Part shown: in pieces, positions 1 through 64,000 of the stretch
How positions within the stretch are numbered: the stretch's first letter is position 1
How the letters are laid out: every line of letters begins with the position of its first letter
Source of the DNA: Candidatus Omnitrophota bacterium
GTDB taxonomy: Bacteria; Omnitrophota; Gorgyraeia; Gygaellales; Profunditerraquicolaceae
Direction of reading: 5' to 3'
DNA length: 64,000 bases
NCBI GenBank assembly: GCA_026387455.1
Contig: JAPLLR010000016.1
Span: 6,358-70,357 of the forward strand
Translations under genes and position numbers: made by a program
The notes under the pieces: generated by a model
Databases searched by the model: none
What the model was told of the DNA's origin: nothing
What the model saw: the letters and a program-made list of their open reading frames with translations, nothing else

Positions 1-1
1 C

Positions 2-529
2 GCTTTGTGTGTAGTGCAAATCGAAGTGATGCCAAGGCCTGATGAATGCAGGACCAGCGCCTATCCATGGCCAAAATATCCCCTGCTTCTTAAGACATCC
101 TCCAGCCACGAAGAAGGGGGAGAGCGACACTGGGCGGTATTGACAAAGAGCTTTATCGGGGAAAAGGGATGTGTAAAGAAGCTTTCTTGCGTAAGGGTGG
201 AGTTTACTCAAGAAAAGGCTTTAACCTGCGCTATTATGAAAGAGGTTAGGGGAAGCGAATTTGAGATCGAGGCGGATCTGGTGATACTGGCTATGGGTTT
301 TCTGCACCCTGAGCATCCGGGCCTGCTTACTGACTTGAAAGTCAAATTTGACGAGCGGGGCAATGTGTCAACTGATTCAAATTATGTGACCTCAGTGGAA
401 AAAGTTTTTTCCGCGGGAGATATGCGGCGCGGGCAATCGCTGGTGGTCTGGGCGATTTCAGAAGGAAGACGCGCAGCTTATTCTATAGACAAATACCTGA
501 TGGGTGAAAGCAATCTGGCGATTATATAG
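2..529 (+). CDS. gltD: Glutamate synthase small subunit-like NAD(P)H oxidoreductase, C-terminal part. The gene starts upstream of the window.
   Basis: The open frame runs off the 5' edge. The C-terminal motifs EADLVILAMGF and FSAGDMRRGQSLVVWAISEGRRAA are typical of GltD and pyridine-nucleotide-disulfide oxidoreductase C-termini. Confidence 0.55.
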   Translation, partial: ALCVVQIEVMPRPDECRTSAYPWPKYPLLLKTSSSHEEGGERHWAVLTKSFIGEKGCVKKLSCVRVEFTQEKALTCAIMKEVRGSEFEIEADLVILAMGFLHPEHPGLLTDLKVKFDERGNVSTDSNYVTSVEKVFSAGDMRRGQSLVVWAISEGRRAAYSIDKYLMGESNLAII

Positions 530-582
530 CACCCAACCTTATAGGACAGGTTGGTGTTCAGCTTTCTGCTGAAGGGGGTAAT

Positions 583-3150
583 ATGATAAGCACAGGGATA
601 AAAGGTTTAGACAATGTGATTACCGGACTTCGGGCCGGAGATAATGTAGTCTGGCAGATAGATGATATAGAAGACTATATCGACCTGGTGAAGCCGTTTG
701 TGCGCCAGGCCCTGGAGGAGAAAAAGAAAGTCATTTACATCAGGTTCGCTTCGCATAAAGAGCTGCTTAAACCTTCAAAAGAGATAAGGCGATATGAGCT
801 GAACGCTTATGCCGGTTTTGAGCCATTTACCACAAAGGTGAATAATATCATCACCCAGGAAGGTGTTGGCGCGTACTATGTTTTCGATTGTCTGTCGGAA
901 CTTCTTTTGGCTTGGGCTACTGACCTGATGATTGGTAACTTTTTTATGGTGACCTGCCCGTATCTTTATGAGCTTAAGACCCTGACTTATTTTTCGATAA
1001 TGCGTAATAACCATTCCTTTAAATCCATAGCCCGTATCCGCGAGACTACACAGCTATTAATGGATGTGTATCACTGTGAGGGCAATCGTTTTATTCATCC
1101 CTTAAAGGTCTGGAACCGTTATTCCCCTACGATGTTTCTGCCCCACCAAAAAGAAGGCGATAAGTTTATCCCTATAACTGACAGTGTGAATGTCACGAAC
1201 ATCCTAACCTATATCCGGGAAAAAGGTGCGGAGAGCGCAAAGAGGAATCTGGACTATTGGGACAGGCTGTTTCTTGAGGCAGAGGAGCTGATCAAGGGTA
1301 AGGCCTCAGAGGAGCGTAAGAAAGAGATGGTCAAGAGGCTTTGTAGCATCATGATCGCAAAGAATAAAAAGATACTATCTTTGGCAATAAGTAATTTTTC
1401 GCTTGAGGAGATCATCGATATAAAGTCCAGGCTGATAGGCACCGGGTTTATCGGCGGCAAAGCCGTGGGGATGCTTTTGGCCAGGAAAATACTTTTTAAA
1501 GCCAAACAGCTTGACTGGCAGAAGCTTTCTGAGCCGCATGATTCATTTTACATAGGTTCAGATATATTCTATTCATATGTCGTTGAGAACCGCTGGTGGA
1601 AATTGCATATGCAGCAGAAGACCGACGAGGGATATTTTAATATCGCTAAAGTCATGAAAGAAAAGATGCTCTACGGGGTTTTTCCGGAAGAGATCATGGA
1701 GCATTTCCAGCAGATCATAGAATACTTTGGTTCTTCTCCCATTATCGTGCGCTCAAGCTCGTTATTAGAGGATGATTTCGGAAACGCGTTTGCCGGAAAA
1801 TACGAAAGCATATTTTTGGCGAATCAGGGCACCCCCGAGCAAAGGTATATCCAGTTCGCAGAGGCGGTAAGAAATGTCTATACCAGCACTATGAATGAAG
1901 ACGCGCTTACTTACAGGAAGCAAAGGGGCCTGGATAAGTCGGATGAGCAAATGGCGCTTTTGGTGCAGCGGGTTTCTGGGGATTACCACAAACAGTATTT
2001 TTTTCCCGACCTTGCCGGAGTGGGAGTTTCCTACAATACTTATGTATGGAATAAAGAGATCAATCCTGAGGCGGGGATGCTCAGGCTGGTATTCGGCCTG
2101 GGCACCAGGGCAGTCAATCGCGTGGAAGGAGATTATCCCAGGATGGTGGCGCTGGATGATCCTTTACGCAGGCCCTATGCGGAAAAAGATGACCTGAGGA
2201 AATATTCGCAGCATGAGGTCGATCTCATAGACATCAAGGCCAATGAACTCAGGACTGTTCCTTTTGAAAAAGTTGTAAGCGAAAAATCCTATACCGATAT
2301 AAGTCGCGTAGCGGTAAAAGATTATGAGTCGATGAAGATGATGGCTGAAAGGGCGGGAAAAGACAAAGAGTATTGGATTCTAACGCTGGATAACTTGTTT
2401 AAGGATGATGCTTTGGCAGGTTCCCTGAAAAATATTCTGAAATCTCTTGAGAAAAGCTATTATTATCCTGTGGAGATAGAATTCACCGTAAACTTTATTA
2501 AGGACGGTACTTTTAAGATTAATCTTTTGCAATGTCGGCCGTTGCAGACGCGCGGTATCGGCAATAAAGTTACTATTCCCGAACAGGTGAAGAAAGAGAA
2601 TATCTTTTTTGAATCGCGTGGATATTTCTTGGGCGGGAATATTTCGCAGAAGATTTCCTGGATTATTTATGTGGATCCCGGAAAGTACACCAAGCTTGTG
2701 TTATCGGATAAGTATGAGGTCGCCCGCATAGTGGGTAAGTTAAACCGGATCATAAAAGATAAGGAGGAGCTCCCTACTCTTTTGATGGGCCCGGGCAGAT
2801 GGGGTACAACCACTCCTTCGTTGGGTGTATCAGTGAAATTCGCAGAGATCAATAATATAGCTGTCCTGGCAGAGGTTGCTTTTTCAGAAGGAAATCTTAT
2901 GCCGGAGCTTTCTTACGGAACGCACTTTTTCCAGGACTTGGTCGAGACAAATATATTCTACGTTGCGCTTTTTCCGGAGAAAAAAGAAGTGATTTTTAAT
3001 AAGGGGTTGTTTACGCAGTCAAAAAGTCTTTTTGGGGAACTTATACCCGAATCCACCAAGTTTGAGGATGTCGTCGGCGTCTACGATGTAAGTAGTAAGG
3101 GCTTAAAAATAATGTCAGATGTGGTGTCTCAGAGAGTGATATGTTTCTAA
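583..3150 (+). CDS. Large PEP/pyruvate-binding (PPDK_N, ATP-grasp) domain protein. It has an N-terminal degenerate KaiC/RecA-like domain and a C-terminal domain of unknown function.
   Basis: The N-terminus (TGIKGLDNVITGL...YVFDCLSELL) resembles a KaiC/RadA fold but has no Walker A motif. The middle matches PEP-synthase N-domain motifs (GGKAVGMLLARK; IVRSSSLLEDDFGNAFAGKYESIF; LQCRPLQT). No phospho-His swivel motif is seen. ATG follows a GAAGGGGG RBS. Confidence 0.6.
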   Translation: MISTGIKGLDNVITGLRAGDNVVWQIDDIEDYIDLVKPFVRQALEEKKKVIYIRFASHKELLKPSKEIRRYELNAYAGFEPFTTKVNNIITQEGVGAYYVFDCLSELLLAWATDLMIGNFFMVTCPYLYELKTLTYFSIMRNNHSFKSIARIRETTQLLMDVYHCEGNRFIHPLKVWNRYSPTMFLPHQKEGDKFIPITDSVNVTNILTYIREKGAESAKRNLDYWDRLFLEAEELIKGKASEERKKEMVKRLCSIMIAKNKKILSLAISNFSLEEIIDIKSRLIGTGFIGGKAVGMLLARKILFKAKQLDWQKLSEPHDSFYIGSDIFYSYVVENRWWKLHMQQKTDEGYFNIAKVMKEKMLYGVFPEEIMEHFQQIIEYFGSSPIIVRSSSLLEDDFGNAFAGKYESIFLANQGTPEQRYIQFAEAVRNVYTSTMNEDALTYRKQRGLDKSDEQMALLVQRVSGDYHKQYFFPDLAGVGVSYNTYVWNKEINPEAGMLRLVFGLGTRAVNRVEGDYPRMVALDDPLRRPYAEKDDLRKYSQHEVDLIDIKANELRTVPFEKVVSEKSYTDISRVAVKDYESMKMMAERAGKDKEYWILTLDNLFKDDALAGSLKNILKSLEKSYYYPVEIEFTVNFIKDGTFKINLLQCRPLQTRGIGNKVTIPEQVKKENIFFESRGYFLGGNISQKISWIIYVDPGKYTKLVLSDKYEVARIVGKLNRIIKDKEELPTLLMGPGRWGTTTPSLGVSVKFAEINNIAVLAEVAFSEGNLMPELSYGTHFFQDLVETNIFYVALFPEKKEVIFNKGLFTQSKSLFGELIPESTKFEDVVGVYDVSSKGLKIMSDVVSQRVICF

Positions 3151-3161
3151 CTTTTAAGAAC

Positions 3162-4127
3162 TTACCATTTGAATCCTATCCCCGCTTTGACGGTTACGTC
3201 TTTGCCATCTTTTAGTGCCTGTAAAAAGATATCGCCGCAGCCGTTAAGGATAGATTTGTTAAGTTTCAGGTTTATTCCCAGTTCTTTGTGTAGGTTGTTT
3301 CTTAATTTTAATTCAAGATTTGTCCTGTTTGCAATCCTGCACTCTGCCCCAAAGACGATGCTGCGGATCTTTCCTTCTTCGTAAGGCATCTCAAATAAGA
3401 GTCCGAGTTTTTCGAATATTCTCCACGAGCCAAAGAGCAGAAGTTTTTTCTTCTCTGGCTTTAAACCTATTCCTAGTTCGTATTCCAGACCACGCTTTGC
3501 CGGCTTACCCAGACTCACCTGAAAATTGAATCCGGAGTCTAACTCTTTATTCAGGACATAGGATACGCGGTTTTTCTCGGTTATATCCCAGTAGCCTTTA
3601 AAGGTGATGCTGTGGGCAATTTTTTCCTTTCGCTTTAAGCCGGTCTTGGTATAGGTATAAATGATTTGATTTTGTTTGTTCACTTCCCAGGCGCCGACAA
3701 GGATAAGGGTGTCGTATAAGTCATTTTCTTTTGCTATTAGGAAGCTGAGCCGATTATAAGCATCAACCTGCCATTTTCCGCTAAGTTTTAGTATGCTCAG
3801 GTGTGTCCTGCCTGTGGAATCTTTGCTGGTTATACTGAAGGCTAGCTCATCAGCTCTTGCGTCGATGATCTCGCCGGCTAGGGTCAACTTGTCTGCGGAC
3901 GGATTATTTTCTCTATCCAGCGTAAGTGCTAGATTGTGCCCATTATCCAAAGACCACTTTCCTGAAAGTCTTAGCTGTTGTGGTACGCCTGAGGGCAGGG
4001 GCTGTTTGACGCGGTAGGTAAGGGCGTTAGTTCTATCGATATCAAACTCTCCATCCAGCGCTACGCGCATGATTTTGAGCCTGCCGGAGGGGTCGATACC
4101 GTATTCTACTGTTTCATTCTTTCGCAT
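3162..4127 (-). CDS. Hypothetical protein, beta-rich and repetitive, with no signal peptide.
   Basis: A 321-aa ORF convergent with the upstream gene. It has a repetitive K/G/L-rich beta-strand-like composition and no recognisable motif. Confidence 0.4.
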   Translation of the reverse strand: MRKNETVEYGIDPSGRLKIMRVALDGEFDIDRTNALTYRVKQPLPSGVPQQLRLSGKWSLDNGHNLALTLDRENNPSADKLTLAGEIIDARADELAFSITSKDSTGRTHLSILKLSGKWQVDAYNRLSFLIAKENDLYDTLILVGAWEVNKQNQIIYTYTKTGLKRKEKIAHSITFKGYWDITEKNRVSYVLNKELDSGFNFQVSLGKPAKRGLEYELGIGLKPEKKKLLLFGSWRIFEKLGLLFEMPYEEGKIRSIVFGAECRIANRTNLELKLRNNLHKELGINLKLNKSILNGCGDIFLQALKDGKDVTVKAGIGFKW

Positions 4128-4281
4128 TTATTAATAATAGCACAGCCGGTAGGCAAATCCTATTGTAAAGGTATATTTTTCGCGGTAGAATATTGATTCG
4201 CACGAGAGAAAGTTTAGAGCTCATTTTACCCCCAATTTTATGGGATAAATTGGGGTTGAGCTTGTGCTCAAGGAGGAAAAG

Positions 4282-5235
4282 ATGTTTAGAGAAAAAATTA
4301 AAGTTTTAGACTGCACTATCAGGGACGGTGGTTTGATCAACGATCATGATTTTGACCTGCGCTTTGTGCGCGCGGTGTATAAGGCGTTGGCTGAGGCAGG
4401 CGTCGATTATATGGAGATCGGGTATAAGAACTCCAAGAAGCTTTTTGACCCTAAAAAGTTCGGGAAATGGAAATTTTGCGATGATGATGATATCAGAAAA
4501 GTCATAGAGGGCATAGAATCCAAGACCAAGATCTCGGTGATGGTGGATGTGGATAGGGTAGATATGGACGATATCTGCCTTAAAAAAGACAGTCCCGTGG
4601 ATATGGTTAGGGTTGCTACTTACATTAAAGACGTGGATAAAGCCATACATCTTGAGAACAACTTTGCTGTCAAGGGGTATGAGACTGCGGTGAATATCAT
4701 GGCCATATCTAAGACCCTGGATAATGAGCTTACTGAATGCCTGTATCAGCTGGAACAGGAGAGCAAGGCAAAAATAATTTACATCGTGGACAGTTTCGGA
4801 TCTCTTTATCAGGAGACCACCGAGTTCCTGATCAAGAAAGCAAAGCATATCCTCAAGACCAAAGAGGTAGGAATTCATGCCCATAATAACCAGCAGCTGG
4901 CTTTTGCCAACAGCATTGAGGCGATTATTCACGATGCCAATTATGTGGATTCTACTATCTACGGCATGGGCCGAGCCGCAGGAAATTGTCCTACGGAATT
5001 ATTATTGGGATTCTTAAAGAATCCCAAATATGATATCCGGCCGGTCCTGGATGTGATCTCTAAAGAGTTCATTCCTTTGAGGGAGAAGATGGAGTGGGGT
5101 TATATTATCCCTCATGCTATTACGGGAATTCTTGATGAGCATCCGCGTACGGCAATAGCTTTGCGCGAGAGCGACAAGAAGGAAGATTATCGTGAGTTTT
5201 GGGAGAGCTTGGTAGGAGAGGATGACGGGGAGTAA
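4282..5235 (+). CDS. HMGL-like aldolase (4-hydroxy-2-oxovalerate aldolase / pyruvate carboxyltransferase family).
   Basis: The N-terminal motif VLDCTIRDGG and the HAHNN motif are typical of DmpG/LeuA-like TIM-barrel aldolases. The start is taken at the ATG after the GCTCAAGGAGG RBS; the ORF track begins at an upstream GTG. Confidence 0.6.
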   Translation: MFREKIKVLDCTIRDGGLINDHDFDLRFVRAVYKALAEAGVDYMEIGYKNSKKLFDPKKFGKWKFCDDDDIRKVIEGIESKTKISVMVDVDRVDMDDICLKKDSPVDMVRVATYIKDVDKAIHLENNFAVKGYETAVNIMAISKTLDNELTECLYQLEQESKAKIIYIVDSFGSLYQETTEFLIKKAKHILKTKEVGIHAHNNQQLAFANSIEAIIHDANYVDSTIYGMGRAAGNCPTELLLGFLKNPKYDIRPVLDVISKEFIPLREKMEWGYIIPHAITGILDEHPRTAIALRESDKKEDYREFWESLVGEDDGE

Positions 5236-5868
5236 ATGGACGTAGCAATTTTCAAGAAAAAGCCGCTTTTGGGAATTTTGCGTGGAGTAAGTGCTGAATG
5301 TATCGAGCCGCTGGTTGAAACAATGGTAGCCTCAGGCTTAGAGACCATAGAGATCACCATGAATACAGCGAATGCCCCGGAATTGATCAAGAAGGCAAAG
5401 CAACTCGCGAGGGGGCGTTTGGTGATTGGCGCTGGGACTGTGCTTACCCTGGATAGTCTCAAAAACGCTTTGGATAGCGGAGCTACCTTTATAGTGACTC
5501 CGGTGTTAGTGGAGGATGTAGTCGGGTATTGCGTCAAGAATAAAATTCCGGTTTTTCCCGGAGCGCTGACCCCGACAGAGATTTATCATACTTGGCAGGC
5601 GGGGGCTACAATGGTAAAAGTCTTCCCGGCAAAATTATTCGGTCCGGGATATTTTCGCGAGATCCGCGGGCCGTTTGATGATATTCAGCTTTTAGCCTGT
5701 GCCGGAGTGACGCCGGAGAATATGTCAGAGTATTTTGCTTGCGGAGCTAACGCGGTTTCTTTCGGGGCAAGCGTTTTTAGAAGAGAGTGGCTGGAGGCAG
5801 GAGATTTTAAGGCAATCGGTGAGGCAGTAGAAAGGTATATCGACGCCGCGAAAAAGAATATTATTTAA
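5236..5868 (+). CDS. eda: 2-dehydro-3-deoxyphosphogluconate / 4-hydroxy-2-oxoglutarate aldolase (KDPG aldolase family).
   Basis: Matches the Eda family pattern (LGILRGVSAE...ETIEITMNT...GAGTVLT...FIVTP). The start overlaps the stop of the upstream gene. Confidence 0.7.
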   Translation: MDVAIFKKKPLLGILRGVSAECIEPLVETMVASGLETIEITMNTANAPELIKKAKQLARGRLVIGAGTVLTLDSLKNALDSGATFIVTPVLVEDVVGYCVKNKIPVFPGALTPTEIYHTWQAGATMVKVFPAKLFGPGYFREIRGPFDDIQLLACAGVTPENMSEYFACGANAVSFGASVFRREWLEAGDFKAIGEAVERYIDAAKKNII

Positions 5869-5870
5869 GG

Positions 5871-5898
5871 TTGACAATTTTAGGAAATGTGCTATACT
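5871..5898 (+). promoter_or_regulatory. Sigma70-like promoter (TTGACA, 16-nt spacer, TATACT) with a leader of about 120 nt for the cold-shock gene.
   Basis: Near-consensus -35 and -10 hexamers with correct spacing. Long 5' UTRs are typical of cspA-type genes. Confidence 0.5.
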
Positions 5899-6018
5899 CC
5901 TTTCAGTAGTAAATAAGATTAGGAGTCTAGAGGCCGCGAGGTTTTTGATAACTAACCTGGCGGTTTTTTTATATCTGCTGTTATTTACTATAAATTGAAG
6001 GGAAGGAGGTAGTAAATA

Positions 6019-6219
6019 ATGGCAAAAGGAAAAGTGAAGTGGTTTTCAGATCAGAAGGGTTATGGGTTTATCACACCTGAGTCGGGTAGCGATGTGTTTG
6101 TGCATCATAGCGCGATCCAGGGTGAGGGCTATAAGTCTTTAGCCGAAGGACAGGATGTCGAGTTTGATATCGAAAAAGGTCCTAAGGGTGAGCAGGCTAC
6201 TAAAGTTGTAAAACTTTAA
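6019..6219 (+). CDS. cspA: Cold-shock protein (CspA family).
   Basis: [34 protein letters not shown]... is a canonical cold-shock domain with RNP1/RNP2 motifs. A strong AGGAGG RBS is present. Confidence 0.9.
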
Positions 6220-6228
6220 CCTGATTCA

Positions 6229-6266
6229 AACAAAGCCCGGCTTCATAAAGAGGCCGGGCTTTTTAT
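6229..6266 (+). terminator. Rho-independent terminator after the first csp gene.
   Basis: AAGCCCGGC-ttcataaagag-GCCGGGCTTTTTATTT: a perfect GC-rich stem followed by a T-tract. Confidence 0.8.
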
Positions 6267-6315
6267 TTGCCCCTGTGGGGTATTTTACTTACCCCTAATA
6301 GAGGGCTTATATTAA

Positions 6316-6374
6316 CCCCTCGCCTAAACATCCCGAAAATCTCTTCGATATTTTCGGGATAGGCTTCGGGGTAG
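6316..6374 (+). repeat. Structured intergenic element, copy A: CCTCGCCTAAAC - hairpin - AGGCTTCGGG. The stems differ between copies but stay base-paired.
   Basis: Shares its flanks with copies at 33103-33168 (+) and 59164-59230 (-). The central 11-bp stem has a different sequence in each copy but remains self-complementary. Confidence 0.6.
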
Positions 6375-6458
6375 GCCCCTTCCTTAATAGGATAGGAAGG
6401 GCCACCCCCGTGGGGTAGTTTACCTACCCGTAATAGCGGGTAAATTAAGGAGGTTCTT

Positions 6459-6659
6459 ATGCATACAGGAACAATCAAGAAATTGGTCCGCGAAAGAGGT
6501 TTTGGTTTTGTCAGTGATACAGACGGCAGAGAGTTGTTCTTTCACCAGTCTGGGCTGATTGACGCTAAGTTTGATACTTTAAATGAGGGGCAGGCGGTAA
6601 CTTTTGAGGTTGAGAAATCAGATAAGGGGCCGCGGGCGATCGATGTGCGCATTGCCTAA
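6459..6659 (+). CDS. Cold-shock domain protein (second copy).
   Basis: GTIKKLVRERGFGFVSDTDGRELFFHQSGL is a cold-shock domain. An AAGGAGG RBS lies 7 nt upstream. Confidence 0.85.
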   Translation: MHTGTIKKLVRERGFGFVSDTDGRELFFHQSGLIDAKFDTLNEGQAVTFEVEKSDKGPRAIDVRIA

Positions 6660-6699
6660 GCTTAGGAGCGCTTTCGCAGGGAAAATTTATTGAAAAAAT

Positions 6700-8388
<1,689 letters not shown>

Positions 8389-8389
<1 letters not shown>

Positions 8390-9492
8390 TGAAAGAAGCG
8401 ATTTTAGCCCTAGAAGACGGAAAGATTTTTAAAGGGAAATCTTTTGGCGCCCAAGGTGAGCGGACCGGCGAGGTGGTTTTTAACACCAGCATGTCCGGAT
8501 ACCAGGAGATCATTACTGATCCTTCCTATAAGGGCCAGATTGTGACTATGACCTATCCTTTAATGGGTAATTATGGTGTAAACACCGAAGACGTGGAGTC
8601 GCGTAAGCCGTATCTCGAAGGTTTTGCGGTACATGTTTACAGCAAGATTGCAAGCAACTGGCGCAAGGATCAAGCGCTGGGAGACTATCTTAAGGAGAAT
8701 AATATTCTAGGTATTGAAGGTATTGATACCCGTGCTCTTACCTTGCATATTCGTTTAGCTGGTGCGATGAAAGCGGTTTTATCTACCGTAGACCTGAATG
8801 AGAAAAGATTAATAGAGAAAGCTAGAAAATCCAAAGGCCTGGTGGGAGTAGATCTGGTCAAAGAGGTTACTTGCACTAAGAAATATATTTGGGGTAAGAT
8901 AAAGAAGGCAAAATACAGGGTGGTGGTTCTGGATTGCGGAGTTAAATATAATATCCTGCGTGAGTTGTTTAAGCGCGGATGCGAAGTGATGGTAATGCCG
9001 GCAACTGTTAATAGCGGTGAGATCCTTAAACTTAAGCCTCATGGCTTGCTGCTTTCAAATGGGCCCGGTGACCCCGCGGCAGTGAGATATGTGGTTACGA
9101 CTGTAGTCCAGCTTATCGGAAAATTGCCGATTTTCGGGATATGTCTTGGTCAGCAGATGTTGGGTTTGGGCTTGGGGGCAGATACCTATAAATTAAAGTT
9201 CGGACACCACGGAGCCAATCAGCCGGTGATGGATCTGAAGACGAAAAAAGTTTTGATTACTAGTCAGAATCACGGATTTTGCGTTAATATTGATTCATTA
9301 CTAAGGAAGAATATCGAGATCACTCATGTTAATTTAAACGACAATACTCTGGAAGGGTTTAAGCATAAGAAATTTCCGGTGTTCTGCGTGCAGTTTCATC
9401 CTGAGGCTTCTCCCGGTCCGCACGATGCCGAATATTTATTTGATAATTTTATCCAGCTGATGAAAAAACATGCCAAAAAGAACAGATATTAA
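8389..9492 (+). CDS. carA: Carbamoyl-phosphate synthase small (glutaminase) subunit.
   Basis: Matches the CarA N-domain and its type-I glutamine amidotransferase domain (GICLGQQ...HGAN). Its start overlaps the pyrG stop. Confidence 0.9.
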
Positions 9493-11128
9493 GAAGATTT
9501 TAATAATCGGCTCGGGCCCGATAGTAATCGGCCAAGGCTGTGAATTTGATTATTCCGGCACCCAGGCCTGCAAGGTTTTGAAGCAGGAGGGGTTTGAGGT
9601 GGTGCTGGTGAATTCTAATCCAGCGACTATTATGACTGATCCCCAGCTGGCGGACCGGACTTATGTGGAGCCGATCACCCCGGAAATGGTGGCTAAGATA
9701 ATCAAGAAAGAGCGTCCGGATGCGTTGTTGCCCACTTTAGGCGGGCAAACCGCGTTGAATACCGCGGTGGCCCTGGCTGAAATGGGGGTCTTAAAGAAAT
9801 TTAAAGTTGAGACAATCGGGGCAAATATTAAAGCCATCAAAAAAGGCGAAGACAGAAGGCTTTTTAAGGAGGCGATGCTCAAAATCGGCTTAGATCTTCC
9901 CAAAAGTGATAAGGCCTATAAATTGGACGAGGCCTGCAAAGTCGCTGAAAAAATCGGTTTTCCGGTTATCATCCGGCCGAGTTTTACTCTAGGTGGCACT
10001 GGAGGAAGCGTGGCTTATAATGCAGAGGAATTCAGAGTCCTTGCCAAGCACGGTTTAGAATCCAGCATGATCAGCGAGATCCTGGTCGAGGAATCTGTGG
10101 CGGGATGGAAAGAATTTGAGCTGGAGGTTATGCGCGACCTGAAAGATAATGTAGTGATCATCTGTTCTATTGAGAACCTTGATCCCATGGGCGTACATAC
10201 CGGAGACAGCATTACTGTGGCACCCATTCAGACTCTGACCGATAAGGAATATCAGAAGATGCGCGATGCGGCTATTGCCTGTATTCGGGAAATCGGGGTT
10301 GAGACGGGTGGATCGAATATTCAGTTTGCCCTAAACCCTGATAATGGTCGCATGGTAGTGATTGAGATGAACCCCAGGGTCTCCAGAAGTTCTGCTTTGG
10401 CTTCCAAGGCTACAGGTTTTCCTATCGCGAAAATCGCGGCAAAGTTAGCTGTTGGGTATACTCTGGATGAGATTCCCAATGATATTACCCGCGTGACCCC
10501 CGCCTGTTTTGAGCCTTCTATAGATTACTGCGTGGTGAAGATCCCGCGCTTTACTTTTGAGAAATTCCCTTCCGCGGATTCTACCCTTACGGTTTCCATG
10601 AAGAGCGTGGGAGAAGCGATGTCCATAGGCAGGACTTTTAAGGAGTCTTTGCAAAAAGGCCTGCGTTCCCTTGAAATCAAGAAGTTTGGTTTAGAGAGCA
10701 TGCTTTTTACGGATATCAGAAATATTAAGATGGCTTGTGACACCCTGGAAATTATCTATCAAAAACTTGTGGTTCCCAATGCAGAGAGGATCTTTTATCT
10801 GGGGGATGCTTTTCGTGCCGGAGTGGGCATAGAGAAGATCTTTGAGCTGACTAAAATCGATCGCTGGTTCCTTTATAATATTAAAGAGATAATTGATTTG
10901 GAAAAGGAGATCGTAAAGGCCGCAAGCGTTAGTAAAGAATTATTGAAACAGGCCAAGGATTGCGGGTTTTCTGACCGACAACTGGCCAAACTTTTAGGCA
11001 AAAAAGAAGAAGATATCTATAAGCTGCGTAAGTTCTTTGGTATTACACCAGCCTTTAAATTAGTGGATACCTGTGCTGCGGAATTTCAGGCGCACACGCC
11101 GTATTTTTACTCTACCTACGATAAATAA
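9470..11128 (+). CDS. carB: Carbamoyl-phosphate synthase large subunit, N-terminal half only (split carB).
   Basis: The N-terminus [24 protein letters not shown] is followed by the first ATP-grasp and oligomerisation domains. The protein ends at ...YFYSTYDK, which is the mid-protein domain boundary (552 aa versus about 1070 aa for a full CarB). Confidence 0.8.
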
Positions 11129-11138
11129 GGTTGTAAAT

Positions 11139-11564
11139 ATGTGCTTTAGAATAATTCTATTCTGTTTATTGATTACTTCTATTTCTTATTTAGCGCAGGC
11201 GAAAGAGAAGGGTAAATTGGTTTGTTTTAAGAATGCTTGTGTGAGCGCGGAAACGGCGAGCACTCCGGAAGAAAAGCATCGGGGATTAATGTTCAGGAAA
11301 ACTCTAGGAGGGCTCTCGGGAATGCTTTTTGTCAATCAGCACGAGGGTCTATACCCATTTTGGATGAAAAATACGCTGATTTCCCTCGATATTATCTGGA
11401 TAAGTAAAGACAAAAAAGTTGTCTATATCGCAAAGAACGTTCAGCCTTGCCTTGAAACGTGTGAGGCTATTAAACCGGCTTGTCCGGCCCAGTATATATT
11501 AGAGGTTAATGCTGGATTTATTGAGAAATATCAGATTAAGGTTGGGCAAAGATTAGATTTCTAA
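11139..11564 (+). CDS. DUF192 family protein with a signal peptide.
   Basis: A hydrophobic N-terminus is followed by GLMFRKTLGGLSGMLF...PFWMKNTLISLDIIWI...YILEVNAGF, typical of DUF192/COG1430. Confidence 0.55.
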   Translation: MCFRIILFCLLITSISYLAQAKEKGKLVCFKNACVSAETASTPEEKHRGLMFRKTLGGLSGMLFVNQHEGLYPFWMKNTLISLDIIWISKDKKVVYIAKNVQPCLETCEAIKPACPAQYILEVNAGFIEKYQIKVGQRLDF

Positions 11565-11635
11565 TCAAAGCCTAAAAAATAGTCTTGATTCCCGATGTAT
11601 TTAGGCTACAATGGCTAAAGAGGAGAAAACGTATA

Positions 11636-11863
11636 ATGAAAATGATCATCGGTTTGACCTTCCCGGGTGAGCTTAAAGATGAGTCGATCATCTGCACCCT
11701 TTGCAAGAATTTCGATATCAAGCTGAATATTTTCGAGGCATCATTCTCTATGTATTCGGGATGGGCGATACTAGGTATTGAAGGCGAAGAGGAAGTGCTC
11801 AAAAAATCTTTCGATTTTTTGAGGACCAAGAACATCAACATCGAGAAAATTGAGACAAAATAA
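11636..11863 (+). CDS. Standalone NIL-domain protein (MetN C-terminal-like regulatory domain).
   Basis: MIIGLTFPGELKDESIICTLCKNFDIKLNIFEASF...WAILGIEGEEEV...NINIEKIE matches the NIL domain. The start is taken at the ATG after an AGAGGAG RBS. Confidence 0.55.
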   Translation: MKMIIGLTFPGELKDESIICTLCKNFDIKLNIFEASFSMYSGWAILGIEGEEEVLKKSFDFLRTKNINIEKIETK

Positions 11864-11902
11864 CCTCTTTCTCTGGGCGCTCCAAGGCGCCGAAAGTTTC
11901 CC

Positions 11903-13831
11903 ATGGATAAAGAAGAGGTAATAGTAGAATTTTTAAAAGGCCTACGTATCTGCCTTAATAACGCCTCGGTTTATTTCAAAGAGCATCCCTACTATATCAA
12001 ATCCGTAAACGAGTTTAAGGTTAAGATAGATTCCTTCCTTAAGTTTATCAACCCCATCAAAGTCAATATTGCGCCGGATTCGCTTTTTATTGCTGGCACC
12101 CCTTACGCCAAGTCCCAGCTTTTTACAGAGCTAGCCGCTTTTTTTCATATCCGTAAGATCAAAAGTATAGAGCTGCGTGAAGGGTTGACTATCGATGAGC
12201 TGCTTAATTTTTTAAGCGTCATCGCTCTTGCGCCCAAAGAGATTTTAAAGCGCGGCGGGGCGCAGAACATCATTAATATTGAGCATAACGCGCACTGCTT
12301 TGTGGAGCAGCTTGATTATTCTCAGTTATTGGGAAGTGTGGGGGAAGAGGCCAAAGACGTCTGGCTGTATTTGTTCGGAGAAGCGGCTCAGACTAATGAT
12401 GCGCAAAAGATCCAGCAGTGCGTGAATAATTTCGGTTCTGTGGCCGACTCGTTAAATGTGCGCGACCTTACCGAGGATGAAGAGCTTAAAGAAAATATCT
12501 GCAGTTTTTTAAGTTGCCTCAAGGACAGCCAGAAGGAAGATTATGAGAAGTGCAGCAAAGAGATGTTTAAAGCGGTGTTTAAGTATAAAGATGCTATTAC
12601 TCCTGAGCAGGCACAGAAGATCAAGGCCATATTTAAAGGCCTGAGTCAGGATCAGTTCGCGGATATACTGTTGGACGGTATTGTCAAAGACGATAATTTT
12701 GATGTTTTGAGCATGCAGCTTTTTTCCCGGCTTGCCGGAGAGGAGAGCGCGCAGGGGATCTCCTCTTCTATCTTAGCTAATGCAGGCGCTAAATCAGTGG
12801 TCAAGGAAAATCCGCATATCGCTAAAAGGGTGCACAGTCTTTTATCCGGACCGGACACCCAGTCTATTTCTGAAGGCTACCGTCACATACTATCAAGCTT
12901 GCTTAAGGATATCTCTTTTGATAAAGGGGTGTTTTTTGACCGCTCCCAGCTACATGTCAATTACCGTTATATCCTTCTGGCTCTTATTGATGATGAGCAT
13001 AAGTATGACAGTCTCAGTCTTGTGGTGAATAAGTTGGTTGAAGAATGGGAGAAGATTGTAAACGACAAGGACACCGTCTTTTTGCGTTGCGTATACGATA
13101 TTATCCGTAGGAAGAAAAAGGATAATATCGCAATCGACGCGGTATTCGTTGAGCTGGATAAACGCATGGTTGAGTTTATCGAGCATATACTTTGGGAAGG
13201 GCAGTCTTTGCCGGATTTGGAATATCTGGCTGACAGGCTAAAGAAGAGTTCTTTGGAAATTGATTTCTTTCTGGGCAAAATTTTTGAACAGGGGTGTATC
13301 AGCCCCTCAATATTGAAATTGTTTTTTAGGTCTTTCCCCGCAGAGAAAGGTAAATTCTATAAAAAGCTTGAAGCTCGTCGTGCAGATATGGATTTCCTTA
13401 GCCGGATAATCCATAGTTTAAAGAACCTTGATTCGAAGTTAGCTCTTGATGCGTTGATAAAAGTCTATGGCTTGACCAATGAGCTTGTGGGGGCAGAGAT
13501 TTTAAGAATAATGCAGGGCCTGCCTGAAATAAACGCGAATTTTACGCTTTCGATCCTTAAAAAATCCGGTGCACGCTTGAAGAAAGAGGCGCTGGGAATC
13601 TTGATGAGGGACGCGCAGTTAAGGAGGCGGGCAGCAACTACGCTACTTGGCATTTTAAGCTTGTTCGGTATGAACAATGGCCTGCTTATTGAGAATATGG
13701 ATTTATGTTCTCAGGCAGGGCTTAAAGAGGCCGGAGATTATCTTGAGTTACTAAAAAACAGGCGGTTCTTCTGGAATCGCGGAGTTAGGGAAAAGGCGAA
13801 AGTTACCTTGGAGAAGCTGAATGCTGGATAA
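11903..13831 (+). CDS. Hypothetical 642-aa helical protein. Its N-terminal domain is paralogous to the N-domain (DUF3391-like) of the downstream HD-GYP protein, and it has no HD domain.
   Basis: The N-terminal roughly 130 aa align with the next ORF (YFKEHPYYIKSVNEF versus YSTEHPMFKKSAEKAF; ELREGLTIDELLNFLSVIA versus IERIAFYKGVQAEEFNKFIIFLA). Confidence 0.5.
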   Translation: MDKEEVIVEFLKGLRICLNNASVYFKEHPYYIKSVNEFKVKIDSFLKFINPIKVNIAPDSLFIAGTPYAKSQLFTELAAFFHIRKIKSIELREGLTIDELLNFLSVIALAPKEILKRGGAQNIINIEHNAHCFVEQLDYSQLLGSVGEEAKDVWLYLFGEAAQTNDAQKIQQCVNNFGSVADSLNVRDLTEDEELKENICSFLSCLKDSQKEDYEKCSKEMFKAVFKYKDAITPEQAQKIKAIFKGLSQDQFADILLDGIVKDDNFDVLSMQLFSRLAGEESAQGISSSILANAGAKSVVKENPHIAKRVHSLLSGPDTQSISEGYRHILSSLLKDISFDKGVFFDRSQLHVNYRYILLALIDDEHKYDSLSLVVNKLVEEWEKIVNDKDTVFLRCVYDIIRRKKKDNIAIDAVFVELDKRMVEFIEHILWEGQSLPDLEYLADRLKKSSLEIDFFLGKIFEQGCISPSILKLFFRSFPAEKGKFYKKLEARRADMDFLSRIIHSLKNLDSKLALDALIKVYGLTNELVGAEILRIMQGLPEINANFTLSILKKSGARLKKEALGILMRDAQLRRRAATTLLGILSLFGMNNGLLIENMDLCSQAGLKEAGDYLELLKNRRFFWNRGVREKAKVTLEKLNAG

Positions 13832-15158
13832 AATTGAGTCTAATTTCAGGGACCTTTTGTCGGCGCTGCAGACGGCGAAGCTCTATAGCACAGAGCATCC
13901 GATGTTTAAGAAATCCGCGGAGAAAGCGTTTATTAGCCTTCAGGAAGTGCTGCGCGACAGGGACGATCTGGTTCTGGGTTTTGTTGGCGATGAGATCGCT
14001 TTTGAGAAAGAGATATTTTTTGATTTAAGCAAGATGGTCAGGCCGGCGATAATATATCTCAAGGATCGTGGTATTGAGCGCATTGCTTTTTATAAAGGAG
14101 TACAGGCCGAGGAGTTCAACAAGTTTATCATATTTCTGGCGGGGCCCAAAGACGAGTCCAAGCGCGAAGCGCAAGAACATCTGACGTTTTTAGGGATAGA
14201 GAATATTGTGGTTGGAAAGATCAAGGTAGGCGGTAAGTCGGGAGAAGCTCAAGGAAAAGGTGTAGCCGTAAACATGTACGACAGTTCTTTGGATAAAGTT
14301 TCTCAGTCTTTGGCCAGCGTGCTTGATTCCGAGACAATAGACCACCTGGTGCTTAAGTTTTCCATCAACAATATACTAGAAAGCCTGAGCACCCAGCATC
14401 AGGAGTTTATGAAATTTACTACGCTTAAGCGTTACGACGTGGGCACGTATGTTCATTTATTGAACGTGTGTATATTAAGCATGTATTTTGCTTCGAAGCT
14501 CGGGTTTGCCCGGGATGATGCCCTCGATGTCGGCATCGGCGGATTATTCCATGATATCGGGAAGCTTTATATTTCCCGTAAGATCATTAGCAAAAGCGAT
14601 AAGCTTACCGATGAAGAGCTGAATATGATGGAGAGCCATCCCATGCTTGGCGCTCAGATCCTTTTAGGCTATGCGGATAATCTGGGGATATTGCCTGTGG
14701 TGATCTGTTTTGAGCACCATCTGAAATACAATATGCAGGGTTATCCGAAGAAGCCGTTCACCCGCAAGCCCCATATCGCTACGAGAATAGTTTCTATTTG
14801 CGACGTGTACGACGCTCTTTCCCAGAGGCGCGGATACAAGGCAGATTATGCTCCGGACTTGATCTATAATATTATTTCCAAGGAAAAAGGTACTTCCTTT
14901 GACCCGGAGATGGTGGATAAATTTTTTAGGATCATGGGAGTTTGGCCAATTGGCTCTATAGTGGGCTTAAATGACGGCAGGGTGGCGGTGGTTACCGATG
15001 AGCACGAGGATGATATTTTCTCGCCCTCTGTAAGGGTGATCGGGCCGCAGCCAGAGCTTGAGGCTTTAGATTTGCGGCAAAGCTCGGGAAGTCTGCGTAT
15101 TGAGCGTTATCTTAACCCCTGGACAGAAGGAAAAGAGTATTTGCGCTTGGTGCAATAG
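13821..15158 (+). CDS. HD-GYP domain phosphodiesterase with an N-terminal DUF3391-like domain.
   Basis: Carries the HD motif (GGLFHDIGK) and the HD-GYP signature region (HHLKYNMQGYPK). Its start overlaps the upstream gene. Confidence 0.75.
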   Translation: MLDKIESNFRDLLSALQTAKLYSTEHPMFKKSAEKAFISLQEVLRDRDDLVLGFVGDEIAFEKEIFFDLSKMVRPAIIYLKDRGIERIAFYKGVQAEEFNKFIIFLAGPKDESKREAQEHLTFLGIENIVVGKIKVGGKSGEAQGKGVAVNMYDSSLDKVSQSLASVLDSETIDHLVLKFSINNILESLSTQHQEFMKFTTLKRYDVGTYVHLLNVCILSMYFASKLGFARDDALDVGIGGLFHDIGKLYISRKIISKSDKLTDEELNMMESHPMLGAQILLGYADNLGILPVVICFEHHLKYNMQGYPKKPFTRKPHIATRIVSICDVYDALSQRRGYKADYAPDLIYNIISKEKGTSFDPEMVDKFFRIMGVWPIGSIVGLNDGRVAVVTDEHEDDIFSPSVRVIGPQPELEALDLRQSSGSLRIERYLNPWTEGKEYLRLVQ

Positions 15159-15188
15159 GCTTGTGTGATATAATAGGCAAAAATTATA

Positions 15189-15286
15189 CACCTGGCCTAA
15201 TAGGAATGGCCAGTATTTCATCCTAGAAAGGATGCACCCAGCATACCTTTTAGCTGGGGTGCAACTTTCTATGAAAGGAAGTGAGT
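15189..15286 (+). repeat. Modular hairpin repeat (CACCTGGCC-TAATAGGAA-TGGCCAG; TCATCCTAGAAAGGATG; GCACCCAGC...GCTGGGGTGC) forming the 5' leader of the downstream gene.
   Basis: The same module order recurs at 20191-20288 and 34392-34662, and partial versions occur at 530-582 and 60156-60209. Confidence 0.6.
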
Positions 15287-16813
15287 ATGTTAAAGAAAAA
15301 CGGATTCGATAACGATAAGTACTTGAAAGAGCAGACCGTGGCGATCACAGACCGGGTGAAGAAGTTCGATAACAAGCTTTACTTAGAGTTCGGGGGTAAG
15401 CTTTGTTTTGACTATCACGCTGCTCGCGTTCTTCCGGGCTATGACCCTAATGTCAAGATCAGGCTGTTGCAGGAGCTAAAAAACAAGATAGATATAGTGC
15501 TTTGTATCTATGCCGGGGATATCGAGCGGGGCAGGGTGCGCGGAGATTTCGGGATCACATATGATTCTGCTACCTTGAAACTCATCGATGACCTGCGTAA
15601 GTGGGGCCTAGATATCCTTTCTGTTGTGATCACTCGCTTTGCCAATCAGCCCTCGGCGATTATCTTTAAGAATAAGCTTGAGCGCCGCGGGGTAAAAGTC
15701 AACCTGCATTACCCTATCGACGGCTATCCTGCGGATGTGAATAAGATCGCCAGCGAGAATGGATTCGGCAAGAACGAATACATTCAGACCAAGAATCCTA
15801 TTGTAGTGATCACCGCGCCCGGGCCTAATAGCGGAAAGCTTTCCACCTGCCTTTCTCAGCTTTACCATGACCATAAGAGGGGCGTTAATTCCGGCTACGC
15901 TAAGTTCGAGACATTTCCTATCTGGAATTTAGCGCTTAAGCATCCCGTAAACGTGGCTTATGAAGCGGCTACCGCGGATATCCAGGATTTTAATCTGGTC
16001 GACCCTTTTCATTTAAATAAATACAATAAAACCGCCATAAATTATAACCGCGATGTAGAAAGTTTCCCGATATTGAGACTGATCTTAAACCGGATCTTTG
16101 ATAAGAATGCTAACTTACCGATGTATAACTCACCTACGGATATGGGGGTCAACCGTGCGTGGTTTGGTATCGTTGACGATAAGGCGGTGCAGGACGCGGC
16201 AAAGCAGGAGCTTATCCGTAGGTATTTCCGCTATAATACCGAGTATATCCTGGGTATAGAGAAAAAAGAGACGGTGGATAGGGTAATGATGTTGATGGAG
16301 GAGATGGGGGTCAAGCCCACGGATCGGACCGTACTGGAAGTGGCGCGTAAATCAGCTGATGAGGCAGAGGTAAATGGTAAGGGTAATGAGGGGATCTACT
16401 GCGGCGCAGCCCTGCAGCTGAATGACGGACGCATTATTACCGGAAAAAATTCTAAATTTATGCATGCGGCTTCCGCGCTGATCCTGAATGCGGTAAAGCA
16501 GCTGGCCAATATTCCCGATGAGATACTTCTATTATCCCCGCATATCATCAGTCAGATCGCCAAGCTTAAAGAAGGAATCCTGGATGCCGACTCCGAGAGT
16601 CTTGATCTTGAGGAGTCCCTGATAGCTTTATCTATAAGCGCAACCACCAATCACACCGCGGAGCTGGCGATGAATAAACTGGTGGAACTCAGTGGCTGTG
16701 AGGTGCAAATGACCCAAATCCACACTCCCGGAGACGAGGTGGGGCTTAAGCGGCTGGGGGTGAACCTTACTACAGACGGAAAGTTCTCTTCACGCAATCT
16801 TTTTGTCGCCTGA
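15287..16813 (+). CDS. DUF1846 / UPF0371 family protein.
   Basis: The N-terminus (FDNDKYLKEQTVAITDRVKKFDNKLYLEFGGKLCFDYHAARVLPGYDPN) and the 510-aa length match UPF0371. Confidence 0.6.
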   Translation: MLKKNGFDNDKYLKEQTVAITDRVKKFDNKLYLEFGGKLCFDYHAARVLPGYDPNVKIRLLQELKNKIDIVLCIYAGDIERGRVRGDFGITYDSATLKLIDDLRKWGLDILSVVITRFANQPSAIIFKNKLERRGVKVNLHYPIDGYPADVNKIASENGFGKNEYIQTKNPIVVITAPGPNSGKLSTCLSQLYHDHKRGVNSGYAKFETFPIWNLALKHPVNVAYEAATADIQDFNLVDPFHLNKYNKTAINYNRDVESFPILRLILNRIFDKNANLPMYNSPTDMGVNRAWFGIVDDKAVQDAAKQELIRRYFRYNTEYILGIEKKETVDRVMMLMEEMGVKPTDRTVLEVARKSADEAEVNGKGNEGIYCGAALQLNDGRIITGKNSKFMHAASALILNAVKQLANIPDEILLLSPHIISQIAKLKEGILDADSESLDLEESLIALSISATTNHTAELAMNKLVELSGCEVQMTQIHTPGDEVGLKRLGVNLTTDGKFSSRNLFVA

Positions 16814-17499
16814 TGGATCTGAAGAAGTATAAGTCCGGAATTGGATTTATTTTATTGGTTCTTGGTATATTTCTTCTTTGGTATCTGGGCAGATTCTTAC
16901 ACCTGGATATCCAGGCAATCCGCAAGCCGCTTGAAAGTTTTCCGCTATTTGTCAGCAGTTTTGTCTTTGTGATCCTTTATGTAGTGGTCACGTTCTTTGT
17001 TTTTTTCTCTAAGGACATATTTTATTTGGCCGGAGCCTTAATCTTCGGGCCGTATTTGAGTGCGGTTTTGATCTTTATTTCTGAAGCGCTGAACGCCTGC
17101 ATACTTTTTTATTGTTCTAGATACCTTGGGCGGGCGTATGTCCGGGATTCTCTATCTGGGAAATATCAGCGCTTGGATGAGCAGCTAGGCGGCATAAGCT
17201 TATTCTGGCTTTTTATTTTTCGGGCGGCACCCCTGATACCTTACCGTTTTCTGGATATGGCCGCGGGTCTGACCCGCATGAGGTTCAGTAAATATTTTGC
17301 GGCAGTTCTACTCGGCTCTTTTCTAAAGATATTCTGGATACAGTTTATTTTGTACGGCGTAGGAGAGAGCGTGATCAGCAATCCGAATGCACTTTTTGAT
17401 TACTTTCTTAATAATCAGCCGGTATTTTTATTCAGTCTTTTGTATTTGGTGTTAGTGGGCATGGTTATTTATAAAATCAGAAAGAAATTTAAGACATGA
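16813..17499 (+). CDS. TVP38/TMEM64 (DedA-related) family membrane protein.
   Basis: Multi-pass hydrophobic profile with the LIPYRFLDMAAGLTRM motif, typical of the YdjX/TVP38 family. Confidence 0.6.
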   Translation: MDLKKYKSGIGFILLVLGIFLLWYLGRFLHLDIQAIRKPLESFPLFVSSFVFVILYVVVTFFVFFSKDIFYLAGALIFGPYLSAVLIFISEALNACILFYCSRYLGRAYVRDSLSGKYQRLDEQLGGISLFWLFIFRAAPLIPYRFLDMAAGLTRMRFSKYFAAVLLGSFLKIFWIQFILYGVGESVISNPNALFDYFLNNQPVFLFSLLYLVLVGMVIYKIRKKFKT

Positions 17500-18890
17500 G
17501 CGTAAATTTAAAATTCTTAGGGGGTGTACGCACAGTCACCGGATCAAGCCATTTAGTGACTACTGATAAGTCTGAGATTTTGCTTGATGCCGGGATGTTT
17601 CAGGGCCACCGCGATGAGTCTTATATGATCAACGCTACCCTTCATTACAATCCGCGTAAGATCAAAGCCATGGTTTTGTCGCACGCGCATATCGACCACT
17701 GCGGGAATATTCCGATCCTGATCAAAAAGGGTTTACGTTGTAAGATCTATGCCACCTCAGCCACTAAGGATCTCACGGCGCTGATGCTTGAGGATTCCGG
17801 CAAGATACAGGAAGAGGATGTGCGCTATGTGAATAAGATTAATAAGCGCCTGGGTCTGCCGCCCAGAGAGCCGCTTTACACCAAGAAAGAGGCGATGCGC
17901 GCGACAAAAATATTTCGCTCCATATCTTACGAGCAGCGCTTCTGTATTGCCAAGGAGTGCTTTGCCACTCTCCATGACGCAGGGCATATCCTGGGCTCAA
18001 GCATTATAGTGCTCGATGTAAAAGACGGAGTGAAAAATATCCGTATCGGCTATGCCGTTGACCTAGGTAGGAAGAATCTTCCGCTTTTGAATGATCCGGT
18101 GATTCCGCACAGATTAGATTATTTGATCATTGAAAGCACTTATGGTGGCAGGTTCCACGCGCCGATAGAAGAGGCCCAGTCGCGCCTGCGCGAGGCGATC
18201 AACCGTGCGGTACAGCGCGGGGGCAAGATTTTAATCCCCTCATTTGCCCTTGAGCGCACGCAAGAGGTGCTGTATTTCTTAAATGAGTTGATCAAGCAAC
18301 AACTGGTCCCATCAATTCCTATATATGTGGACAGTCCGCTTGCAACAGGCATTACCGATTTATTCACCCACCACATGGATTTTCTGGACTCTAAGACCCG
18401 CCAGGCAATAGCCCGCGGGGAGAGTCCTTTTGAGCTCTTGAATCTACGCTTCGTGCGCGACCAGACAGAGTCAAAGGCCCTGAATATTGACAAGCGGCCG
18501 ATGATCATCATTGCCGGAAGCGGAATGTGCGAATCCGGAAGGATGCTACATCATCTTAAGAACAATATAGAAGATTCCCGTAATATGGTACTTGTGGTAG
18601 GGTACATGGCAAAGAATACTTTAGGCAGGAAAATTGTCGAAAGGGAGAAATTAGTGCGTATTTTCGGCGTGGAATACGAGCTTAACGCAGAAGTGGTGAT
18701 CATCAACGCGTTTTCCGGACACGCGGATAAAACAGAGCTGGTGGATTTTGTCCGGCAGTGCCTGCCGCTTAAGCGGATATTCCTGGTGCATGGCGATGAA
18801 GAGCAGACTCTGCACTTGTATGACGCGCTGGTAGCCATGGGTCAGAATGTGCTTATCCCGTTTAAGGGTGAAGAAGTGTTGCTTAGTTGA
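17496..18890 (+). CDS. MBL-fold metallo-hydrolase of the beta-CASP family (RNA-metabolising nuclease, RNase J/CPSF-like).
   Basis: Carries the HAHIDHCG motif II and the downstream beta-CASP motifs (ESTYGG, HADKTEL). Confidence 0.7.
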   Translation: MSVNLKFLGGVRTVTGSSHLVTTDKSEILLDAGMFQGHRDESYMINATLHYNPRKIKAMVLSHAHIDHCGNIPILIKKGLRCKIYATSATKDLTALMLEDSGKIQEEDVRYVNKINKRLGLPPREPLYTKKEAMRATKIFRSISYEQRFCIAKECFATLHDAGHILGSSIIVLDVKDGVKNIRIGYAVDLGRKNLPLLNDPVIPHRLDYLIIESTYGGRFHAPIEEAQSRLREAINRAVQRGGKILIPSFALERTQEVLYFLNELIKQQLVPSIPIYVDSPLATGITDLFTHHMDFLDSKTRQAIARGESPFELLNLRFVRDQTESKALNIDKRPMIIIAGSGMCESGRMLHHLKNNIEDSRNMVLVVGYMAKNTLGRKIVEREKLVRIFGVEYELNAEVVIINAFSGHADKTELVDFVRQCLPLKRIFLVHGDEEQTLHLYDALVAMGQNVLIPFKGEEVLLS

Positions 18891-18953
18891 AGGATTCGTG
18901 GTAGTATTATTTTCGCTATAAAATAAAGAGTTTAATCTATGGAGGGTTTTACA

Positions 18954-19202
18954 ATGGCTGGCGGAAAATCTACACCAAAGAAAGATCAAGCGTTAAAAGT
19001 CGCAAGTGGCGAGTTAGTCAAGACCGGGCAGATCATGGTCCGCGGTATCCCTGTATATAAGGCCGGGGTGAACGTTGCTGGGCTAGGTACGCTTTACGCC
19101 CTTTGCAGTGGGAAAGTCTTTTTCCGGCATAAGAAAACAAGCCATGGCAAGGTGCGCACTTTTATCGGCGTCACTCCAATAAAGGAAAAAGCCGCTAAAT
19201 AA
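18954..19202 (+). CDS. rpmA: 50S ribosomal protein bL27 (divergent).
   Basis: The core ALKVASGELVKTGQIMVRGIPVYKAGVNVAGLGTLYALCSGKVFF matches the L27 pattern (G-x-I-I-V-R...NVG-G-D-TLFA-DG-V-F). A GGAGGG RBS is present. There is no adjacent rplU. Confidence 0.6.
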   Translation: MAGGKSTPKKDQALKVASGELVKTGQIMVRGIPVYKAGVNVAGLGTLYALCSGKVFFRHKKTSHGKVRTFIGVTPIKEKAAK

Positions 19203-19204
19203 GC

Positions 19205-20205
19205 ATGCCCCAAGAAGCAGGTATCCAGGAAAGAGCTAGGAAGTATTCGCTAAAGAAATATTCTCTGGCTCTGTTGGATACCGTAGTTACGCTTGCCCTG
19301 CTTCTGATTTTTTTGGCTACAGGTTTATCCCGGGCTCTTACTGAGGGCCTGGGATTTATTTTTTCAAGCAGCTATTTCACTGTTCCTGTTTACCTGCTCG
19401 TTGTAATTCTTGCCTACTATTTGATCACTTTTCCACTTACTTTTTACCAATCCTATACTCTTGAGCACGAATTTTCTCTGTCCCGGCAAAGCGTAAAATC
19501 GGGGTATTCTGGATATTTTTCTCTATTGTCATGGCTAATCTTTTGCCTGTATTAATCATACCTTTATTTTTTAAATATAAGAAACTTGAGGATGAAACAC
19601 TGCGCCAGAGGATAATTGTTTTAGCGGGCAAGATGAAAGTAAGGGTTCTGGATGTTTTTGAGATAGACTTAAGCAAAAAGTCTTTAAAAGGCAATGCCGC
19701 TTTCGTGGGGGCGGGGAACACGCGAAGAGTGCTTTTGGCAGACACCTTAAAAGATAAATACACCTATGAGGAGATAGAGGTGATTCTGGCGCATGAGTTC
19801 GCGCACTACCGCTTGAAGCATTTATTGAAGCTAATATTGGTCAATTCCGCGGTGACTCTGGTAACTTTTTTTGTAATTTATGCCACCAGCAGTTCGGCGC
19901 TGTGGTTGTTTGGGTTGTCTTCGTATCTAGAGCTTGCGGCTTTACCATTACTCTTTTTTTATTTTGCGGTTTTTGGTGTAATTTTGCAGCCGTTTGGGGC
20001 TTTTATCAGCCGCTGTTTCGAGCGTAGTGCTGATAGGATGGCCATACAGGTGACCGGCCTGAAAGACGCCTTTATCTCGACCATGGATAAGTTGGGTGAT
20101 CAGAATCTTTCGGATCGTAATCCGCACCCGCTTATTAAATTTTACTTTTTCGACCATCCGCCCATAGATGAGCGGATCAAGATGGCAAAACACCTGGCCT
20201 TATAG
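19205..20205 (+). pseudogene. M48-family (Ste24/HtpX-like) zinc metalloprotease, disrupted by a frameshift near 19531-19555 and an apparent internal deletion of about 40 codons.
   Basis: ORF 19205-19555 carries the N-terminal LEHEFSLSRQ region. ORF 19531-20205, in another frame, carries PLFFKYKKLEDETLRQRI...ILAHEFAHYRLKH (HEXXH). The two transmembrane helices normally between them are missing. Confidence 0.55.
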
Positions 20206-20288
20206 GAAAGGCCAGTGTTCCGTCCTAAAAAGGACGCACCCAGCCTACTTATTAGCTGGGGTGTAGCTTTCTGCGTAAGGAGGTTAAG
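20191..20288 (+). repeat. Modular hairpin repeat (TTATAGGA-loop family) overlapping the stop codon of the M48 gene and forming the leader of the next gene.
   Basis: CACCTGGCC-TTATAGGAA-AGGCCAGTG, then TCCGTCCTAAAAAGGACG, then GCACCCAGC..GCTGGGGTG, then AGCTTTCTGCGTAAGGAGG. The TAG stop of the M48 CDS lies inside the TTATAGGA loop. Confidence 0.6.
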
Positions 20289-20696
20289 ATGAAAAGAATA
20301 GCTGGGTTTTTGTTTGTATTATTTTTTGTTGTGTCTTCTGGTTCATCAGTTTTCGCACAAGGGTTCAGGGGCATGAGTGATGTTGTCCCACCGCCATTTG
20401 TGATTTATCCTAGTGAGCGTGCTGACATAAGCGGCAAAGACGTGCTCACCCTTAAGTGGAAGACCCCGGGAAGTTTTGATATTGACCACGTGGAGTTTAA
20501 GCTGTATAAAGGATATATCACCGCGGATTCCAACTTGGTCTATAAAGAGGATGTTGATCCGGTTGAGTCTGAGGTGGATGTGAAGGCCGATCTTTTGCAA
20601 GATGGCCAGACTTACACCATGTATTTACGTTCGATATCACGCGAGGGCTACAAAAGTGACCGGGTGTTTAATTCTTTTCAGGTAATTAAGAAATAA
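20289..20696 (+). CDS. Small secreted hypothetical protein (signal peptide).
   Basis: The N-terminal hydrophobic stretch ends in AQG. A strong AAGGAGG RBS is present. No known motif. Confidence 0.5.
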   Translation: MKRIAGFLFVLFFVVSSGSSVFAQGFRGMSDVVPPPFVIYPSERADISGKDVLTLKWKTPGSFDIDHVEFKLYKGYITADSNLVYKEDVDPVESEVDVKADLLQDGQTYTMYLRSISREGYKSDRVFNSFQVIKK

Positions 20697-21816
20697 ATTC
20701 AAGGATTATTCTTGCTGCACGGGAGGCGGCACCGGGTTCGCCGAGGGAGGATTTGACGAGGGCGAGATTCGAAGTGATTTCTTGAAGTTTCGCTGGATTG
20801 CGCATGATCTGTAACACTTCATGCGCAATTTTTTTAGGGATAGCGCCAAGCTGAATAAATTCCGGAATAATTTTTTTACCTGCTACAATATTCACCATTC
20901 CAATATAGGGCAATTTCACTTGTGGTCGGTATAGAAGGTAATTCAACAGGTTCATCTTATAGACCACGCAGAAAGGTTTTTGCATAATCGCGGTTTCCAG
21001 GGTGGCTGTGCCTGAGCAGACCAGCGCAAAATCCGCGATATTCAGGCAGTCATAAGTTTTCCCTTCCGCGATTTTCACTTCTACTTTAAAGCGATCGATG
21101 ATCCGGTTGTAAGTTTTCCAGTCAACCGAAGGTGATTTGACGATCACGAATTGCGCATTCATTTGTTCACTTATCAGTTTGACTGACTCTAACATGATGG
21201 GGAGGATATTGTTGATTTCTTGTTTGCGCGAGCCGGGAAGTAGGGCGATGGTCGGAGTATCTTTGGAGAGTTTTAGGTGGTTTAGAAATTCATCCTTCTG
21301 TACGGTAGGCTTTACTATGTCCAGTAGCGGGTGCCCCACAAAATCTACATTCATCCCGTATTTTTTGTAGAATTCCTTTTCGAATTTAAAGAGCACAATC
21401 ATTTTTCGGATATATTTCTTAATCGTCTGCACCCTGCCCGGCCTTGAGGCCCAGACTTGGGGGCTCACGTAATAGATGGTTGGTATAGTGTTATTGAGCT
21501 CTTTGGCCAGGCGCAGGTTAAAGCCGGAGAAATCAACGAATATTACCGCATCGAATTTTTCTTGATTGATAGTATAGAGAAGGAATTTTTTTAATTCGAA
21601 GAACTTGGGGAGTTTCTTAAAGACATCAAAAATCCCGAATACCGATAACCCTTTTATATCGTAAAGGATCTCAGCACCCGCCTGGCGCAGAAGTTCACTG
21701 CCCACGCCGAAGACTTTAAGCTCTGGGTTGATTTTCTTTAGGGCGCTGGTGAGATTTGCCGCGTGAAGAACTCCTGAGGCCTCTCCGCAGATGATCAGAA
21801 TCTTTTTTTCTGCCAT
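20686..21816 (-). CDS. lpxB: Lipid-A-disaccharide synthase.
   Basis: The N-terminus KILIICGEASGVLHAANLTSAL and the overall GT-B glycosyltransferase pattern are typical of LpxB. Confidence 0.8.
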   Translation of the reverse strand: MAEKKILIICGEASGVLHAANLTSALKKINPELKVFGVGSELLRQAGAEILYDIKGLSVFGIFDVFKKLPKFFELKKFLLYTINQEKFDAVIFVDFSGFNLRLAKELNNTIPTIYYVSPQVWASRPGRVQTIKKYIRKMIVLFKFEKEFYKKYGMNVDFVGHPLLDIVKPTVQKDEFLNHLKLSKDTPTIALLPGSRKQEINNILPIMLESVKLISEQMNAQFVIVKSPSVDWKTYNRIIDRFKVEVKIAEGKTYDCLNIADFALVCSGTATLETAIMQKPFCVVYKMNLLNYLLYRPQVKLPYIGMVNIVAGKKIIPEFIQLGAIPKKIAHEVLQIMRNPAKLQEITSNLALVKSSLGEPGAASRAARIILEFIS

Positions 21817-22718
21817 ATCTGTTTTTGGATTTCTAAGGCGACTTTGAGGGCTTCGCGGGCAACCGGACCAGAGACAAGGGGCTCTGTATGTGAGGTGACA
21901 CAGTCAATAAACGACTGGAGTTCTTTTTGTAGGGGTTGTTCTTTTTCTATTGGCAGGTCCTGTTTAGTGATCTGCGCCCCATCTTTTCTGTAAACACAGG
22001 CCTTAGCCTCTTTATAATCCAGCGATATATAGGTATCTTTCTGGAAAATGCGGATTTTGCGCAGCCACTCATCAGAGATGCGGCTTGCGGTAAGATTGGC
22101 GATGCAGCCGTTTTTAAAGGTCAGCCGGGTGTTAGCGATGTCTTCAAAGTGGGTGAGGACCGGTACGCCCACGGATTCGATTTTCTTAATCGGCGAGTTA
22201 ACAAGTCCTAAAACGATGTCAATATCATGGATCATCACATCCAAGACCGCTCCGATATCAAGGGAGCGGTTGGGGAATGGGCTAAGCCGGTGGCATTCAA
22301 TGAATTTTGGTTCTTTGATTAGCTTAAGGGTAGCGGCAAAAGCAGAGTTGAAGCGCTCGATGTGGCCGACCTGTAAAATCAGCTTATTTTTGCGGGCAAT
22401 TTGAATCAGCTGGTCAGCCTCTTTAAGCGTAGGGGTGAATGGTTTCTCAACCAGAGCGTGAATATTGTGCTTCAGGCAGTCAGCGGCGATTGAGAAATGC
22501 AGCTTGGTGGGTGTAGCGACGCTGACCGCGTCGACTTTGCCAAAAAGCTCCCGGTAATCAATGTAGCCCGGGACATTCAAAGTGTGGGATATTTCTTCCA
22601 GTCGCTTAGGGTCACTATCACATACCGCGCTCAAGAAGCAATTCGGTATTTCCTTATAAATCTTTGCGTGTATGCTGCCCAGATGCCCGACGCCGATCAC
22701 CGCAATCTTTATATCCAT
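21795..22718 (-). CDS. Gfo/Idh/MocA-family NAD(P)-dependent oxidoreductase.
   Basis: Rossmann N-terminus IAVIGVGHLGSIHAKIY and the EKP motif (ALVEKPF). It overlaps the lpxB start by 22 nt. Confidence 0.75.
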   Translation of the reverse strand: MDIKIAVIGVGHLGSIHAKIYKEIPNCFLSAVCDSDPKRLEEISHTLNVPGYIDYRELFGKVDAVSVATPTKLHFSIAADCLKHNIHALVEKPFTPTLKEADQLIQIARKNKLILQVGHIERFNSAFAATLKLIKEPKFIECHRLSPFPNRSLDIGAVLDVMIHDIDIVLGLVNSPIKKIESVGVPVLTHFEDIANTRLTFKNGCIANLTASRISDEWLRKIRIFQKDTYISLDYKEAKACVYRKDGAQITKQDLPIEKEQPLQKELQSFIDCVTSHTEPLVSGPVAREALKVALEIQKQIWQKKRF

Positions 22719-22807
22719 AGGGGAATCATAGCAGACTCGTTGCCTTGTTTCAACTAATATTTAACCGTGGGTGCCGAGGCTTGCTTTTCGCTAAATAATT
22801 ATATATG

Positions 22808-23160
22808 TTATTGTTTAGCGGGTCCTGCCTTGGCTTGTCCTGCGCGCGGCTTTTTGCCGTGCTCGGATCAAGCCAAGTCACCCGCTAAACCTACCATTTA
22901 TCAGCAAGCTTGTTGTTAGCGGCTGACTTGGACTGCACCTTGCTTTATCGGATAAGCAAGTGTGCTCTTCTGGGCTGATTTCGAGTGGTTCCTCGGACGC
23001 CCCGCTCAAAGCGACCCTCGTCACCCTTGACTGAAAGTTTCAGTTGGCGGGAGGCTTGGCTTGGTTTCGAGCAGGGCTAGAAATGAGCGCAGGTGCGGCA
23101 CAACGCTGGGCCGCACCAAGCGTCCCTGCGAGAAACAAGACAAGCCGACCAGCCATGAGT
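22808..23160. repeat. GC-rich highly structured element of about 350 bp, copy 1 (second copy at 52048-52455).
   Basis: Long nested inverted repeats (GTTTAGCGGGTCCTGCCTTGGCTTG ... CAAGCCAAGTCACCCGCTAAAC; GGTGCGGCACAACGCTGGGCCGCACC) and terminal inverted-repeat-like ends. Its GC content is far above the flanking DNA. Confidence 0.7.
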
Positions 23161-23223
23161 GATTGTAGTTTTGAATCAAAGATATCTCGACAAAGAGGAG
23201 CGAATGTGGTATAGTGCAACCTT

Positions 23224-25017
23224 ATGAAAAACTACAATAAGCTATTTATTTTCGCCCGTCCCTATACCGGACAGCTGATTATTTCCGGCATCTTCATGGG
23301 CATTGTGACTTTCTTCGATATCTTCCGTCTGAGCGCTATCGTGCCGGTTATCGACAGGATCTTCACTAATCGACAGATTACCTTCAATAACGGCAAGTTT
23401 CCGGCATTTGTCCAGAATATACTTAATTACCTGAATAATCTTGAGCCGATCAAGGTGCTGTATCTTATCCTTATTATCATGCCTATCGCTCTGATTATCC
23501 GGTCGGTTTTCGAATATCTGCAGTCCTATATAATGTCTGATGTGGGTCAGAAAGTCATCCGCGACGTCCGGAATATTGTTTACGAGAAGTTGCAGGTATT
23601 ATCTTTGGAATATTTCAGCCAAAGGAGGAGTGGCGAGCTGGTCTCCCGCATCACCAATGACGTAAAGCTGATCGAAAACGCCGTTTCTTACGCTCTTACG
23701 GATTTAGTTTATCAGGGCTTTACGGTTATCTGCTTCGCTATCACTATATTTTTCATAAACTGGAAACTGGCGCTTTTGGCTTTTGTGGTGTTGCCGGTTG
23801 TCGCGGTGCCCATGGTCACCGTCGGCAAGATGCTGCGCAAGCTAAGCAAGAGCTCGCAGGAAAAGATGGCGGATATCAACTCGCTACTAGTCGAAACATT
23901 CATTGGAGTGCGTATTGTGCGTGCTTTCTGCGCCGAGGCAAAAGAAGTGGCTAAGTTCCGCGGCCAGAATCATGATTATTACAAGCTGGCTATGAAATCC
24001 ATAAAGCGCATGCTTATTTTAGGTAACGCTACGGAGCTGGTAGGCGTGGCAATGGCTATCTTGATCATTTATATCAGCGGCAGACAGGTTATTTCGGGTG
24101 AATTGTCTTTCGGCGCGTTTGCCCTGTTCATGGCAGCTTTATTATCGCTGATCAAACCCTTTAAGAAATTAAGTCAGGTAAATTCCATTCTGCAGCAGGC
24201 TATGGCGGCTAGTACCCGTATTTATGAAGTGCTGGATGCGCCGGTGAGCGTCAGGCAGAGCCCACAGGCAAAAGAAATCAATGATTTTTCCTCTGGTATC
24301 CGTTACGAAGGAGTTTATTCCACCTATGGCGAGCACGATATACTTAAGAATATTAATCTGGAAGTCAAAAAGGGTTTTATGTTGGCGATTGTGGGTCCCA
24401 GCGGCTCGGGAAAGAGCACCATGGTGGATCTGATTCCGCGTTTTTATGACCCCAAAAAGGGAAAGATTTATATTGATGGAGTGGATATCAAGGATTTGAC
24501 TTTAAAATCACTTCGCCTGAAGATCGGAATGGTCACCCAGGAGACCATTCTTTTTAACGAGACTATAAAAGGAAATATACTCTACGGCAAGCCGGATGCA
24601 ACTGATAAAGAGATTGAATCAGCGGCTATCCAGGCACATGCCCATGAATTTATTAAGAATCTGCCCAATGGGTATAATACAGTGATCGGAGACAGGGGGA
24701 TGAAGCTTTCCGGCGGAGAGCGCCAGAGAATAGCCATTGCCCGCGCGCTTTTGAAGAATCCGCCGATTTTACTCCTTGATGAGGCGACTTCGCAGTTGGA
24801 TACCGAGTCGGAGCGTATCGTGCAGGAAGCTTTAGACCGGCTAATTCAGGGAAGAACGGTATTTGTTATTGCGCATAGGCTTTCGACTGTGCGCAATGCT
24901 CATAGAATTGTGGTTTTAGACCGCGGAATGATCGCGGAAGAGGGAACCCACCAGGAGTTGATCCAGAAGGACGGCCTCTATAAGCGGCTTTATTCCATGC
25001 AGGAACTCCAGAAGTAA
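23224..25017 (+). CDS. msbA: ABC transporter ATP-binding/permease protein, lipid A export flippase family.
   Basis: An N-terminal six-TM domain is followed by an ABC ATPase with Walker A (GPSGSGKST), signature (LSGGERQRIAIARAL) and Walker B (LLLDEATS) motifs. Confidence 0.75.
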   Translation: MKNYNKLFIFARPYTGQLIISGIFMGIVTFFDIFRLSAIVPVIDRIFTNRQITFNNGKFPAFVQNILNYLNNLEPIKVLYLILIIMPIALIIRSVFEYLQSYIMSDVGQKVIRDVRNIVYEKLQVLSLEYFSQRRSGELVSRITNDVKLIENAVSYALTDLVYQGFTVICFAITIFFINWKLALLAFVVLPVVAVPMVTVGKMLRKLSKSSQEKMADINSLLVETFIGVRIVRAFCAEAKEVAKFRGQNHDYYKLAMKSIKRMLILGNATELVGVAMAILIIYISGRQVISGELSFGAFALFMAALLSLIKPFKKLSQVNSILQQAMAASTRIYEVLDAPVSVRQSPQAKEINDFSSGIRYEGVYSTYGEHDILKNINLEVKKGFMLAIVGPSGSGKSTMVDLIPRFYDPKKGKIYIDGVDIKDLTLKSLRLKIGMVTQETILFNETIKGNILYGKPDATDKEIESAAIQAHAHEFIKNLPNGYNTVIGDRGMKLSGGERQRIAIARALLKNPPILLLDEATSQLDTESERIVQEALDRLIQGRTVFVIAHRLSTVRNAHRIVVLDRGMIAEEGTHQELIQKDGLYKRLYSMQELQK

Positions 25018-25153
25018 GGAAATAAACCTCAAAATTATTAAATAATATTTGCATAATAACAAGAATATGTTAATATAAGCGTCTATTCTTATGCCAAATG
25101 GTAGGTGTAAGGCGCAAAATCAATAAATAACAGGAAAAAGGGGGAACTACAAC

Positions 25154-26053
25154 GTGCCATCAGAATTAATCAAGCAATTACTGGAAGCAGGAGTGCATTT
25201 TGGGCATCAGACTAAGCGCTGGAACCCGAAAATGAAAAAATTCATCTTTGGTTCGCGTAGCGGTATTTACATTATCGATTTGGAGAAAACCGAGGAATGC
25301 ATTAACAAGGCTCGGGATTTCCTGATGGATATAACCGCAAAAGGCGAATTTGTGCTTTTTGTAGGCACAAAAAAGCAGGCTCAGGAAGTGGTTTTTCAGG
25401 AGGCTAACCGTTGCGGGATGTACTATGTCACCGAGCGCTGGCCCGGTGGAATGCTTACTAATTTCGCCACCATTAAAAAGAGTATCAGCCGCCTGAAAGA
25501 GATTGAGAAAATGAAGGTGGATGGCACTTACGAAAAGATTACCAAGAAAGAGATCTCCGGCCTGGAGAAGGAGTTGGCCAAGCTTAAAAAGAACTTCATG
25601 GGTATTGTGCCTATGGAACGCATGCCCAAGGCGATTTTTATCGTGGATACCAAGAAGGAAGAGACCGCGGTAAGCGAAGCCCGCAGGCTGGGTATTCCTA
25701 TCGTGGCGTTGATCGACACCAATTCCAACCCGGACCTGATAGATTATCCTGTTCCCGGTAATGACGACGCGACAAAATCCGTCAAGCTGGTGACTTCGCT
25801 TATGGCGGATACGGTTTTGGAGGGAAGAAAGAAATTTCTGTCGTATTTGGCCCAGGAAGGCGTTAAGGTAGAAGCTAAGAAGGATGAGGAAGACCAGGAA
25901 ATAGGACTTCTTCCTGAGGAAGAAGCGGGGATAAAAGAAATCGAGGAGATCGTTGAGGCTACCCAGCCGCTGGACGCTGAGGGAAAGCCGGTGAAAAAGG
26001 TCCGCGTAAAGACGGCTGTTGATGATAAATCAAGAACAAGAAGAAAGGTGTAA
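25154..26053 (+). CDS. rpsB: 30S ribosomal protein S2, with a charged C-terminal extension.
   Basis: [25 protein letters not shown] matches S2. GTG start after a GGGGGA RBS. Confidence 0.9.
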
Positions 26054-26058
26054 GTAAG

Positions 26059-26586
26059 ATGGCTGCTAATGTTGATCTGATCAAAGAGTTAAGGCATATG
26101 ACCATGGCAAGCGTGGCCCACTGCAAAAAAGCTCTTGAGGAGTCAAACGGAGACATCAAGAAAGCGGCGGAATACCTGCGTAAGAAAGGCCTGGAAATTG
26201 CTGCTAATAAGCAGGACCGCGCGGTGAAAGAAGGTCGCATTGAAGCCTATATCCACCATGGAAGCAAGATTGGCGTGCTTTTGGAGGTGAACTGCGAGTC
26301 GGATTTCGTGGCTCGCAACGAGGATTTCACCAGCTTCACCAAGGATGTGGCCATGCAGATAGCCGCATGCAGTCCCATTTATATTAAAAGAGAAGATATT
26401 CCGGCAGAGGTGTTGGAGCAGGAGAAGAACAAGGAAGATTTCTGCAAGAATCACTGTCTTCTGGAACAGGCGTTTATTAAAGATGCAAGTTTGAGTATTA
26501 AGGATTATCTGGGCACAATCATCGGAAAACTCGGCGAGAATATCGTAGTTCGCAGATTTATAAGGTATAAAGTCGGGGAGTTATGA
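26059..26586 (+). CDS. tsf: Elongation factor Ts (short form).
   Basis: [38 protein letters not shown] matches the UBA-like N-domain of EF-Ts. It sits in the rpsB-tsf-pyrH-frr order. Confidence 0.85.
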
Positions 26587-27305
26587 GCAAGGCGGTTTAC
26601 AAAAGGATCGTTCTGAAGCTTAGCGGCGAAGCGCTTCAGGGGACAAAATCCCACGGAATAGACCATTCGGTTTTAGTATCTATCTCCCGTCAGATAAAAG
26701 AGGTTAGGGATTTAGGCGTGGATGTGGCGGTGGTGCTGGGTGCGGGAAATATCTTCCGTGGCCAGGAGAATACCGCCTCTCGCGGCCTGGATATGGATAG
26801 GTCTGTCGCAGACTATATGGGGATGCTTGCGACTATTATCAACGGTCTGGCTTTACAGGATGTTTTGGAGAAGACCGGAGTCCCTACCAGGGTAATGACC
26901 GCCATTGATATGGAGCGTATTGCCGAGCCGTATATCAGGCGTAGGGCCGTGCGACATCTGGAAAAAGGCAGGGTAGTTATATTTGTCGCTGGAACCGGCA
27001 ATCCGTATTTTACAACCGATACCGCGGCTTCCCTTCGCGCCAAGGAAATCAATGCCGACGTGATTTTGAAAGCTACGAAAGTGGATGGGGTTTATACCGC
27101 CGATCCGGTTAAGGTTAAAAGTGCTAGAAAGTTTGAGAAACTAAAATATATCGATGTGTTGAAAAAGGGCTTAAAGGTGATGGACGCCACCGCCATCAGC
27201 CTGTGTATGGATAATAACCTACCGATAGTGGTTTTCAATCTGACTAAGATCGGAAATATCAAGCGCGTAGTCATGGGCGAAAGAATCGGGACGGTAGTTT
27301 CATAA
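26583..27305 (+). CDS. pyrH: UMP kinase.
   Basis: [14 protein letters not shown] and GAGNIFRG motifs. Confidence 0.9.
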
Positions 27306-27375
27306 ATGTGTAGCTTTCTGCTCACCCCAAACTTAATGGATAGTTTGGGGTGAGCTGGTGCTCAAGGAGGTAGCT

Positions 27376-27936
27376 ATGACCACAAAAGAGATTCTGCATA
27401 GTACCGAAGAGAAGATGAAAAAATGTTTTGAGTCGGTGACTCGCGAGTTTGCGGAAGTGCGCACTGGCAGGGCCAGCCCGATTATCGTGGAAGGTCTGCA
27501 TATAGATTATTACGGAACACCTACGTTATTAAAGCAGCTGGCGTCTATTTCCGTGCCTGATCCCCATCTGATTGTGATCCAGCCGTGGGACGTTACGGCG
27601 ATTGTAGAGATCGAGAAGGCTATTCTTAAGTCAAATTTAGGGATTACTCCTTCTAACGACGGCAAGGTGGTACGTTTATCCGTACCGCAGTTATCCAAAG
27701 AGAGGCGTGAAGAGCTGGCCAAGGTAATCCACAAGATGGCTGAGGACGGAAGAGTGTCACTACGCACCATAAGACGGGATTCCAAGGAGCATGTAGAGAA
27801 GCTGGAAAAAGACAAGGTGATTTCTGAGGATGATAGATTTCGCGGGATCGAGGATATGCAGAAGATCGTGGATAAATATATTGCTAAGGTTGACGAGCTT
27901 CTGAAGAGTAAAGAGAAGGAAGTTTTGCAAGTTTAG
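27376..27936 (+). CDS. frr: Ribosome recycling factor.
   Basis: Matches the RRF family. ATG follows the GCTCAAGGAGG RBS, which is preceded by the CTCACCCCAAAC-TTAATGGATA-GTTTGGGGTGAG hairpin. Confidence 0.9.
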   Translation: MTTKEILHSTEEKMKKCFESVTREFAEVRTGRASPIIVEGLHIDYYGTPTLLKQLASISVPDPHLIVIQPWDVTAIVEIEKAILKSNLGITPSNDGKVVRLSVPQLSKERREELAKVIHKMAEDGRVSLRTIRRDSKEHVEKLEKDKVISEDDRFRGIEDMQKIVDKYIAKVDELLKSKEKEVLQV

Positions 27937-27950
27937 GGCAAGTTTAATTT

Positions 27951-28023
27951 GGGCCTCTAGCTCATCCGGTAGAGCAGCGGCTTTTTAAGCCGCGTGTGCC
28001 GAGTTCGAGTCTCGGGAGGCTCA
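27951..28023 (+). tRNA. tRNA-Lys (anticodon TTT).
   Basis: Cloverleaf with a 7-bp acceptor stem GGGCCTC/GAGGCTC, anticodon loop TTTTTAA and T-loop TTCGAGT. CCA is not encoded. Confidence 0.85.
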
Positions 28024-28026
28024 TAA

Positions 28027-28062
28027 AATTTCTTGCTTTGCTTTCGCAAAGCAAGAAATTCA
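28027..28062 (+). terminator. Perfect hairpin (TTTCTTGCTTTGC-tttc-GCAAAGCAAGAAA) after tRNA-Lys.
   Basis: A 13-bp perfect inverted repeat; the flanks are only moderately U-rich. Confidence 0.5.
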
Positions 28063-28193
28063 TGCCGCAGTCAATTCAAAAAATACGAAGTTCCCGAAGG
28101 GTATCGAAGTCCCCTCTGGGGCGGAGAGATTTTTGGAGCGAATAGGCAAGGGATACAAGTAAAGGCGTCAGAGGAAACTATCCGGGCGGATGG

Positions 28194-28275
28194 CGGAACT
28201 GGCATACGCGATAGCCTTAGGAGCTATTGGGGCAACCCTTGGAGGTTCAAATCCTCTTCCGCCCACTTTAAATTT
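28194..28275 (+). tRNA. tRNA-Leu (anticodon TAG), class II with a long variable arm.
   Basis: Acceptor stem GGGCGGA/TCCGCCC. The D-arm TGGCGGAACTGGCATACGC closely matches Leu tRNAs. Anticodon loop CTTAGGA, variable arm GGGGCAACCC, T-arm GGAGGTTCAAATCCTCT. Confidence 0.85.
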
Positions 28276-28276
28276 T

Positions 28277-28311
28277 CCGACAAGGAAAATTTAAAGTGTA
28301 CTCAAGCGAGC
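28277..28311 (+). terminator. Perfect 14-bp hairpin (CACTTTAAATTTTCC-gacaa-GGAAAATTTAAAGTG) after tRNA-Leu.
   Basis: Perfect inverted repeat directly 3' of the tRNA. Confidence 0.5.
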
Positions 28312-28406
28312 GTAGCACAGATACATACAAATAATCATATCGTGCATCTGGCGCAATAGGAGGCGCCAGTGCGCATTAGGTATTGCGCCAGTGCGCATTA
28401 GGTAAT

Positions 28407-28479
28407 GCGGGAGTAGCTCAGCTGGTAGAGCGCAACCTTGCCAAGGTTGATGTCACGGGTTCGAATCCCGCCTCCCGCT
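28407..28479 (+). tRNA. tRNA-Gly (anticodon GCC).
   Basis: GCGGGAGTAGCTCAGCTGGTAGAGCGCAACCTTGCCAAGGTTG...GGTTCGAATCCCGCCTCCCGCT forms a canonical cloverleaf. Confidence 0.85.
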
Positions 28480-28603
28480 TTAATTTGTAAGGGGCAAGGT
28501 CCTGTGAGCCCGAAGGGCGAAACAGGGCAAGTCTTGCAAGCCCGGAGGGCGAAGCAGGGCGCCTCCCGCTTAAATATTATTTACTCGAAAGGAGCAAGTT
28601 CTT

Positions 28604-29074
28604 ATGCAGATAATGGACTTTCTTTCAAAAAAAGCTATTCTTACTGATCTGAAGTCTTCGAAAAAAGAGGACGTGATTAAGGAGATGGTGGATGCGCTGA
28701 TCAATTCCGGAGATATCGAGAAGCGCAATCGTACTAAGCTTATTGATGGCCTCATGGCTCGCGAATCTCTCGGGTCAACTGCAATCGGCCAGGGCATCGC
28801 TATCCCGCACGCCAAATCGGATTGCGTTGACAAGCTCATTGCAGGATTTGCCCTTTCCAAGAAGGGAGTTGATTTTGATTCTCTCGACGGAGAGTTGGCT
28901 TACATATTTTTCTTGCTGATCGCACCGCAGGACTCCGCTGGGCCGCACTTAAAAGCGCTTGCTCGCATTTCGCGGCTTTTAAAGGATAAGTATTTTCGTG
29001 ACACGCTGCGTAGCGCTGCCGACGAAAAAGCCGTCATCAAGGCCATCAGCCTTGAGGATGAGAAAAAGTTCTAA
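28604..29074 (+). CDS. ptsN: PTS EIIA, fructose/nitrogen-type (PtsN-like).
   Basis: Matches the EIIA-Ntr family including the active-site His region (GIAIPHAKSD). Confidence 0.75.
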   Translation: MQIMDFLSKKAILTDLKSSKKEDVIKEMVDALINSGDIEKRNRTKLIDGLMARESLGSTAIGQGIAIPHAKSDCVDKLIAGFALSKKGVDFDSLDGELAYIFFLLIAPQDSAGPHLKALARISRLLKDKYFRDTLRSAADEKAVIKAISLEDEKKF

Positions 29075-29119
29075 AACCTTGGTTGGTTATAAAACCGACC
29101 GCAGTTTTTCTTTTATTAA

Positions 29120-30361
29120 ATGAAATCAAGTCTGAGCATTATAGCTAAGTGGTTATATCCGGGGATCGGGGTCAAGCGTTGGGTGGGTTTAAGCGCTTTC
29201 GGCATCTTTCTTTTGGTTTTTGGGGCGCGTTATTTGCGTTCCGAAGAGTTTTGGGTTATTCAGATACTGGACACGGTCATTGTCATATCCGGAATCATCA
29301 TCCTTATCTTAGGCATCAAGATGTTGATGCGTTCTTTTATCGCAGCCTATGTCCCCTCCTCAAAGGATTCCGAACTGGTAGATATTTTGTACCAGAGGAA
29401 GCAACTGGGGCGCGGCCCTAAAATAGTCACTATAGGCGGGGGTACGGGATTAGCGGTTCTTTTGTCGGGGCTTAAGGAGCATACTTCTAATATTACCGCG
29501 GTGGTTACTGTCGCCGATGACGGAGGGTCTTCCGGCCGCCTGCGCCAGGAATTTGACATACTGCCTCCCGGAGATATTCGTAATTGCTTGGTGGCTTTGG
29601 CTGATGCTCCGGCTTTAATGCGTGATCTTTTTCAGTTCAGATTCGATACCAATTCAGAACTTTCCGGGCACAGCTTTGGGAATCTTTTTATTACGGTAAT
29701 GACTAGGCTTACTGGAGATTTTGAAAAGGCGATTAAGGAAACGAGTAAGGTTTTGGCTTTGCGCGGGCAGGTTATTCCATCGACTCTTAATAATGTGGTG
29801 CTGGTAGCCGAGCATAAAGATGGCACTACTACGGTGGGGGAGGACAAGATTCCGCGTTCGCGTCGGCCGATCAAGCGGGTAAGCCTCGATCCGGCTGAGC
29901 CGCAGGCGACACCCGACGCCATTAAGGCGATTGAAGAAGCTCAAATCATCGTTCTTGGTCCAGGATCACTTTATACTAGTATCATCCCGAATCTTTTGAT
30001 AAAAGAGATTGCTCAGGCAGTAGCGAATTCAGGAGCGATTAAAGTGTATGTTTGCAATGTGATGACGCAGCCCGGCGAGACTGACGGCTTGAGCGTCAGC
30101 GATCAAATCAAAGAGCTGGTGGGGCACAGCCAGTCGCGAATACTGGATTACTGTATTATTAACACCGGAGAGATCCCGGTGGAGGTACTAAATCGTTACG
30201 CCAAGGAAAGCTCATATTTAGTTATTAACGATCGCAAGAAGATCGAGAGTATGGGCTACCGGACGATCGAAGATGATTTCGCGGTTATCGAAGAAGACGT
30301 AATTAGGCATGACGCTGAGCGTCTTGCGAATATTATCTTAGGTTTAGGGGAAGAGATTTAA
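29120..30361 (+). CDS. YvcK/CofD-like (UPF0052, gluconeogenesis factor family) protein with an extra N-terminal membrane anchor.
   Basis: IVTIGGGTGLAVLLSGLK...VADDGGSSGRLR is the YvcK signature. The first roughly 90 aa contain two hydrophobic helices not present in typical YvcK. Confidence 0.7.
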   Translation: MKSSLSIIAKWLYPGIGVKRWVGLSAFGIFLLVFGARYLRSEEFWVIQILDTVIVISGIIILILGIKMLMRSFIAAYVPSSKDSELVDILYQRKQLGRGPKIVTIGGGTGLAVLLSGLKEHTSNITAVVTVADDGGSSGRLRQEFDILPPGDIRNCLVALADAPALMRDLFQFRFDTNSELSGHSFGNLFITVMTRLTGDFEKAIKETSKVLALRGQVIPSTLNNVVLVAEHKDGTTTVGEDKIPRSRRPIKRVSLDPAEPQATPDAIKAIEEAQIIVLGPGSLYTSIIPNLLIKEIAQAVANSGAIKVYVCNVMTQPGETDGLSVSDQIKELVGHSQSRILDYCIINTGEIPVEVLNRYAKESSYLVINDRKKIESMGYRTIEDDFAVIEEDVIRHDAERLANIILGLGEEI

Positions 30362-30362
30362 G

Positions 30363-30632
30363 ATGCCGGTTATCAAGAAAAAACTAATAGTAAAGAATAA
30401 GCAGGGTCTGCATGCTCGCCCAGCGGCGCTATTCGTGCAGGTGGCCAATAAATTCGATTCCCGTATCACTATCAAGCGCGATGAAGAAGAGGTCAACGGA
30501 AAATCAATCATGGGTATACTTATGCTGGGCGCGGAGAAGGGCAGCGAGATTGTGATCGAGGCGGATGGCGAGGACGCAGAGACGGCCATGATCGAATTAG
30601 AGAAACTTATCGTTAACGAAGAAGATAAATGA
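30363..30632 (+). CDS. ptsH: Phosphocarrier protein HPr.
   Basis: GLHARPAALFVQ with the active-site His15 context. The regulatory Ser46 region is GKSIMGIL. Confidence 0.85.
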   Translation: MPVIKKKLIVKNKQGLHARPAALFVQVANKFDSRITIKRDEEEVNGKSIMGILMLGAEKGSEIVIEADGEDAETAMIELEKLIVNEEDK

Positions 30633-32359
30633 TCAAACTTAAAGGTATAGCAGCGGCGTCAGGTATCAGTATCGCCCCGGCTTATAAGGTTGGCAAGGAT
30701 GATTTTCTTGTCCCCAAAGAAGTCATCCGGCAGGAAGATATCCCGCAACAGATACGGCAGTTTGAGGAAGCCCTGATCAAGACCCGCCGCGAGATTATTG
30801 AGCTGCAGAAACGTATCGGCCATGAGATGGGGCAGGAAGAGGCCCAGATATTTGATGCGCATCTATTGGTCCTTGAGGACCGTATGCTCATTGAAGAGGT
30901 TATATCACGCCTCAAGAAAGAGCAGCTCAACGTTGCGTTTATTTTCCAGGAAGTTTTAAAGAAATACGTTGAAGTTTTTTCCAAGATTGAAGATGAGTAT
31001 TTAAAAGAGCGCATCTCTGATATTAATGATGTTGGTAAAAGGATACTGCGCAATCTGCTCGGTAAGACCCGTAGCGGCCTTTCTGATCTTAAGGAGCGGG
31101 TAATCGTCATCGCGCATGACCTTTCGCCATCTGACACCGCCGCGATGCATAAGCAAAGGGTGTGTGGTTTTGTCACTGATATCGGCGGCAAGACGTCGCA
31201 CACAGCGATTATGGCCAAGTCTCTTGAGATCCCGGCAGTAGTAGGCCTTGAAGAGGCGACATATAAGATCAGGGCCGGGGATATGCTGATTGTCGATGGC
31301 AGTTCCGGCTTGGTCATCGTCAATCCTGATGAGGAGACACTCAATGCTTATCGCCAGGAAGAGCTGAAACTTAAGGGGGTGACCGAGCGCTTCCTGTTGG
31401 CTAAGGATATGCCCGCGGTCACTCTTGATGGCAAGACCATAGAGATAAGCGGGAATATTGAGTTTCCCGATGAGGTGCCTGCGGTAAAACTACATGGAGG
31501 AGAAGGCATAGGTTTATATAGGACGGAGTTCTTTTATATGAACCGCAAGGGTCTGCCGACCGAGGAAGAGCATTATCAGGCGTACAGATATGTCGCCGAA
31601 GCGATGAAGCCCCAGCCGGTGATCATCCGCACCCTGGATTTGGGCGGAGATAAATTTCTTTCCCAGTTTGAGATCCCCCATGAGATGAAGTCGTTTCTGG
31701 GCTGGCGGGCCATAAGGTTCTGTCTTGCCCGTCCCGATATCTTTAAATTGCAGTTAAGAGCGATATTGCGGGCTTCGGTGCACGGAAAGCTTAAGATGAT
31801 GTATCCGATGATCTCCGGCGTGGAGGAGCTGAGACAGGCTAACGCCATACTTGAAGAGGCAAAAAAAGAGCTTGAATCTGAGGGCAAGCCCTTTGATAAA
31901 GATATTGAGGTAGGCGCAATGATCGAGGTGCCTTCGGCAGCCATGACCGCGGATATCCTGGCGAAGGAAGCGGATTTTTTCAGCATCGGGACCAATGACC
32001 TGATCCAGTATTCGCTGGCAGCCGACCGCACTAATGAGAAGGTGGCTTATTTATACGAGCCGTCGCATCCGGCGGTCTTAAGGCTCATCCAGAATACTAT
32101 TCAGGCAGCGCACGCGGCAAATATCCGCGTTGGTATGTGCGGTGAGATGGCGGGCGAGCCTGCCCTGGCGGTGCTGCTCCTGGGGCTCGGGTTGGATGAG
32201 TTCAGTATGCCGCCGCAGATGATCCCGGAAATAAAATATATTATCCGTTCGGTAAAAATTAAAGACGCGCAGGAAATGGCGCTTAATGCGCTGAAGCTTT
32301 CTACCGCCAAAGAGGTGGAGGAATACACCCAGGCGCGGCTGCAGGATATACTGAAGTAA
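30629..32359 (+). CDS. ptsI: Phosphoenolpyruvate-protein phosphotransferase (Enzyme I).
   Basis: Matches the PEP-utilising enzyme family: swivel His motif GGKTSHTAIMAKSLEIPAVVG and the C-terminal PEP-binding TIM barrel (RTLDLGGDK). Confidence 0.9.
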   Translation: MIKLKGIAAASGISIAPAYKVGKDDFLVPKEVIRQEDIPQQIRQFEEALIKTRREIIELQKRIGHEMGQEEAQIFDAHLLVLEDRMLIEEVISRLKKEQLNVAFIFQEVLKKYVEVFSKIEDEYLKERISDINDVGKRILRNLLGKTRSGLSDLKERVIVIAHDLSPSDTAAMHKQRVCGFVTDIGGKTSHTAIMAKSLEIPAVVGLEEATYKIRAGDMLIVDGSSGLVIVNPDEETLNAYRQEELKLKGVTERFLLAKDMPAVTLDGKTIEISGNIEFPDEVPAVKLHGGEGIGLYRTEFFYMNRKGLPTEEEHYQAYRYVAEAMKPQPVIIRTLDLGGDKFLSQFEIPHEMKSFLGWRAIRFCLARPDIFKLQLRAILRASVHGKLKMMYPMISGVEELRQANAILEEAKKELESEGKPFDKDIEVGAMIEVPSAAMTADILAKEADFFSIGTNDLIQYSLAADRTNEKVAYLYEPSHPAVLRLIQNTIQAAHAANIRVGMCGEMAGEPALAVLLLGLGLDEFSMPPQMIPEIKYIIRSVKIKDAQEMALNALKLSTAKEVEEYTQARLQDILK

Positions 32360-32364
32360 AGACG

Positions 32365-33102
32365 ATGAAAGCGCTGATATTAGCGGCAGGGTACGCCACA
32401 AGGCTTTATCCGTTGACCAGGGAATATCCCAAGTCGCTTCTTCCGGTTAATGGCAGCCCGATAATCGATTATATAATTGACAAGCTTGCGCGGGTAGATG
32501 AGATCGAAGAGTTTATCGTTATCACCAACAACAAGTTTTTTAGACAATTTAAGGCTTGGCAAGGCAAACACCGCCTAAAGAAGAAGATCAGCATCGTAAA
32601 TGATCTTACCCGTGATAATGCTACGCGGCTTGGCGCCATCGGGGATATGAATTTTGTGCTAGACAAGAAGCGCATTAAGGAAGACCTGCTGGTTATCGGA
32701 GGGGACAACCTTTTTAGCGGCTGCGTAAACAGATTCTTAGGTTTTGCCAGGAAGTTTTCCGATTGCCCTGTTATCGGGGTTTACGATATAAAGAAAAGAT
32801 CGGAAGCCAGTAAGTACGGCGTCATCAAGTTGGATAAGTCAAAGAGGGTGATTGATTTTCAGGAAAAGCCCGAAGATCCAAAATCAACACTTGTTGCGAT
32901 GTGTCTCTATTATTTTCCAAAAAGAAGGCTGGGGCTTATCCAGGAGTATCTGCATATTAGGGCAAAGAAAGATGACGCGATGGGTTTTTATATAGATTGG
33001 TTGTGTAATCGTGTGCCGGTGTATGGTTACGCGTTCAGCGGTAAATGGTTTGATATAGGGGATCATAAGTTTTATAACGCGGCGAAAAAAAGCTTTAAGT
33101 AA
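32365..33102 (+). CDS. Sugar-phosphate nucleotidyltransferase (NTP_transferase family, RmlA/MurU-like short form).
   Basis: MKALILAAGYATRLYPLTREYPKSLLPV is the canonical nucleotidyltransferase N-terminus. Confidence 0.65.
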   Translation: MKALILAAGYATRLYPLTREYPKSLLPVNGSPIIDYIIDKLARVDEIEEFIVITNNKFFRQFKAWQGKHRLKKKISIVNDLTRDNATRLGAIGDMNFVLDKKRIKEDLLVIGGDNLFSGCVNRFLGFARKFSDCPVIGVYDIKKRSEASKYGVIKLDKSKRVIDFQEKPEDPKSTLVAMCLYYFPKRRLGLIQEYLHIRAKKDDAMGFYIDWLCNRVPVYGYAFSGKWFDIGDHKFYNAAKKSFK

Positions 33103-33168
33103 TCCCTTGCCTAATCGCGCCAAAAATCTTTTCAATATTTTTGGCGCAGGCTTCGGGATTATTTGCCG
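33103..33168 (+). repeat. Structured intergenic element, copy B (same flanks as 6316-6374, different but complementary stem).
   Basis: TCCCTTGCCTAATC-GCGCCAAAAAT-cttttcaat-ATTTTTGGCGC-AGGCTTCGGGATT. It is followed by an AATAGCGGGCAAATAAGGAGG module also seen upstream of the second csp gene. Confidence 0.6.
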
Positions 33169-33203
33169 AACCGCAATAGCGGGCAAATAAGGAGGGTTTC
33201 AAA

Positions 33204-34382
33204 ATGGCCGTAAAGAAGCATTTCTTCACATCAGAATCGGTAGGAGAAGGTCATCCGGATAAGGTCTGCGACCAGATATCGGATGCGGTACTGGACAAGA
33301 TCTTAAAAGACGATCCAGATCGCGAGCATGCCAGGGTTGCCTGCGAGACTTATGTTACTATGGGGCTTTTGGTCGTGGGTGGTGAAATCACTACTAACGC
33401 CTATGTTGATATACAGAAACTTTGCCGCGAAGTCATCGCGGGTATAGGATACACGCATCCTAAATACGGTTTTGATTCCCAGACCTGCGCTATCATCAAT
33501 ACTATTAACCGCCAGTCTCAGGATATTGCTCAGGGTGTCAATGTCGGCGGAGCAGGAGACCAGGGCATTATGTTTGGTTACGCTTGCAATGAGACTAAGG
33601 AGTATATGCCGCTTCCTATCACTTTAGCCCATAAGTTGGTCAAGCGCATGGCTGATGTGCGTAGAGACGGCACGCTGGATTATTTAGGTCCTGATTGCAA
33701 ATCGCAGGTTACTGTTCAGTACGAGAACGGCGAGCCTAAGCGCGTGGATACCGTTGTGCTTGCTTGTCAGCATACTGAAGATATTTTAGATAAGACCGGA
33801 AAGCATATCACTGATAAGGCAAGGCAGGAGATGATCAATGAGGTGGTAAAGCCGGTGTTAAAGGGCATGATCGACAAAGATACCAAGTATTATGTCAACC
33901 AGACTGGTAAGTTTGTAGTTGGTGGCCCGCAGTCCGATACTGGCATGACCGGAAGAAAGATCATCGTCGATACTTACGGCGGCACGGTTCCCCACGGTGG
34001 TGGAGCTTTCTCTGGTAAGGACCCCACTAAGGTGGATCGTTCCGCGGCTTATATGTGCCGCTATGTCGCCAAGAACATGGTGGCTGCGGGACTCGCGGAT
34101 AAGCTGGTCATCCAGCTTTCCTATGTTATCGGCCATGCGGATCCTCTGTCGATCTGGGTAGATACTTACGGAACCGGCAATTTGTCTGACGAGAAACTGG
34201 TCAGGCTCATTCGCGATAATTTTAAGCTCACCCCTAGAGGGATCATCGAGTCGCTTGATTTATTGCGCCCGTTTTATCGTAAGACCGCTTGCTACGGACA
34301 CTTCGGTAGGAACGAAGCGGATTTTAAGTGGGAGTCTACGGATAAGATAGCGGAATTGAAAAAACAGGCGTCACGTTTATAA
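33204..34382 (+). CDS. metK: S-adenosylmethionine synthetase.
   Basis: [24 protein letters not shown] and the rest of the MetK pattern. Confidence 0.95.
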
Positions 34383-34391
34383 CATACAATA

Positions 34392-34662
34392 CACCTGGCC
34401 TTATAGCACCTTGGCATATAGGATTGTCAAGGTGCGTCCCTTCTGGGACGGATAAGCCAGCTGCACAAACAGTGCGCGTTCGCCCAACCTATTGGGCGAG
34501 GCGTGTTCCGTCCTAAAAAGGACGCACCCAGCATACCTTTTAGCTGGGGTGCAGCCTTCTGTTACACCCAACTTTAGCCCCTTCCTTAAAAGGTACAGGA
34601 AGAGCTACCCCTCTGGGGTTATAGGAAAAGTTGGTGTTGTGCTTACTGCACAAGGAGAGAAA
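34392..34662 (+). repeat. Roughly 270-bp compound array of hairpin repeat modules forming the entire metK-ahcY intergenic region and the ahcY leader.
   Basis: Contains at least eight stem-loops, including the CACCTGGCC-TTATAG, TCCGTCCTAAAAAGGACG, GCACCCAGC..GCTGGGGTGC and CCTTCCTTAAAAGGTACAGGAAG modules shared with other intergenic regions. Confidence 0.6.
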
Positions 34663-35919
34663 ATGAAATACGACATCAAAAATATCAAGTTAGCTAAGAA
34701 GGGTGCGTTACGCATCGAGTGGGCAAGCAATAATATGCCGGTGCTGCGCATGATTGAGGAAAGATTCAAGAAAGAATTGCCCCTGAAGGGCTTAAGGGTC
34801 GCCGCTTGTCTGCACGTGACTACCGAGACTGGTGTTTTGATGGAGGTGTTAAAGTCCGGCGGTGCCGAGATATATCTATGTGCCTCGAATCCGCTGTCAA
34901 CTCAGGATGATGTAGCGGCATCATTAGCGGCAAATTTAAAGATCTCGGTATTCTCTATTAAAGGAGAGAATACTAAGACCTACTACAAACACATGCAGTC
35001 CGCATTGGCTGCCAAGCCGCATATCACTATGGATGACGGCGCGGATCTAGTGAGTACTATCCACCAGCGGCCGGAGTCTATGCACAGCAATATAATCGGT
35101 GGTACGGAAGAGACCACTACCGGAGTGATCAGGCTGCGTGCCTTGGCTGAACAGGGAAAGTTGCGCTATCCTATCATCGCGGTCAATGACGCGTTGACTA
35201 AGCATTTGTTCGATAACCGTTACGGGACCGGGCAGTCTACTTTAGACGGTATTATTCGTGCTACCAACGATCTGGTCGCAGGCTCTAATTTCGTGGTCTG
35301 TGGCTACGGCTGGTGCGGTAAGGGCGTGGCTATGCGCGCTAAAGGATTAGGAGCGCGGGTTATAGTTACGGAAATCGATCCTTTGCGCGGCCTTGAGGCT
35401 ACCCTTGACGGTTTTGATGTGATGCCCATTAAGGATGCGGCTAAGGTCGGTGATATCTTTGTCACAGTCACCGGAGATATCAATGTCATCCGGGCAGAGC
35501 ATTTCAAGACCATGAAAGACGGTGCCATAGTGTCAAATTCCGGGCACTTTAACGTGGAGCTGGACCTTCCGGGATTAGCTAAGTTAAGCAAGAAGAGAAG
35601 GTATATCCGCGAATTCGTGGAGGAGTTTACTTTAAGAAACGGCCGCAAGGTAAACATTCTAGGTGAGGGGCGTTTGATCAACCTGGCTGCAGCAGAAGGC
35701 CATCCGGCACAGGTCATGGATATGTCATTTGCGAATCAGGCGCTTTCCGCAGAATATATGGCTAAGAATTACAGGAAATTAAAGAAAACTGTATTTAAGG
35801 TTCCGGATGATATCGATAAGAACATCGCAAAGCTGAAATTGAAATCTATGGGTATTTCTATTGATATATTGACTCCGGAGCAGAAGAAATATTTGGCTAG
35901 TTGGGAGATGGGCACCTGA
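34663..35919 (+). CDS. ahcY: Adenosylhomocysteinase.
   Basis: Matches the AhcY family (NAD-binding GYGWCGKG). The start is taken at the ATG after a GGAGAG RBS; the ORF track's upstream extension lies inside the repeat array. Confidence 0.9.
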
Positions 35920-36878
35920 TGAAGAAAATTGCTGTACTGACCACCGGTGGAGATGCGCCGGGGATGAACGCGGCTATCCGCGGGGTAGTGCGCTCGGCTG
36001 TTTACAATAAGCTTGAGGTAATTGGCGTTTTTCGTGGTTGGTGGGGCCTGATCAATGAGGAACTTAAGCCCATGGATCATCGTTCTGTCTCAGGGATCAT
36101 CAGCCAGGGTGGAACCATACTTAAGACTTCCCGATGCCGTGAGTTTTATACCGAGGAAGGCCAGAACCGCGCCTATGAGACAATTAAAAAGTACGGCATT
36201 GATGGTCTGGTGGTCATCGGCGGTAACGGCAGTTTTACCGCCGCGCAGAAGTTTACTGCCATTTATAAAGTTCCTTGTATCGGCATTGCTGCTTCTATCG
36301 ATAACGACGTAAACGGTATCAGCATGACCATTGGCTGGGATACTGCTATTAATACAGCGCTTAATGCCATTGATAATATCCGCGATACCGCGACTTCCAT
36401 GGAACGGATCTACGTAATCGAGGTGATGGGCAGGGAGTGCGGTTCGATTGCTCTGGCAGTGGCTCTTGCCGGAGGATGCGAAGATGTGATTATTCCGGAA
36501 AGACAGTATAACTGGGAAGATGTATGTCACAGTATCGTAAATGGAAATATCCGGGGCAAGATCAGTTGGATTGTGGTAGTAGCTGAGGGCGCGGGAACTG
36601 CGCCTGAGATCGCTAAGAAGATTACTGATATGACTACGCTGGAAACTCGGGCGTTGGTTTTGGGGCATATTCAAAGAGGCGGCAGGCCTACAGCGATATC
36701 TCGCGATATTGCTTTGAATCTGGGTAAGATGGCGGTGGATCTTCTGATAAAAGGAGAGAGCAACAAAGCTGTAGGCATTCAGGGGAATAAAGCTGTGGCA
36801 GTTGATTTTGAAACGGCGATTAAGAAAAAAGAGACTAACGTGGAAGAAATATACAATTTGATTAAGATAATGAGCTAA
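35919..36878 (+). CDS. pfkA: ATP-dependent 6-phosphofructokinase.
   Basis: [25 protein letters not shown]. The ATG overlaps the ahcY stop (ATGA). Confidence 0.9.
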   Translation: MKKIAVLTTGGDAPGMNAAIRGVVRSAVYNKLEVIGVFRGWWGLINEELKPMDHRSVSGIISQGGTILKTSRCREFYTEEGQNRAYETIKKYGIDGLVVIGGNGSFTAAQKFTAIYKVPCIGIAASIDNDVNGISMTIGWDTAINTALNAIDNIRDTATSMERIYVIEVMGRECGSIALAVALAGGCEDVIIPERQYNWEDVCHSIVNGNIRGKISWIVVVAEGAGTAPEIAKKITDMTTLETRALVLGHIQRGGRPTAISRDIALNLGKMAVDLLIKGESNKAVGIQGNKAVAVDFETAIKKKETNVEEIYNLIKIMS

Positions 36879-36921
36879 TTTTCCTGAAGTAAGATTATCG
36901 AAAATTAAGGAGGATTGACTA

Positions 36922-38244
36922 ATGGGAAGACGGCCGATTGATATTGATAAGTTAGTAATGGATCTGATTAATAGCGATGACTCAGGAGCAAAGAAAGAGA
37001 TCGCCAAGAAAATCCAGGATATTGCCTATAAAAAAGGGATTTATCCTTCAAGTATTCATGAGTTATATATTGCGCGCGGCCGCGGTGAATTCAGTGGTTT
37101 TACCGTTCCAGCGTTTAATTTAAGAAGCATGACTTATGATTTGGCCAGGGGGATGTTCAGGGTTGCCAAAAGAAACAATTCCGGTGCTTTTATTTTTGAG
37201 ATCGCTAAATCTGAGATGGGCTACACTGCCCAGCCTCCGGTTGAATACACCAGTGTTATTCTGGGAGCTGCTATTAAAGAAGGCTGGACCGGCCCGGTAT
37301 TTATTCAGGGCGACCATTTTCAGGCCAATGCCAAAAAGTTCCAGGAAGATCCGGAAAAAGAGTTAAAAGTCCTGCAGGATCTGATAGTTGATGCTGTCGG
37401 CGGCGGTTTTTACAATATCGATATCGATTCATCCACGCTTGTGGATTTATCTAAGAAAGATATCAAGAAACAGCAGAAGCATAATTATGAAGTATGCGCA
37501 AAGCTTGCCCAGTTTATCCGCCGTATCGAGCCTAAGGGCATTACGGTTTCTGTGGGCGGTGAAATTGGCGAGGTTGGGCATCAGAATTCTACTCCTGAAG
37601 ACCTGCGCGCGTTTATGGAAGGATTTAAGGAGAGGCTGCGTAAGGGGCTGACTGGGATCAGTAAGATTTCCATTCAGACCGGGACTTCCCATGGTGGGAT
37701 AGTATTACCTGACGGAACTATAGCTCAGGTAAAGCTGGATTTTGATACCTTAAGGAATCTTTCGGAAATCGCTAAGAAGGAATTCGGCTTGGGAGGTGCG
37801 GTTCAACATGGAGCTTCAACTTTACCGTCTGAAGCTTTTCATAAGTTCCCTGAAAATGACTGTTGTGAAGTACACCTGGCGACAGAGTTTCAGAATATGA
37901 TTTATGACTCTAAACATTTCCCAATGGATCTAAAGAAGAAGATGTATGATTGGCTTAAGGTAAATGCTGCCAATGAGGCAAAAGCCGGGGAAACCGAAGA
38001 GCAGTTCTTCTATAAGACCCGCAAAAAAGCCTTAGGCCAGTTTAAGAAGGATATTATGGGCTTGCCCCAGGCTACGCGCGACGCCATTGCCGCTGAGATC
38101 GAGGCCAGGTTTGAGTTCTTGTTTAAACAGTTAAACGCTTTGAATAACAAGCAGCTGGTGGATAAATACGTCATCTTAAAGCGTGTGATCATCCGTAAGC
38201 GCACCGAAACGAATGTGGTGCATGACGGCGAAGGCGCGGATTAA
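36922..38244 (+). CDS. fba: Class II fructose-bisphosphate aldolase family protein (long form).
   Basis: Blocks TVPAFNL, VFIQGDHF, YNIDIDSS, VSVGGEIGEVG, IQTGTSHGG and QHGASTL align with class II FBA motifs. It lies next to pfkA. Confidence 0.65.
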   Translation: MGRRPIDIDKLVMDLINSDDSGAKKEIAKKIQDIAYKKGIYPSSIHELYIARGRGEFSGFTVPAFNLRSMTYDLARGMFRVAKRNNSGAFIFEIAKSEMGYTAQPPVEYTSVILGAAIKEGWTGPVFIQGDHFQANAKKFQEDPEKELKVLQDLIVDAVGGGFYNIDIDSSTLVDLSKKDIKKQQKHNYEVCAKLAQFIRRIEPKGITVSVGGEIGEVGHQNSTPEDLRAFMEGFKERLRKGLTGISKISIQTGTSHGGIVLPDGTIAQVKLDFDTLRNLSEIAKKEFGLGGAVQHGASTLPSEAFHKFPENDCCEVHLATEFQNMIYDSKHFPMDLKKKMYDWLKVNAANEAKAGETEEQFFYKTRKKALGQFKKDIMGLPQATRDAIAAEIEARFEFLFKQLNALNNKQLVDKYVILKRVIIRKRTETNVVHDGEGAD

Positions 38245-38384
38245 ATGAGGACATGACTTATGGAGCCGCCGCAACGCGGCAGGCGATCATAAGGCCCTTC
38301 CTTTATCGGATGGGAAGGCCTACCCCTGTGGGGTAAGTCATATGTCCGAATTTATCCCGTCCCTGGCCAATCTGAAAGATTGTC

Positions 38385-38456
38385 CAGGACTAGTCCTGAG
38401 AAATTTTACAAATTTCTCAGGGCGAATGTGTGAAAATTTTTTAAAAATTTTCACAC
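38385..38456 (+). promoter_or_regulatory. Three consecutive perfect palindromes upstream of ilvD (CAGGACTAGTCCTG; CTGAGAAATTT-tac-AAATTTCTCAG; GTGTGAAAATTTT-tt-AAAAATTTTCACAC).
   Basis: Perfect dyad symmetries with 10- and 13-bp arms, 50-120 nt upstream of the ilvD ATG. They are AT-rich and resemble operator sites for a dimeric regulator. Confidence 0.5.
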
Positions 38457-38506
38457 GGCATATGAGACGGGATTAATGAAATTATTAGTAGAGATCGGGG
38501 GTATTT

Positions 38507-40159
38507 ATGCGATCAGACATAATCAAGAAGGGTTTGGAACGCGTTCCACATCGGGCTTTATTACATGCTACGGGGTTATCTCGTAAGGATCTGGATCGGC
38601 CGTTTATCGGCGTAGCCACATCTTTTACTGATCTTATCCCCGGTCATATCGGCATGCGTGATCTGGAGCGTTTTATTGAGCGTGGGATCTGCTATGGCCA
38701 GGGCGTGCCATTTCTTTTTGGCGTTCCAGGTATTTGCGACGGAATCGCTATGGGCCATTTGGGAATGTGTTATCCTTTGGCGCTTCGTGAGATCGTGGCT
38801 GACACCATTGAGACTGTTTGTAACGCCCATCAGCTTGACGGAATCGTGTGTCTGACTAACTGTGATAAAATCACTCCCGGTATGCTTATGGGGGTGGCGC
38901 GATTGAATATTCCGGCGATCGTGGTCACTGCCGGCCCGATGTTATCCGGAAGGTATAACAAAAGAAAACTGGCTTTTGTGCACGATACATTTGAAGCAGT
39001 GGGGTTAGCTAGAAAAGGCGCGATTTCCCAAAAAGAGCTTACTTGTTTAGAAATGGAAGCTTGTCCGGGCGCTGGTTCTTGCCAGGGCCTCTACACTGCA
39101 AACACTATGGCTTGTCTTACCGAGACAATGGGTATGTCTTTGCCGGGCTGCGGTACAGCTTTGGCGGTTTCCGCCAAGAAGCGTCGCATTGCTCAGGAAA
39201 GCGGCGAGCGTATTGTGGAGCTGGTGAAGAAAAATATCAAGCCGCGTGACATTATCACCAGGCAGTCTTTGGAAAACGCCATTGTGGTGGATATGGCTTT
39301 GGGCGGCTCAAGCAATACAGTCTTGCATCTCATGTCTATTGCTCATGAAGCGGGCATTAATTTGGATCTTAAAACTTTTGATAAGATCAGCAAAACAACC
39401 CCGCATATCGCAAGCATTGAGCCTGCGGGTGATCATTATATGGAAGATGTGGAGTATGCCGGCGGGATTCCCGCGGTGTTAAAGCGCTTAAAATCAAAGT
39501 TAAATAATACTTTGAATGTCAGCGGCAAAAAGACATTTCAGATCGCCGAGGAAGCTCGGATTTATGATGAAGATGTGCTTCGCCCAGTTAATAAAGCGTA
39601 TCATAAACAAGGCGGTATTGCCGTGCTTTACGGAAATCTTGCTCCGGATGGAGCGGTAGTGAAGCAGTCGGCGGTTAACGAAAAGATGATGCGTTTCTGC
39701 GGAAGGGCGCGCGTGTTTAACCGCGAAGAAGAGGCGATGAGCGCGATCATGAGTAAAAGGATAAAGTCAGGGGATGTGGTGGTTATTCGTTATGAAGGTC
39801 CTGCGGGCGGTCCGGGTATGCGTGAGATGCTTGCCCCAACTTCGGCGATCGTGGGTTTAGGATTAGCGGATTCCGTGGCTTTGATCACTGACGGCAGGTT
39901 CTCCGGAGGCACCAAAGGCCCGTGCATCGGACATGTTTCTCCTGAGGCCTCCAGCGGTGGTCCGATAGGATTGTTAAAAGACGGCGATATCATCTCTATT
40001 GATATTCCGAACAGAAAGATAGATGTGAGGTTGTCCAAATCAGAGATGGAAAAGAGGCGTAAGAACTGGAAGGTGGTCCCGCCGAAAATCAAGACCGGGT
40101 ATCTTTCCAGATATTTAAGGTTAGTGAGCTCTGCGGATAAGGGAGCGATATTGAAGTAA
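38507..40159 (+). CDS. ilvD: Dihydroxy-acid dehydratase.
   Basis: Matches the IlvD/Edd family, including the CDGIAMG and cysteine cluster motifs. Confidence 0.9.
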
Positions 40160-40350
40160 ATCTGCCCCGCCTCATAAACGCCGCAAAGTTTCTCGGCGCT
40201 TCGCGCCAGTAAACCTTGCTGGCATTCGGCGGGATTAAGCCCCTTCCTTATAGGAGAGGAAGGGCTACCCATTTTGGGTAATTCGCGTTTTGACTTACTC
40301 ACACCGCCTGCCTGCGGCAGGCAGGTGTTCGTAAGTCAAGCGTTCATTAA

Positions 40351-42015
40351 ATGACTGGCGCAGAAATATTATTAGAGAGTTTAAAGCGCGAAGGGGTAGA
40401 GGTGATGTTCGGCTACCCCGGAGGCCAGGTGCTGCCTATTTTTGATAAACTTTATGATTCGGATATTAAGTTTATTCTTACCCGTCATGAGCAGGGAGCA
40501 GCTCATGCTGCCGACGGTTACGCCCGCGCCACCGGCAAGCCCGGGGTGTGTCTGGCTACTTCCGGCCCGGGTGCTACGAATCTGGTGACCGGAATCGCCA
40601 ACGCCTGCATGGATTCTATTCCTATGATAGCTATCACCGGCCAGGTGAAGACTTTTCTTATAGGTAACGACGCTTTTCAGGAAGCGGATGTGACCGGGAT
40701 CACCCGCCCTATCACCAAGCATAATTATCTGGTTAAAGATGTGAAAGAGCTGGCTTCTACTATACGTGAGGCTTTTTATATCGCAACCAGCGGAAGGCCG
40801 GGGCCGGTGCTTATCGATATCCCTTCTGATGTGCAGCTTGCGGATACGGAATTTATCTGGCCTGAGGTTCCCGAGATACGTAGCTACAAACCGACTTACT
40901 TCGGTCATCCCGGACAAATCAAAAAAGCCGCTAAATTAATCTCTGACTCAAAAAGGCCTATCCTATATATAGGGGGAGGAGTGATTTCTTCAGGCGCGCA
41001 TAAGGAATTGCGCATTTTGGCGGAAAGCCTTAAGGCTCCCTTGACCTGGACCCTGATGGGTATAGGTGCTTTTCCTGGTGATCATGAATTGTCTTTGGGG
41101 ATGCTGGGTATGCATGGCACAGCTTACGCTAACCACGCTATTATGGAGTCAGACCTGATTATCGCTATAGGCGCCCGTTTTGACGATAGGGTGACCGGAA
41201 GAATAGATGCTTTTGCACCGCACGCCAAGGTGATCCATATTGATATTGATCCTTCTTCTATAAGCAAGAACGTAAGAGTGGATATACCGATTGGGGGAGA
41301 CGCCAAGAATATAATTGGCGAGCTGCTTGAGCAGATCAAGAAAGCTCCAGATACTACAGAGTGGCTTAAGACTGTGGAGTTGTGGAAAAAGAAATATCCC
41401 ATGAAATATAAGGATGAGGGCAAGCTTAAGCCGCAGTATGTGGTGGAAGAGATTTATAATCTGACCAAAGGAGATGCCATTATTACCACCGAGGTGGGGC
41501 AGAATCAGATGTGGGCTGCCCAGTGGTATAAGTATAATCATCCGCGTACTTTTATTTCTAGCGGTGGATTAGGCACTATGGGTTTTGGATTTCCGGCGGC
41601 AATGGGCGCTAAAGTTGCTTACCCGGAAAAACTTGTGTTTGATATCGCCGGAGACGGCTCAATACAGATGAATATTCAGGAATTGGCTACTTGTGTTGCG
41701 AATAAGATACATGTGAAGGTAGCGATCCTTAATAACGGATATTTAGGCATGGTGCGCCAGTGGCAGGAGCTTTTTTATAAGCGCCGTTATTCGCATGTGG
41801 CTATCACGGCTCCGGATTTTGTTAAGCTTGCGGAAAGTTTTGGTGCGGTAGGTATTCGCGTGACTAAGAAAGAAGAAGTGCGGGGTGCACTTGAGAAAGC
41901 AGCCAAAATTGACAATACCGTGTTCATTGATTTTGTGGTGGAGGGAGAGGAGAATGTGTATCCCATGGTTCCAGCGGGAAAGGCCATCAACGAAATCATC
42001 GGAGGTCTAGCTTAA
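40351..42015 (+). CDS. ilvB: Acetolactate synthase large subunit (biosynthetic type).
   Basis: Matches the ThDP-dependent enzyme family ([12 protein letters not shown]...[14 protein letters not shown]...[12 protein letters not shown]). Confidence 0.9.
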
Positions 42016-42488
42016 TGCGTCATACGATCTCAGTATTGGTAGAAAATAAATTCGGAGTGCTTGCCCGCGTGGCTGGTTTATTCAGCGCTCGTGGTTACAA
42101 TATCGCGTCATTAGCGGTTTCTGAAACGCTGGATCCGTCTATTTCTTATATGACTATTGTAGTCGAGGCTCAGGATGAAAAGATCCTGGAGCAGATCAAT
42201 AAGCAGCTGAATAAGCTAATTGACGTCATCACCGTGACGGATTTTACCAAAAAAGCGCACATTGACCGCGAGATGGTTATGGCCAAGGTGGAATATTCTC
42301 CTAAAGATAAAGCTAAGCTGGAGAGTATATTTGATAAGTATGTAGGTAAGATCATCAAGGCTAAGGCTGGGATCGCGATCATCGAGGCGGTGGGTGATCA
42401 GGCTCAGATCAAAGGGCTTTTAGAGCAGTTGGATAAGTTTGGGGTGAAAGAGCTAGTTCGGACAGGTAGATTGGCGATAGCTGAATAA
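42015..42488 (+). CDS. ilvN: Acetolactate synthase small (regulatory) subunit.
   Basis: The ACT domain HTISVLVENKFGVLARVAGLFSARGYNI is followed by the C-terminal domain. Confidence 0.9.
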   Translation: MRHTISVLVENKFGVLARVAGLFSARGYNIASLAVSETLDPSISYMTIVVEAQDEKILEQINKQLNKLIDVITVTDFTKKAHIDREMVMAKVEYSPKDKAKLESIFDKYVGKIIKAKAGIAIIEAVGDQAQIKGLLEQLDKFGVKELVRTGRLAIAE

Positions 42489-42507
42489 CTAAACAACGGA
42501 GGAAGAG

Positions 42508-43503
42508 ATGGCTAAAATTTATTACGATAAAGATGCCGATTTGAATTTACTTAAAGATAAGACTATTGCTATTATTGGTTATGGAATTCAGGGTCGCGGG
42601 CAGTCATTGTGCCTACGTGATTCCGGCTGTCGGGTAGTAGTTTCTGAGATGGAAGGCACTACGAATTACGAGCAGGCAAAAATTGACGGATTTACTCCGG
42701 TAACTGCTGCTGAAGCTGCCAAAGCCGCGGATATTATCCAGATCCTGACTCAAGATCATGTGCAGGCCAAAGTTTATATTGAGTCCATTAAGCCAAGCCT
42801 AAAAAAAGGTAAGGCATTATGTTTTTCCCACGGATTTAATATTAGGTTCAAGCAGATCAAGCCGCCGAAAAACGTGGACGTGTTTATGGTGGCACCCAAG
42901 GGTCCCGGCGCATTAGTGCGCAAGATGTATGAAGAGGGTAAAGGCGTTCCCGGATTGATCGCAGTTTATCAGGATGCCACAGGTGAAGCAAGGCAGCTGG
43001 CACTTGCTTATGCCAAGGCGATCAAGGCTACTACTGCAGGAGTAATTGAGACTACTTTTGACGAAGAAACAGAGACCGATCTTTTCGGCGAGCAGGCAGT
43101 TCTTTGCGGTGGAGTATCTGAGCTAATAAAAGCTGGATTTGACACCCTGATCGAAGCAGGGTATCAGCCTGAGATTGCATATTTTGAAGTTCTGCATGAG
43201 TTAAAACTTATCACCGATTTGATCCAGGAAAGAGGGATCTCCGGGATGCGTCGCGGAGTCTCCAATACCGCTTGCTATGGTGATTTGTCTCGCGGTCCGC
43301 GCGTGATAACCGCAAAGACTCGTAAAGAAATGAAGAAGATGCTTAAAGAAATAAAGAGCGGAAAGTTTGCTAAAGAGTGGATCAAAGAGAACGAAGACGG
43401 CAGGCCGAATTTTAATAGATTGTTAAAAGAAGGAGATGATCATCTGATTGAGAAGGTGGGACGAGAGCTACGTGAGATGATGCCTTGGATGAAGAAGGGT
43501 TAA
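42508..43503 (+). CDS. ilvC: Ketol-acid reductoisomerase.
   Basis: [21 protein letters not shown] and the rest of the class I KARI pattern. Confidence 0.9.
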
Positions 43504-43525
43504 ATTCTCCTAAAAGACAAAAATC

Positions 43526-45034
43526 ATGCCAGAGAAAATAATTATATTCGACACAACATTACGCGACGGAGAGCAGGCTCCGGGAGCATCGCTCACCTCC
43601 CAGCAGAAGTTGGAGATTGCTTTTCAGTTGGAGAAGCTTGGCGTGGATGTCATTGAGGCAGGTTTTCCTATTGCCTCGCCTGATGACTCCAGGGCTGTTT
43701 CCATGGTGGCTAAGAATATTAAAAACAGCGTTATTTGCGGACTGGCCCGTTGTCTTAAGCAGGATATTGACGCAGCACACGCTGCTTTAAAAAACGCAAA
43801 ACATCCGCGTATCCATTTGTTTCTGGCTACTTCTAAGATCCATCTGCAGTATAAATTCAAGAAAGCTGAAGATGAGATACTGGAAATCGCCAAATACGCC
43901 ACTAAGATGGCGCGTAAACTTTGCGCGGATATTGAATTTTCTCCTGAGGATGCCACCCGCTCCGAGCGCGATTTTCTTTTTCGGGTGATTGAAGCGGTGA
44001 TCAATGAGGGCGCACGCACTATCAATATCCCGGATACTACTGGTTACAGCTATCCGCAGGAAGCCTTCTCGCTGATTACGGATATCAGAAATAACGTTCC
44101 GAATATACATAAGGCAGTGATCGCTACCCATTGCCATGATGACCTGGGCATGGCGGTTGCAAATTCTCTTTCTGCGGTATTGGCCGGGGCTCGGCAGGTT
44201 CACTGCACCATCAATGGTATTGGCGAGCGCGCAGGCAATGCTGCGCTTGAAGAAATCGTGATGGCTATTAAGACCCGTAAAGACGCTTTCAACGGATTGT
44301 TTACCCAGATAAATACAAAAGAACTTTTTCGCACCTCGCGTTTGGTGAGTAATCTTACTGATTTTATTGTCCCCTGGAATAAAGCTATCGTCGGTAAAAA
44401 CGCTTTTCGTCATGAATCAGGAATTCATCAAGATGCCGTGCTTAAGAAGCGCATCACCTATGAGATCATGGATCCTAAGGACGTAGGCATTGCCGAAAGC
44501 CAGCTGGTTCTGGGAAAACATTCCGGCAGGCACGCGTTTAAAGACAGGCTAAAGACTCTCGGGTTTCATTTAAGCGATGAGCAGTTGGAAAAAGCTTTTA
44601 TACGTTTTAAAGAAGTCGCGGACAAGAAAAAAGATATCTTTGATGATGATTTGCGTACAATAGTGCAAGATGAGATCAGCGTAATCAAGCCTATTTGGCA
44701 GCTTAGCAGTTTTGAAGTAAATTCCGGCACTAAAGTCAAGCCTCAGGCCACAGTTTGCCTGCTTAAGAAAGGGAAAGATTGTTGTGGAACATCTTCGGGT
44801 GACGGCCCGGTAGATGCCTGTTTTAAAGCTATTGATAAAGTCACCGCCTATAAAGCAAGGCTTGAAGATTTCCGTCTGGAAGCAGTCACTTCCGGAAAAG
44901 ACGCGCTGGGACAGGTTAGCCTTAAGCTTAGAATCAAAGATAAGATCATCGGCGGTCGCGGCTCAAGCACTGATATCATCGAAGCAGCTATCCGCGCTTA
45001 TCTTGACGCCGTAAATAAATTAGAGAGCAAATGA
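43526..45034 (+). CDS. leuA: 2-isopropylmalate synthase / citramalate synthase family.
   Basis: IFDTTLRDGEQAPGASL, the HCHDDLGMAVANS motif and the C-terminal LeuA-dimer domain. Confidence 0.8.
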   Translation: MPEKIIIFDTTLRDGEQAPGASLTSQQKLEIAFQLEKLGVDVIEAGFPIASPDDSRAVSMVAKNIKNSVICGLARCLKQDIDAAHAALKNAKHPRIHLFLATSKIHLQYKFKKAEDEILEIAKYATKMARKLCADIEFSPEDATRSERDFLFRVIEAVINEGARTINIPDTTGYSYPQEAFSLITDIRNNVPNIHKAVIATHCHDDLGMAVANSLSAVLAGARQVHCTINGIGERAGNAALEEIVMAIKTRKDAFNGLFTQINTKELFRTSRLVSNLTDFIVPWNKAIVGKNAFRHESGIHQDAVLKKRITYEIMDPKDVGIAESQLVLGKHSGRHAFKDRLKTLGFHLSDEQLEKAFIRFKEVADKKKDIFDDDLRTIVQDEISVIKPIWQLSSFEVNSGTKVKPQATVCLLKKGKDCCGTSSGDGPVDACFKAIDKVTAYKARLEDFRLEAVTSGKDALGQVSLKLRIKDKIIGGRGSSTDIIEAAIRAYLDAVNKLESK

Positions 45035-45873
45035 CCCATCAGAAGATTTTTGGCTTGATCGGCTATCCGGTCAAACATAGTCTTTCCCCCTTGATGCACA
45101 ATGCCGCATTCTCCCGCTTTAAAATAAAAGCAAAATATAAACTTTTTCCCCTAGAAGAACGCCAGCTTAAGGATTTTCTTTCCGGCTTAAAGAAAAAAGG
45201 TATTTGCGGCTTGAATGTCACTATTCCCTATAAAGAGAAGGTGCTTGATTATATCAAGTCCACTTCTGAGGGGGTGCGGATAATTAGAGCGGCAAATACT
45301 CTAGTTATCGATAAAGCCGGTAAAATAAGAGCGCATAATACTGACTGTTTGGGCTTTGCCCGGCATGTCAAAGAATTAAAAGTTAAGCCTAAAAAAGTTG
45401 CGATTATTGGGGCAGGGGGAGCGGCTAAAGCTGTAATCTTTGCTCTTATTAAACTTAAAGCGCAGGAGATTTGTATTTACGATATTGATAAATTCCGCGT
45501 CCTGGCTTTGGTGAAAAGATTTAATCAGTTGTTTTCCGGCGGTCGGGTGAGGGCAGTGGCGTGCATAGATGAGCTTTCACTTTCGGACAAAGATCTATTG
45601 GTCAATACTACACCTATCGGCATGAGGGAAACTGATCCTTTGCTGATCGAGCCGCGCAATTTACATAAAGATCTTTTTGTCTATGATCTTATTTACAATC
45701 CGGCTGAGACTAAGCTGTTGAGTACGGCCAAAGTTGCCGGGTGCAGGTATTCAAATGGGTTAGGAATGCTTTTATATCAGGGGGTGGAGGCGTTGGAGAT
45801 TTGGTTAAAACCAAAGAAAGCGCCGGTGGAAGTGATGCGTGCGGCGCTTCTAAAAGGAGTCAGTAAACTATGA
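45031..45873 (+). CDS. aroE: Shikimate dehydrogenase.
   Basis: FGLIGYPVKHSLSPLMHNAAF and NVTIPYKE motifs. Confidence 0.85.
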   Translation: MTHQKIFGLIGYPVKHSLSPLMHNAAFSRFKIKAKYKLFPLEERQLKDFLSGLKKKGICGLNVTIPYKEKVLDYIKSTSEGVRIIRAANTLVIDKAGKIRAHNTDCLGFARHVKELKVKPKKVAIIGAGGAAKAVIFALIKLKAQEICIYDIDKFRVLALVKRFNQLFSGGRVRAVACIDELSLSDKDLLVNTTPIGMRETDPLLIEPRNLHKDLFVYDLIYNPAETKLLSTAKVAGCRYSNGLGMLLYQGVEALEIWLKPKKAPVEVMRAALLKGVSKL

Positions 45874-46679
45874 TTGGGAGCATTATTGCGTTTTTATTCG
45901 GTTCGATTATCGGAAGTTTTTTGAATGTCTGTATCCATCGTATGCCTACGGGTGAATCAGTAGTCTGGCCAAGTTCTCACTGTCCGCACTGTAAGAAGCG
46001 TATCCCGGCTTATGATAATATTCCCTTTATAAGCTTCTTAATGCTTGGCGGTAAATGCCGGTTCTGTAAAATTGGTATATCCTTACGTTATCCGTTGGTA
46101 GAATTACTTACCGCGGTTATGTTCGTGATACTTTTTCGGCGCTATGGCTTAAGCTACGATTTTTTCTGCTACGTGGTATTTACCTGCGGTCTGATCATCG
46201 CCACTTTTATCGATATTCCGCACCGTATCATTCCTGATGAGATCTCAGTCGGCGGCTTGATAATTGGTTTTATCCTTGTTTCGGTCAAAGGTTTTAATTT
46301 TAACCCTTTCAGTTTCAGCTTCAAGCCTATGCTGAATTCTTTACTCGGTATTCTTATAGGTGGAGGGATAATCTATCTTACAGGATATATATTTGACTTG
46401 GTTTACTTTAAGTTGTTAAAGCGGCCTCCTATACAGGGAGAGACGGAGTCCATGGGCGGAGGGGATGTTAAGCTTTTGGCTATGTGCGGAGCGTTCCTTG
46501 GCTGGCAGAAGGCAGTGCTTACCTTTTTTCTTGCTCCGTTCTTTGGGGCAGTAATCGGGATCATTAATTTGGTGACTAAAAAAGACCACACCATTCCATA
46601 CGGCCCGTTTTTATCTTTGGCGGCTTTGATTTCTTTATTCTGGGGCAACGGGCTTATCGAATTCTTTATCGGACGATGA
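45870..46679 (+). CDS. pilD: Prepilin peptidase (A24 family).
   Basis: The N-terminal Cys-rich zinc region (CPHCKKRI...CRFCK) is followed by a polytopic membrane domain with catalytic Asp motifs. Confidence 0.8.
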   Translation: MIGSIIAFLFGSIIGSFLNVCIHRMPTGESVVWPSSHCPHCKKRIPAYDNIPFISFLMLGGKCRFCKIGISLRYPLVELLTAVMFVILFRRYGLSYDFFCYVVFTCGLIIATFIDIPHRIIPDEISVGGLIIGFILVSVKGFNFNPFSFSFKPMLNSLLGILIGGGIIYLTGYIFDLVYFKLLKRPPIQGETESMGGGDVKLLAMCGAFLGWQKAVLTFFLAPFFGAVIGIINLVTKKDHTIPYGPFLSLAALISLFWGNGLIEFFIGR

Positions 46680-48475
46680 GCATTGATTCTCTTGATAAAT
46701 GGAACAGGATTGGCCGTCAAAAGCGTTCTGGTGTACTGGTTCCACTATTTTGCATATATTCAAAGAACAGCATCGGTATTGGAGATTTCTCGGATCTGAA
46801 ACTGTTGGTTGATTGGGCAAAAGAAACTGGAAATTCTATAATCCAGCTTCTTCCCATGAACGAGGTGGGTTCGGTTTTTTGCCCTTATGATGCCCTGAGC
46901 GCTTTTGCGCTTGAACCTTTATATTTATCCTTCAGCGATATTCCCGCCGCTCAGGGTGCGGTATTCTCTACCCTAATCGCTCAACTTAAGAAAAAATATC
47001 CTGCCGGAAAGCCCCACATAAATTACGCCATTAAAAAAGAGAAGATCGCGCTTTTAAGAGAAATATTCTCCGGTGAGTATGGCCGCGAGAGCGCAGATTT
47101 TCAGTGTTTCATGGATAGCCAAGGGTACTGGTTGGATGATTTCGCGCTTTTTAAGGCTTTAAAGAATTTTCATCATGATGCTGCCTGGTTTGACTGGCGC
47201 GATGAGTATAAATACCGCGACCGGCAATCTATTCAGCGTTTTCGCATTGAGCATGACCAGGAGATCGCTTTTCAGAAATGGCTGCAGTGGCAGACGTATC
47301 TGCAGTTTAGGGCTACTAAAGCTTATGCCGCCAAGAAGAATATTCTTTTAAAAGGAGACTTGCCGATTTTGGTCTCCCGTGATTCTGCGGATGTTTGGCA
47401 GCATGCGGAGTTTTTCAGGTTGGAGTTTGCCGCCGGTGCGCCACCGGATATGTACTGCGCCAAAGGCCAGCGCTGGGGCATGCCCACCAACAACTGGGAA
47501 CAGATTCGCGCTGACGGGTTTAGGTATATTTGCGAGAAGCTTAAATACGCAGGAAATTTCTACGACATCCTGCGCATTGATCATGCGGTGGGGTTATTTC
47601 GTATCTGGAGCATCCCTTATGATGATGCACCAGAGAATCATGGTTTAAACGGTTTTTTTGATCCAGGAGATGAAGGCTGTTGGGGAGCTCAGGGAAGAGG
47701 TATCTTAGAGACTATGCTTTCTAATACCGGGATGCTGTTGTGCGCCGAAGATTTAGGGATTATTCCGCGGGTGTGTATTGATACTTTAAGAGATTTAGGT
47801 ATCCCGGGAAATGACGTGCAGCGTTGGGTAAAAGACTGGGATAACCGCCACGATTTTCTTGAGCCTAAAGAATACCGCGAGCTTTCGGTGGCCATGCTTT
47901 CAACGCATGATACTACCAACTGGCCGGCTTGGTGGGAAAATGAGGCGGGTACGGTTGATGAAGCTCTTTTTATGCGTAAGTGCAAGGAGCGGAGCATTGA
48001 CTATGAGTTTGTGCGCAGGCAATTGTTCGATCAAAAGCTTTCCGGCCACGGTAGGCTGCGCTGGAAATCCAACGTTGATTCCGTGGATAAGCTCTGCGGT
48101 GTTCTTGGAAAGCGCAAAGAAGAAGTGAATGATTTTGTGGATCTATATCTTAACACTTATCAGGAGAAAGTTAAGCTTTGGAAGCATCTCGGTTTCTCCG
48201 GCGCAATGCGAGAGAAATGGGATAGCAAGATCACCGAGGCTGCACTTACGGTGTCTTTGCAATCCAAGGCGATATTCTGCATTAATACGGTTTTTGACTG
48301 GCTGTATCTGACGGATTGCTTCTCAGGAGATCCTTACCAATACCGAATCAATACCCCCGGTACCATCAGCAAGTCTAATTGGTCTTTGACCATTCCCGTT
48401 CCCCTCGAGAGATTGATTAAGGATAAGGTAAACAAAAAAATCCTCACCCTGGTCCAGTCTTCGGGCAGAAAATAA
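46676..48475 (+). CDS. malQ: 4-alpha-glucanotransferase (amylomaltase, GH77).
   Basis: GDFSDLKLLVDWAKETG...LLPMNE; IDHAVGLFRIW; the overall GH77 pattern. Confidence 0.8.
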   Translation: MSIDSLDKWNRIGRQKRSGVLVPLFCIYSKNSIGIGDFSDLKLLVDWAKETGNSIIQLLPMNEVGSVFCPYDALSAFALEPLYLSFSDIPAAQGAVFSTLIAQLKKKYPAGKPHINYAIKKEKIALLREIFSGEYGRESADFQCFMDSQGYWLDDFALFKALKNFHHDAAWFDWRDEYKYRDRQSIQRFRIEHDQEIAFQKWLQWQTYLQFRATKAYAAKKNILLKGDLPILVSRDSADVWQHAEFFRLEFAAGAPPDMYCAKGQRWGMPTNNWEQIRADGFRYICEKLKYAGNFYDILRIDHAVGLFRIWSIPYDDAPENHGLNGFFDPGDEGCWGAQGRGILETMLSNTGMLLCAEDLGIIPRVCIDTLRDLGIPGNDVQRWVKDWDNRHDFLEPKEYRELSVAMLSTHDTTNWPAWWENEAGTVDEALFMRKCKERSIDYEFVRRQLFDQKLSGHGRLRWKSNVDSVDKLCGVLGKRKEEVNDFVDLYLNTYQEKVKLWKHLGFSGAMREKWDSKITEAALTVSLQSKAIFCINTVFDWLYLTDCFSGDPYQYRINTPGTISKSNWSLTIPVPLERLIKDKVNKKILTLVQSSGRK

Positions 48476-48484
48476 ATTTTAATC

Positions 48485-49150
48485 ATGACAAAGCGCAAAT
48501 TCAAGCCGGCTGCGGTGATATTCGATATGGACGGCGTGCTGGTAGATTCTATGCCGTATCACTTTATCGCCTGGTACGAGGCGCTGCAGCCTTTGGGTAT
48601 CCGGGTGAGTGCCTTTGAGGTGTATGAGAGGGAAGGAGAGCGCTGGGAAAAGTCTTTGCGTGATTTTATCACGCAGGGCGGGCTTAAACCCACCCCGGAG
48701 CTGATGAGGAAAGTATTCCTGCGCCGTCGCAGGATTTTTCGCAAATATTTTAAACGCACAATATTCTCCGGGGTAGAAGAGTGTTTATGCGCATTGAAGA
48801 AAAAGGGTTTAATTCTCGGGATTGTTACCGGCACACCCATGCCGCAGCTGAAAAAAATACTCCCACGCAAGATACGATCCTATTTCGATACTATTGTTAC
48901 CGGAGATTTGGTGAAAAAAGGCAAGCCGCATCCCGAATCATTTTTAAAGGCAGCAAAGAGTCTTAATTTAAAGCCATTCCAGTGCCTAGTCATTGAGAAT
49001 GCGCCTCTTGGTATCAAATCCGCAAAGGCAGCGGGTATGTATTGCCTGGCCATCACCACAAGCCTCCCGAAAGCCTACCTTATGGAAGCGACTACGGTAG
49101 TAAGCAGTCTTAAAGACGTCGTCGCGGTTTTAGGGCGTTTTCGAAAATAA
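48485..49150 (+). CDS. HAD-IA family hydrolase (beta-phosphoglucomutase/phosphatase-like).
   Basis: AVIFDMDGVLVDS motif I and later HAD motifs (GIVTGT; KGKPHPE). Confidence 0.7.
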   Translation: MTKRKFKPAAVIFDMDGVLVDSMPYHFIAWYEALQPLGIRVSAFEVYEREGERWEKSLRDFITQGGLKPTPELMRKVFLRRRRIFRKYFKRTIFSGVEECLCALKKKGLILGIVTGTPMPQLKKILPRKIRSYFDTIVTGDLVKKGKPHPESFLKAAKSLNLKPFQCLVIENAPLGIKSAKAAGMYCLAITTSLPKAYLMEATTVVSSLKDVVAVLGRFRK

Positions 49151-49228
49151 ATAAAAATCCCTATTGCAAAATTCTGAAATCGTGCTAATATCGAGTTATT
49201 ATTCTACAGCTTTTATTTTTTTGGGCAG

Positions 49229-49591
49229 ATGATGATGAAACGCAAAAGCAAAATAAAAGTTCCGTATTACGAGCATCTGATGGCTGATTTGGAGACCGGC
49301 TGCATCGTCGATGATATTCAGCAAGTCGAGGATATTCTTTACGTGGCCGCAAAGAAAGCCAATAGTACTCCGTTAAAAGTCGCGGTGCATAAATTCTCCC
49401 CTCATGGCATAACCGGCGTGATCCTCCTCGCCGAATCCCACATCGCAATACACTCCTGGCCTGAGTTCAATTACCTTGCCGTAGATATTTTCACCTGCGG
49501 TAGGAATGGCCGGCCGCGCAAAGCTTTGGAGTATATTCAGAAGTGCTTCCAAGCCAAGGAAATAAAAGTCCAGGAAATAAAAGAAGGATAA
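49229..49591 (+). CDS. speH: S-adenosylmethionine decarboxylase proenzyme (SpeH type).
   Basis: GVILLAESHIAIHSWPEFNYLAVDIFTCG is the class 1 AdoMetDC self-processing region. Confidence 0.8.
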   Translation: MMMKRKSKIKVPYYEHLMADLETGCIVDDIQQVEDILYVAAKKANSTPLKVAVHKFSPHGITGVILLAESHIAIHSWPEFNYLAVDIFTCGRNGRPRKALEYIQKCFQAKEIKVQEIKEG

Positions 49592-49596
49592 CCCCC

Positions 49597-50484
49597 ATGC
49601 AAAGAGGCGTGACCTTTAAGACTGATGAGTGGTTTATCGAGAATTCTTTTCCCGGGGTGCGGCGTTGCAAGACCGACGCCTTCCGCATCCAGAAAAAGAT
49701 CCTAAGCGGTAAGACCAAGTATCAGGAATACTTAATTTTTGAGAGTCCGGGATTCGGCAAGATCCTTGCTCTTGACAGGATCATCCAGCTGTCTCAGTCC
49801 GATGAGTTTATCTACCATGAGATGATCGCCCATGTGCCGCTATTGACTCACTCCGATCCAAAGCGATTTCTCGTTGTTGGCGGAGGAGACGGTGGAGTAT
49901 TGCGCGAGAGCGTCAAGCACCCCTTAAAAGAGCTTTATATGGTGGATATCGATAAGGAAGTCGTGGCTATGGCTAGAAAATATTTGCCTTTTATATCAAA
50001 CGGCGCATTTAATGATTCGAGAGTTAATCTTTTGTTTGCAAATGGCAAGACTTTCATAAAGGAGCATAAGAATTATTTTGATTGTATTGTGATAGATTCC
50101 ACTGACCCCGTCGGTCCGGGTAAAGCGTTGTTTGAGGCTTCATTCTATCGCGATGTAGCCAAGAGCCTGACCAAAGATGGTGTGGCGATATTCCAACTAG
50201 GGCCATTCTTAGATTTTAACCTGATAATTAAAGGAACAGCCAAGAAGTTAAAGCGGTTCTTCCGCTATGTGAATCTTGAGCGCTTAGCTATGCCGTCTTA
50301 CAGCTGCGGCTGCGAGTATTGTTTTATTCTTGCCTCTAAGACCGTTGATCCTACGAAGCTAAGCGTGTCCGTCATCAGGGGCAGGGCAAGAAAAAGGCTT
50401 GGGTCTAAGCTTGATGCCCTCAAGTATTATACTCCCGAAGTGCACCATGCCAGCCTGGTCATGCCAAAGCTCTGGCAGCTTTAA
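49597..50484 (+). CDS. speE: Polyamine aminopropyltransferase (spermidine synthase).
   Basis: FLVVGGGDGGVLRE...VDIDKEVV...IVIDSTDPVGPG. The start is taken at the ATG after a GAAGGA RBS, just downstream of the speH stop. Confidence 0.85.
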   Translation: MQRGVTFKTDEWFIENSFPGVRRCKTDAFRIQKKILSGKTKYQEYLIFESPGFGKILALDRIIQLSQSDEFIYHEMIAHVPLLTHSDPKRFLVVGGGDGGVLRESVKHPLKELYMVDIDKEVVAMARKYLPFISNGAFNDSRVNLLFANGKTFIKEHKNYFDCIVIDSTDPVGPGKALFEASFYRDVAKSLTKDGVAIFQLGPFLDFNLIIKGTAKKLKRFFRYVNLERLAMPSYSCGCEYCFILASKTVDPTKLSVSVIRGRARKRLGSKLDALKYYTPEVHHASLVMPKLWQL

Positions 50485-50487
50485 ATA

Positions 50488-51489
50488 ATGAAGCGCAGTT
50501 TTAATATTTTAGTCCTTGGAAACGGCCGGATTGCCCGCGCCGTTTCTTTTTATCTGGGTAAGTCTCGCCTCGTAAAAAGCGTTACTCTTGACTCATCCGG
50601 AAAAAATGCCGCTAAATTCGACCTTTTGTTGGGGGCTTTTCCCGGAGACCTCGGCACAATCCCCCTGAGGCTCGCTTTAAAGCACAGGATTGACCTTATC
50701 GATATTTCCGACGTAGAGCCACAGGTGTATCTTAAGAATAAGCGCCTGATCGAAAGCCGCGGGATCACCGTGATTCCCTGCTGCGGTTTTGGCCCCGGGC
50801 TGATAAACTTTATTTTAGGAAGAGAGCTCGCTGATCGGAAGAATATTGATACTGTCCAGATCAAGGCTGGCTCTTTATCGCCCAAGCCCAATTATTTTCC
50901 ATTTCTTTGGTGTTTTGAGGATTTGGTGCTTGAACACAGAATTCCCTCCTGGCAGGTTATTAACGGTAAGACTTGTAAGTTTGGGCCGTTTGCTCGTTGT
51001 CAGAGAGAGAGTTTTTTTGGTATTGAGTCGGAAAGCTATTTTGCCCAGAGCGGTTTTGAGAATATGATGCAGGGTGTCCGGGTGAAGAATTTCTCTTTCC
51101 GGGTAGTGCGGCCGAGAGGCTTTAGAGAGTTTTTTTATTATCTTGAGAGCGAAGGGTTTCTAACAAGCGCGAATATGCTGATCACCAAGAATATTGTCGA
51201 GAAAGATGTACGGGATAACATCACTCTGGCTACCATTAGCCTGACAAAAAAGCGTAAGAAAATCATTTGGCTGATGAAGTCGCAGTCAAGGCGCAAAGAG
51301 CGCCTTAATTCCATGCAAAAGATTACCGCAGTCACTCCCGCTGCCATGGCGCAAGCGCTTATGTCAGGAAGCATCAAAGAGAAGGGCCTGCTTTTCATGG
51401 AAGAGCTGGGAAAAGACGCGCGTTTATTTGATTATTTGCTTAAGGCAAATAGAATTGAAGGTATTATTATTTCCAGAAAGGGTATTTAA
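50488..51489 (+). CDS. Saccharopine dehydrogenase-like NAD(P)-binding protein; possibly related to carboxy(nor)spermidine dehydrogenase or homospermidine synthase.
   Basis: Rossmann N-terminus ILVLGNGRIARAV and a CCGFGPGLINF motif resembling the saccharopine dehydrogenase family. It lies directly after speE. Confidence 0.45.
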   Translation: MKRSFNILVLGNGRIARAVSFYLGKSRLVKSVTLDSSGKNAAKFDLLLGAFPGDLGTIPLRLALKHRIDLIDISDVEPQVYLKNKRLIESRGITVIPCCGFGPGLINFILGRELADRKNIDTVQIKAGSLSPKPNYFPFLWCFEDLVLEHRIPSWQVINGKTCKFGPFARCQRESFFGIESESYFAQSGFENMMQGVRVKNFSFRVVRPRGFREFFYYLESEGFLTSANMLITKNIVEKDVRDNITLATISLTKKRKKIIWLMKSQSRRKERLNSMQKITAVTPAAMAQALMSGSIKEKGLLFMEELGKDARLFDYLLKANRIEGIIISRKGI

Positions 51490-51492
51490 TCT

Positions 51493-52026
51493 ATGATCAT
51501 GCATTCATATATCAGCGATAAAGTCAAAGTCGTGACTTCTTCAGTTGACCGCCGAGGAGTGTTCGCTCTTAAGCTTATCAAAAAAGGAGAAGTTATTTCC
51601 GTCTACGGGGGCCATATCATCACCCAGAAGGAATACAATAATTTGGCAAAAAGCTGCTTTCGCCACATCCATGATTATGCGATCAAGGTCGCCGACGGAT
51701 TTTATCTGGTTTCTTCCAAAGGCGGACGACTTGAGGATGATGATTTTTTTAATCATAGCTGCGATCCCAACGTCGGCATCAAAGGTCACTTGTTGATGGT
51801 GGCGATACGGGATATTTTGCCCAAAGAAGAGCTTACTTATGATTATGCTATGACTGATGCTGCCATGGATTACGCCTTCAAATGCAACTGTCAGGCTTCT
51901 AACTGTCGTAAGGTGGTCAGTGGCAGCGATTGGAAGAAGCCTGCTATTCAGCGTAAGTACAAAGGATTTTTCTCCTGGTTCGTGCAGGACAAGATCGACC
52001 GCTCCAAATCTTCCCGCAGAAAGTAA
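51493..52026 (+). CDS. SET-domain protein (putative protein-lysine N-methyltransferase).
   Basis: NHSCDPN and ELTYDY motifs plus a post-SET cysteine cluster (CNCQASNC). Confidence 0.75.
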   Translation: MIMHSYISDKVKVVTSSVDRRGVFALKLIKKGEVISVYGGHIITQKEYNNLAKSCFRHIHDYAIKVADGFYLVSSKGGRLEDDDFFNHSCDPNVGIKGHLLMVAIRDILPKEELTYDYAMTDAAMDYAFKCNCQASNCRKVVSGSDWKKPAIQRKYKGFFSWFVQDKIDRSKSSRRK

Positions 52027-52047
52027 TCCGTCCACTATTTTACTTAT

Positions 52048-52455
52048 ATTATTGTTTAGCGGGTCCTGCCTTGGCTTGTCCTGCGCGCGGCTTATTGCCG
52101 TGCTCGGATCAAGCCAAGTCACCCGTTAAACCTATCAGCCATTATAAATTAGCAAGCTAATTTCTTCAGCTGGCGGGAGGCTTGGATTGATTTCGAGCGG
52201 GGTATTGGACGCCTCGCTCAAAGCGACCCTCGTCACCCTTGACTGAAAGCTTCAGTTGGCGGAAGGCTTGGCTTGGTTTCGAGCAGGGCATGGAAGCCCC
52301 GAGCGGGCAAGGTTGCCCCTCATTTCACATATAGGGCAGAGCGAGGGGCTGGAAATGAGCGCAGGTGCGGCACGCTGGGCCGCACCAAGCGTCCCTGCGA
52401 GAAACAAGACAAGACTACCGCCATGAGTCCGCGAGAAACAGGACAAGGCAGACGC
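52048..52455. repeat. GC-rich structured element of about 400 bp, copy 2 (copy 1 at 22808-23160). It carries an extra 55-bp insertion and a tandemly duplicated 3' end.
   Basis: The 5' 90 bp are near-identical to copy 1, with the same nested inverted repeats. The small ORFs predicted on it have no support. Confidence 0.7.
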
Positions 52456-52508
52456 TAAGTTTGCATGGCTTAGGGTGATATTTTAGCTAAATAAAAGTTG
52501 ATTTAGGC

Positions 52509-53465
52509 TTGATTTATGCTAAAATCAATCTTCCCATGATCAATATAAATAAGGTCAAAACATACTCGCTTAAGACGCGCCTGAGCAAGGTAAATTTTAA
52601 GGATTTTGCCAAGTCTCCGGCTAAGAAGAAGAGCTTTGTTTCTTTTTACGGCTCTTTGCCGAATATCTTAAAAGCCAAAGACTTACGTTGCGTTGTTGAG
52701 GCAATTGTCAGGGCCCATAAGTCCAAGAAAGCTGTGATTTATATGGCCGGCGCGCATGTGATCAAATGCGGCCTGAACCCGGTTTTAATAGAGCTCTTAA
52801 AGAAGAAAATTATCACCTGTATTTGCTTAAACGGCGCCGGTATAATTCATGATTTTGAGTTGGCTTTTCAGGGTAAGACTTCCGAGGATGTTGCGGAAAA
52901 TCTTAAAGACGGCAAATTCGGCATGGGTAAAGAGACCGCGGATTTTCTAAATGAAGCGGTGAGCGTTGGTGTTGTTCAAGGGTTTGGCCTTGGCCAGGCA
53001 GTGGGCAAAAAAATCAGCGATTCTAGGCTTCCTCACAAGAATTTAAGTTTGCTTTACAACGCTTATAGGTATAACGTCCCGGTCTGCGTGTTTGTGGCTA
53101 TTGGCACGGATATTATCCATCAGCATCCTTCTTTTGATGCTTCGATGACTGCCGAGGGGTCATTACGCGATTTTCATGTACTGGTTGAAAATATCTCAGG
53201 ACTGAATAACGGCGGCGTAGTTCTGAATTTCGGTTCGGCGGTGATTATGCCGGAAGTTTTTTTAAAGGCGCTTAATCTGGCGCGTAATCTGGGTAAATCC
53301 GTTAAGAATTTTACTACCGCAAATTTTGATATGATCTATCAATATCGCCCGGCGCAGAATGTGTGTCTGAGGCCGGTGCTTTCCGGGGGCATTAGTTATT
53401 ACATTATTGGCCATCACGAGATAAATTTACCGTTACTGGCGCAGGCTGTAATAGAAAAGATATGA
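52509..53465 (+). CDS. Deoxyhypusine synthase-like protein.
   Basis: Blocks HVIKCGLNPVLIELLKKKIITCICLNGAGIIHDFE and VPVCVFVAIGTDIIHQH parallel the DHS motifs SSGIRETIRYLV...VLVTTAGGVEEDL and IPVFSPALTDGSLGDMI. Confidence 0.55.
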   Translation: MIYAKINLPMININKVKTYSLKTRLSKVNFKDFAKSPAKKKSFVSFYGSLPNILKAKDLRCVVEAIVRAHKSKKAVIYMAGAHVIKCGLNPVLIELLKKKIITCICLNGAGIIHDFELAFQGKTSEDVAENLKDGKFGMGKETADFLNEAVSVGVVQGFGLGQAVGKKISDSRLPHKNLSLLYNAYRYNVPVCVFVAIGTDIIHQHPSFDASMTAEGSLRDFHVLVENISGLNNGGVVLNFGSAVIMPEVFLKALNLARNLGKSVKNFTTANFDMIYQYRPAQNVCLRPVLSGGISYYIIGHHEINLPLLAQAVIEKI

Positions 53466-54369
53466 AGAATCTGAAAAGCATAATCCAGAAATTCAATAAA
53501 GCCCGGGTTTTAGTAATCGGAGACCTAATTCTTGATGAATATATCTGGGGTTCGGTAGATCGCATCTCTCCTGAAGCTCCCGTACCGGTAGTCTGGGCAA
53601 ATAAGCGTACTAATGCCCCGGGAGGGGCGGCAAACGTGGTACAAAAGGTATTTTAGTCGAGCCTAATAGGCTTACAACGGTAAAGACGCGTATTCTCGCC
53701 GGTCATCAGCAAGTAGTGCGGGTTGATTGGGAGCATAGGCACTCACTCAGCAATGAACTGAATAAAAGAATCACCCGGTTTGTGCGTAAGCACATTAAAG
53801 ATTTTGACGCGGTGATAATCGAGGATTATGGCAAGGGGGTGATCAATAAAGAATTGCTGGAAGAGCTCACGCCCTTGGCGCGTAAATATAAAAAGATCAT
53901 TAATGTCGACCCCAAGGAAGAGCATTTTCAGTATTATTCTAATGTCACTTCGATTACCCCTAATCGCAAAGAGCTGGAAAATGCGGTTAGGAATTTAAAG
54001 ATCAAAGATATGACCAATACCTTTAAGGTCAACACTGACAAGCTGTTTACGAATAAAGATATCGATCTGGCGGCAGGCCAAGTCTTAAAATATTTAGGTT
54101 TGGATTCTATATTGGTCACGCTGGGAGAGCAGGGGATGAAGTTATTTGAGAAGGGCGGACGCGTAGAACATATTCCGACGGTAGCTCAGGAAGTGTTTGA
54201 TGTTTCCGGTGCCGGGGATACGGTAATAAGTACTTTTACTTTGGGGCTATGTGCGGGAGCCAGCAGATCTGAAGCAGCACACATCGCTAATTATGCTGCC
54301 GGCATCGTTGTGGGCAAAGTCGGTACCGCTGCCACTGATAGAATTGAACTTTTAGAGAGGCTGGGTTAA
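53462..54369 (+). pseudogene. hldE: D-glycero-beta-D-manno-heptose-7-phosphate kinase (HldE domain I / RfaE, PfkB family), disrupted by a frameshift plus an internal deletion of about 40-45 codons around 53640-53680.
   Basis: Frame 2 gives KARVLVIGDLILDEYIWGSVDRISPEAPVPVV...GGAANVVQKVF and then a stop. Frame 1 continues TTVKTRILAGHQQVVRVDWE...DVSGAGDTV. The segment normally between these is absent, and a small AGCCTAATAGGCT hairpin sits at the junction. Confidence 0.55.
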
Positions 54370-54370
54370 T

Positions 54371-55111
54371 ATGGAAGTGATCGGAGTAATTCCGGCGAGG
54401 TATTCCTCGACGCGTTTTGAGGGCAAAGTTTTGGCGGATATCCTGGGTAAACCCATGCTCCAGCACGTATGGGAGCGGGCAAAGCAAGCGCTGGTCCTGG
54501 ATGACCTGATTATTGCCTGCGATAACGAGCTGGTGGCTTCAGTTGCTAAGGGCTTCGGTGCAAAAGTCGTGCTTACCTCCAAGGACCATATCTGTGGTTC
54601 GGACCGTATCATTGAGGTAGTGAACCCGCTGGATGTGAAGATTATCATCAATATTCAGGGCGATGAGCCGCTGGTGCATCCCATGATGATCGACAGCGTT
54701 GCCCAGACGCTTCTAAACGACAAAAAGATAAATATGGCTACACTGATGAAGAAAATCGAGGACCCTAAGGACATTTTGGACCCTAATGTGGTCAAGGTGG
54801 TGGTGGACAAGTTTCACTTTGCAATGTATTTTTCCCGCTCACCTATACCGCATCTAGCCAAGAGTTCTGATTGTCAGGACCCGGTGTATTATAAGCATAT
54901 CGGGCTTTACGGTTACACCAAGGATTTTCTGTTTACTTTTAAGAACCTCCCGGTGTCGAATCTTGAGAGGATAGAGAAGCTTGAGCAGTTGAGAGTTTTG
55001 GAAGAAGGATTCCGTATCAAGGTCATCGAGACTAAGCACGATACTATCGGAGTTGACACTCCGGATGATCTGGAGAAACTTAAGAATTATCTGGGAACGC
55101 ACAGGATATGA
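54371..55111 (+). CDS. kdsB: 3-deoxy-manno-octulosonate cytidylyltransferase (CMP-KDO synthetase).
   Basis: IGVIPARYSSTRFEGKVLADILGKPMLQHV. Confidence 0.9.
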   Translation: MEVIGVIPARYSSTRFEGKVLADILGKPMLQHVWERAKQALVLDDLIIACDNELVASVAKGFGAKVVLTSKDHICGSDRIIEVVNPLDVKIIINIQGDEPLVHPMMIDSVAQTLLNDKKINMATLMKKIEDPKDILDPNVVKVVVDKFHFAMYFSRSPIPHLAKSSDCQDPVYYKHIGLYGYTKDFLFTFKNLPVSNLERIEKLEQLRVLEEGFRIKVIETKHDTIGVDTPDDLEKLKNYLGTHRI

Positions 55112-55923
55112 TGAAGACCGTTACAGTAGGAAACGTTAAGATTGGCGAAAGAAATCCTCTGGTGCTGATCGCCGGGCCGTGCGCTATCGAATCCGAAAGC
55201 CACAGCCTCCAGATCGGTAGGGCGATTAAAGAGATCGCGGCAAAGTTACACATTCCTTATATTTTTAAATCTAGCTTTGATAAGGCTAACCGGATGTCCA
55301 TTGAATCTTACCGCGGCCCGGGGATAAAAAAGGGCTTAGAGGTTTTAAAGAAAGTAAAACAGAAATTAAAAGTCCCTATACTTACCGATATCCACTGTTC
55401 TAAAGAAATAAACGAGGTAGCCAAGGTAGCGGATATTATCCAGATACCGGCGTTTCTGTGCCGCCAGACAGATATTGTAGTGGCAGCAGCGCGCACGGGA
55501 AAAGTGGTGAATATCAAGAAAGGTCAGTTCTTGGCGCCGTGGGATATTTTGCCAATTATCAAAAAAATTGAATCTACGGGAAACCGGCGGATTCTTTTGA
55601 CTGAGCGGGGCGCAAGCTTTGGCTACAATAATTTAGTAACTGATTTTCGGGCGCTTAAAATAATGCGTGATTTCGGGTATCCGGTGATTTATGATGCCAC
55701 ACATAGCATTCAGACTCCGGGAGGTAAGGGCGGCAGTTCTGGAGGAGAGCGTCAATTCGTCGAGGGGCTTTCCCGGGCAGCAGTGGCTTTTGGCTGCGAC
55801 GGGTTGTTCCTTGAAGTGCATCAGGATCCGGATAAGGCTCCCTGTGACGGGCCTAATATGATTGATCTTATGCAGCTTGATGAGCTTTTGCAGCAGGTGA
55901 AGAAAATCGAGGCAGCGTTATGA
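55108..55923 (+). CDS. kdsA: 3-deoxy-8-phosphooctulonate synthase.
   Basis: LIAGPCAIESE...KSSFDKANR. Confidence 0.9.
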   Translation: MMKTVTVGNVKIGERNPLVLIAGPCAIESESHSLQIGRAIKEIAAKLHIPYIFKSSFDKANRMSIESYRGPGIKKGLEVLKKVKQKLKVPILTDIHCSKEINEVAKVADIIQIPAFLCRQTDIVVAAARTGKVVNIKKGQFLAPWDILPIIKKIESTGNRRILLTERGASFGYNNLVTDFRALKIMRDFGYPVIYDATHSIQTPGGKGGSSGGERQFVEGLSRAAVAFGCDGLFLEVHQDPDKAPCDGPNMIDLMQLDELLQQVKKIEAAL

Positions 55924-56888
55924 AGACTGATGTTATAAAGCGGGCCAAAGAAGTTTTTGATATCGAGGCGGATGCTATCCGGGCCTTAAAGCCGCGTTTA
56001 GGGAAAGGGTTCCGCAGGGCAATAGATATTTGCTTAAAGACAAAAGGCCGAGTGGTGGTCAGCGGTATGGGTAAGACCGGAATCATTGCCCAAAAGCTTT
56101 CCGCGACCTTAGCTTCAACCGGAACTCCGAGCTTATTTTTGCATACCGCGGAAGCTATTCACGGAGATTTGGGCAAAGTTACGGCTGATGATGCGGTGAT
56201 CGTGATCTCAAACAGCGGCTCTACCGAAGAGATGCGTCAGCTTCTGCCGTTATTAAAGAAGATCGGCTCAAAAGTGATCGCCATGACCGGGAATCTTAAA
56301 TCGGTGCTGGCTAAATATAGCGATGTGGTTTTGGATGTTTCGGTTAAGAAAGAGGCCTGCCCGTTGGGTCTGGCGCCAACGGCGTCGACCACCGCCACTT
56401 TAGCCATGGCTGATGCGTTGGCGGTGTGCTTGCTGGAATGCAAGGGTTTTAAAGAAAAAGATTTTGCTTTTTTTCATCCCGGAGGCACTTTAGGCAGGCG
56501 CTTGCTCTTAAAGGTGGAAGATATTATGCGCCGCGGCACAGCTAATCCAATAGTTAGCGAAAATAAGTTAGTTTCAGACGTTCTTTTAAAGATCACTCAG
56601 GCCCGTGCCGGATCAGCTACGGTGGTGGATGGACATGGTAAATTAACGGGTATATTCACTGACGGAGACTTGCGCCGGCATCTGGAAACCTTTGTTGATT
56701 TGCCAAGGAGAAAAGTTAAAGAAGTGATGACTAAGAATCCTACGGTAGTGGATAAAGAGATGCTGGCTGTGGAGGCTCTTAGGATTTTACGCGAAAAGAA
56801 AATTGACGAGCTACCTGTAGTGGATAAATCCAGGCGGCCGGTGGGGCTTCTGGATGTGCAGGATCTTTTGAAGGCGGGATTGGTATAA
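55920..56888 (+). CDS. kdsD: Arabinose-5-phosphate isomerase (SIS plus tandem CBS domains).
   Basis: A SIS domain (VVSGMGKTG) is followed by two CBS domains. Matches the KdsD/KpsF family. Confidence 0.85.
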   Translation: MKTDVIKRAKEVFDIEADAIRALKPRLGKGFRRAIDICLKTKGRVVVSGMGKTGIIAQKLSATLASTGTPSLFLHTAEAIHGDLGKVTADDAVIVISNSGSTEEMRQLLPLLKKIGSKVIAMTGNLKSVLAKYSDVVLDVSVKKEACPLGLAPTASTTATLAMADALAVCLLECKGFKEKDFAFFHPGGTLGRRLLLKVEDIMRRGTANPIVSENKLVSDVLLKITQARAGSATVVDGHGKLTGIFTDGDLRRHLETFVDLPRRKVKEVMTKNPTVVDKEMLAVEALRILREKKIDELPVVDKSRRPVGLLDVQDLLKAGLV

Positions 56889-57431
56889 GTGTTTGAGAAC
56901 GAGATAAAATCAAATCTTAGGGATAAAGCCAGAAAAGTAAAGCTGCTTTTGCTGGATGTGGATGGCGTCCTGACTGACGGTCGGATCATTTATGATTCCC
57001 GCGGCCGCGACTCGAAGTTTTTTGACGTGCATGACGGGCTGGGCGTGTATCTCTTAAAGAAAGCCGGGATACCCACTATTCTGATTACTGCTAAGGGCTC
57101 GCGCGCCATAAAGCCTCGCGCCCGGGATATGCGGGTGGCGGAAGTTTTTTCCGATGTATCTCCTAAATCAGCAGTTTTGGATAAGATTTTAAAGAAATAT
57201 AACGTTATCATCGATGATATCTGTTTTGTGGGTGATGATCTGGTGGATCTATGCATGATGAAAAGGGTTGGGTTTCCTATCGCGGTTTTTAACGCTGCTC
57301 CTGAGATTAAGCAGTCAGCTGCCTATATTACCATAAAAACCGGTGGGCGTGGCGCAGTGCGCGAAGTGGCGGAACTTATTTTAAAGTCGCAGGGCAAGTG
57401 GGAAGAGGTTTTGAAGGGTTATGATATTTAA
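56889..57431 (+). CDS. kdsC: 3-deoxy-D-manno-octulosonate 8-phosphate phosphatase (HAD-IIIA).
   Basis: LLLDVDGVLTDGRIIYDS motif. GTG start overlapping the kdsD stop. Confidence 0.8.
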   Translation: MFENEIKSNLRDKARKVKLLLLDVDGVLTDGRIIYDSRGRDSKFFDVHDGLGVYLLKKAGIPTILITAKGSRAIKPRARDMRVAEVFSDVSPKSAVLDKILKKYNVIIDDICFVGDDLVDLCMMKRVGFPIAVFNAAPEIKQSAAYITIKTGGRGAVREVAELILKSQGKWEEVLKGYDI

Positions 57432-58407
57432 GCGTTTTATCCTGATTGTAAGTTTTATTTTAAGTGTTTCTTTTGTTTACGCTGCTGATGAGCCTTCCGT
57501 AGTTTCCAGCGTGGATGAGGATGAACCGCCGGCTGCAGCTGCAACTGGTTCCTCTGATGCTCCCTCTGACCAAACTATCAGTGATTTCTCCCTTGCTGGA
57601 TACGGCGAAAAGGGCAAGAAGACCTGGGACCTTGCCGGCAAGACCGCGGATATCTTTGTCGATACTGTAAAACTATCTGACGTGGTGGGGAATCTCTACG
57701 GAAAAGAAGAGGATATCCGGCTTACCGCAGACGAGGGTGATTTTAACAAAGTAAGCGGTAAGGTGCATCTGGAAGATAATGTGGTGATCACCACATCCAG
57801 TGGCACGCGTATGTTTACTAAGTCTCTTGATTGGGACCGCAAGAACCAGCAAGTGACTACTGATGACGTGGTATGTATTAAGCGCGATACCATGGTGGCA
57901 ACTGCTAAGGGCGCCTGGGGAAATCCAACGCTCAAGTCCGTGTCTTTGAAAAAGAATGTGCGCCTGGATATTATGCTGGTCGCAAAAGGGGCACCCGCCA
58001 GCGATAAAGAAAAGATCGTTATTACCTGCGATGGACCGCTGGAAATAGATTACGCGCAAAATGTGGCTAAATTCAGAGATAATGTCAGGGTTGACCGCGA
58101 AGATTCGCAGATATACAGTGATACTTTAGATTTGTATTTTTTGACCGGCGACACTGCTAAGGCCGATTCTCCCGCGGCAAAAGAGGTAACGGGTGCTGCG
58201 GGGATGATGGGTATGGGCAGTAAGATCGATAAGATCGTCTGCCGCGGTCATGTTAAAGTCATCCGCGGCGAGAATGTTTCAAATAGCGAAGAAGCGGTAT
58301 ATTCTGCGGTGGATAATAAGTTAGTGTTAACCGGCCAGCCAAAGCTGCTCATCTACTCGACAAAGGATTTTTCTAATGCACCTGCTGGAAACAAAGGGCC
58401 TTTCTAA
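57421..58407 (+). CDS. LPS-transport periplasmic protein of the LptC/LptA (OstA-like) family with a signal peptide.
   Basis: An N-terminal signal/anchor is followed by two OstA-like beta-jellyroll repeat units. Located between kdsC and lptB, as in canonical kdsD-kdsC-lptC-lptA-lptB operons. Confidence 0.6.
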   Translation: MIFKRFILIVSFILSVSFVYAADEPSVVSSVDEDEPPAAAATGSSDAPSDQTISDFSLAGYGEKGKKTWDLAGKTADIFVDTVKLSDVVGNLYGKEEDIRLTADEGDFNKVSGKVHLEDNVVITTSSGTRMFTKSLDWDRKNQQVTTDDVVCIKRDTMVATAKGAWGNPTLKSVSLKKNVRLDIMLVAKGAPASDKEKIVITCDGPLEIDYAQNVAKFRDNVRVDREDSQIYSDTLDLYFLTGDTAKADSPAAKEVTGAAGMMGMGSKIDKIVCRGHVKVIRGENVSNSEEAVYSAVDNKLVLTGQPKLLIYSTKDFSNAPAGNKGPF

Positions 58408-59098
58408 ATCGTACGACTCTAAAGAAGTCGTCAAGGGCGTAGACATTTTGGTCAAGCGCGGCGAGATCGTCGGACTTTTGGGGCCAAACGGCGCCGGTAA
58501 GACTACCACGTTCTACATGATCGTCGGGATCGTTCCGCCGAATAGCGGAAGGATCATCTTTGATAACCACGATATTACTAACCTGCCTATACATGAGCGT
58601 AGCCGCTACGGCATCGGGTATTTGGCTCAAGAGGCTTCTATTTTCAGGAAGCTTACCGTGCAGGAAAACATTATGGCTATCTTAGAGACTTTGCCTATTA
58701 ATAGGGTGGAGCGCAAGCGCCGGCTGGAAAGTCTGCTTGAGGAGTTGCACATTGCGCATTTGGCAAAACACAAGGCTTTTACTTTGTCCGGGGGCGAGCG
58801 TCGCAGGCTTGAAATCACTCGCGCGCTGGTGACAAATCCATCGTTTATACTTCTGGATGAGCCTTTTTCCGGGATAGACCCGATCGTAGTCAATGAGGCC
58901 CAGCAGATCATCAGAGAATTAAAAGAAAAGGGGTTAGGTATACTCTTGACCGATCACAATGTGCGTGAAACGCTTTCCATCACCGATAGAGCTTATCTGA
59001 TCGCGCACGGAAAGATTTTGATTTCAGGCTCAGCAGATGAACTGATCAATGACCCGCAGGCTCGCCAGTTATATTTAGGTGAGAACTTTAGAATGTAA
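58376..59098 (+). CDS. lptB: LPS export ABC transporter ATP-binding protein.
   Basis: Walker A (GPNGAGKTT), signature (LSGGERRRLEITRAL), Walker B (ILLDEPFSGID); typical LptB length. Confidence 0.85.
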   Translation: MHLLETKGLSKSYDSKEVVKGVDILVKRGEIVGLLGPNGAGKTTTFYMIVGIVPPNSGRIIFDNHDITNLPIHERSRYGIGYLAQEASIFRKLTVQENIMAILETLPINRVERKRRLESLLEELHIAHLAKHKAFTLSGGERRRLEITRALVTNPSFILLDEPFSGIDPIVVNEAQQIIRELKEKGLGILLTDHNVRETLSITDRAYLIAHGKILISGSADELINDPQARQLYLGENFRM

Positions 59099-59102
59099 AT
59101 GA

Positions 59103-59156
59103 GGCCACAACTTACGCGACTTGCCCCGCAAAGCGGGGCAGGGAGCGTAAGTTGTT
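59103..59156 (+). terminator. Compound nested hairpin after lptB (GGCCACAACTTACGC...TTGCCCCGC-aaa-GCGGGGCAG...GCGTAAGTTGTTTGGCC).
   Basis: A 15-bp outer stem encloses a GC-rich inner hairpin. A similarly built element follows ilvD at about 40285-40330. Confidence 0.5.
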
Positions 59157-59163
59157 TGGCCGA

Positions 59164-59230
59164 ATTTATCCCGAAGCCTGCCTATAAACTTTCAAAGAAA
59201 GTTTTTAGGCGTTTAGGCGAGGGATAAATG
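59164..59230 (-). repeat. Structured intergenic element, copy C, in reverse orientation relative to copies A and B.
   Basis: The reverse complement reads CCCTCGCCTAAAC-GCCTAAAAACTTTC-tttg-AAAGTTTATAGGC-AGGCTTCGGGATAAAT. Confidence 0.55.
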
Positions 59231-59259
59231 AGCGAGAAGATGAAAGGAAGCAAGCAACA

Positions 59260-60138
59260 ATGAAAACAGAAGTCAAGAAGTTGGATGATTCAAAAAGAGA
59301 GTTGAATATTGAGGTAAGCGGAGAGATGGTCTCTAAGAAATTCGAGGACGCTTTCGCCCAGATCAGTAAAGAGGCAAAGGTTCCCGGATTTCGCTCGGGA
59401 CATGCCCCGCGGGACATGATCGAGAAGCAGTACGGCCCGCACGCCCATGAGCAGGTGCTTAAGGAGTTGGTTCCGGATATCTATAACAAGGCTATCGAAC
59501 AGGAAAAGCTGGATGTCATAGAGATGCCCGAGATCACCGATGTAAAGCTTGATCGCACCACGTTGTCTTTTAAAGCCAAGGTCGAGGTCTCTCCGGAGAT
59601 CAAGCTAGGAAGTTACAAAGGCATCGCCATAAATTATAAAAGAGTGAGCGTCAGCTCCGATGACGTCAAGCGCAGCATTGATTCCATAAAAGAATCCCGC
59701 AAGGCCGAGACTCTTGACGACAGTTTTGCCAAAAGTCTTGGGTATCCCAGCCTAAAAGAGTTTGAGGGCGCTATCGAGAGACAGATTTTCATCAATAAGG
59801 AAAATCAGGAGCACCAGAGGATCGAGTTCGATCTTATTGAGACGCTTTTGAAGAATCTGGATTTTAAGGCTCCCCAGGTATTGATCGGTCGGCAGCTGCA
59901 GGATTTGACCCGACAGGCTAAGGTGGATCTAGCGATGAAAGGCATGCCGCGCGAAAAAATTGAGAGCCAGAACGATACCTTAACCAAAGAGCTTACGCCG
60001 CAGGCAGAAAAGCAGGTGAGGGTATATTTGGTGTTGGCTGAGGTCGCTAAGAAAGAGAATATTTCCTTAGACGATCATATGCCGCGTAAGGTAATCGAGT
60101 TTTTGATGCGCGAAGCGGTGTGGAAAGAAAACGCTTAA
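59260..60138 (+). CDS. tig: Trigger factor, short form lacking the PPIase domain.
   Basis: The N-terminal ribosome-binding domain with the GFRSGHAP signature and a C-terminal arm domain are present. At 292 aa it is well short of a typical trigger factor (about 430 aa). A GAAAGGAAG RBS is present. Confidence 0.7.
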   Translation: MKTEVKKLDDSKRELNIEVSGEMVSKKFEDAFAQISKEAKVPGFRSGHAPRDMIEKQYGPHAHEQVLKELVPDIYNKAIEQEKLDVIEMPEITDVKLDRTTLSFKAKVEVSPEIKLGSYKGIAINYKRVSVSSDDVKRSIDSIKESRKAETLDDSFAKSLGYPSLKEFEGAIERQIFINKENQEHQRIEFDLIETLLKNLDFKAPQVLIGRQLQDLTRQAKVDLAMKGMPREKIESQNDTLTKELTPQAEKQVRVYLVLAEVAKKENISLDDHMPRKVIEFLMREAVWKENA

Positions 60139-60209
60139 AAAGAATTTTATCAAAGCACCTGGCCTTATAGGATAGGCCAGTGTTCCGCATTCTGCGGAAG
60201 GAGGGTATA

Positions 60210-60809
60210 GTGACTATCAAAAATCAGTTGTTAGTGCCAATGGTCATCGAGCAGACCAGCCGTGGTTATGAGCGGGCTTATGATATCTATTCCCGGCTGT
60301 TGAAGGACCGCATCGTTTTCATTGGCACCGCCATAGATGATTATGTGGCTAATCTGATCATCGCCCAGATGCTGTTTTTGCAGATGGAAGACGCGGCTAA
60401 GGATATCAACGTTTATATTAATTCTCCGGGCGGCTCAGTTACTGCGGGCCTTGCGATTTATGACACCATGCAGTTTGTCAAATGCGACGTGGCTACCTAT
60501 TGCGTGGGGCAGGCTTCTAGCATGGGCGCGTTGTTGTTGTGCGCCGGAACCAAAGGTAAGCGCCAGAGTTTGCCCAACTCTCGGATCATGATCCACCAGC
60601 CGTGGGGCGGGGTGCAGGGCGCGGCAGAAGATATCTCCCGTCATGCCAAAGAGATCCTTAAGATGCGCGATAGACTCAATGAGATCCTTGCTAAGCATAG
60701 CAGTCAGCCTCTTGAGAAGGTGCAAAAAGATACAGATAGGGATTATTTTATGTCTGCTGTTGAGGCAAAGGAATACGGATTGGTCGATATAGTGATCGCT
60801 GGAAAATAA
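60210..60809 (+). CDS. clpP: ATP-dependent Clp protease proteolytic subunit.
   Basis: [32 protein letters not shown] with the catalytic Ser/His/Asp context ([17 protein letters not shown]). The GTG start after a GGAGGG RBS is chosen over the upstream GTG inside the hairpin repeat. Confidence 0.85.
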
Positions 60810-60838
60810 CTTTAATTCAACTTTTGGGAGGTGCACTT

Positions 60839-61975
60839 ATGAGAAAGAATTATTTACTGACACCAGGGCCCACGCCTTTACCGCCGCAGGTATGCGAAGC
60901 TATGAGCCGGCCTATTATTCATCATCGCACGCCGCAGTTTCAGGCGATATTAAAGGAAGCAAACGAAGGGTTAAAGTATGCTTTTCAGACCCAGAATGAC
61001 GTTTTCATTTTAGCTTCATCAGGAACCGGGGCAATGGAAGCGGCAGTGGCCAATCTTTTGTCAGCGGGTGACACGGCTTTAGTGGTCCAGGCGGGAAAAT
61101 TTGGCGAGCGCTGGACAGAGCTATGCAAGGCTTATGGTGTAACTGCTGAGGTGATCAGCGTGGAATGGGGCAAGGCAGTTGATCCGGCCCAGATCCAGAA
61201 GAGCCTTAAGGCCAATCCTAAGATCAAAGCGGTATTTACTACACTTTGCGAAACCTCGACTGGTGTCGCTACCGATATCGAGGCGATCGGTAAGATTGTC
61301 AAAGATGGTGAAGCAGCCTTAGTGGTGGATGCTATTAGCGGGCTCGGAGCAATTGATCTAAAGTCAGATGCCTGGGGCGTGGATATGGTGGTGTCAGGTT
61401 CGCAAAAAGGGCTGATGCTTCCTCCGGGCTTAGGGTTTATTTCGCTAAGTTCAAAAGCCATGAAGCTGATTGAGGCTTCTAAGTCCCCCAAGTATTATTT
61501 CGATTTGCGTAAAGCCAAAAAAGCCATTGATAAGACCGATACGCCGTTTACTCCGGCGATCACTCTGATTATTGCTTTGGTCGAAGTCTTAAGAATGATG
61601 AAACAGGACGGTTTAGAAAATATTTTCAGCCGTCACAGAAAGATGGCTGATGCCACCCGCGCTGCGGTAAAGGCATTAGGTTTGGTTTTGTTTGCTCCTG
61701 ACGCCGCATCTGACGCGGTCACCGCGGCAGTGGTCCCGCAAGGGCTGGACGGTGAAAAGCTGGTCAAGACCATGCGCGATACCTACGGCGTGACCATTGC
61801 CGGCGGACAGGATGAGATGAAGGGTAAACTCATCCGCATTGCCCATATGGGTTTTATCGAAGAACTGGATATTATTGCCGGAATTTCTTGTTTGGAAAAA
61901 GTCCTTACTCAGATGGGATATAAGTTTCAGCTGGGTGCAGGTGTAAAGGCTGCCGAGGAAGTATTTTTAAAATAA
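60839..61975 (+). CDS. Class V aminotransferase (serine-pyruvate / alanine-glyoxylate / phosphoserine aminotransferase family).
   Basis: YLLTPGPTPLPPQVCEAM...SGSQKGLMLPPG (PLP-lysine region). It lies directly upstream of serA. ATG follows a GGGAGGTG RBS. Confidence 0.7.
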   Translation: MRKNYLLTPGPTPLPPQVCEAMSRPIIHHRTPQFQAILKEANEGLKYAFQTQNDVFILASSGTGAMEAAVANLLSAGDTALVVQAGKFGERWTELCKAYGVTAEVISVEWGKAVDPAQIQKSLKANPKIKAVFTTLCETSTGVATDIEAIGKIVKDGEAALVVDAISGLGAIDLKSDAWGVDMVVSGSQKGLMLPPGLGFISLSSKAMKLIEASKSPKYYFDLRKAKKAIDKTDTPFTPAITLIIALVEVLRMMKQDGLENIFSRHRKMADATRAAVKALGLVLFAPDAASDAVTAAVVPQGLDGEKLVKTMRDTYGVTIAGGQDEMKGKLIRIAHMGFIEELDIIAGISCLEKVLTQMGYKFQLGAGVKAAEEVFLK

Positions 61976-62008
61976 TTTAATCTGATGTTTTGGTGCTAGG
62001 AGGAAAGT

Positions 62009-63595
62009 ATGATTAAAATATTAGTCAGCGATGCTTTATCTGAAGAAGGGTTGAAAGTCCTGCGTGAAATCAAAGAGTTCCAGGTGGACGTTAAGACCGA
62101 TCTTAAGCCCGATGAATTAAAAGCTGTGATCAAGGATTACGATGCCCTTGTGGTAAGGAGTGCTACAAAAGTCACGAAAGAGGTGATCAATGCCGCGGAT
62201 AAGTTGCGTGCCATAGGCCGCGCGGGAGTAGGCTTGGACAATGTGGATTTGGATGCCGCTACTGCCAAAGGCGTGATCGTGATGAATACTCCGGCGGGAA
62301 ATACCATTTCTACGGCAGAACACACCTTTAGTATGATTTTAGCGCTTTCCCGGAATATCCCGCAGGCAAACGCCTCCATGAAAAAAGGGGAATGGAAACG
62401 TTCTAAGTTCATGGGTGTTGAGCTTTATAATAAGGTATTAGGTATTGCCGGTTTCGGCCGCATCGGTTCAGAGGTAGCCAAACGCGCCTTGTCATTCGGG
62501 ATGAAGGTGTTGGCGTATGATCCGTTCTTATCTAAGGAAGTCGCGGAAACCCTGGGCGTAGAAGTCGTAGAATTAAAAGATATCTTTGAGAAAGCGGATT
62601 ACATTACCGTGCACACTCCACTTACAGACGAAACAAGGCATATGATCTCTACCAAGGAATTTGCGATGATGAAGAAAGGCGTGCGCCTGGTCAATTGCGC
62701 GCGCGGAGGGATTATTGATGAGGCAGCCTTGATCGTTGCGGTAAAAGAGGGCAAGGTCGCAGGGGCGGCAATCGATGTCTTTGAGCAGGAGCCGTTGCCC
62801 GCGGATAGCGCATTCGCGACAACGGAAAACATTATTACCACTCCGCATCTGGGGGCTTCTACCGAGGAAGCTCAGGTGAATGTGGCGATTGAGGTGGCGG
62901 AGATCATCCGGGACGCGCTTTTAGGAAGAGGCATACGCAATGCCGCCAATTATCCCTGTCTTAAACCTGAAGAGTGTAAGATCATTGAGCCTTATATAAA
63001 TCTCGCCGAAAAGCTGGGGTCATTTTCCAGCCAGCTGATTGAGGGAAGAATTCAGGAGCTGAATATTAGCTACTTTGGTGAGATAGCCCAGCATGACCTG
63101 TCCCCCGTTACTTTAGCCATCGCCAAAGGGGTATTGAGCCCTATTTTGCAGGAGACAGTGAATTTCATCAATGCGGTGACCCTTGCCAAGGAAAGAGGTA
63201 TAAAGATCAACGAAGTCAAATCCAGCAAGGAAGCGGAGTTTGTTACCCTGATACAGCTTGAAATTAAGACGGATAAGGAGACTAAGAAAGTCTGTGGCAC
63301 GCTTTCAGCAAACAAGCAGCCGCGTATCGTCAAGATCGACGAGTATTACGTGGAATTTTATCCTATCGGTCAGATGCTTTTTGTGCGTAATTGGGATAGG
63401 CCGGGTTTAATCGGAAATCTAGGGAGCCTCATGGGTAAGCACAGTATCAATATCGCTGCCATGACCTTTGGCCGTGATGAGCCGGGGGGAAAAGCCATCA
63501 GCGTTTTGAATATTGATAGCCCCGCAACCGCGGAAGTTATCGAGAAGATCAAAAAGACAGAGAATATCTTAGCCGTAAAAGTGATTAAGACGTAA
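62009..63595 (+). CDS. serA: D-3-phosphoglycerate dehydrogenase with a C-terminal ACT domain.
   Basis: A 2-hydroxyacid dehydrogenase core (GIAGFGRIGSEVAKRA; catalytic RGG...E...H) is followed by ASB and ACT domains. Confidence 0.85.
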   Translation: MIKILVSDALSEEGLKVLREIKEFQVDVKTDLKPDELKAVIKDYDALVVRSATKVTKEVINAADKLRAIGRAGVGLDNVDLDAATAKGVIVMNTPAGNTISTAEHTFSMILALSRNIPQANASMKKGEWKRSKFMGVELYNKVLGIAGFGRIGSEVAKRALSFGMKVLAYDPFLSKEVAETLGVEVVELKDIFEKADYITVHTPLTDETRHMISTKEFAMMKKGVRLVNCARGGIIDEAALIVAVKEGKVAGAAIDVFEQEPLPADSAFATTENIITTPHLGASTEEAQVNVAIEVAEIIRDALLGRGIRNAANYPCLKPEECKIIEPYINLAEKLGSFSSQLIEGRIQELNISYFGEIAQHDLSPVTLAIAKGVLSPILQETVNFINAVTLAKERGIKINEVKSSKEAEFVTLIQLEIKTDKETKKVCGTLSANKQPRIVKIDEYYVEFYPIGQMLFVRNWDRPGLIGNLGSLMGKHSINIAAMTFGRDEPGGKAISVLNIDSPATAEVIEKIKKTENILAVKVIKT

Positions 63596-63613
63596 AAGAA
63601 AAGGAAAGTCTAC

Positions 63614-64000
63614 CATGTCGATACGTTATTGCGCGATTGCGCCTATCCTAGTTCTTTTTTCGTGTATCCTGGGCTTGGCATTTAATGTTAATGCAAAGGA
63701 GATTACTATTCTTCTTAGCGGTGAAACGCATGCCATGCTTTATCCCTGTAGTTGCCCTAGAGAGCCGGACGGCGGGATTGCCCGCAGGGTGACGTTGCTT
63801 AAACAGCTTAAAAAGAAATATCCTGATTCTCTTATAGTGGATTCCGGAGCTTATTTTGCCGGAGGCATTGCTGATGAATATTCGCAGAACACTGACTTGG
63901 ATATGGAGCGCACACGCCTTAACCTTAAGGCTATGGAATTGGCAGGGTATGATGTCGTAGGCATAGGAGATGATGAGCTTAATTTCGGGGAGAAGTTCTT
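63614..64000 (+). CDS. Secreted metallophosphoesterase / 5'-nucleotidase-like protein, N-terminal part. The gene continues past the window edge.
   Basis: An AGGAAAG RBS is followed by a signal peptide and then ITILLSGETHAMLYP...GDDELNFG, resembling calcineurin-like phosphoesterase N-termini. The frame is open to the end of the window. Confidence 0.45.

Follow-up and report, generated by a model that had tools for sequence, protein, structure and literature searches.

Five consecutive genes in a Candidatus Omnitrophota genome, all on one strand, bring enzymes of polyamine synthesis next to a SET-domain methyltransferase and a protein resembling deoxyhypusine synthase (DHS). Do they encode one pathway? 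A preliminary description read them as a single polyamine cluster interrupted by a structured repeat, and raised the possibility that the DHS-like and SET proteins carry out a hypusine-like lysine modification, for example on EF-P. We analyzed the locus within a window of 64 kb, the whole stretch of DNA under study. That reading is partly supported: all five open reading frames lie on the plus strand where they had been placed, each matched its named family in Pfam or NCBIfam, and the gene identifications are correct at the domain or fold level. However, a single five-gene pathway was not borne out. The features are as follows.

49229..49591, plus strand: speH/speD, class 1b pyruvoyl AdoMet decarboxylase homologue, 120 aa (AdoMet_dc, TIGR03330)
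49597..50484, plus strand: speE, polyamine aminopropyltransferase/spermidine synthase, 295 aa (NF002010, TIGR00417)
50488..51489, plus strand: gene of the saccharopine dehydrogenase (SDH) fold, 333 aa (Sacchrp_dh_C, AF2 model, Foldseek, profile search of the PDB)
51493..52026, plus strand: AdoMet-dependent methyltransferase with SET domain and post-SET Zn motif, 177 aa (Pfam SET)
about 52040-52445, plus strand: repeat copy 2 (dispersed, modular and strongly structured), between the two operons
52536..53465, plus strand: GSU2086-family protein with a DHS fold, 309 aa (NF052581), heading an LPS inner-core operon
53462..54369, plus strand: HldA-like PfkB heptose-phosphate kinase gene, disrupted (PfkB match on the 3' part)
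54371-55111, plus strand: kdsB, Kdo biosynthesis (CTP_transf_3)
55108-55923, plus strand: kdsA, Kdo biosynthesis (DAHP_synth_1)
55920-56888, plus strand: kdsD, Kdo biosynthesis (SIS+CBS)
56889-57431, plus strand: kdsC, Kdo biosynthesis (Hydrolase_3)
22799..23175, plus strand: repeat copy 1, flanked by lpxB/GFO-IDH-MocA on the minus strand and a gene for an MsbA-like ABC exporter on the plus strand

Two adjacent, probably separate transcription units

The genes fall into a polyamine operon, speH-speE-SDH-fold-SET (Unit A, 49229-52026), and a cell-envelope sugar operon that begins at 52536 (Unit B). No cluster is interrupted by the repeat, which occupies the 509-nt intergenic gap between these two different operons and varies among close relatives. 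Units A and B stand side by side, in the same orientation, only here and in two close relatives (L168 and L169). Conservation of the five-gene neighborhood thus holds in those two relatives, at 92-94% identity, but not in the wider set of loci. A promoter-like site at 52498-52525 is weak evidence for separation of the units. No intrinsic terminator was predicted after the SET gene; therefore, read-through transcription is possible. We consider Units A and B to be functionally separate transcription units that are neighbors by chance in this Omnitrophota lineage, and assign a joint probability of about 0.8 to the whole two-unit explanation, including the roles proposed below.

The polyamine operon and its SET methyltransferase

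The first two genes of Unit A are readily assigned. The speH product scored 114 bits against Pfam AdoMet_dc and 120.5 against TIGR03330 (cut-off 75.65), and contains the processing/catalytic motif LAESHIAIHSWPE...FTCG. It might also have ornithine decarboxylase (SpeDC) activity, which is known for Omnitrophota homologues (PMC10407285). The mechanically called speE frame (49543-50484) opens with GTG at 49543; the start is likely ATG 49597, because orthologues have a length (292-296 aa) similar to the resulting 295 aa. The product exceeded the cut-offs of both NF002010 (283.9 vs 260) and TIGR00417 (257.9 vs 249.55).

The third product was matched only marginally by the Sacchrp_dh_C model (31.9 vs 31) and by none of the NCBIfam models searched. 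The fold itself is clear. The protein has an N-terminal GxGRIA Rossmann motif, and Foldseek placed its AF2 model (pLDDT 92) closest to the L-lysine 6-dehydrogenase PH1688 (3abi, TM 0.83), followed by the SDH domain of AASS and by carboxyspermidine dehydrogenases (CASDH; 8h4z, 8deb; TM 0.80). A profile search of the PDB also retrieved 3abi (E 1e-38). The matches to these enzymes and to saccharopine reductase/dehydrogenase cover the full length at 14-22% identity, and the protein is predicted from fold and context to be an NAD(P)-dependent amine oxidoreductase. It differs from CASDH in being shorter (333 versus about 390-400 aa), and no carboxyspermidine decarboxylase was seen beside its gene among loci with annotated neighbors. 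Moreover, the gene is always coupled to speE, whereas the CASDH route would replace speE.

We surveyed 83 related loci carrying the SDH-fold gene, with testable subsets of 65, 57 and 67 for the three neighbors. The gene immediately before it is speE in 62-65 of 65 loci, speH is found upstream in 51 of 57, and the gene immediately after it is SET in 34-35 of 67; neighboring genes often overlap at their start and stop codons. Nearly all of the 175 SDH-fold homologues are named Omnitrophota or Omnitrophica, one being labelled Deltaproteobacteria, and the SDH-fold and SET families are both essentially limited to this phylum. Unit A is a conserved, Omnitrophota-restricted polyamine operon with two uncharacterised enzymes, and synthesis of unusual polyamines, the fallback offered in the preliminary description, is plausible for these four genes. 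Its phylum, its speD-speE core and the PLP independence of all its enzymes match the SpeD/SpeDC-SpeE clusters of Omnitrophota (Li et al. 2023, PMC10407285). Those clusters contain a SpeD-SpeDC fusion, whereas Unit A has a single SpeD-type domain; neither saccharopine dehydrogenase nor a SET domain turned up in a term search of the paper.

By homology, SpeH would supply decarboxylated AdoMet and SpeE would transfer its aminopropyl group. The SDH-fold oxidoreductase, obligatorily coupled to SpeE, may act on an amine or aldehyde at the end of a SpeE substrate or product. It could catalyze a reductive amination that makes an amine precursor without PLP, or it could form or oxidise a secondary amine, as carboxyspermidine dehydrogenase does. 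For the SET protein, encoded by the optional last gene, the most likely role would be N-methylation of an aminobutyl or aminopropyl amine in the polyamine product or in a protein lysine. Fold and context make action of the SDH-fold/SET pair on polyamines a lead.

The SET gene starts 3 nt past the SDH-fold stop codon. Its product (Pfam SET, 63.7 bits) has intact NHSC, TYDY and post-SET CxCx4C motifs, which are invariant in the family, as is an acidic EDDD patch beside NHSC. The best PDB sequence matches are the SET domains of MLL1 (6.5e-13) and ASH1L, with BurB also found (1.6e-8). The canonical motifs are shared with these proteins, but the Unit A protein is minimal (177 aa) and is distinguished by a conserved C-terminal extension, the EDDD patch, and its polyamine operon. 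Because about half of the 67 testable loci show translational coupling between SET and the SDH-fold gene, the SET gene is a conserved partner of polyamine genes and not a common neighbor of unrelated ones.

It is possible, though not probable, that the SET protein is an ordinary protein-lysine methyltransferase for a nucleoid, ribosomal or operon protein, merely co-expressed with Unit A and methylating no polyamine. Its nearest solved relatives are histone-lysine methyltransferases with the same catalytic and post-SET motifs, and about half of the operons have no SET gene, so the polyamine chemistry can proceed without it. However, the tight coupling to the SDH-fold gene persists across members at 54-94% identity (the member at 54% still lies in a speH-bpsA-speE-SDH-SET operon), and the subfamily is restricted to the SDH-fold/polyamine context. 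SET also shares its slot with a GNAT gene of other lineages (8 of 33 non-SET loci), and it is anticorrelated with BpsA (both in 2 loci, SET only in 22, BpsA only in 15, neither in 6; p = 1.4e-5), a near-exclusive pattern that may reflect lineage rather than function. The EDDD patch fits a polycationic substrate, and BurB, a methionine S-methyltransferase, is a precedent for small-molecule substrates among SET enzymes. A protein substrate is still compatible with every one of these points.

The GSU2086-family protein and the heptose pathway

The gene that heads Unit B starts at ATG 52536 (alternatively TTG 52509) and encodes a member of the GSU2086 family (NF052581, 406.8 vs 250). It has more than 8000 homologues, and among the matches listed most are 309 aa long, with identities of 73-94%. 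HMM searches confirmed SET and, at the level of Pfam DS, this protein (29.8 vs 27, residues 55-126 only), but the DHS equivalog model TIGR00321 failed (18.7 vs 304), as did NF002699 (17.1 vs 500). The overall fold is nevertheless that of DHS. The AF2 model (pLDDT 96.8) matched DHS structures (7cmc, 1dhs, 6p4v) in Foldseek with probability 1.0 and TM 0.60-0.66 at 12-16% identity, and the N-terminal dinucleotide-binding strand-helix-strand aligns (GAHVIKCG...NGAGIIHD against TSNLISSG...TAGGVEED; the human DHS sequence used is approximate). The HMM similarity covers about 70 residues, and no conserved lysine was found in the C-terminal third of the family, where the DHS catalytic Lys329 is expected. 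The gene thus only resembles that of DHS, and a hypusine-like pathway is not supported.

By sequence profile, the best PDB matches are the C-terminal domain of ArgZ/AgrE (Sll1336, Alr4995) and the archaeal TIGR00300 'LOR/SDH' protein (6juy, 5e-6; 6lrh, 2e-5; 3c2q, 1e-4), which are NAD-dependent ornithine-cyclodeaminase-type enzymes. They share a GxxVIxxG...NA(I/A)xxHDxE motif with the family, many members of which are matched by Pfam ArgZ-like_C_2nd. However, the alignment spans only about 65 residues, and these enzymes act on ornithine in arginine catabolism, a context in which the GSU2086 family never occurs.

The context points to LPS inner-core synthesis. In Unit B the gene is followed by an HldA-type kinase gene, kdsB, kdsA, kdsD and kdsC, and then Lpt genes. 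The kinase gene has been disrupted in this genome by the loss of about 36 codons and a frameshift near 53650, and tblastn with the intact L001 orthologue matched two pieces in different frames. Its orthologues are intact in L168 and L169 (336-337 aa), and the order and Pfam families of kdsB-kdsA-kdsD-kdsC are identical in L001, L168 and L169. An Omnitrophota contig other than this one reads GT9-GT9-[GSU2086-family]-PfkB-kdsB-kdsA-kdsD-kdsC-lptC-lptB.

Across 81 loci/species from many phyla, the recurrent neighbors are a GmhA-type isomerase, an HldA/HldE kinase and heptosyltransferases, and a heptose-type gene lies within four genes in 54 of the 81. Among 75 species-level loci, the preceding gene belongs to SIS_2 in 25 cases and to GT9 in 7, and the following gene is PfkB in 20; phmmer placed kdsB at +2 in 14 loci, kdsA at +3 in 10 and kdsD at +4 in 9. 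The order in Desulfuromusa is gmhA-[GSU2086-family]-hldE-gmhB, with 4-nt overlaps on both sides of the GSU2086-family gene, and a plasmid glycan cluster of Solidesulfovibrio reads PfkB-[GSU2086-family]-SIS. The domain also occurs fused to CTP_transf_like, PfkB, PfkB+CTP_transf (a whole HldE), SIS_2 and HAD/PNK3P domains; GmhA-like, kinase, GmhB-like and adenylyltransferase domains are thus each represented. The Geobacter gene GSU2086 has hldE on one side and gmhA on the other, and the three show a common electrode-growth defect when mutated in Tn-seq (-3.1, -3.2 and -3.7; PMC5585712). This phenotype could be a polar effect.

Context and fusions suggest that the protein cooperates with GmhA, HldA/HldE and GmhB toward a nucleotide-activated heptose, which makes a fifth heptose-pathway component a lead. 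It retains the dinucleotide-binding DHS/ornithine-cyclodeaminase-type fold without the DHS lysine. Its reaction may be one in which a heptose phosphate or ADP-heptose is transiently oxidised with NAD, as in epimerisation, and would not move the aminobutyl group of spermidine.

The canonical ADP-heptose pathway has as its fifth enzyme HldD, an ADP-L-glycero-D-manno-heptose 6-epimerase of the SDR family. Like the GSU2086-family protein, HldD is dinucleotide-dependent and tied to gmhA, hldE and gmhB, but its fold is unrelated. Of the canonical steps, HldD alone was absent from the fusions with the GSU2086 domain, and no HldD-like SDR was detected in the LPS-rich window with an approximate E. coli HldD query. 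The GSU2086-family protein might replace HldD. In locus L042, genes for the four canonical steps to ADP-D,D-heptose all lie beside the GSU2086-family gene, which leaves this protein no defined step. The SDR encoded after gmhB there (TIGR02197, 112 bits vs cut-off 274.6) could be a divergent HldD, which weakens the replacement idea.

That all four canonical steps are encoded alongside would also suit a nucleotide- or ADP-sugar-binding regulator or scaffold of LPS-core assembly in place of a heptose enzyme, and a DHS-type domain would be expected to bind ADP-containing ligands, ADP-heptose being one. We regard this as unlikely. The family has about 45 nearly invariant residues, including many His, Asp, Glu, Arg and Lys, and very high identity across phyla, and its domain is fused to catalytic ones. 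This pattern is typical of an enzyme.

The same data bear on the reading in which all five genes form one pathway, with the DHS-like enzyme moving the aminobutyl group of spermidine to a lysine of an EF-P/IF5A-like protein and SET methylating it. Its attractions are the shared orientation and adjacency in three genomes, the DHS fold, and lysine as the typical SET target. It is nevertheless highly improbable: a DHS-like gene was found near none of the 83 SDH-fold loci, and speH, speE, SDH-fold or SET genes within 8 kb in none of the 81 GSU2086-family loci, where neighbors and fusion partners are nucleotide-heptose enzymes and not polyamine or eIF5A genes. The failed equivalog model and the missing lysine also argue against it, and EF-P is the downstream neighbor in just 1 of 33 non-SET loci. 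Homospermidine is a product of bacterial DHS homologues (SpeY), whose genes cluster with those of SpeD homologues (PMC10407285), but a SpeY-type enzyme extending the operon to sym-homospermidine or a related polyamine, which adjacency to speH and speE would favor, is equally improbable given the two failed models, the closer profile match to ArgZ/AgrE, the lack of polyamine context in all 81 loci, and 75-80% conservation across Omnitrophota whether polyamine genes are nearby or not.

The structured repeat

A search of the repeat against Rfam returned no family. Copies 1 and 2 share blocks that are 90-96% identical, with whole modules inserted or deleted. Copy 2 has diverged in L168 and is mostly missing from L169. 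In other Omnitrophota the 3' module is retained and shows compensatory changes.

Two adjacent gene units

In this window, which belongs to a Candidatus Omnitrophota (Omnitrophica) metagenome-assembled genome, five genes had been grouped in the preliminary description as one polyamine cluster: speH, speE, a saccharopine-dehydrogenase-fold (SDH-fold) gene, a SET-domain gene and a deoxyhypusine-synthase-like (DHS-like) gene, with a structured repeat in the gap before the last. HMM scans agreed with every family named; therefore, the five genes and the repeat in the gap are confirmed as an observation. The single cluster is not. The polyamine unit consists of the first four genes, and the DHS-like gene, which heads an LPS inner-core operon, was near the SDH-fold gene in none of the 83 SDH-fold loci surveyed (80 metagenome loci and three annotated contexts).

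Features of the two units (window positions)
49229-49591, + strand: speH, ORF
49543-50484, + strand: speE, ORF; likely start ATG 49597
50488-51489, + strand: SDH-fold gene, ORF
51493-52026, + strand: SET gene, ORF
509 nt: gap from the SET gene to the DHS-like gene, with one of two copies of a ~400-nt repeat
52509/52536-53465, + strand: DHS-like gene, ORF
53462-53656 and 53716-54369, + strand: PfkB kinase gene, in two frames
Downstream of the PfkB kinase gene, + strand: kdsB, kdsA, kdsD, kdsC

The order speH-speE-SDH-SET-gap-DHS-like-PfkB-kdsBADC-lptC-lptB is common to the two closest relatives of the window (loci L168 and L169, 92-94% protein identity), and the two units are adjacent only in these relatives and the window. 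Therefore, the juxtaposition is real but clade-specific. L168 has a gap of 460 nt that contains a diverged repeat copy; in L169, which mostly lacks the repeat, the gap measures 218 nt. A promoter-like site (weak consensus match) lies directly upstream of the DHS-like start codon, and a weak consensus search found no terminator-like site after the SET gene. Read-through transcription from the first unit to the second is possible. The HldA-like PfkB kinase gene of the window (53462-54369) lacks ~36 codons (residues 62-98 of the orthologue in L001, another Omnitrophota contig), with a frame change near 53650. It is either a pseudogene or the product of an assembly error; both closest relatives have an intact orthologue (336-337 aa).

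The structured repeat is modular, ~380-410 nt long, with a predicted fold of approximately -172 to -179 kcal/mol. The two window copies, at 22799-23175 and 52040-52445, are each found immediately 5' of an operon related to LPS: the first precedes that of an MsbA-like exporter next to lpxB, the second the DHS-like/kds operon. In loci L009 and L010, a related 160-nt module separates the DHS-like gene from a GT9 heptosyltransferase gene, once in each orientation.

Repeat module sites in other loci
L009: 7774-7932
L010: 7561-7720
L005: 3542-3599
L168: ~9545-9990

In an alignment of five repeat sequences, a long helix closes the structure and a hairpin carries the conserved loop ACGCUGGG; compensatory changes occur in 8 of 38 pairs. 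The repeat varies between close relatives. Rfam gave no RNA family in the window at the gathering threshold and none for the repeat at E values up to 10. The repeat may be a structured RNA of a new kind or a mobile, dispersed repeat. The window also contains three copies of another, unrelated repeat family (59-102 nt, 81-92% identity), at 15188-15289, 20190-20291 and 34503-34561; this family has an internal hairpin (GCACCCAGC...GCTGGGGTGC).

Fold and family of the DHS-like protein

The DHS-like protein scored far below the cut-offs of the DHS profiles TIGR00321 (18.7 vs 304) and NF002006 (15.7 vs 434), and the Pfam DS domain was matched with 29.8 bits (cut-off 27) over residues 55-126 of 318 only. 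It belongs to the GSU2086 family (NF052581, 406.8 bits vs 250), whose profile it covers almost completely (residues 11-313, profile positions 2-301 of 301). An AlphaFold (AF2) model built from a 92-sequence alignment had a pLDDT of 96.8. The top 23 PDB matches of this model in Foldseek were all DHS structures (probability 1.0, TM 0.60-0.66, 12-16% identity), which indicates a DHS-type dinucleotide-binding fold; 3c2q, a TIGR00300 "LOR/SDH" protein, was also among the best structure matches. A PDB sequence search with the single sequence gave no hits; matches to ArgZ/AgrE and DHS required the family profile. With this profile, the nearest solved structures were ArgZ/AgrE C-terminal domains (6juy, 5e-6; 6lrh, 2e-5), followed by 3c2q, while DHS chains reached E values of only 0.014-0.02. 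The region common to the protein and its fold relatives is the dinucleotide-binding strand-helix-strand, GAHVIKxG...NGAxxIHDxE. An hhalign comparison of the family alignment with a human DHS sequence, used solely for mapping the NAD-binding motifs, covered the N-terminal 41 columns only (E 0.12).

The catalytic lysine of DHS (Lys329 in the human enzyme) forms an enzyme-butylimine intermediate. In the 92-sequence family alignment, one residue (E108) is invariant and ~45 are nearly invariant, and none of these is a Lys after position 244, the DHS Lys region having been mapped by motif position. The conserved C-terminal residues are instead N251, D265, Y270, R271, N275, R279, G292, H294, E295 and P299. 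Therefore, the covalent-butylimine mechanism is not retained. The protein is kin of DHS by fold, but it is not a DHS. The label "deoxyhypusine synthase family protein" carried by the sources is a case of a misleading domain label, which invites a hypusine or polyamine reading.

The GSU2086 family and heptose synthesis

When all 1.84 billion representative proteins were scanned, 2442 relatives of the GSU2086 family were found (496 below 1e-30). In a GTDB scan, at least 599 species carried the gene; overall, the family occurs in more than 600 species of many phyla, including Nitrospirota, Desulfobacterota, Acidobacteriota, Poribacteria and Omnitrophota. Homologues of the window protein bear Omnitrophica names. 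In G. sulfurreducens, GSU2086 is flanked by hldE (GSU2085) and gmhA (GSU2087), and transposon mutants of the three genes share the same electrode-growth defect (PMC5585712). A Desulfuromusa locus (L042) has the order gmhA-GSU2086-hldE-gmhB, with 4-nt overlaps on both sides of the GSU2086-family gene, followed by an SDR of uncertain identity. In the other Omnitrophota contig, two GT9 heptosyltransferase genes precede the family member, and PfkB-kdsB-kdsA-kdsD-kdsC-lptC-lptB follow it.

Neighborhoods were counted from fixed target coordinates and Pfam scans of the neighbors. The gene immediately before the GSU2086-family gene encodes SIS_2 in 25 of 75 loci and GT9 in 7; the next gene encodes PfkB in 20 of 75, CTP_transf_like in 4 and SIS_2 in 3. 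A gene of one of these types lies within four genes in 54 of 81 loci. hemC, hemD/cobA, selA, TPR, Band7, NfeD and histidine kinase genes also recur, and we rejected them as pathway partners because they represent lineage synteny. The GSU2086 domain also occurs in longer, fused proteins.

Fusions of the GSU2086 domain
CTP_transf_like (HldC-type adenylyltransferase)
PfkB (HldA-type kinase)
PfkB + CTP_transf (whole HldE)
SIS_2 (GmhA type)
HAD/PNK3P (GmhB type)
ARMT1-like damage-control phosphatase + cytidylyltransferase-like (CTP_transf) domain, 826 aa

Other architectures combine the domain with GH38 N- and C-terminal domains (723 aa) or a RyR domain (408 aa), or duplicate it in tandem (679 aa). 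The four unusual architectures (ARMT1, GH38, RyR and tandem) are proteins P0273, P0361, P0367 and P0242 of the representative library.

The family is thus linked, as a neighbor or by fusion, with gmhA, hldA/hldE, gmhB and hldC. Context and fusions together provide strong evidence that the protein works in nucleotide-heptose (ADP-heptose) synthesis, a statement about the pathway that names no reaction, and they assign it to LPS heptose synthesis instead of a hypusine or polyamine role. A hypusine-like modification of a lysine, for example on EF-P, had been raised as a possibility from the proximity of the SET and DHS-like genes. It is not supported, given the missing conserved Lys and the lack of any speH, speE, SDH-fold or SET homologue within 8 kb of the family gene in all 81 loci, and we consider it highly improbable.

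The chemistry that we prefer, tentatively, is an NAD-dependent transient oxidation of a heptose intermediate, such as epimerization, because DHS uses bound NAD likewise. Ornithine-cyclodeaminase-type enzymes also use bound NAD for transient oxidation. Two further points support this choice: HldD is the sole canonical step never seen fused to the GSU2086 domain, and no HldD-like SDR was detectable in the LPS-rich window. In addition to the kds/lpt operon, the window contains lpxB, a GFO/IDH/MocA oxidoreductase gene and an MsbA-like ABC exporter gene at 20686-25017, ~27 kb upstream of that operon; therefore, it is rich in LPS genes. The search for HldD, a weak negative made with an E. coli query, gave no hit in the window and three weak hits in 170 loci; near the DHS-like gene in the window, neither a GmhA-type gene nor an HldD-like SDR was noticed. 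The SDR after gmhB in the Desulfuromusa locus calls for caution. As a fifth enzyme of the pathway, the GSU2086-family protein would employ bound NAD in a transient oxidation and could be, for example, a non-SDR heptose epimerase.

Work on ADP-heptose synthesis has treated the pathway as a drug target, and the pathway intermediates act as agonists of innate immunity. If the assignment is true, a conserved extra component of the heptose pathway exists across many phyla, and the textbook pathway would have to be revised. A literature search linking DHS with heptose, hldE or gmhA found nothing relevant. This family and the SDH-fold/SET pair have well-defined predicted pathway assignments that are not described in the literature searched. 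We estimate at roughly 45% the probability that at least one of two proposals is essentially correct: that the GSU2086 family is an unrecognized, widespread fifth nucleotide-heptose enzyme, or that the SDH-fold and SET proteins act on polyamines.

On plasmid pDCAR1 of Solidesulfovibrio carbinolicus (L170, 74521-93339), a glycan cluster surrounds a PfkB (509 aa)-GSU2086-like-SIS triad and also has pseudaminic/neuraminic-acid-type genes, a split transketolase, methyltransferases and three radical-SAM proteins. This location suggests a role for the triad in non-LPS glycans as well.

The polyamine operon

SpeH is an equivalog match to class 1b AdoMet decarboxylase (TIGR03330, 120.5 vs 75.65), the substrate being assigned by homology. 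Its self-processing Ser and catalytic His and Cys are in place (...LAESHIAIHSWPE...FTCG), matching the S63/H68/C83 pattern (PMC10407285), and no second AdoMetDC homologue was found in the window. SpeE is likewise an equivalog match (NF002010, 283.9 vs 260; TIGR00417, 257.9 vs 249.55). SpeD-SpeDC-SpeE clusters have been reported in Omnitrophota, a phylum reported to lack PLP synthesis (Li et al. 2023, PMC10407285); a term search of that paper for an SDH-fold or SET partner found neither.

The SDH-fold protein, 100% identical to NTZ92_01800 of NCBI ("Candidatus Omnitrophica bacterium"), has 175 detectable family members, nearly all from Omnitrophota, at 40-60% identity. It has a GxGRIA motif and matches Pfam Sacchrp_dh_C (31.9 vs 31). 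Its AlphaFold model (pLDDT 92) shows the two domains of the SDH fold, the N-terminal one of Rossmann type (Foldseek TM 0.83 to 3abi, 0.80-0.83 to 5l78/8h4z). The nearest structure is L-lysine 6-dehydrogenase PH1688 (TM 0.83; profile E 1e-38), followed by the saccharopine dehydrogenase domain of AASS and then carboxyspermidine dehydrogenases (CASDH). A CASDH identity was rejected: there is no NCBIfam match, the identity to CASDH structures is only 14-15%, and the partner gene is speE, which immediately precedes the SDH-fold gene in 62-65 of 65 testable loci. No carboxyspermidine decarboxylase gene was seen beside the SDH-fold gene in loci with annotated neighbors.

speH lies upstream of the SDH-fold gene in 51 of 57 testable loci; in 34-35 of 67, the SDH-fold gene is directly followed by SET. 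Where SET is absent, the next gene is GNAT in 8 of 33 loci and secA in 12 of 33. The three annotated contexts are speE-SDH-SET, speH-BpsA-speE-SDH-GNAT and speH-speE-SDH-SET. Of the five genes, speH-speE-SDH-SET form a real and conserved unit, with SET in about half of the testable loci, and the DHS-like gene joins it only in the window and its two close relatives. In our own reading, the four genes are a PLP-independent polyamine operon, and the earlier alternative of unusual polyamines is plausible for them. An operon consisting solely of PLP-independent enzymes agrees with the report that Omnitrophota lack PLP synthesis. For the SDH-fold enzyme, we propose an NAD(P)-dependent amine-forming or amine-oxidizing step tied to SpeE, perhaps a PLP-independent amine-forming step coupled to it; both its gene and SET are promising candidates for polyamine chemistry of a new kind.

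The SET protein (Pfam SET, 63.7 vs 22.4) has the AdoMet/catalytic and post-SET motifs of SET-domain methyltransferases and aligns to the MLL1 SET domain. N87, H88, C90, Y118, C131, C133 and C138 (NHSC, the TYDY Tyr and the post-SET Cys cluster) are invariant, as is an acidic EDDD patch before NHSC. Its subfamily of 173 members, 54-94% identical, is confined to Omnitrophota. A 54%-identical member is still within a speH-bpsA-speE-SDH-SET operon with overlapping genes, whereas a 42%-identical relative is not in such an operon. A protein lysine may be the substrate, although we hold this with reserve. BurB, a SET enzyme that methylates free methionine, is among the solved structures matched; therefore, a small-molecule amine substrate is chemically credible. 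A polyamine substrate is conceivable, though slightly less likely than a protein lysine; it would make the protein the first SET-domain polyamine N-methyltransferase. No relevant paper linking SET with spermidine synthase emerged from a literature search.

SET and the branched-polyamine synthase BpsA are nearly exclusive (SET only in 22 loci, BpsA only in 15, both in 2, neither in 6; Fisher p = 1.4e-5), which may reflect lineage or alternative end-modifications. SET, BpsA or GNAT would be alternative end-modifying enzymes of the operon. The Omnitrophota loci in this comparison were L086-L165, L002, L003, L005 and L166, and GNAT often occupies the SET position in BpsA-type operons.
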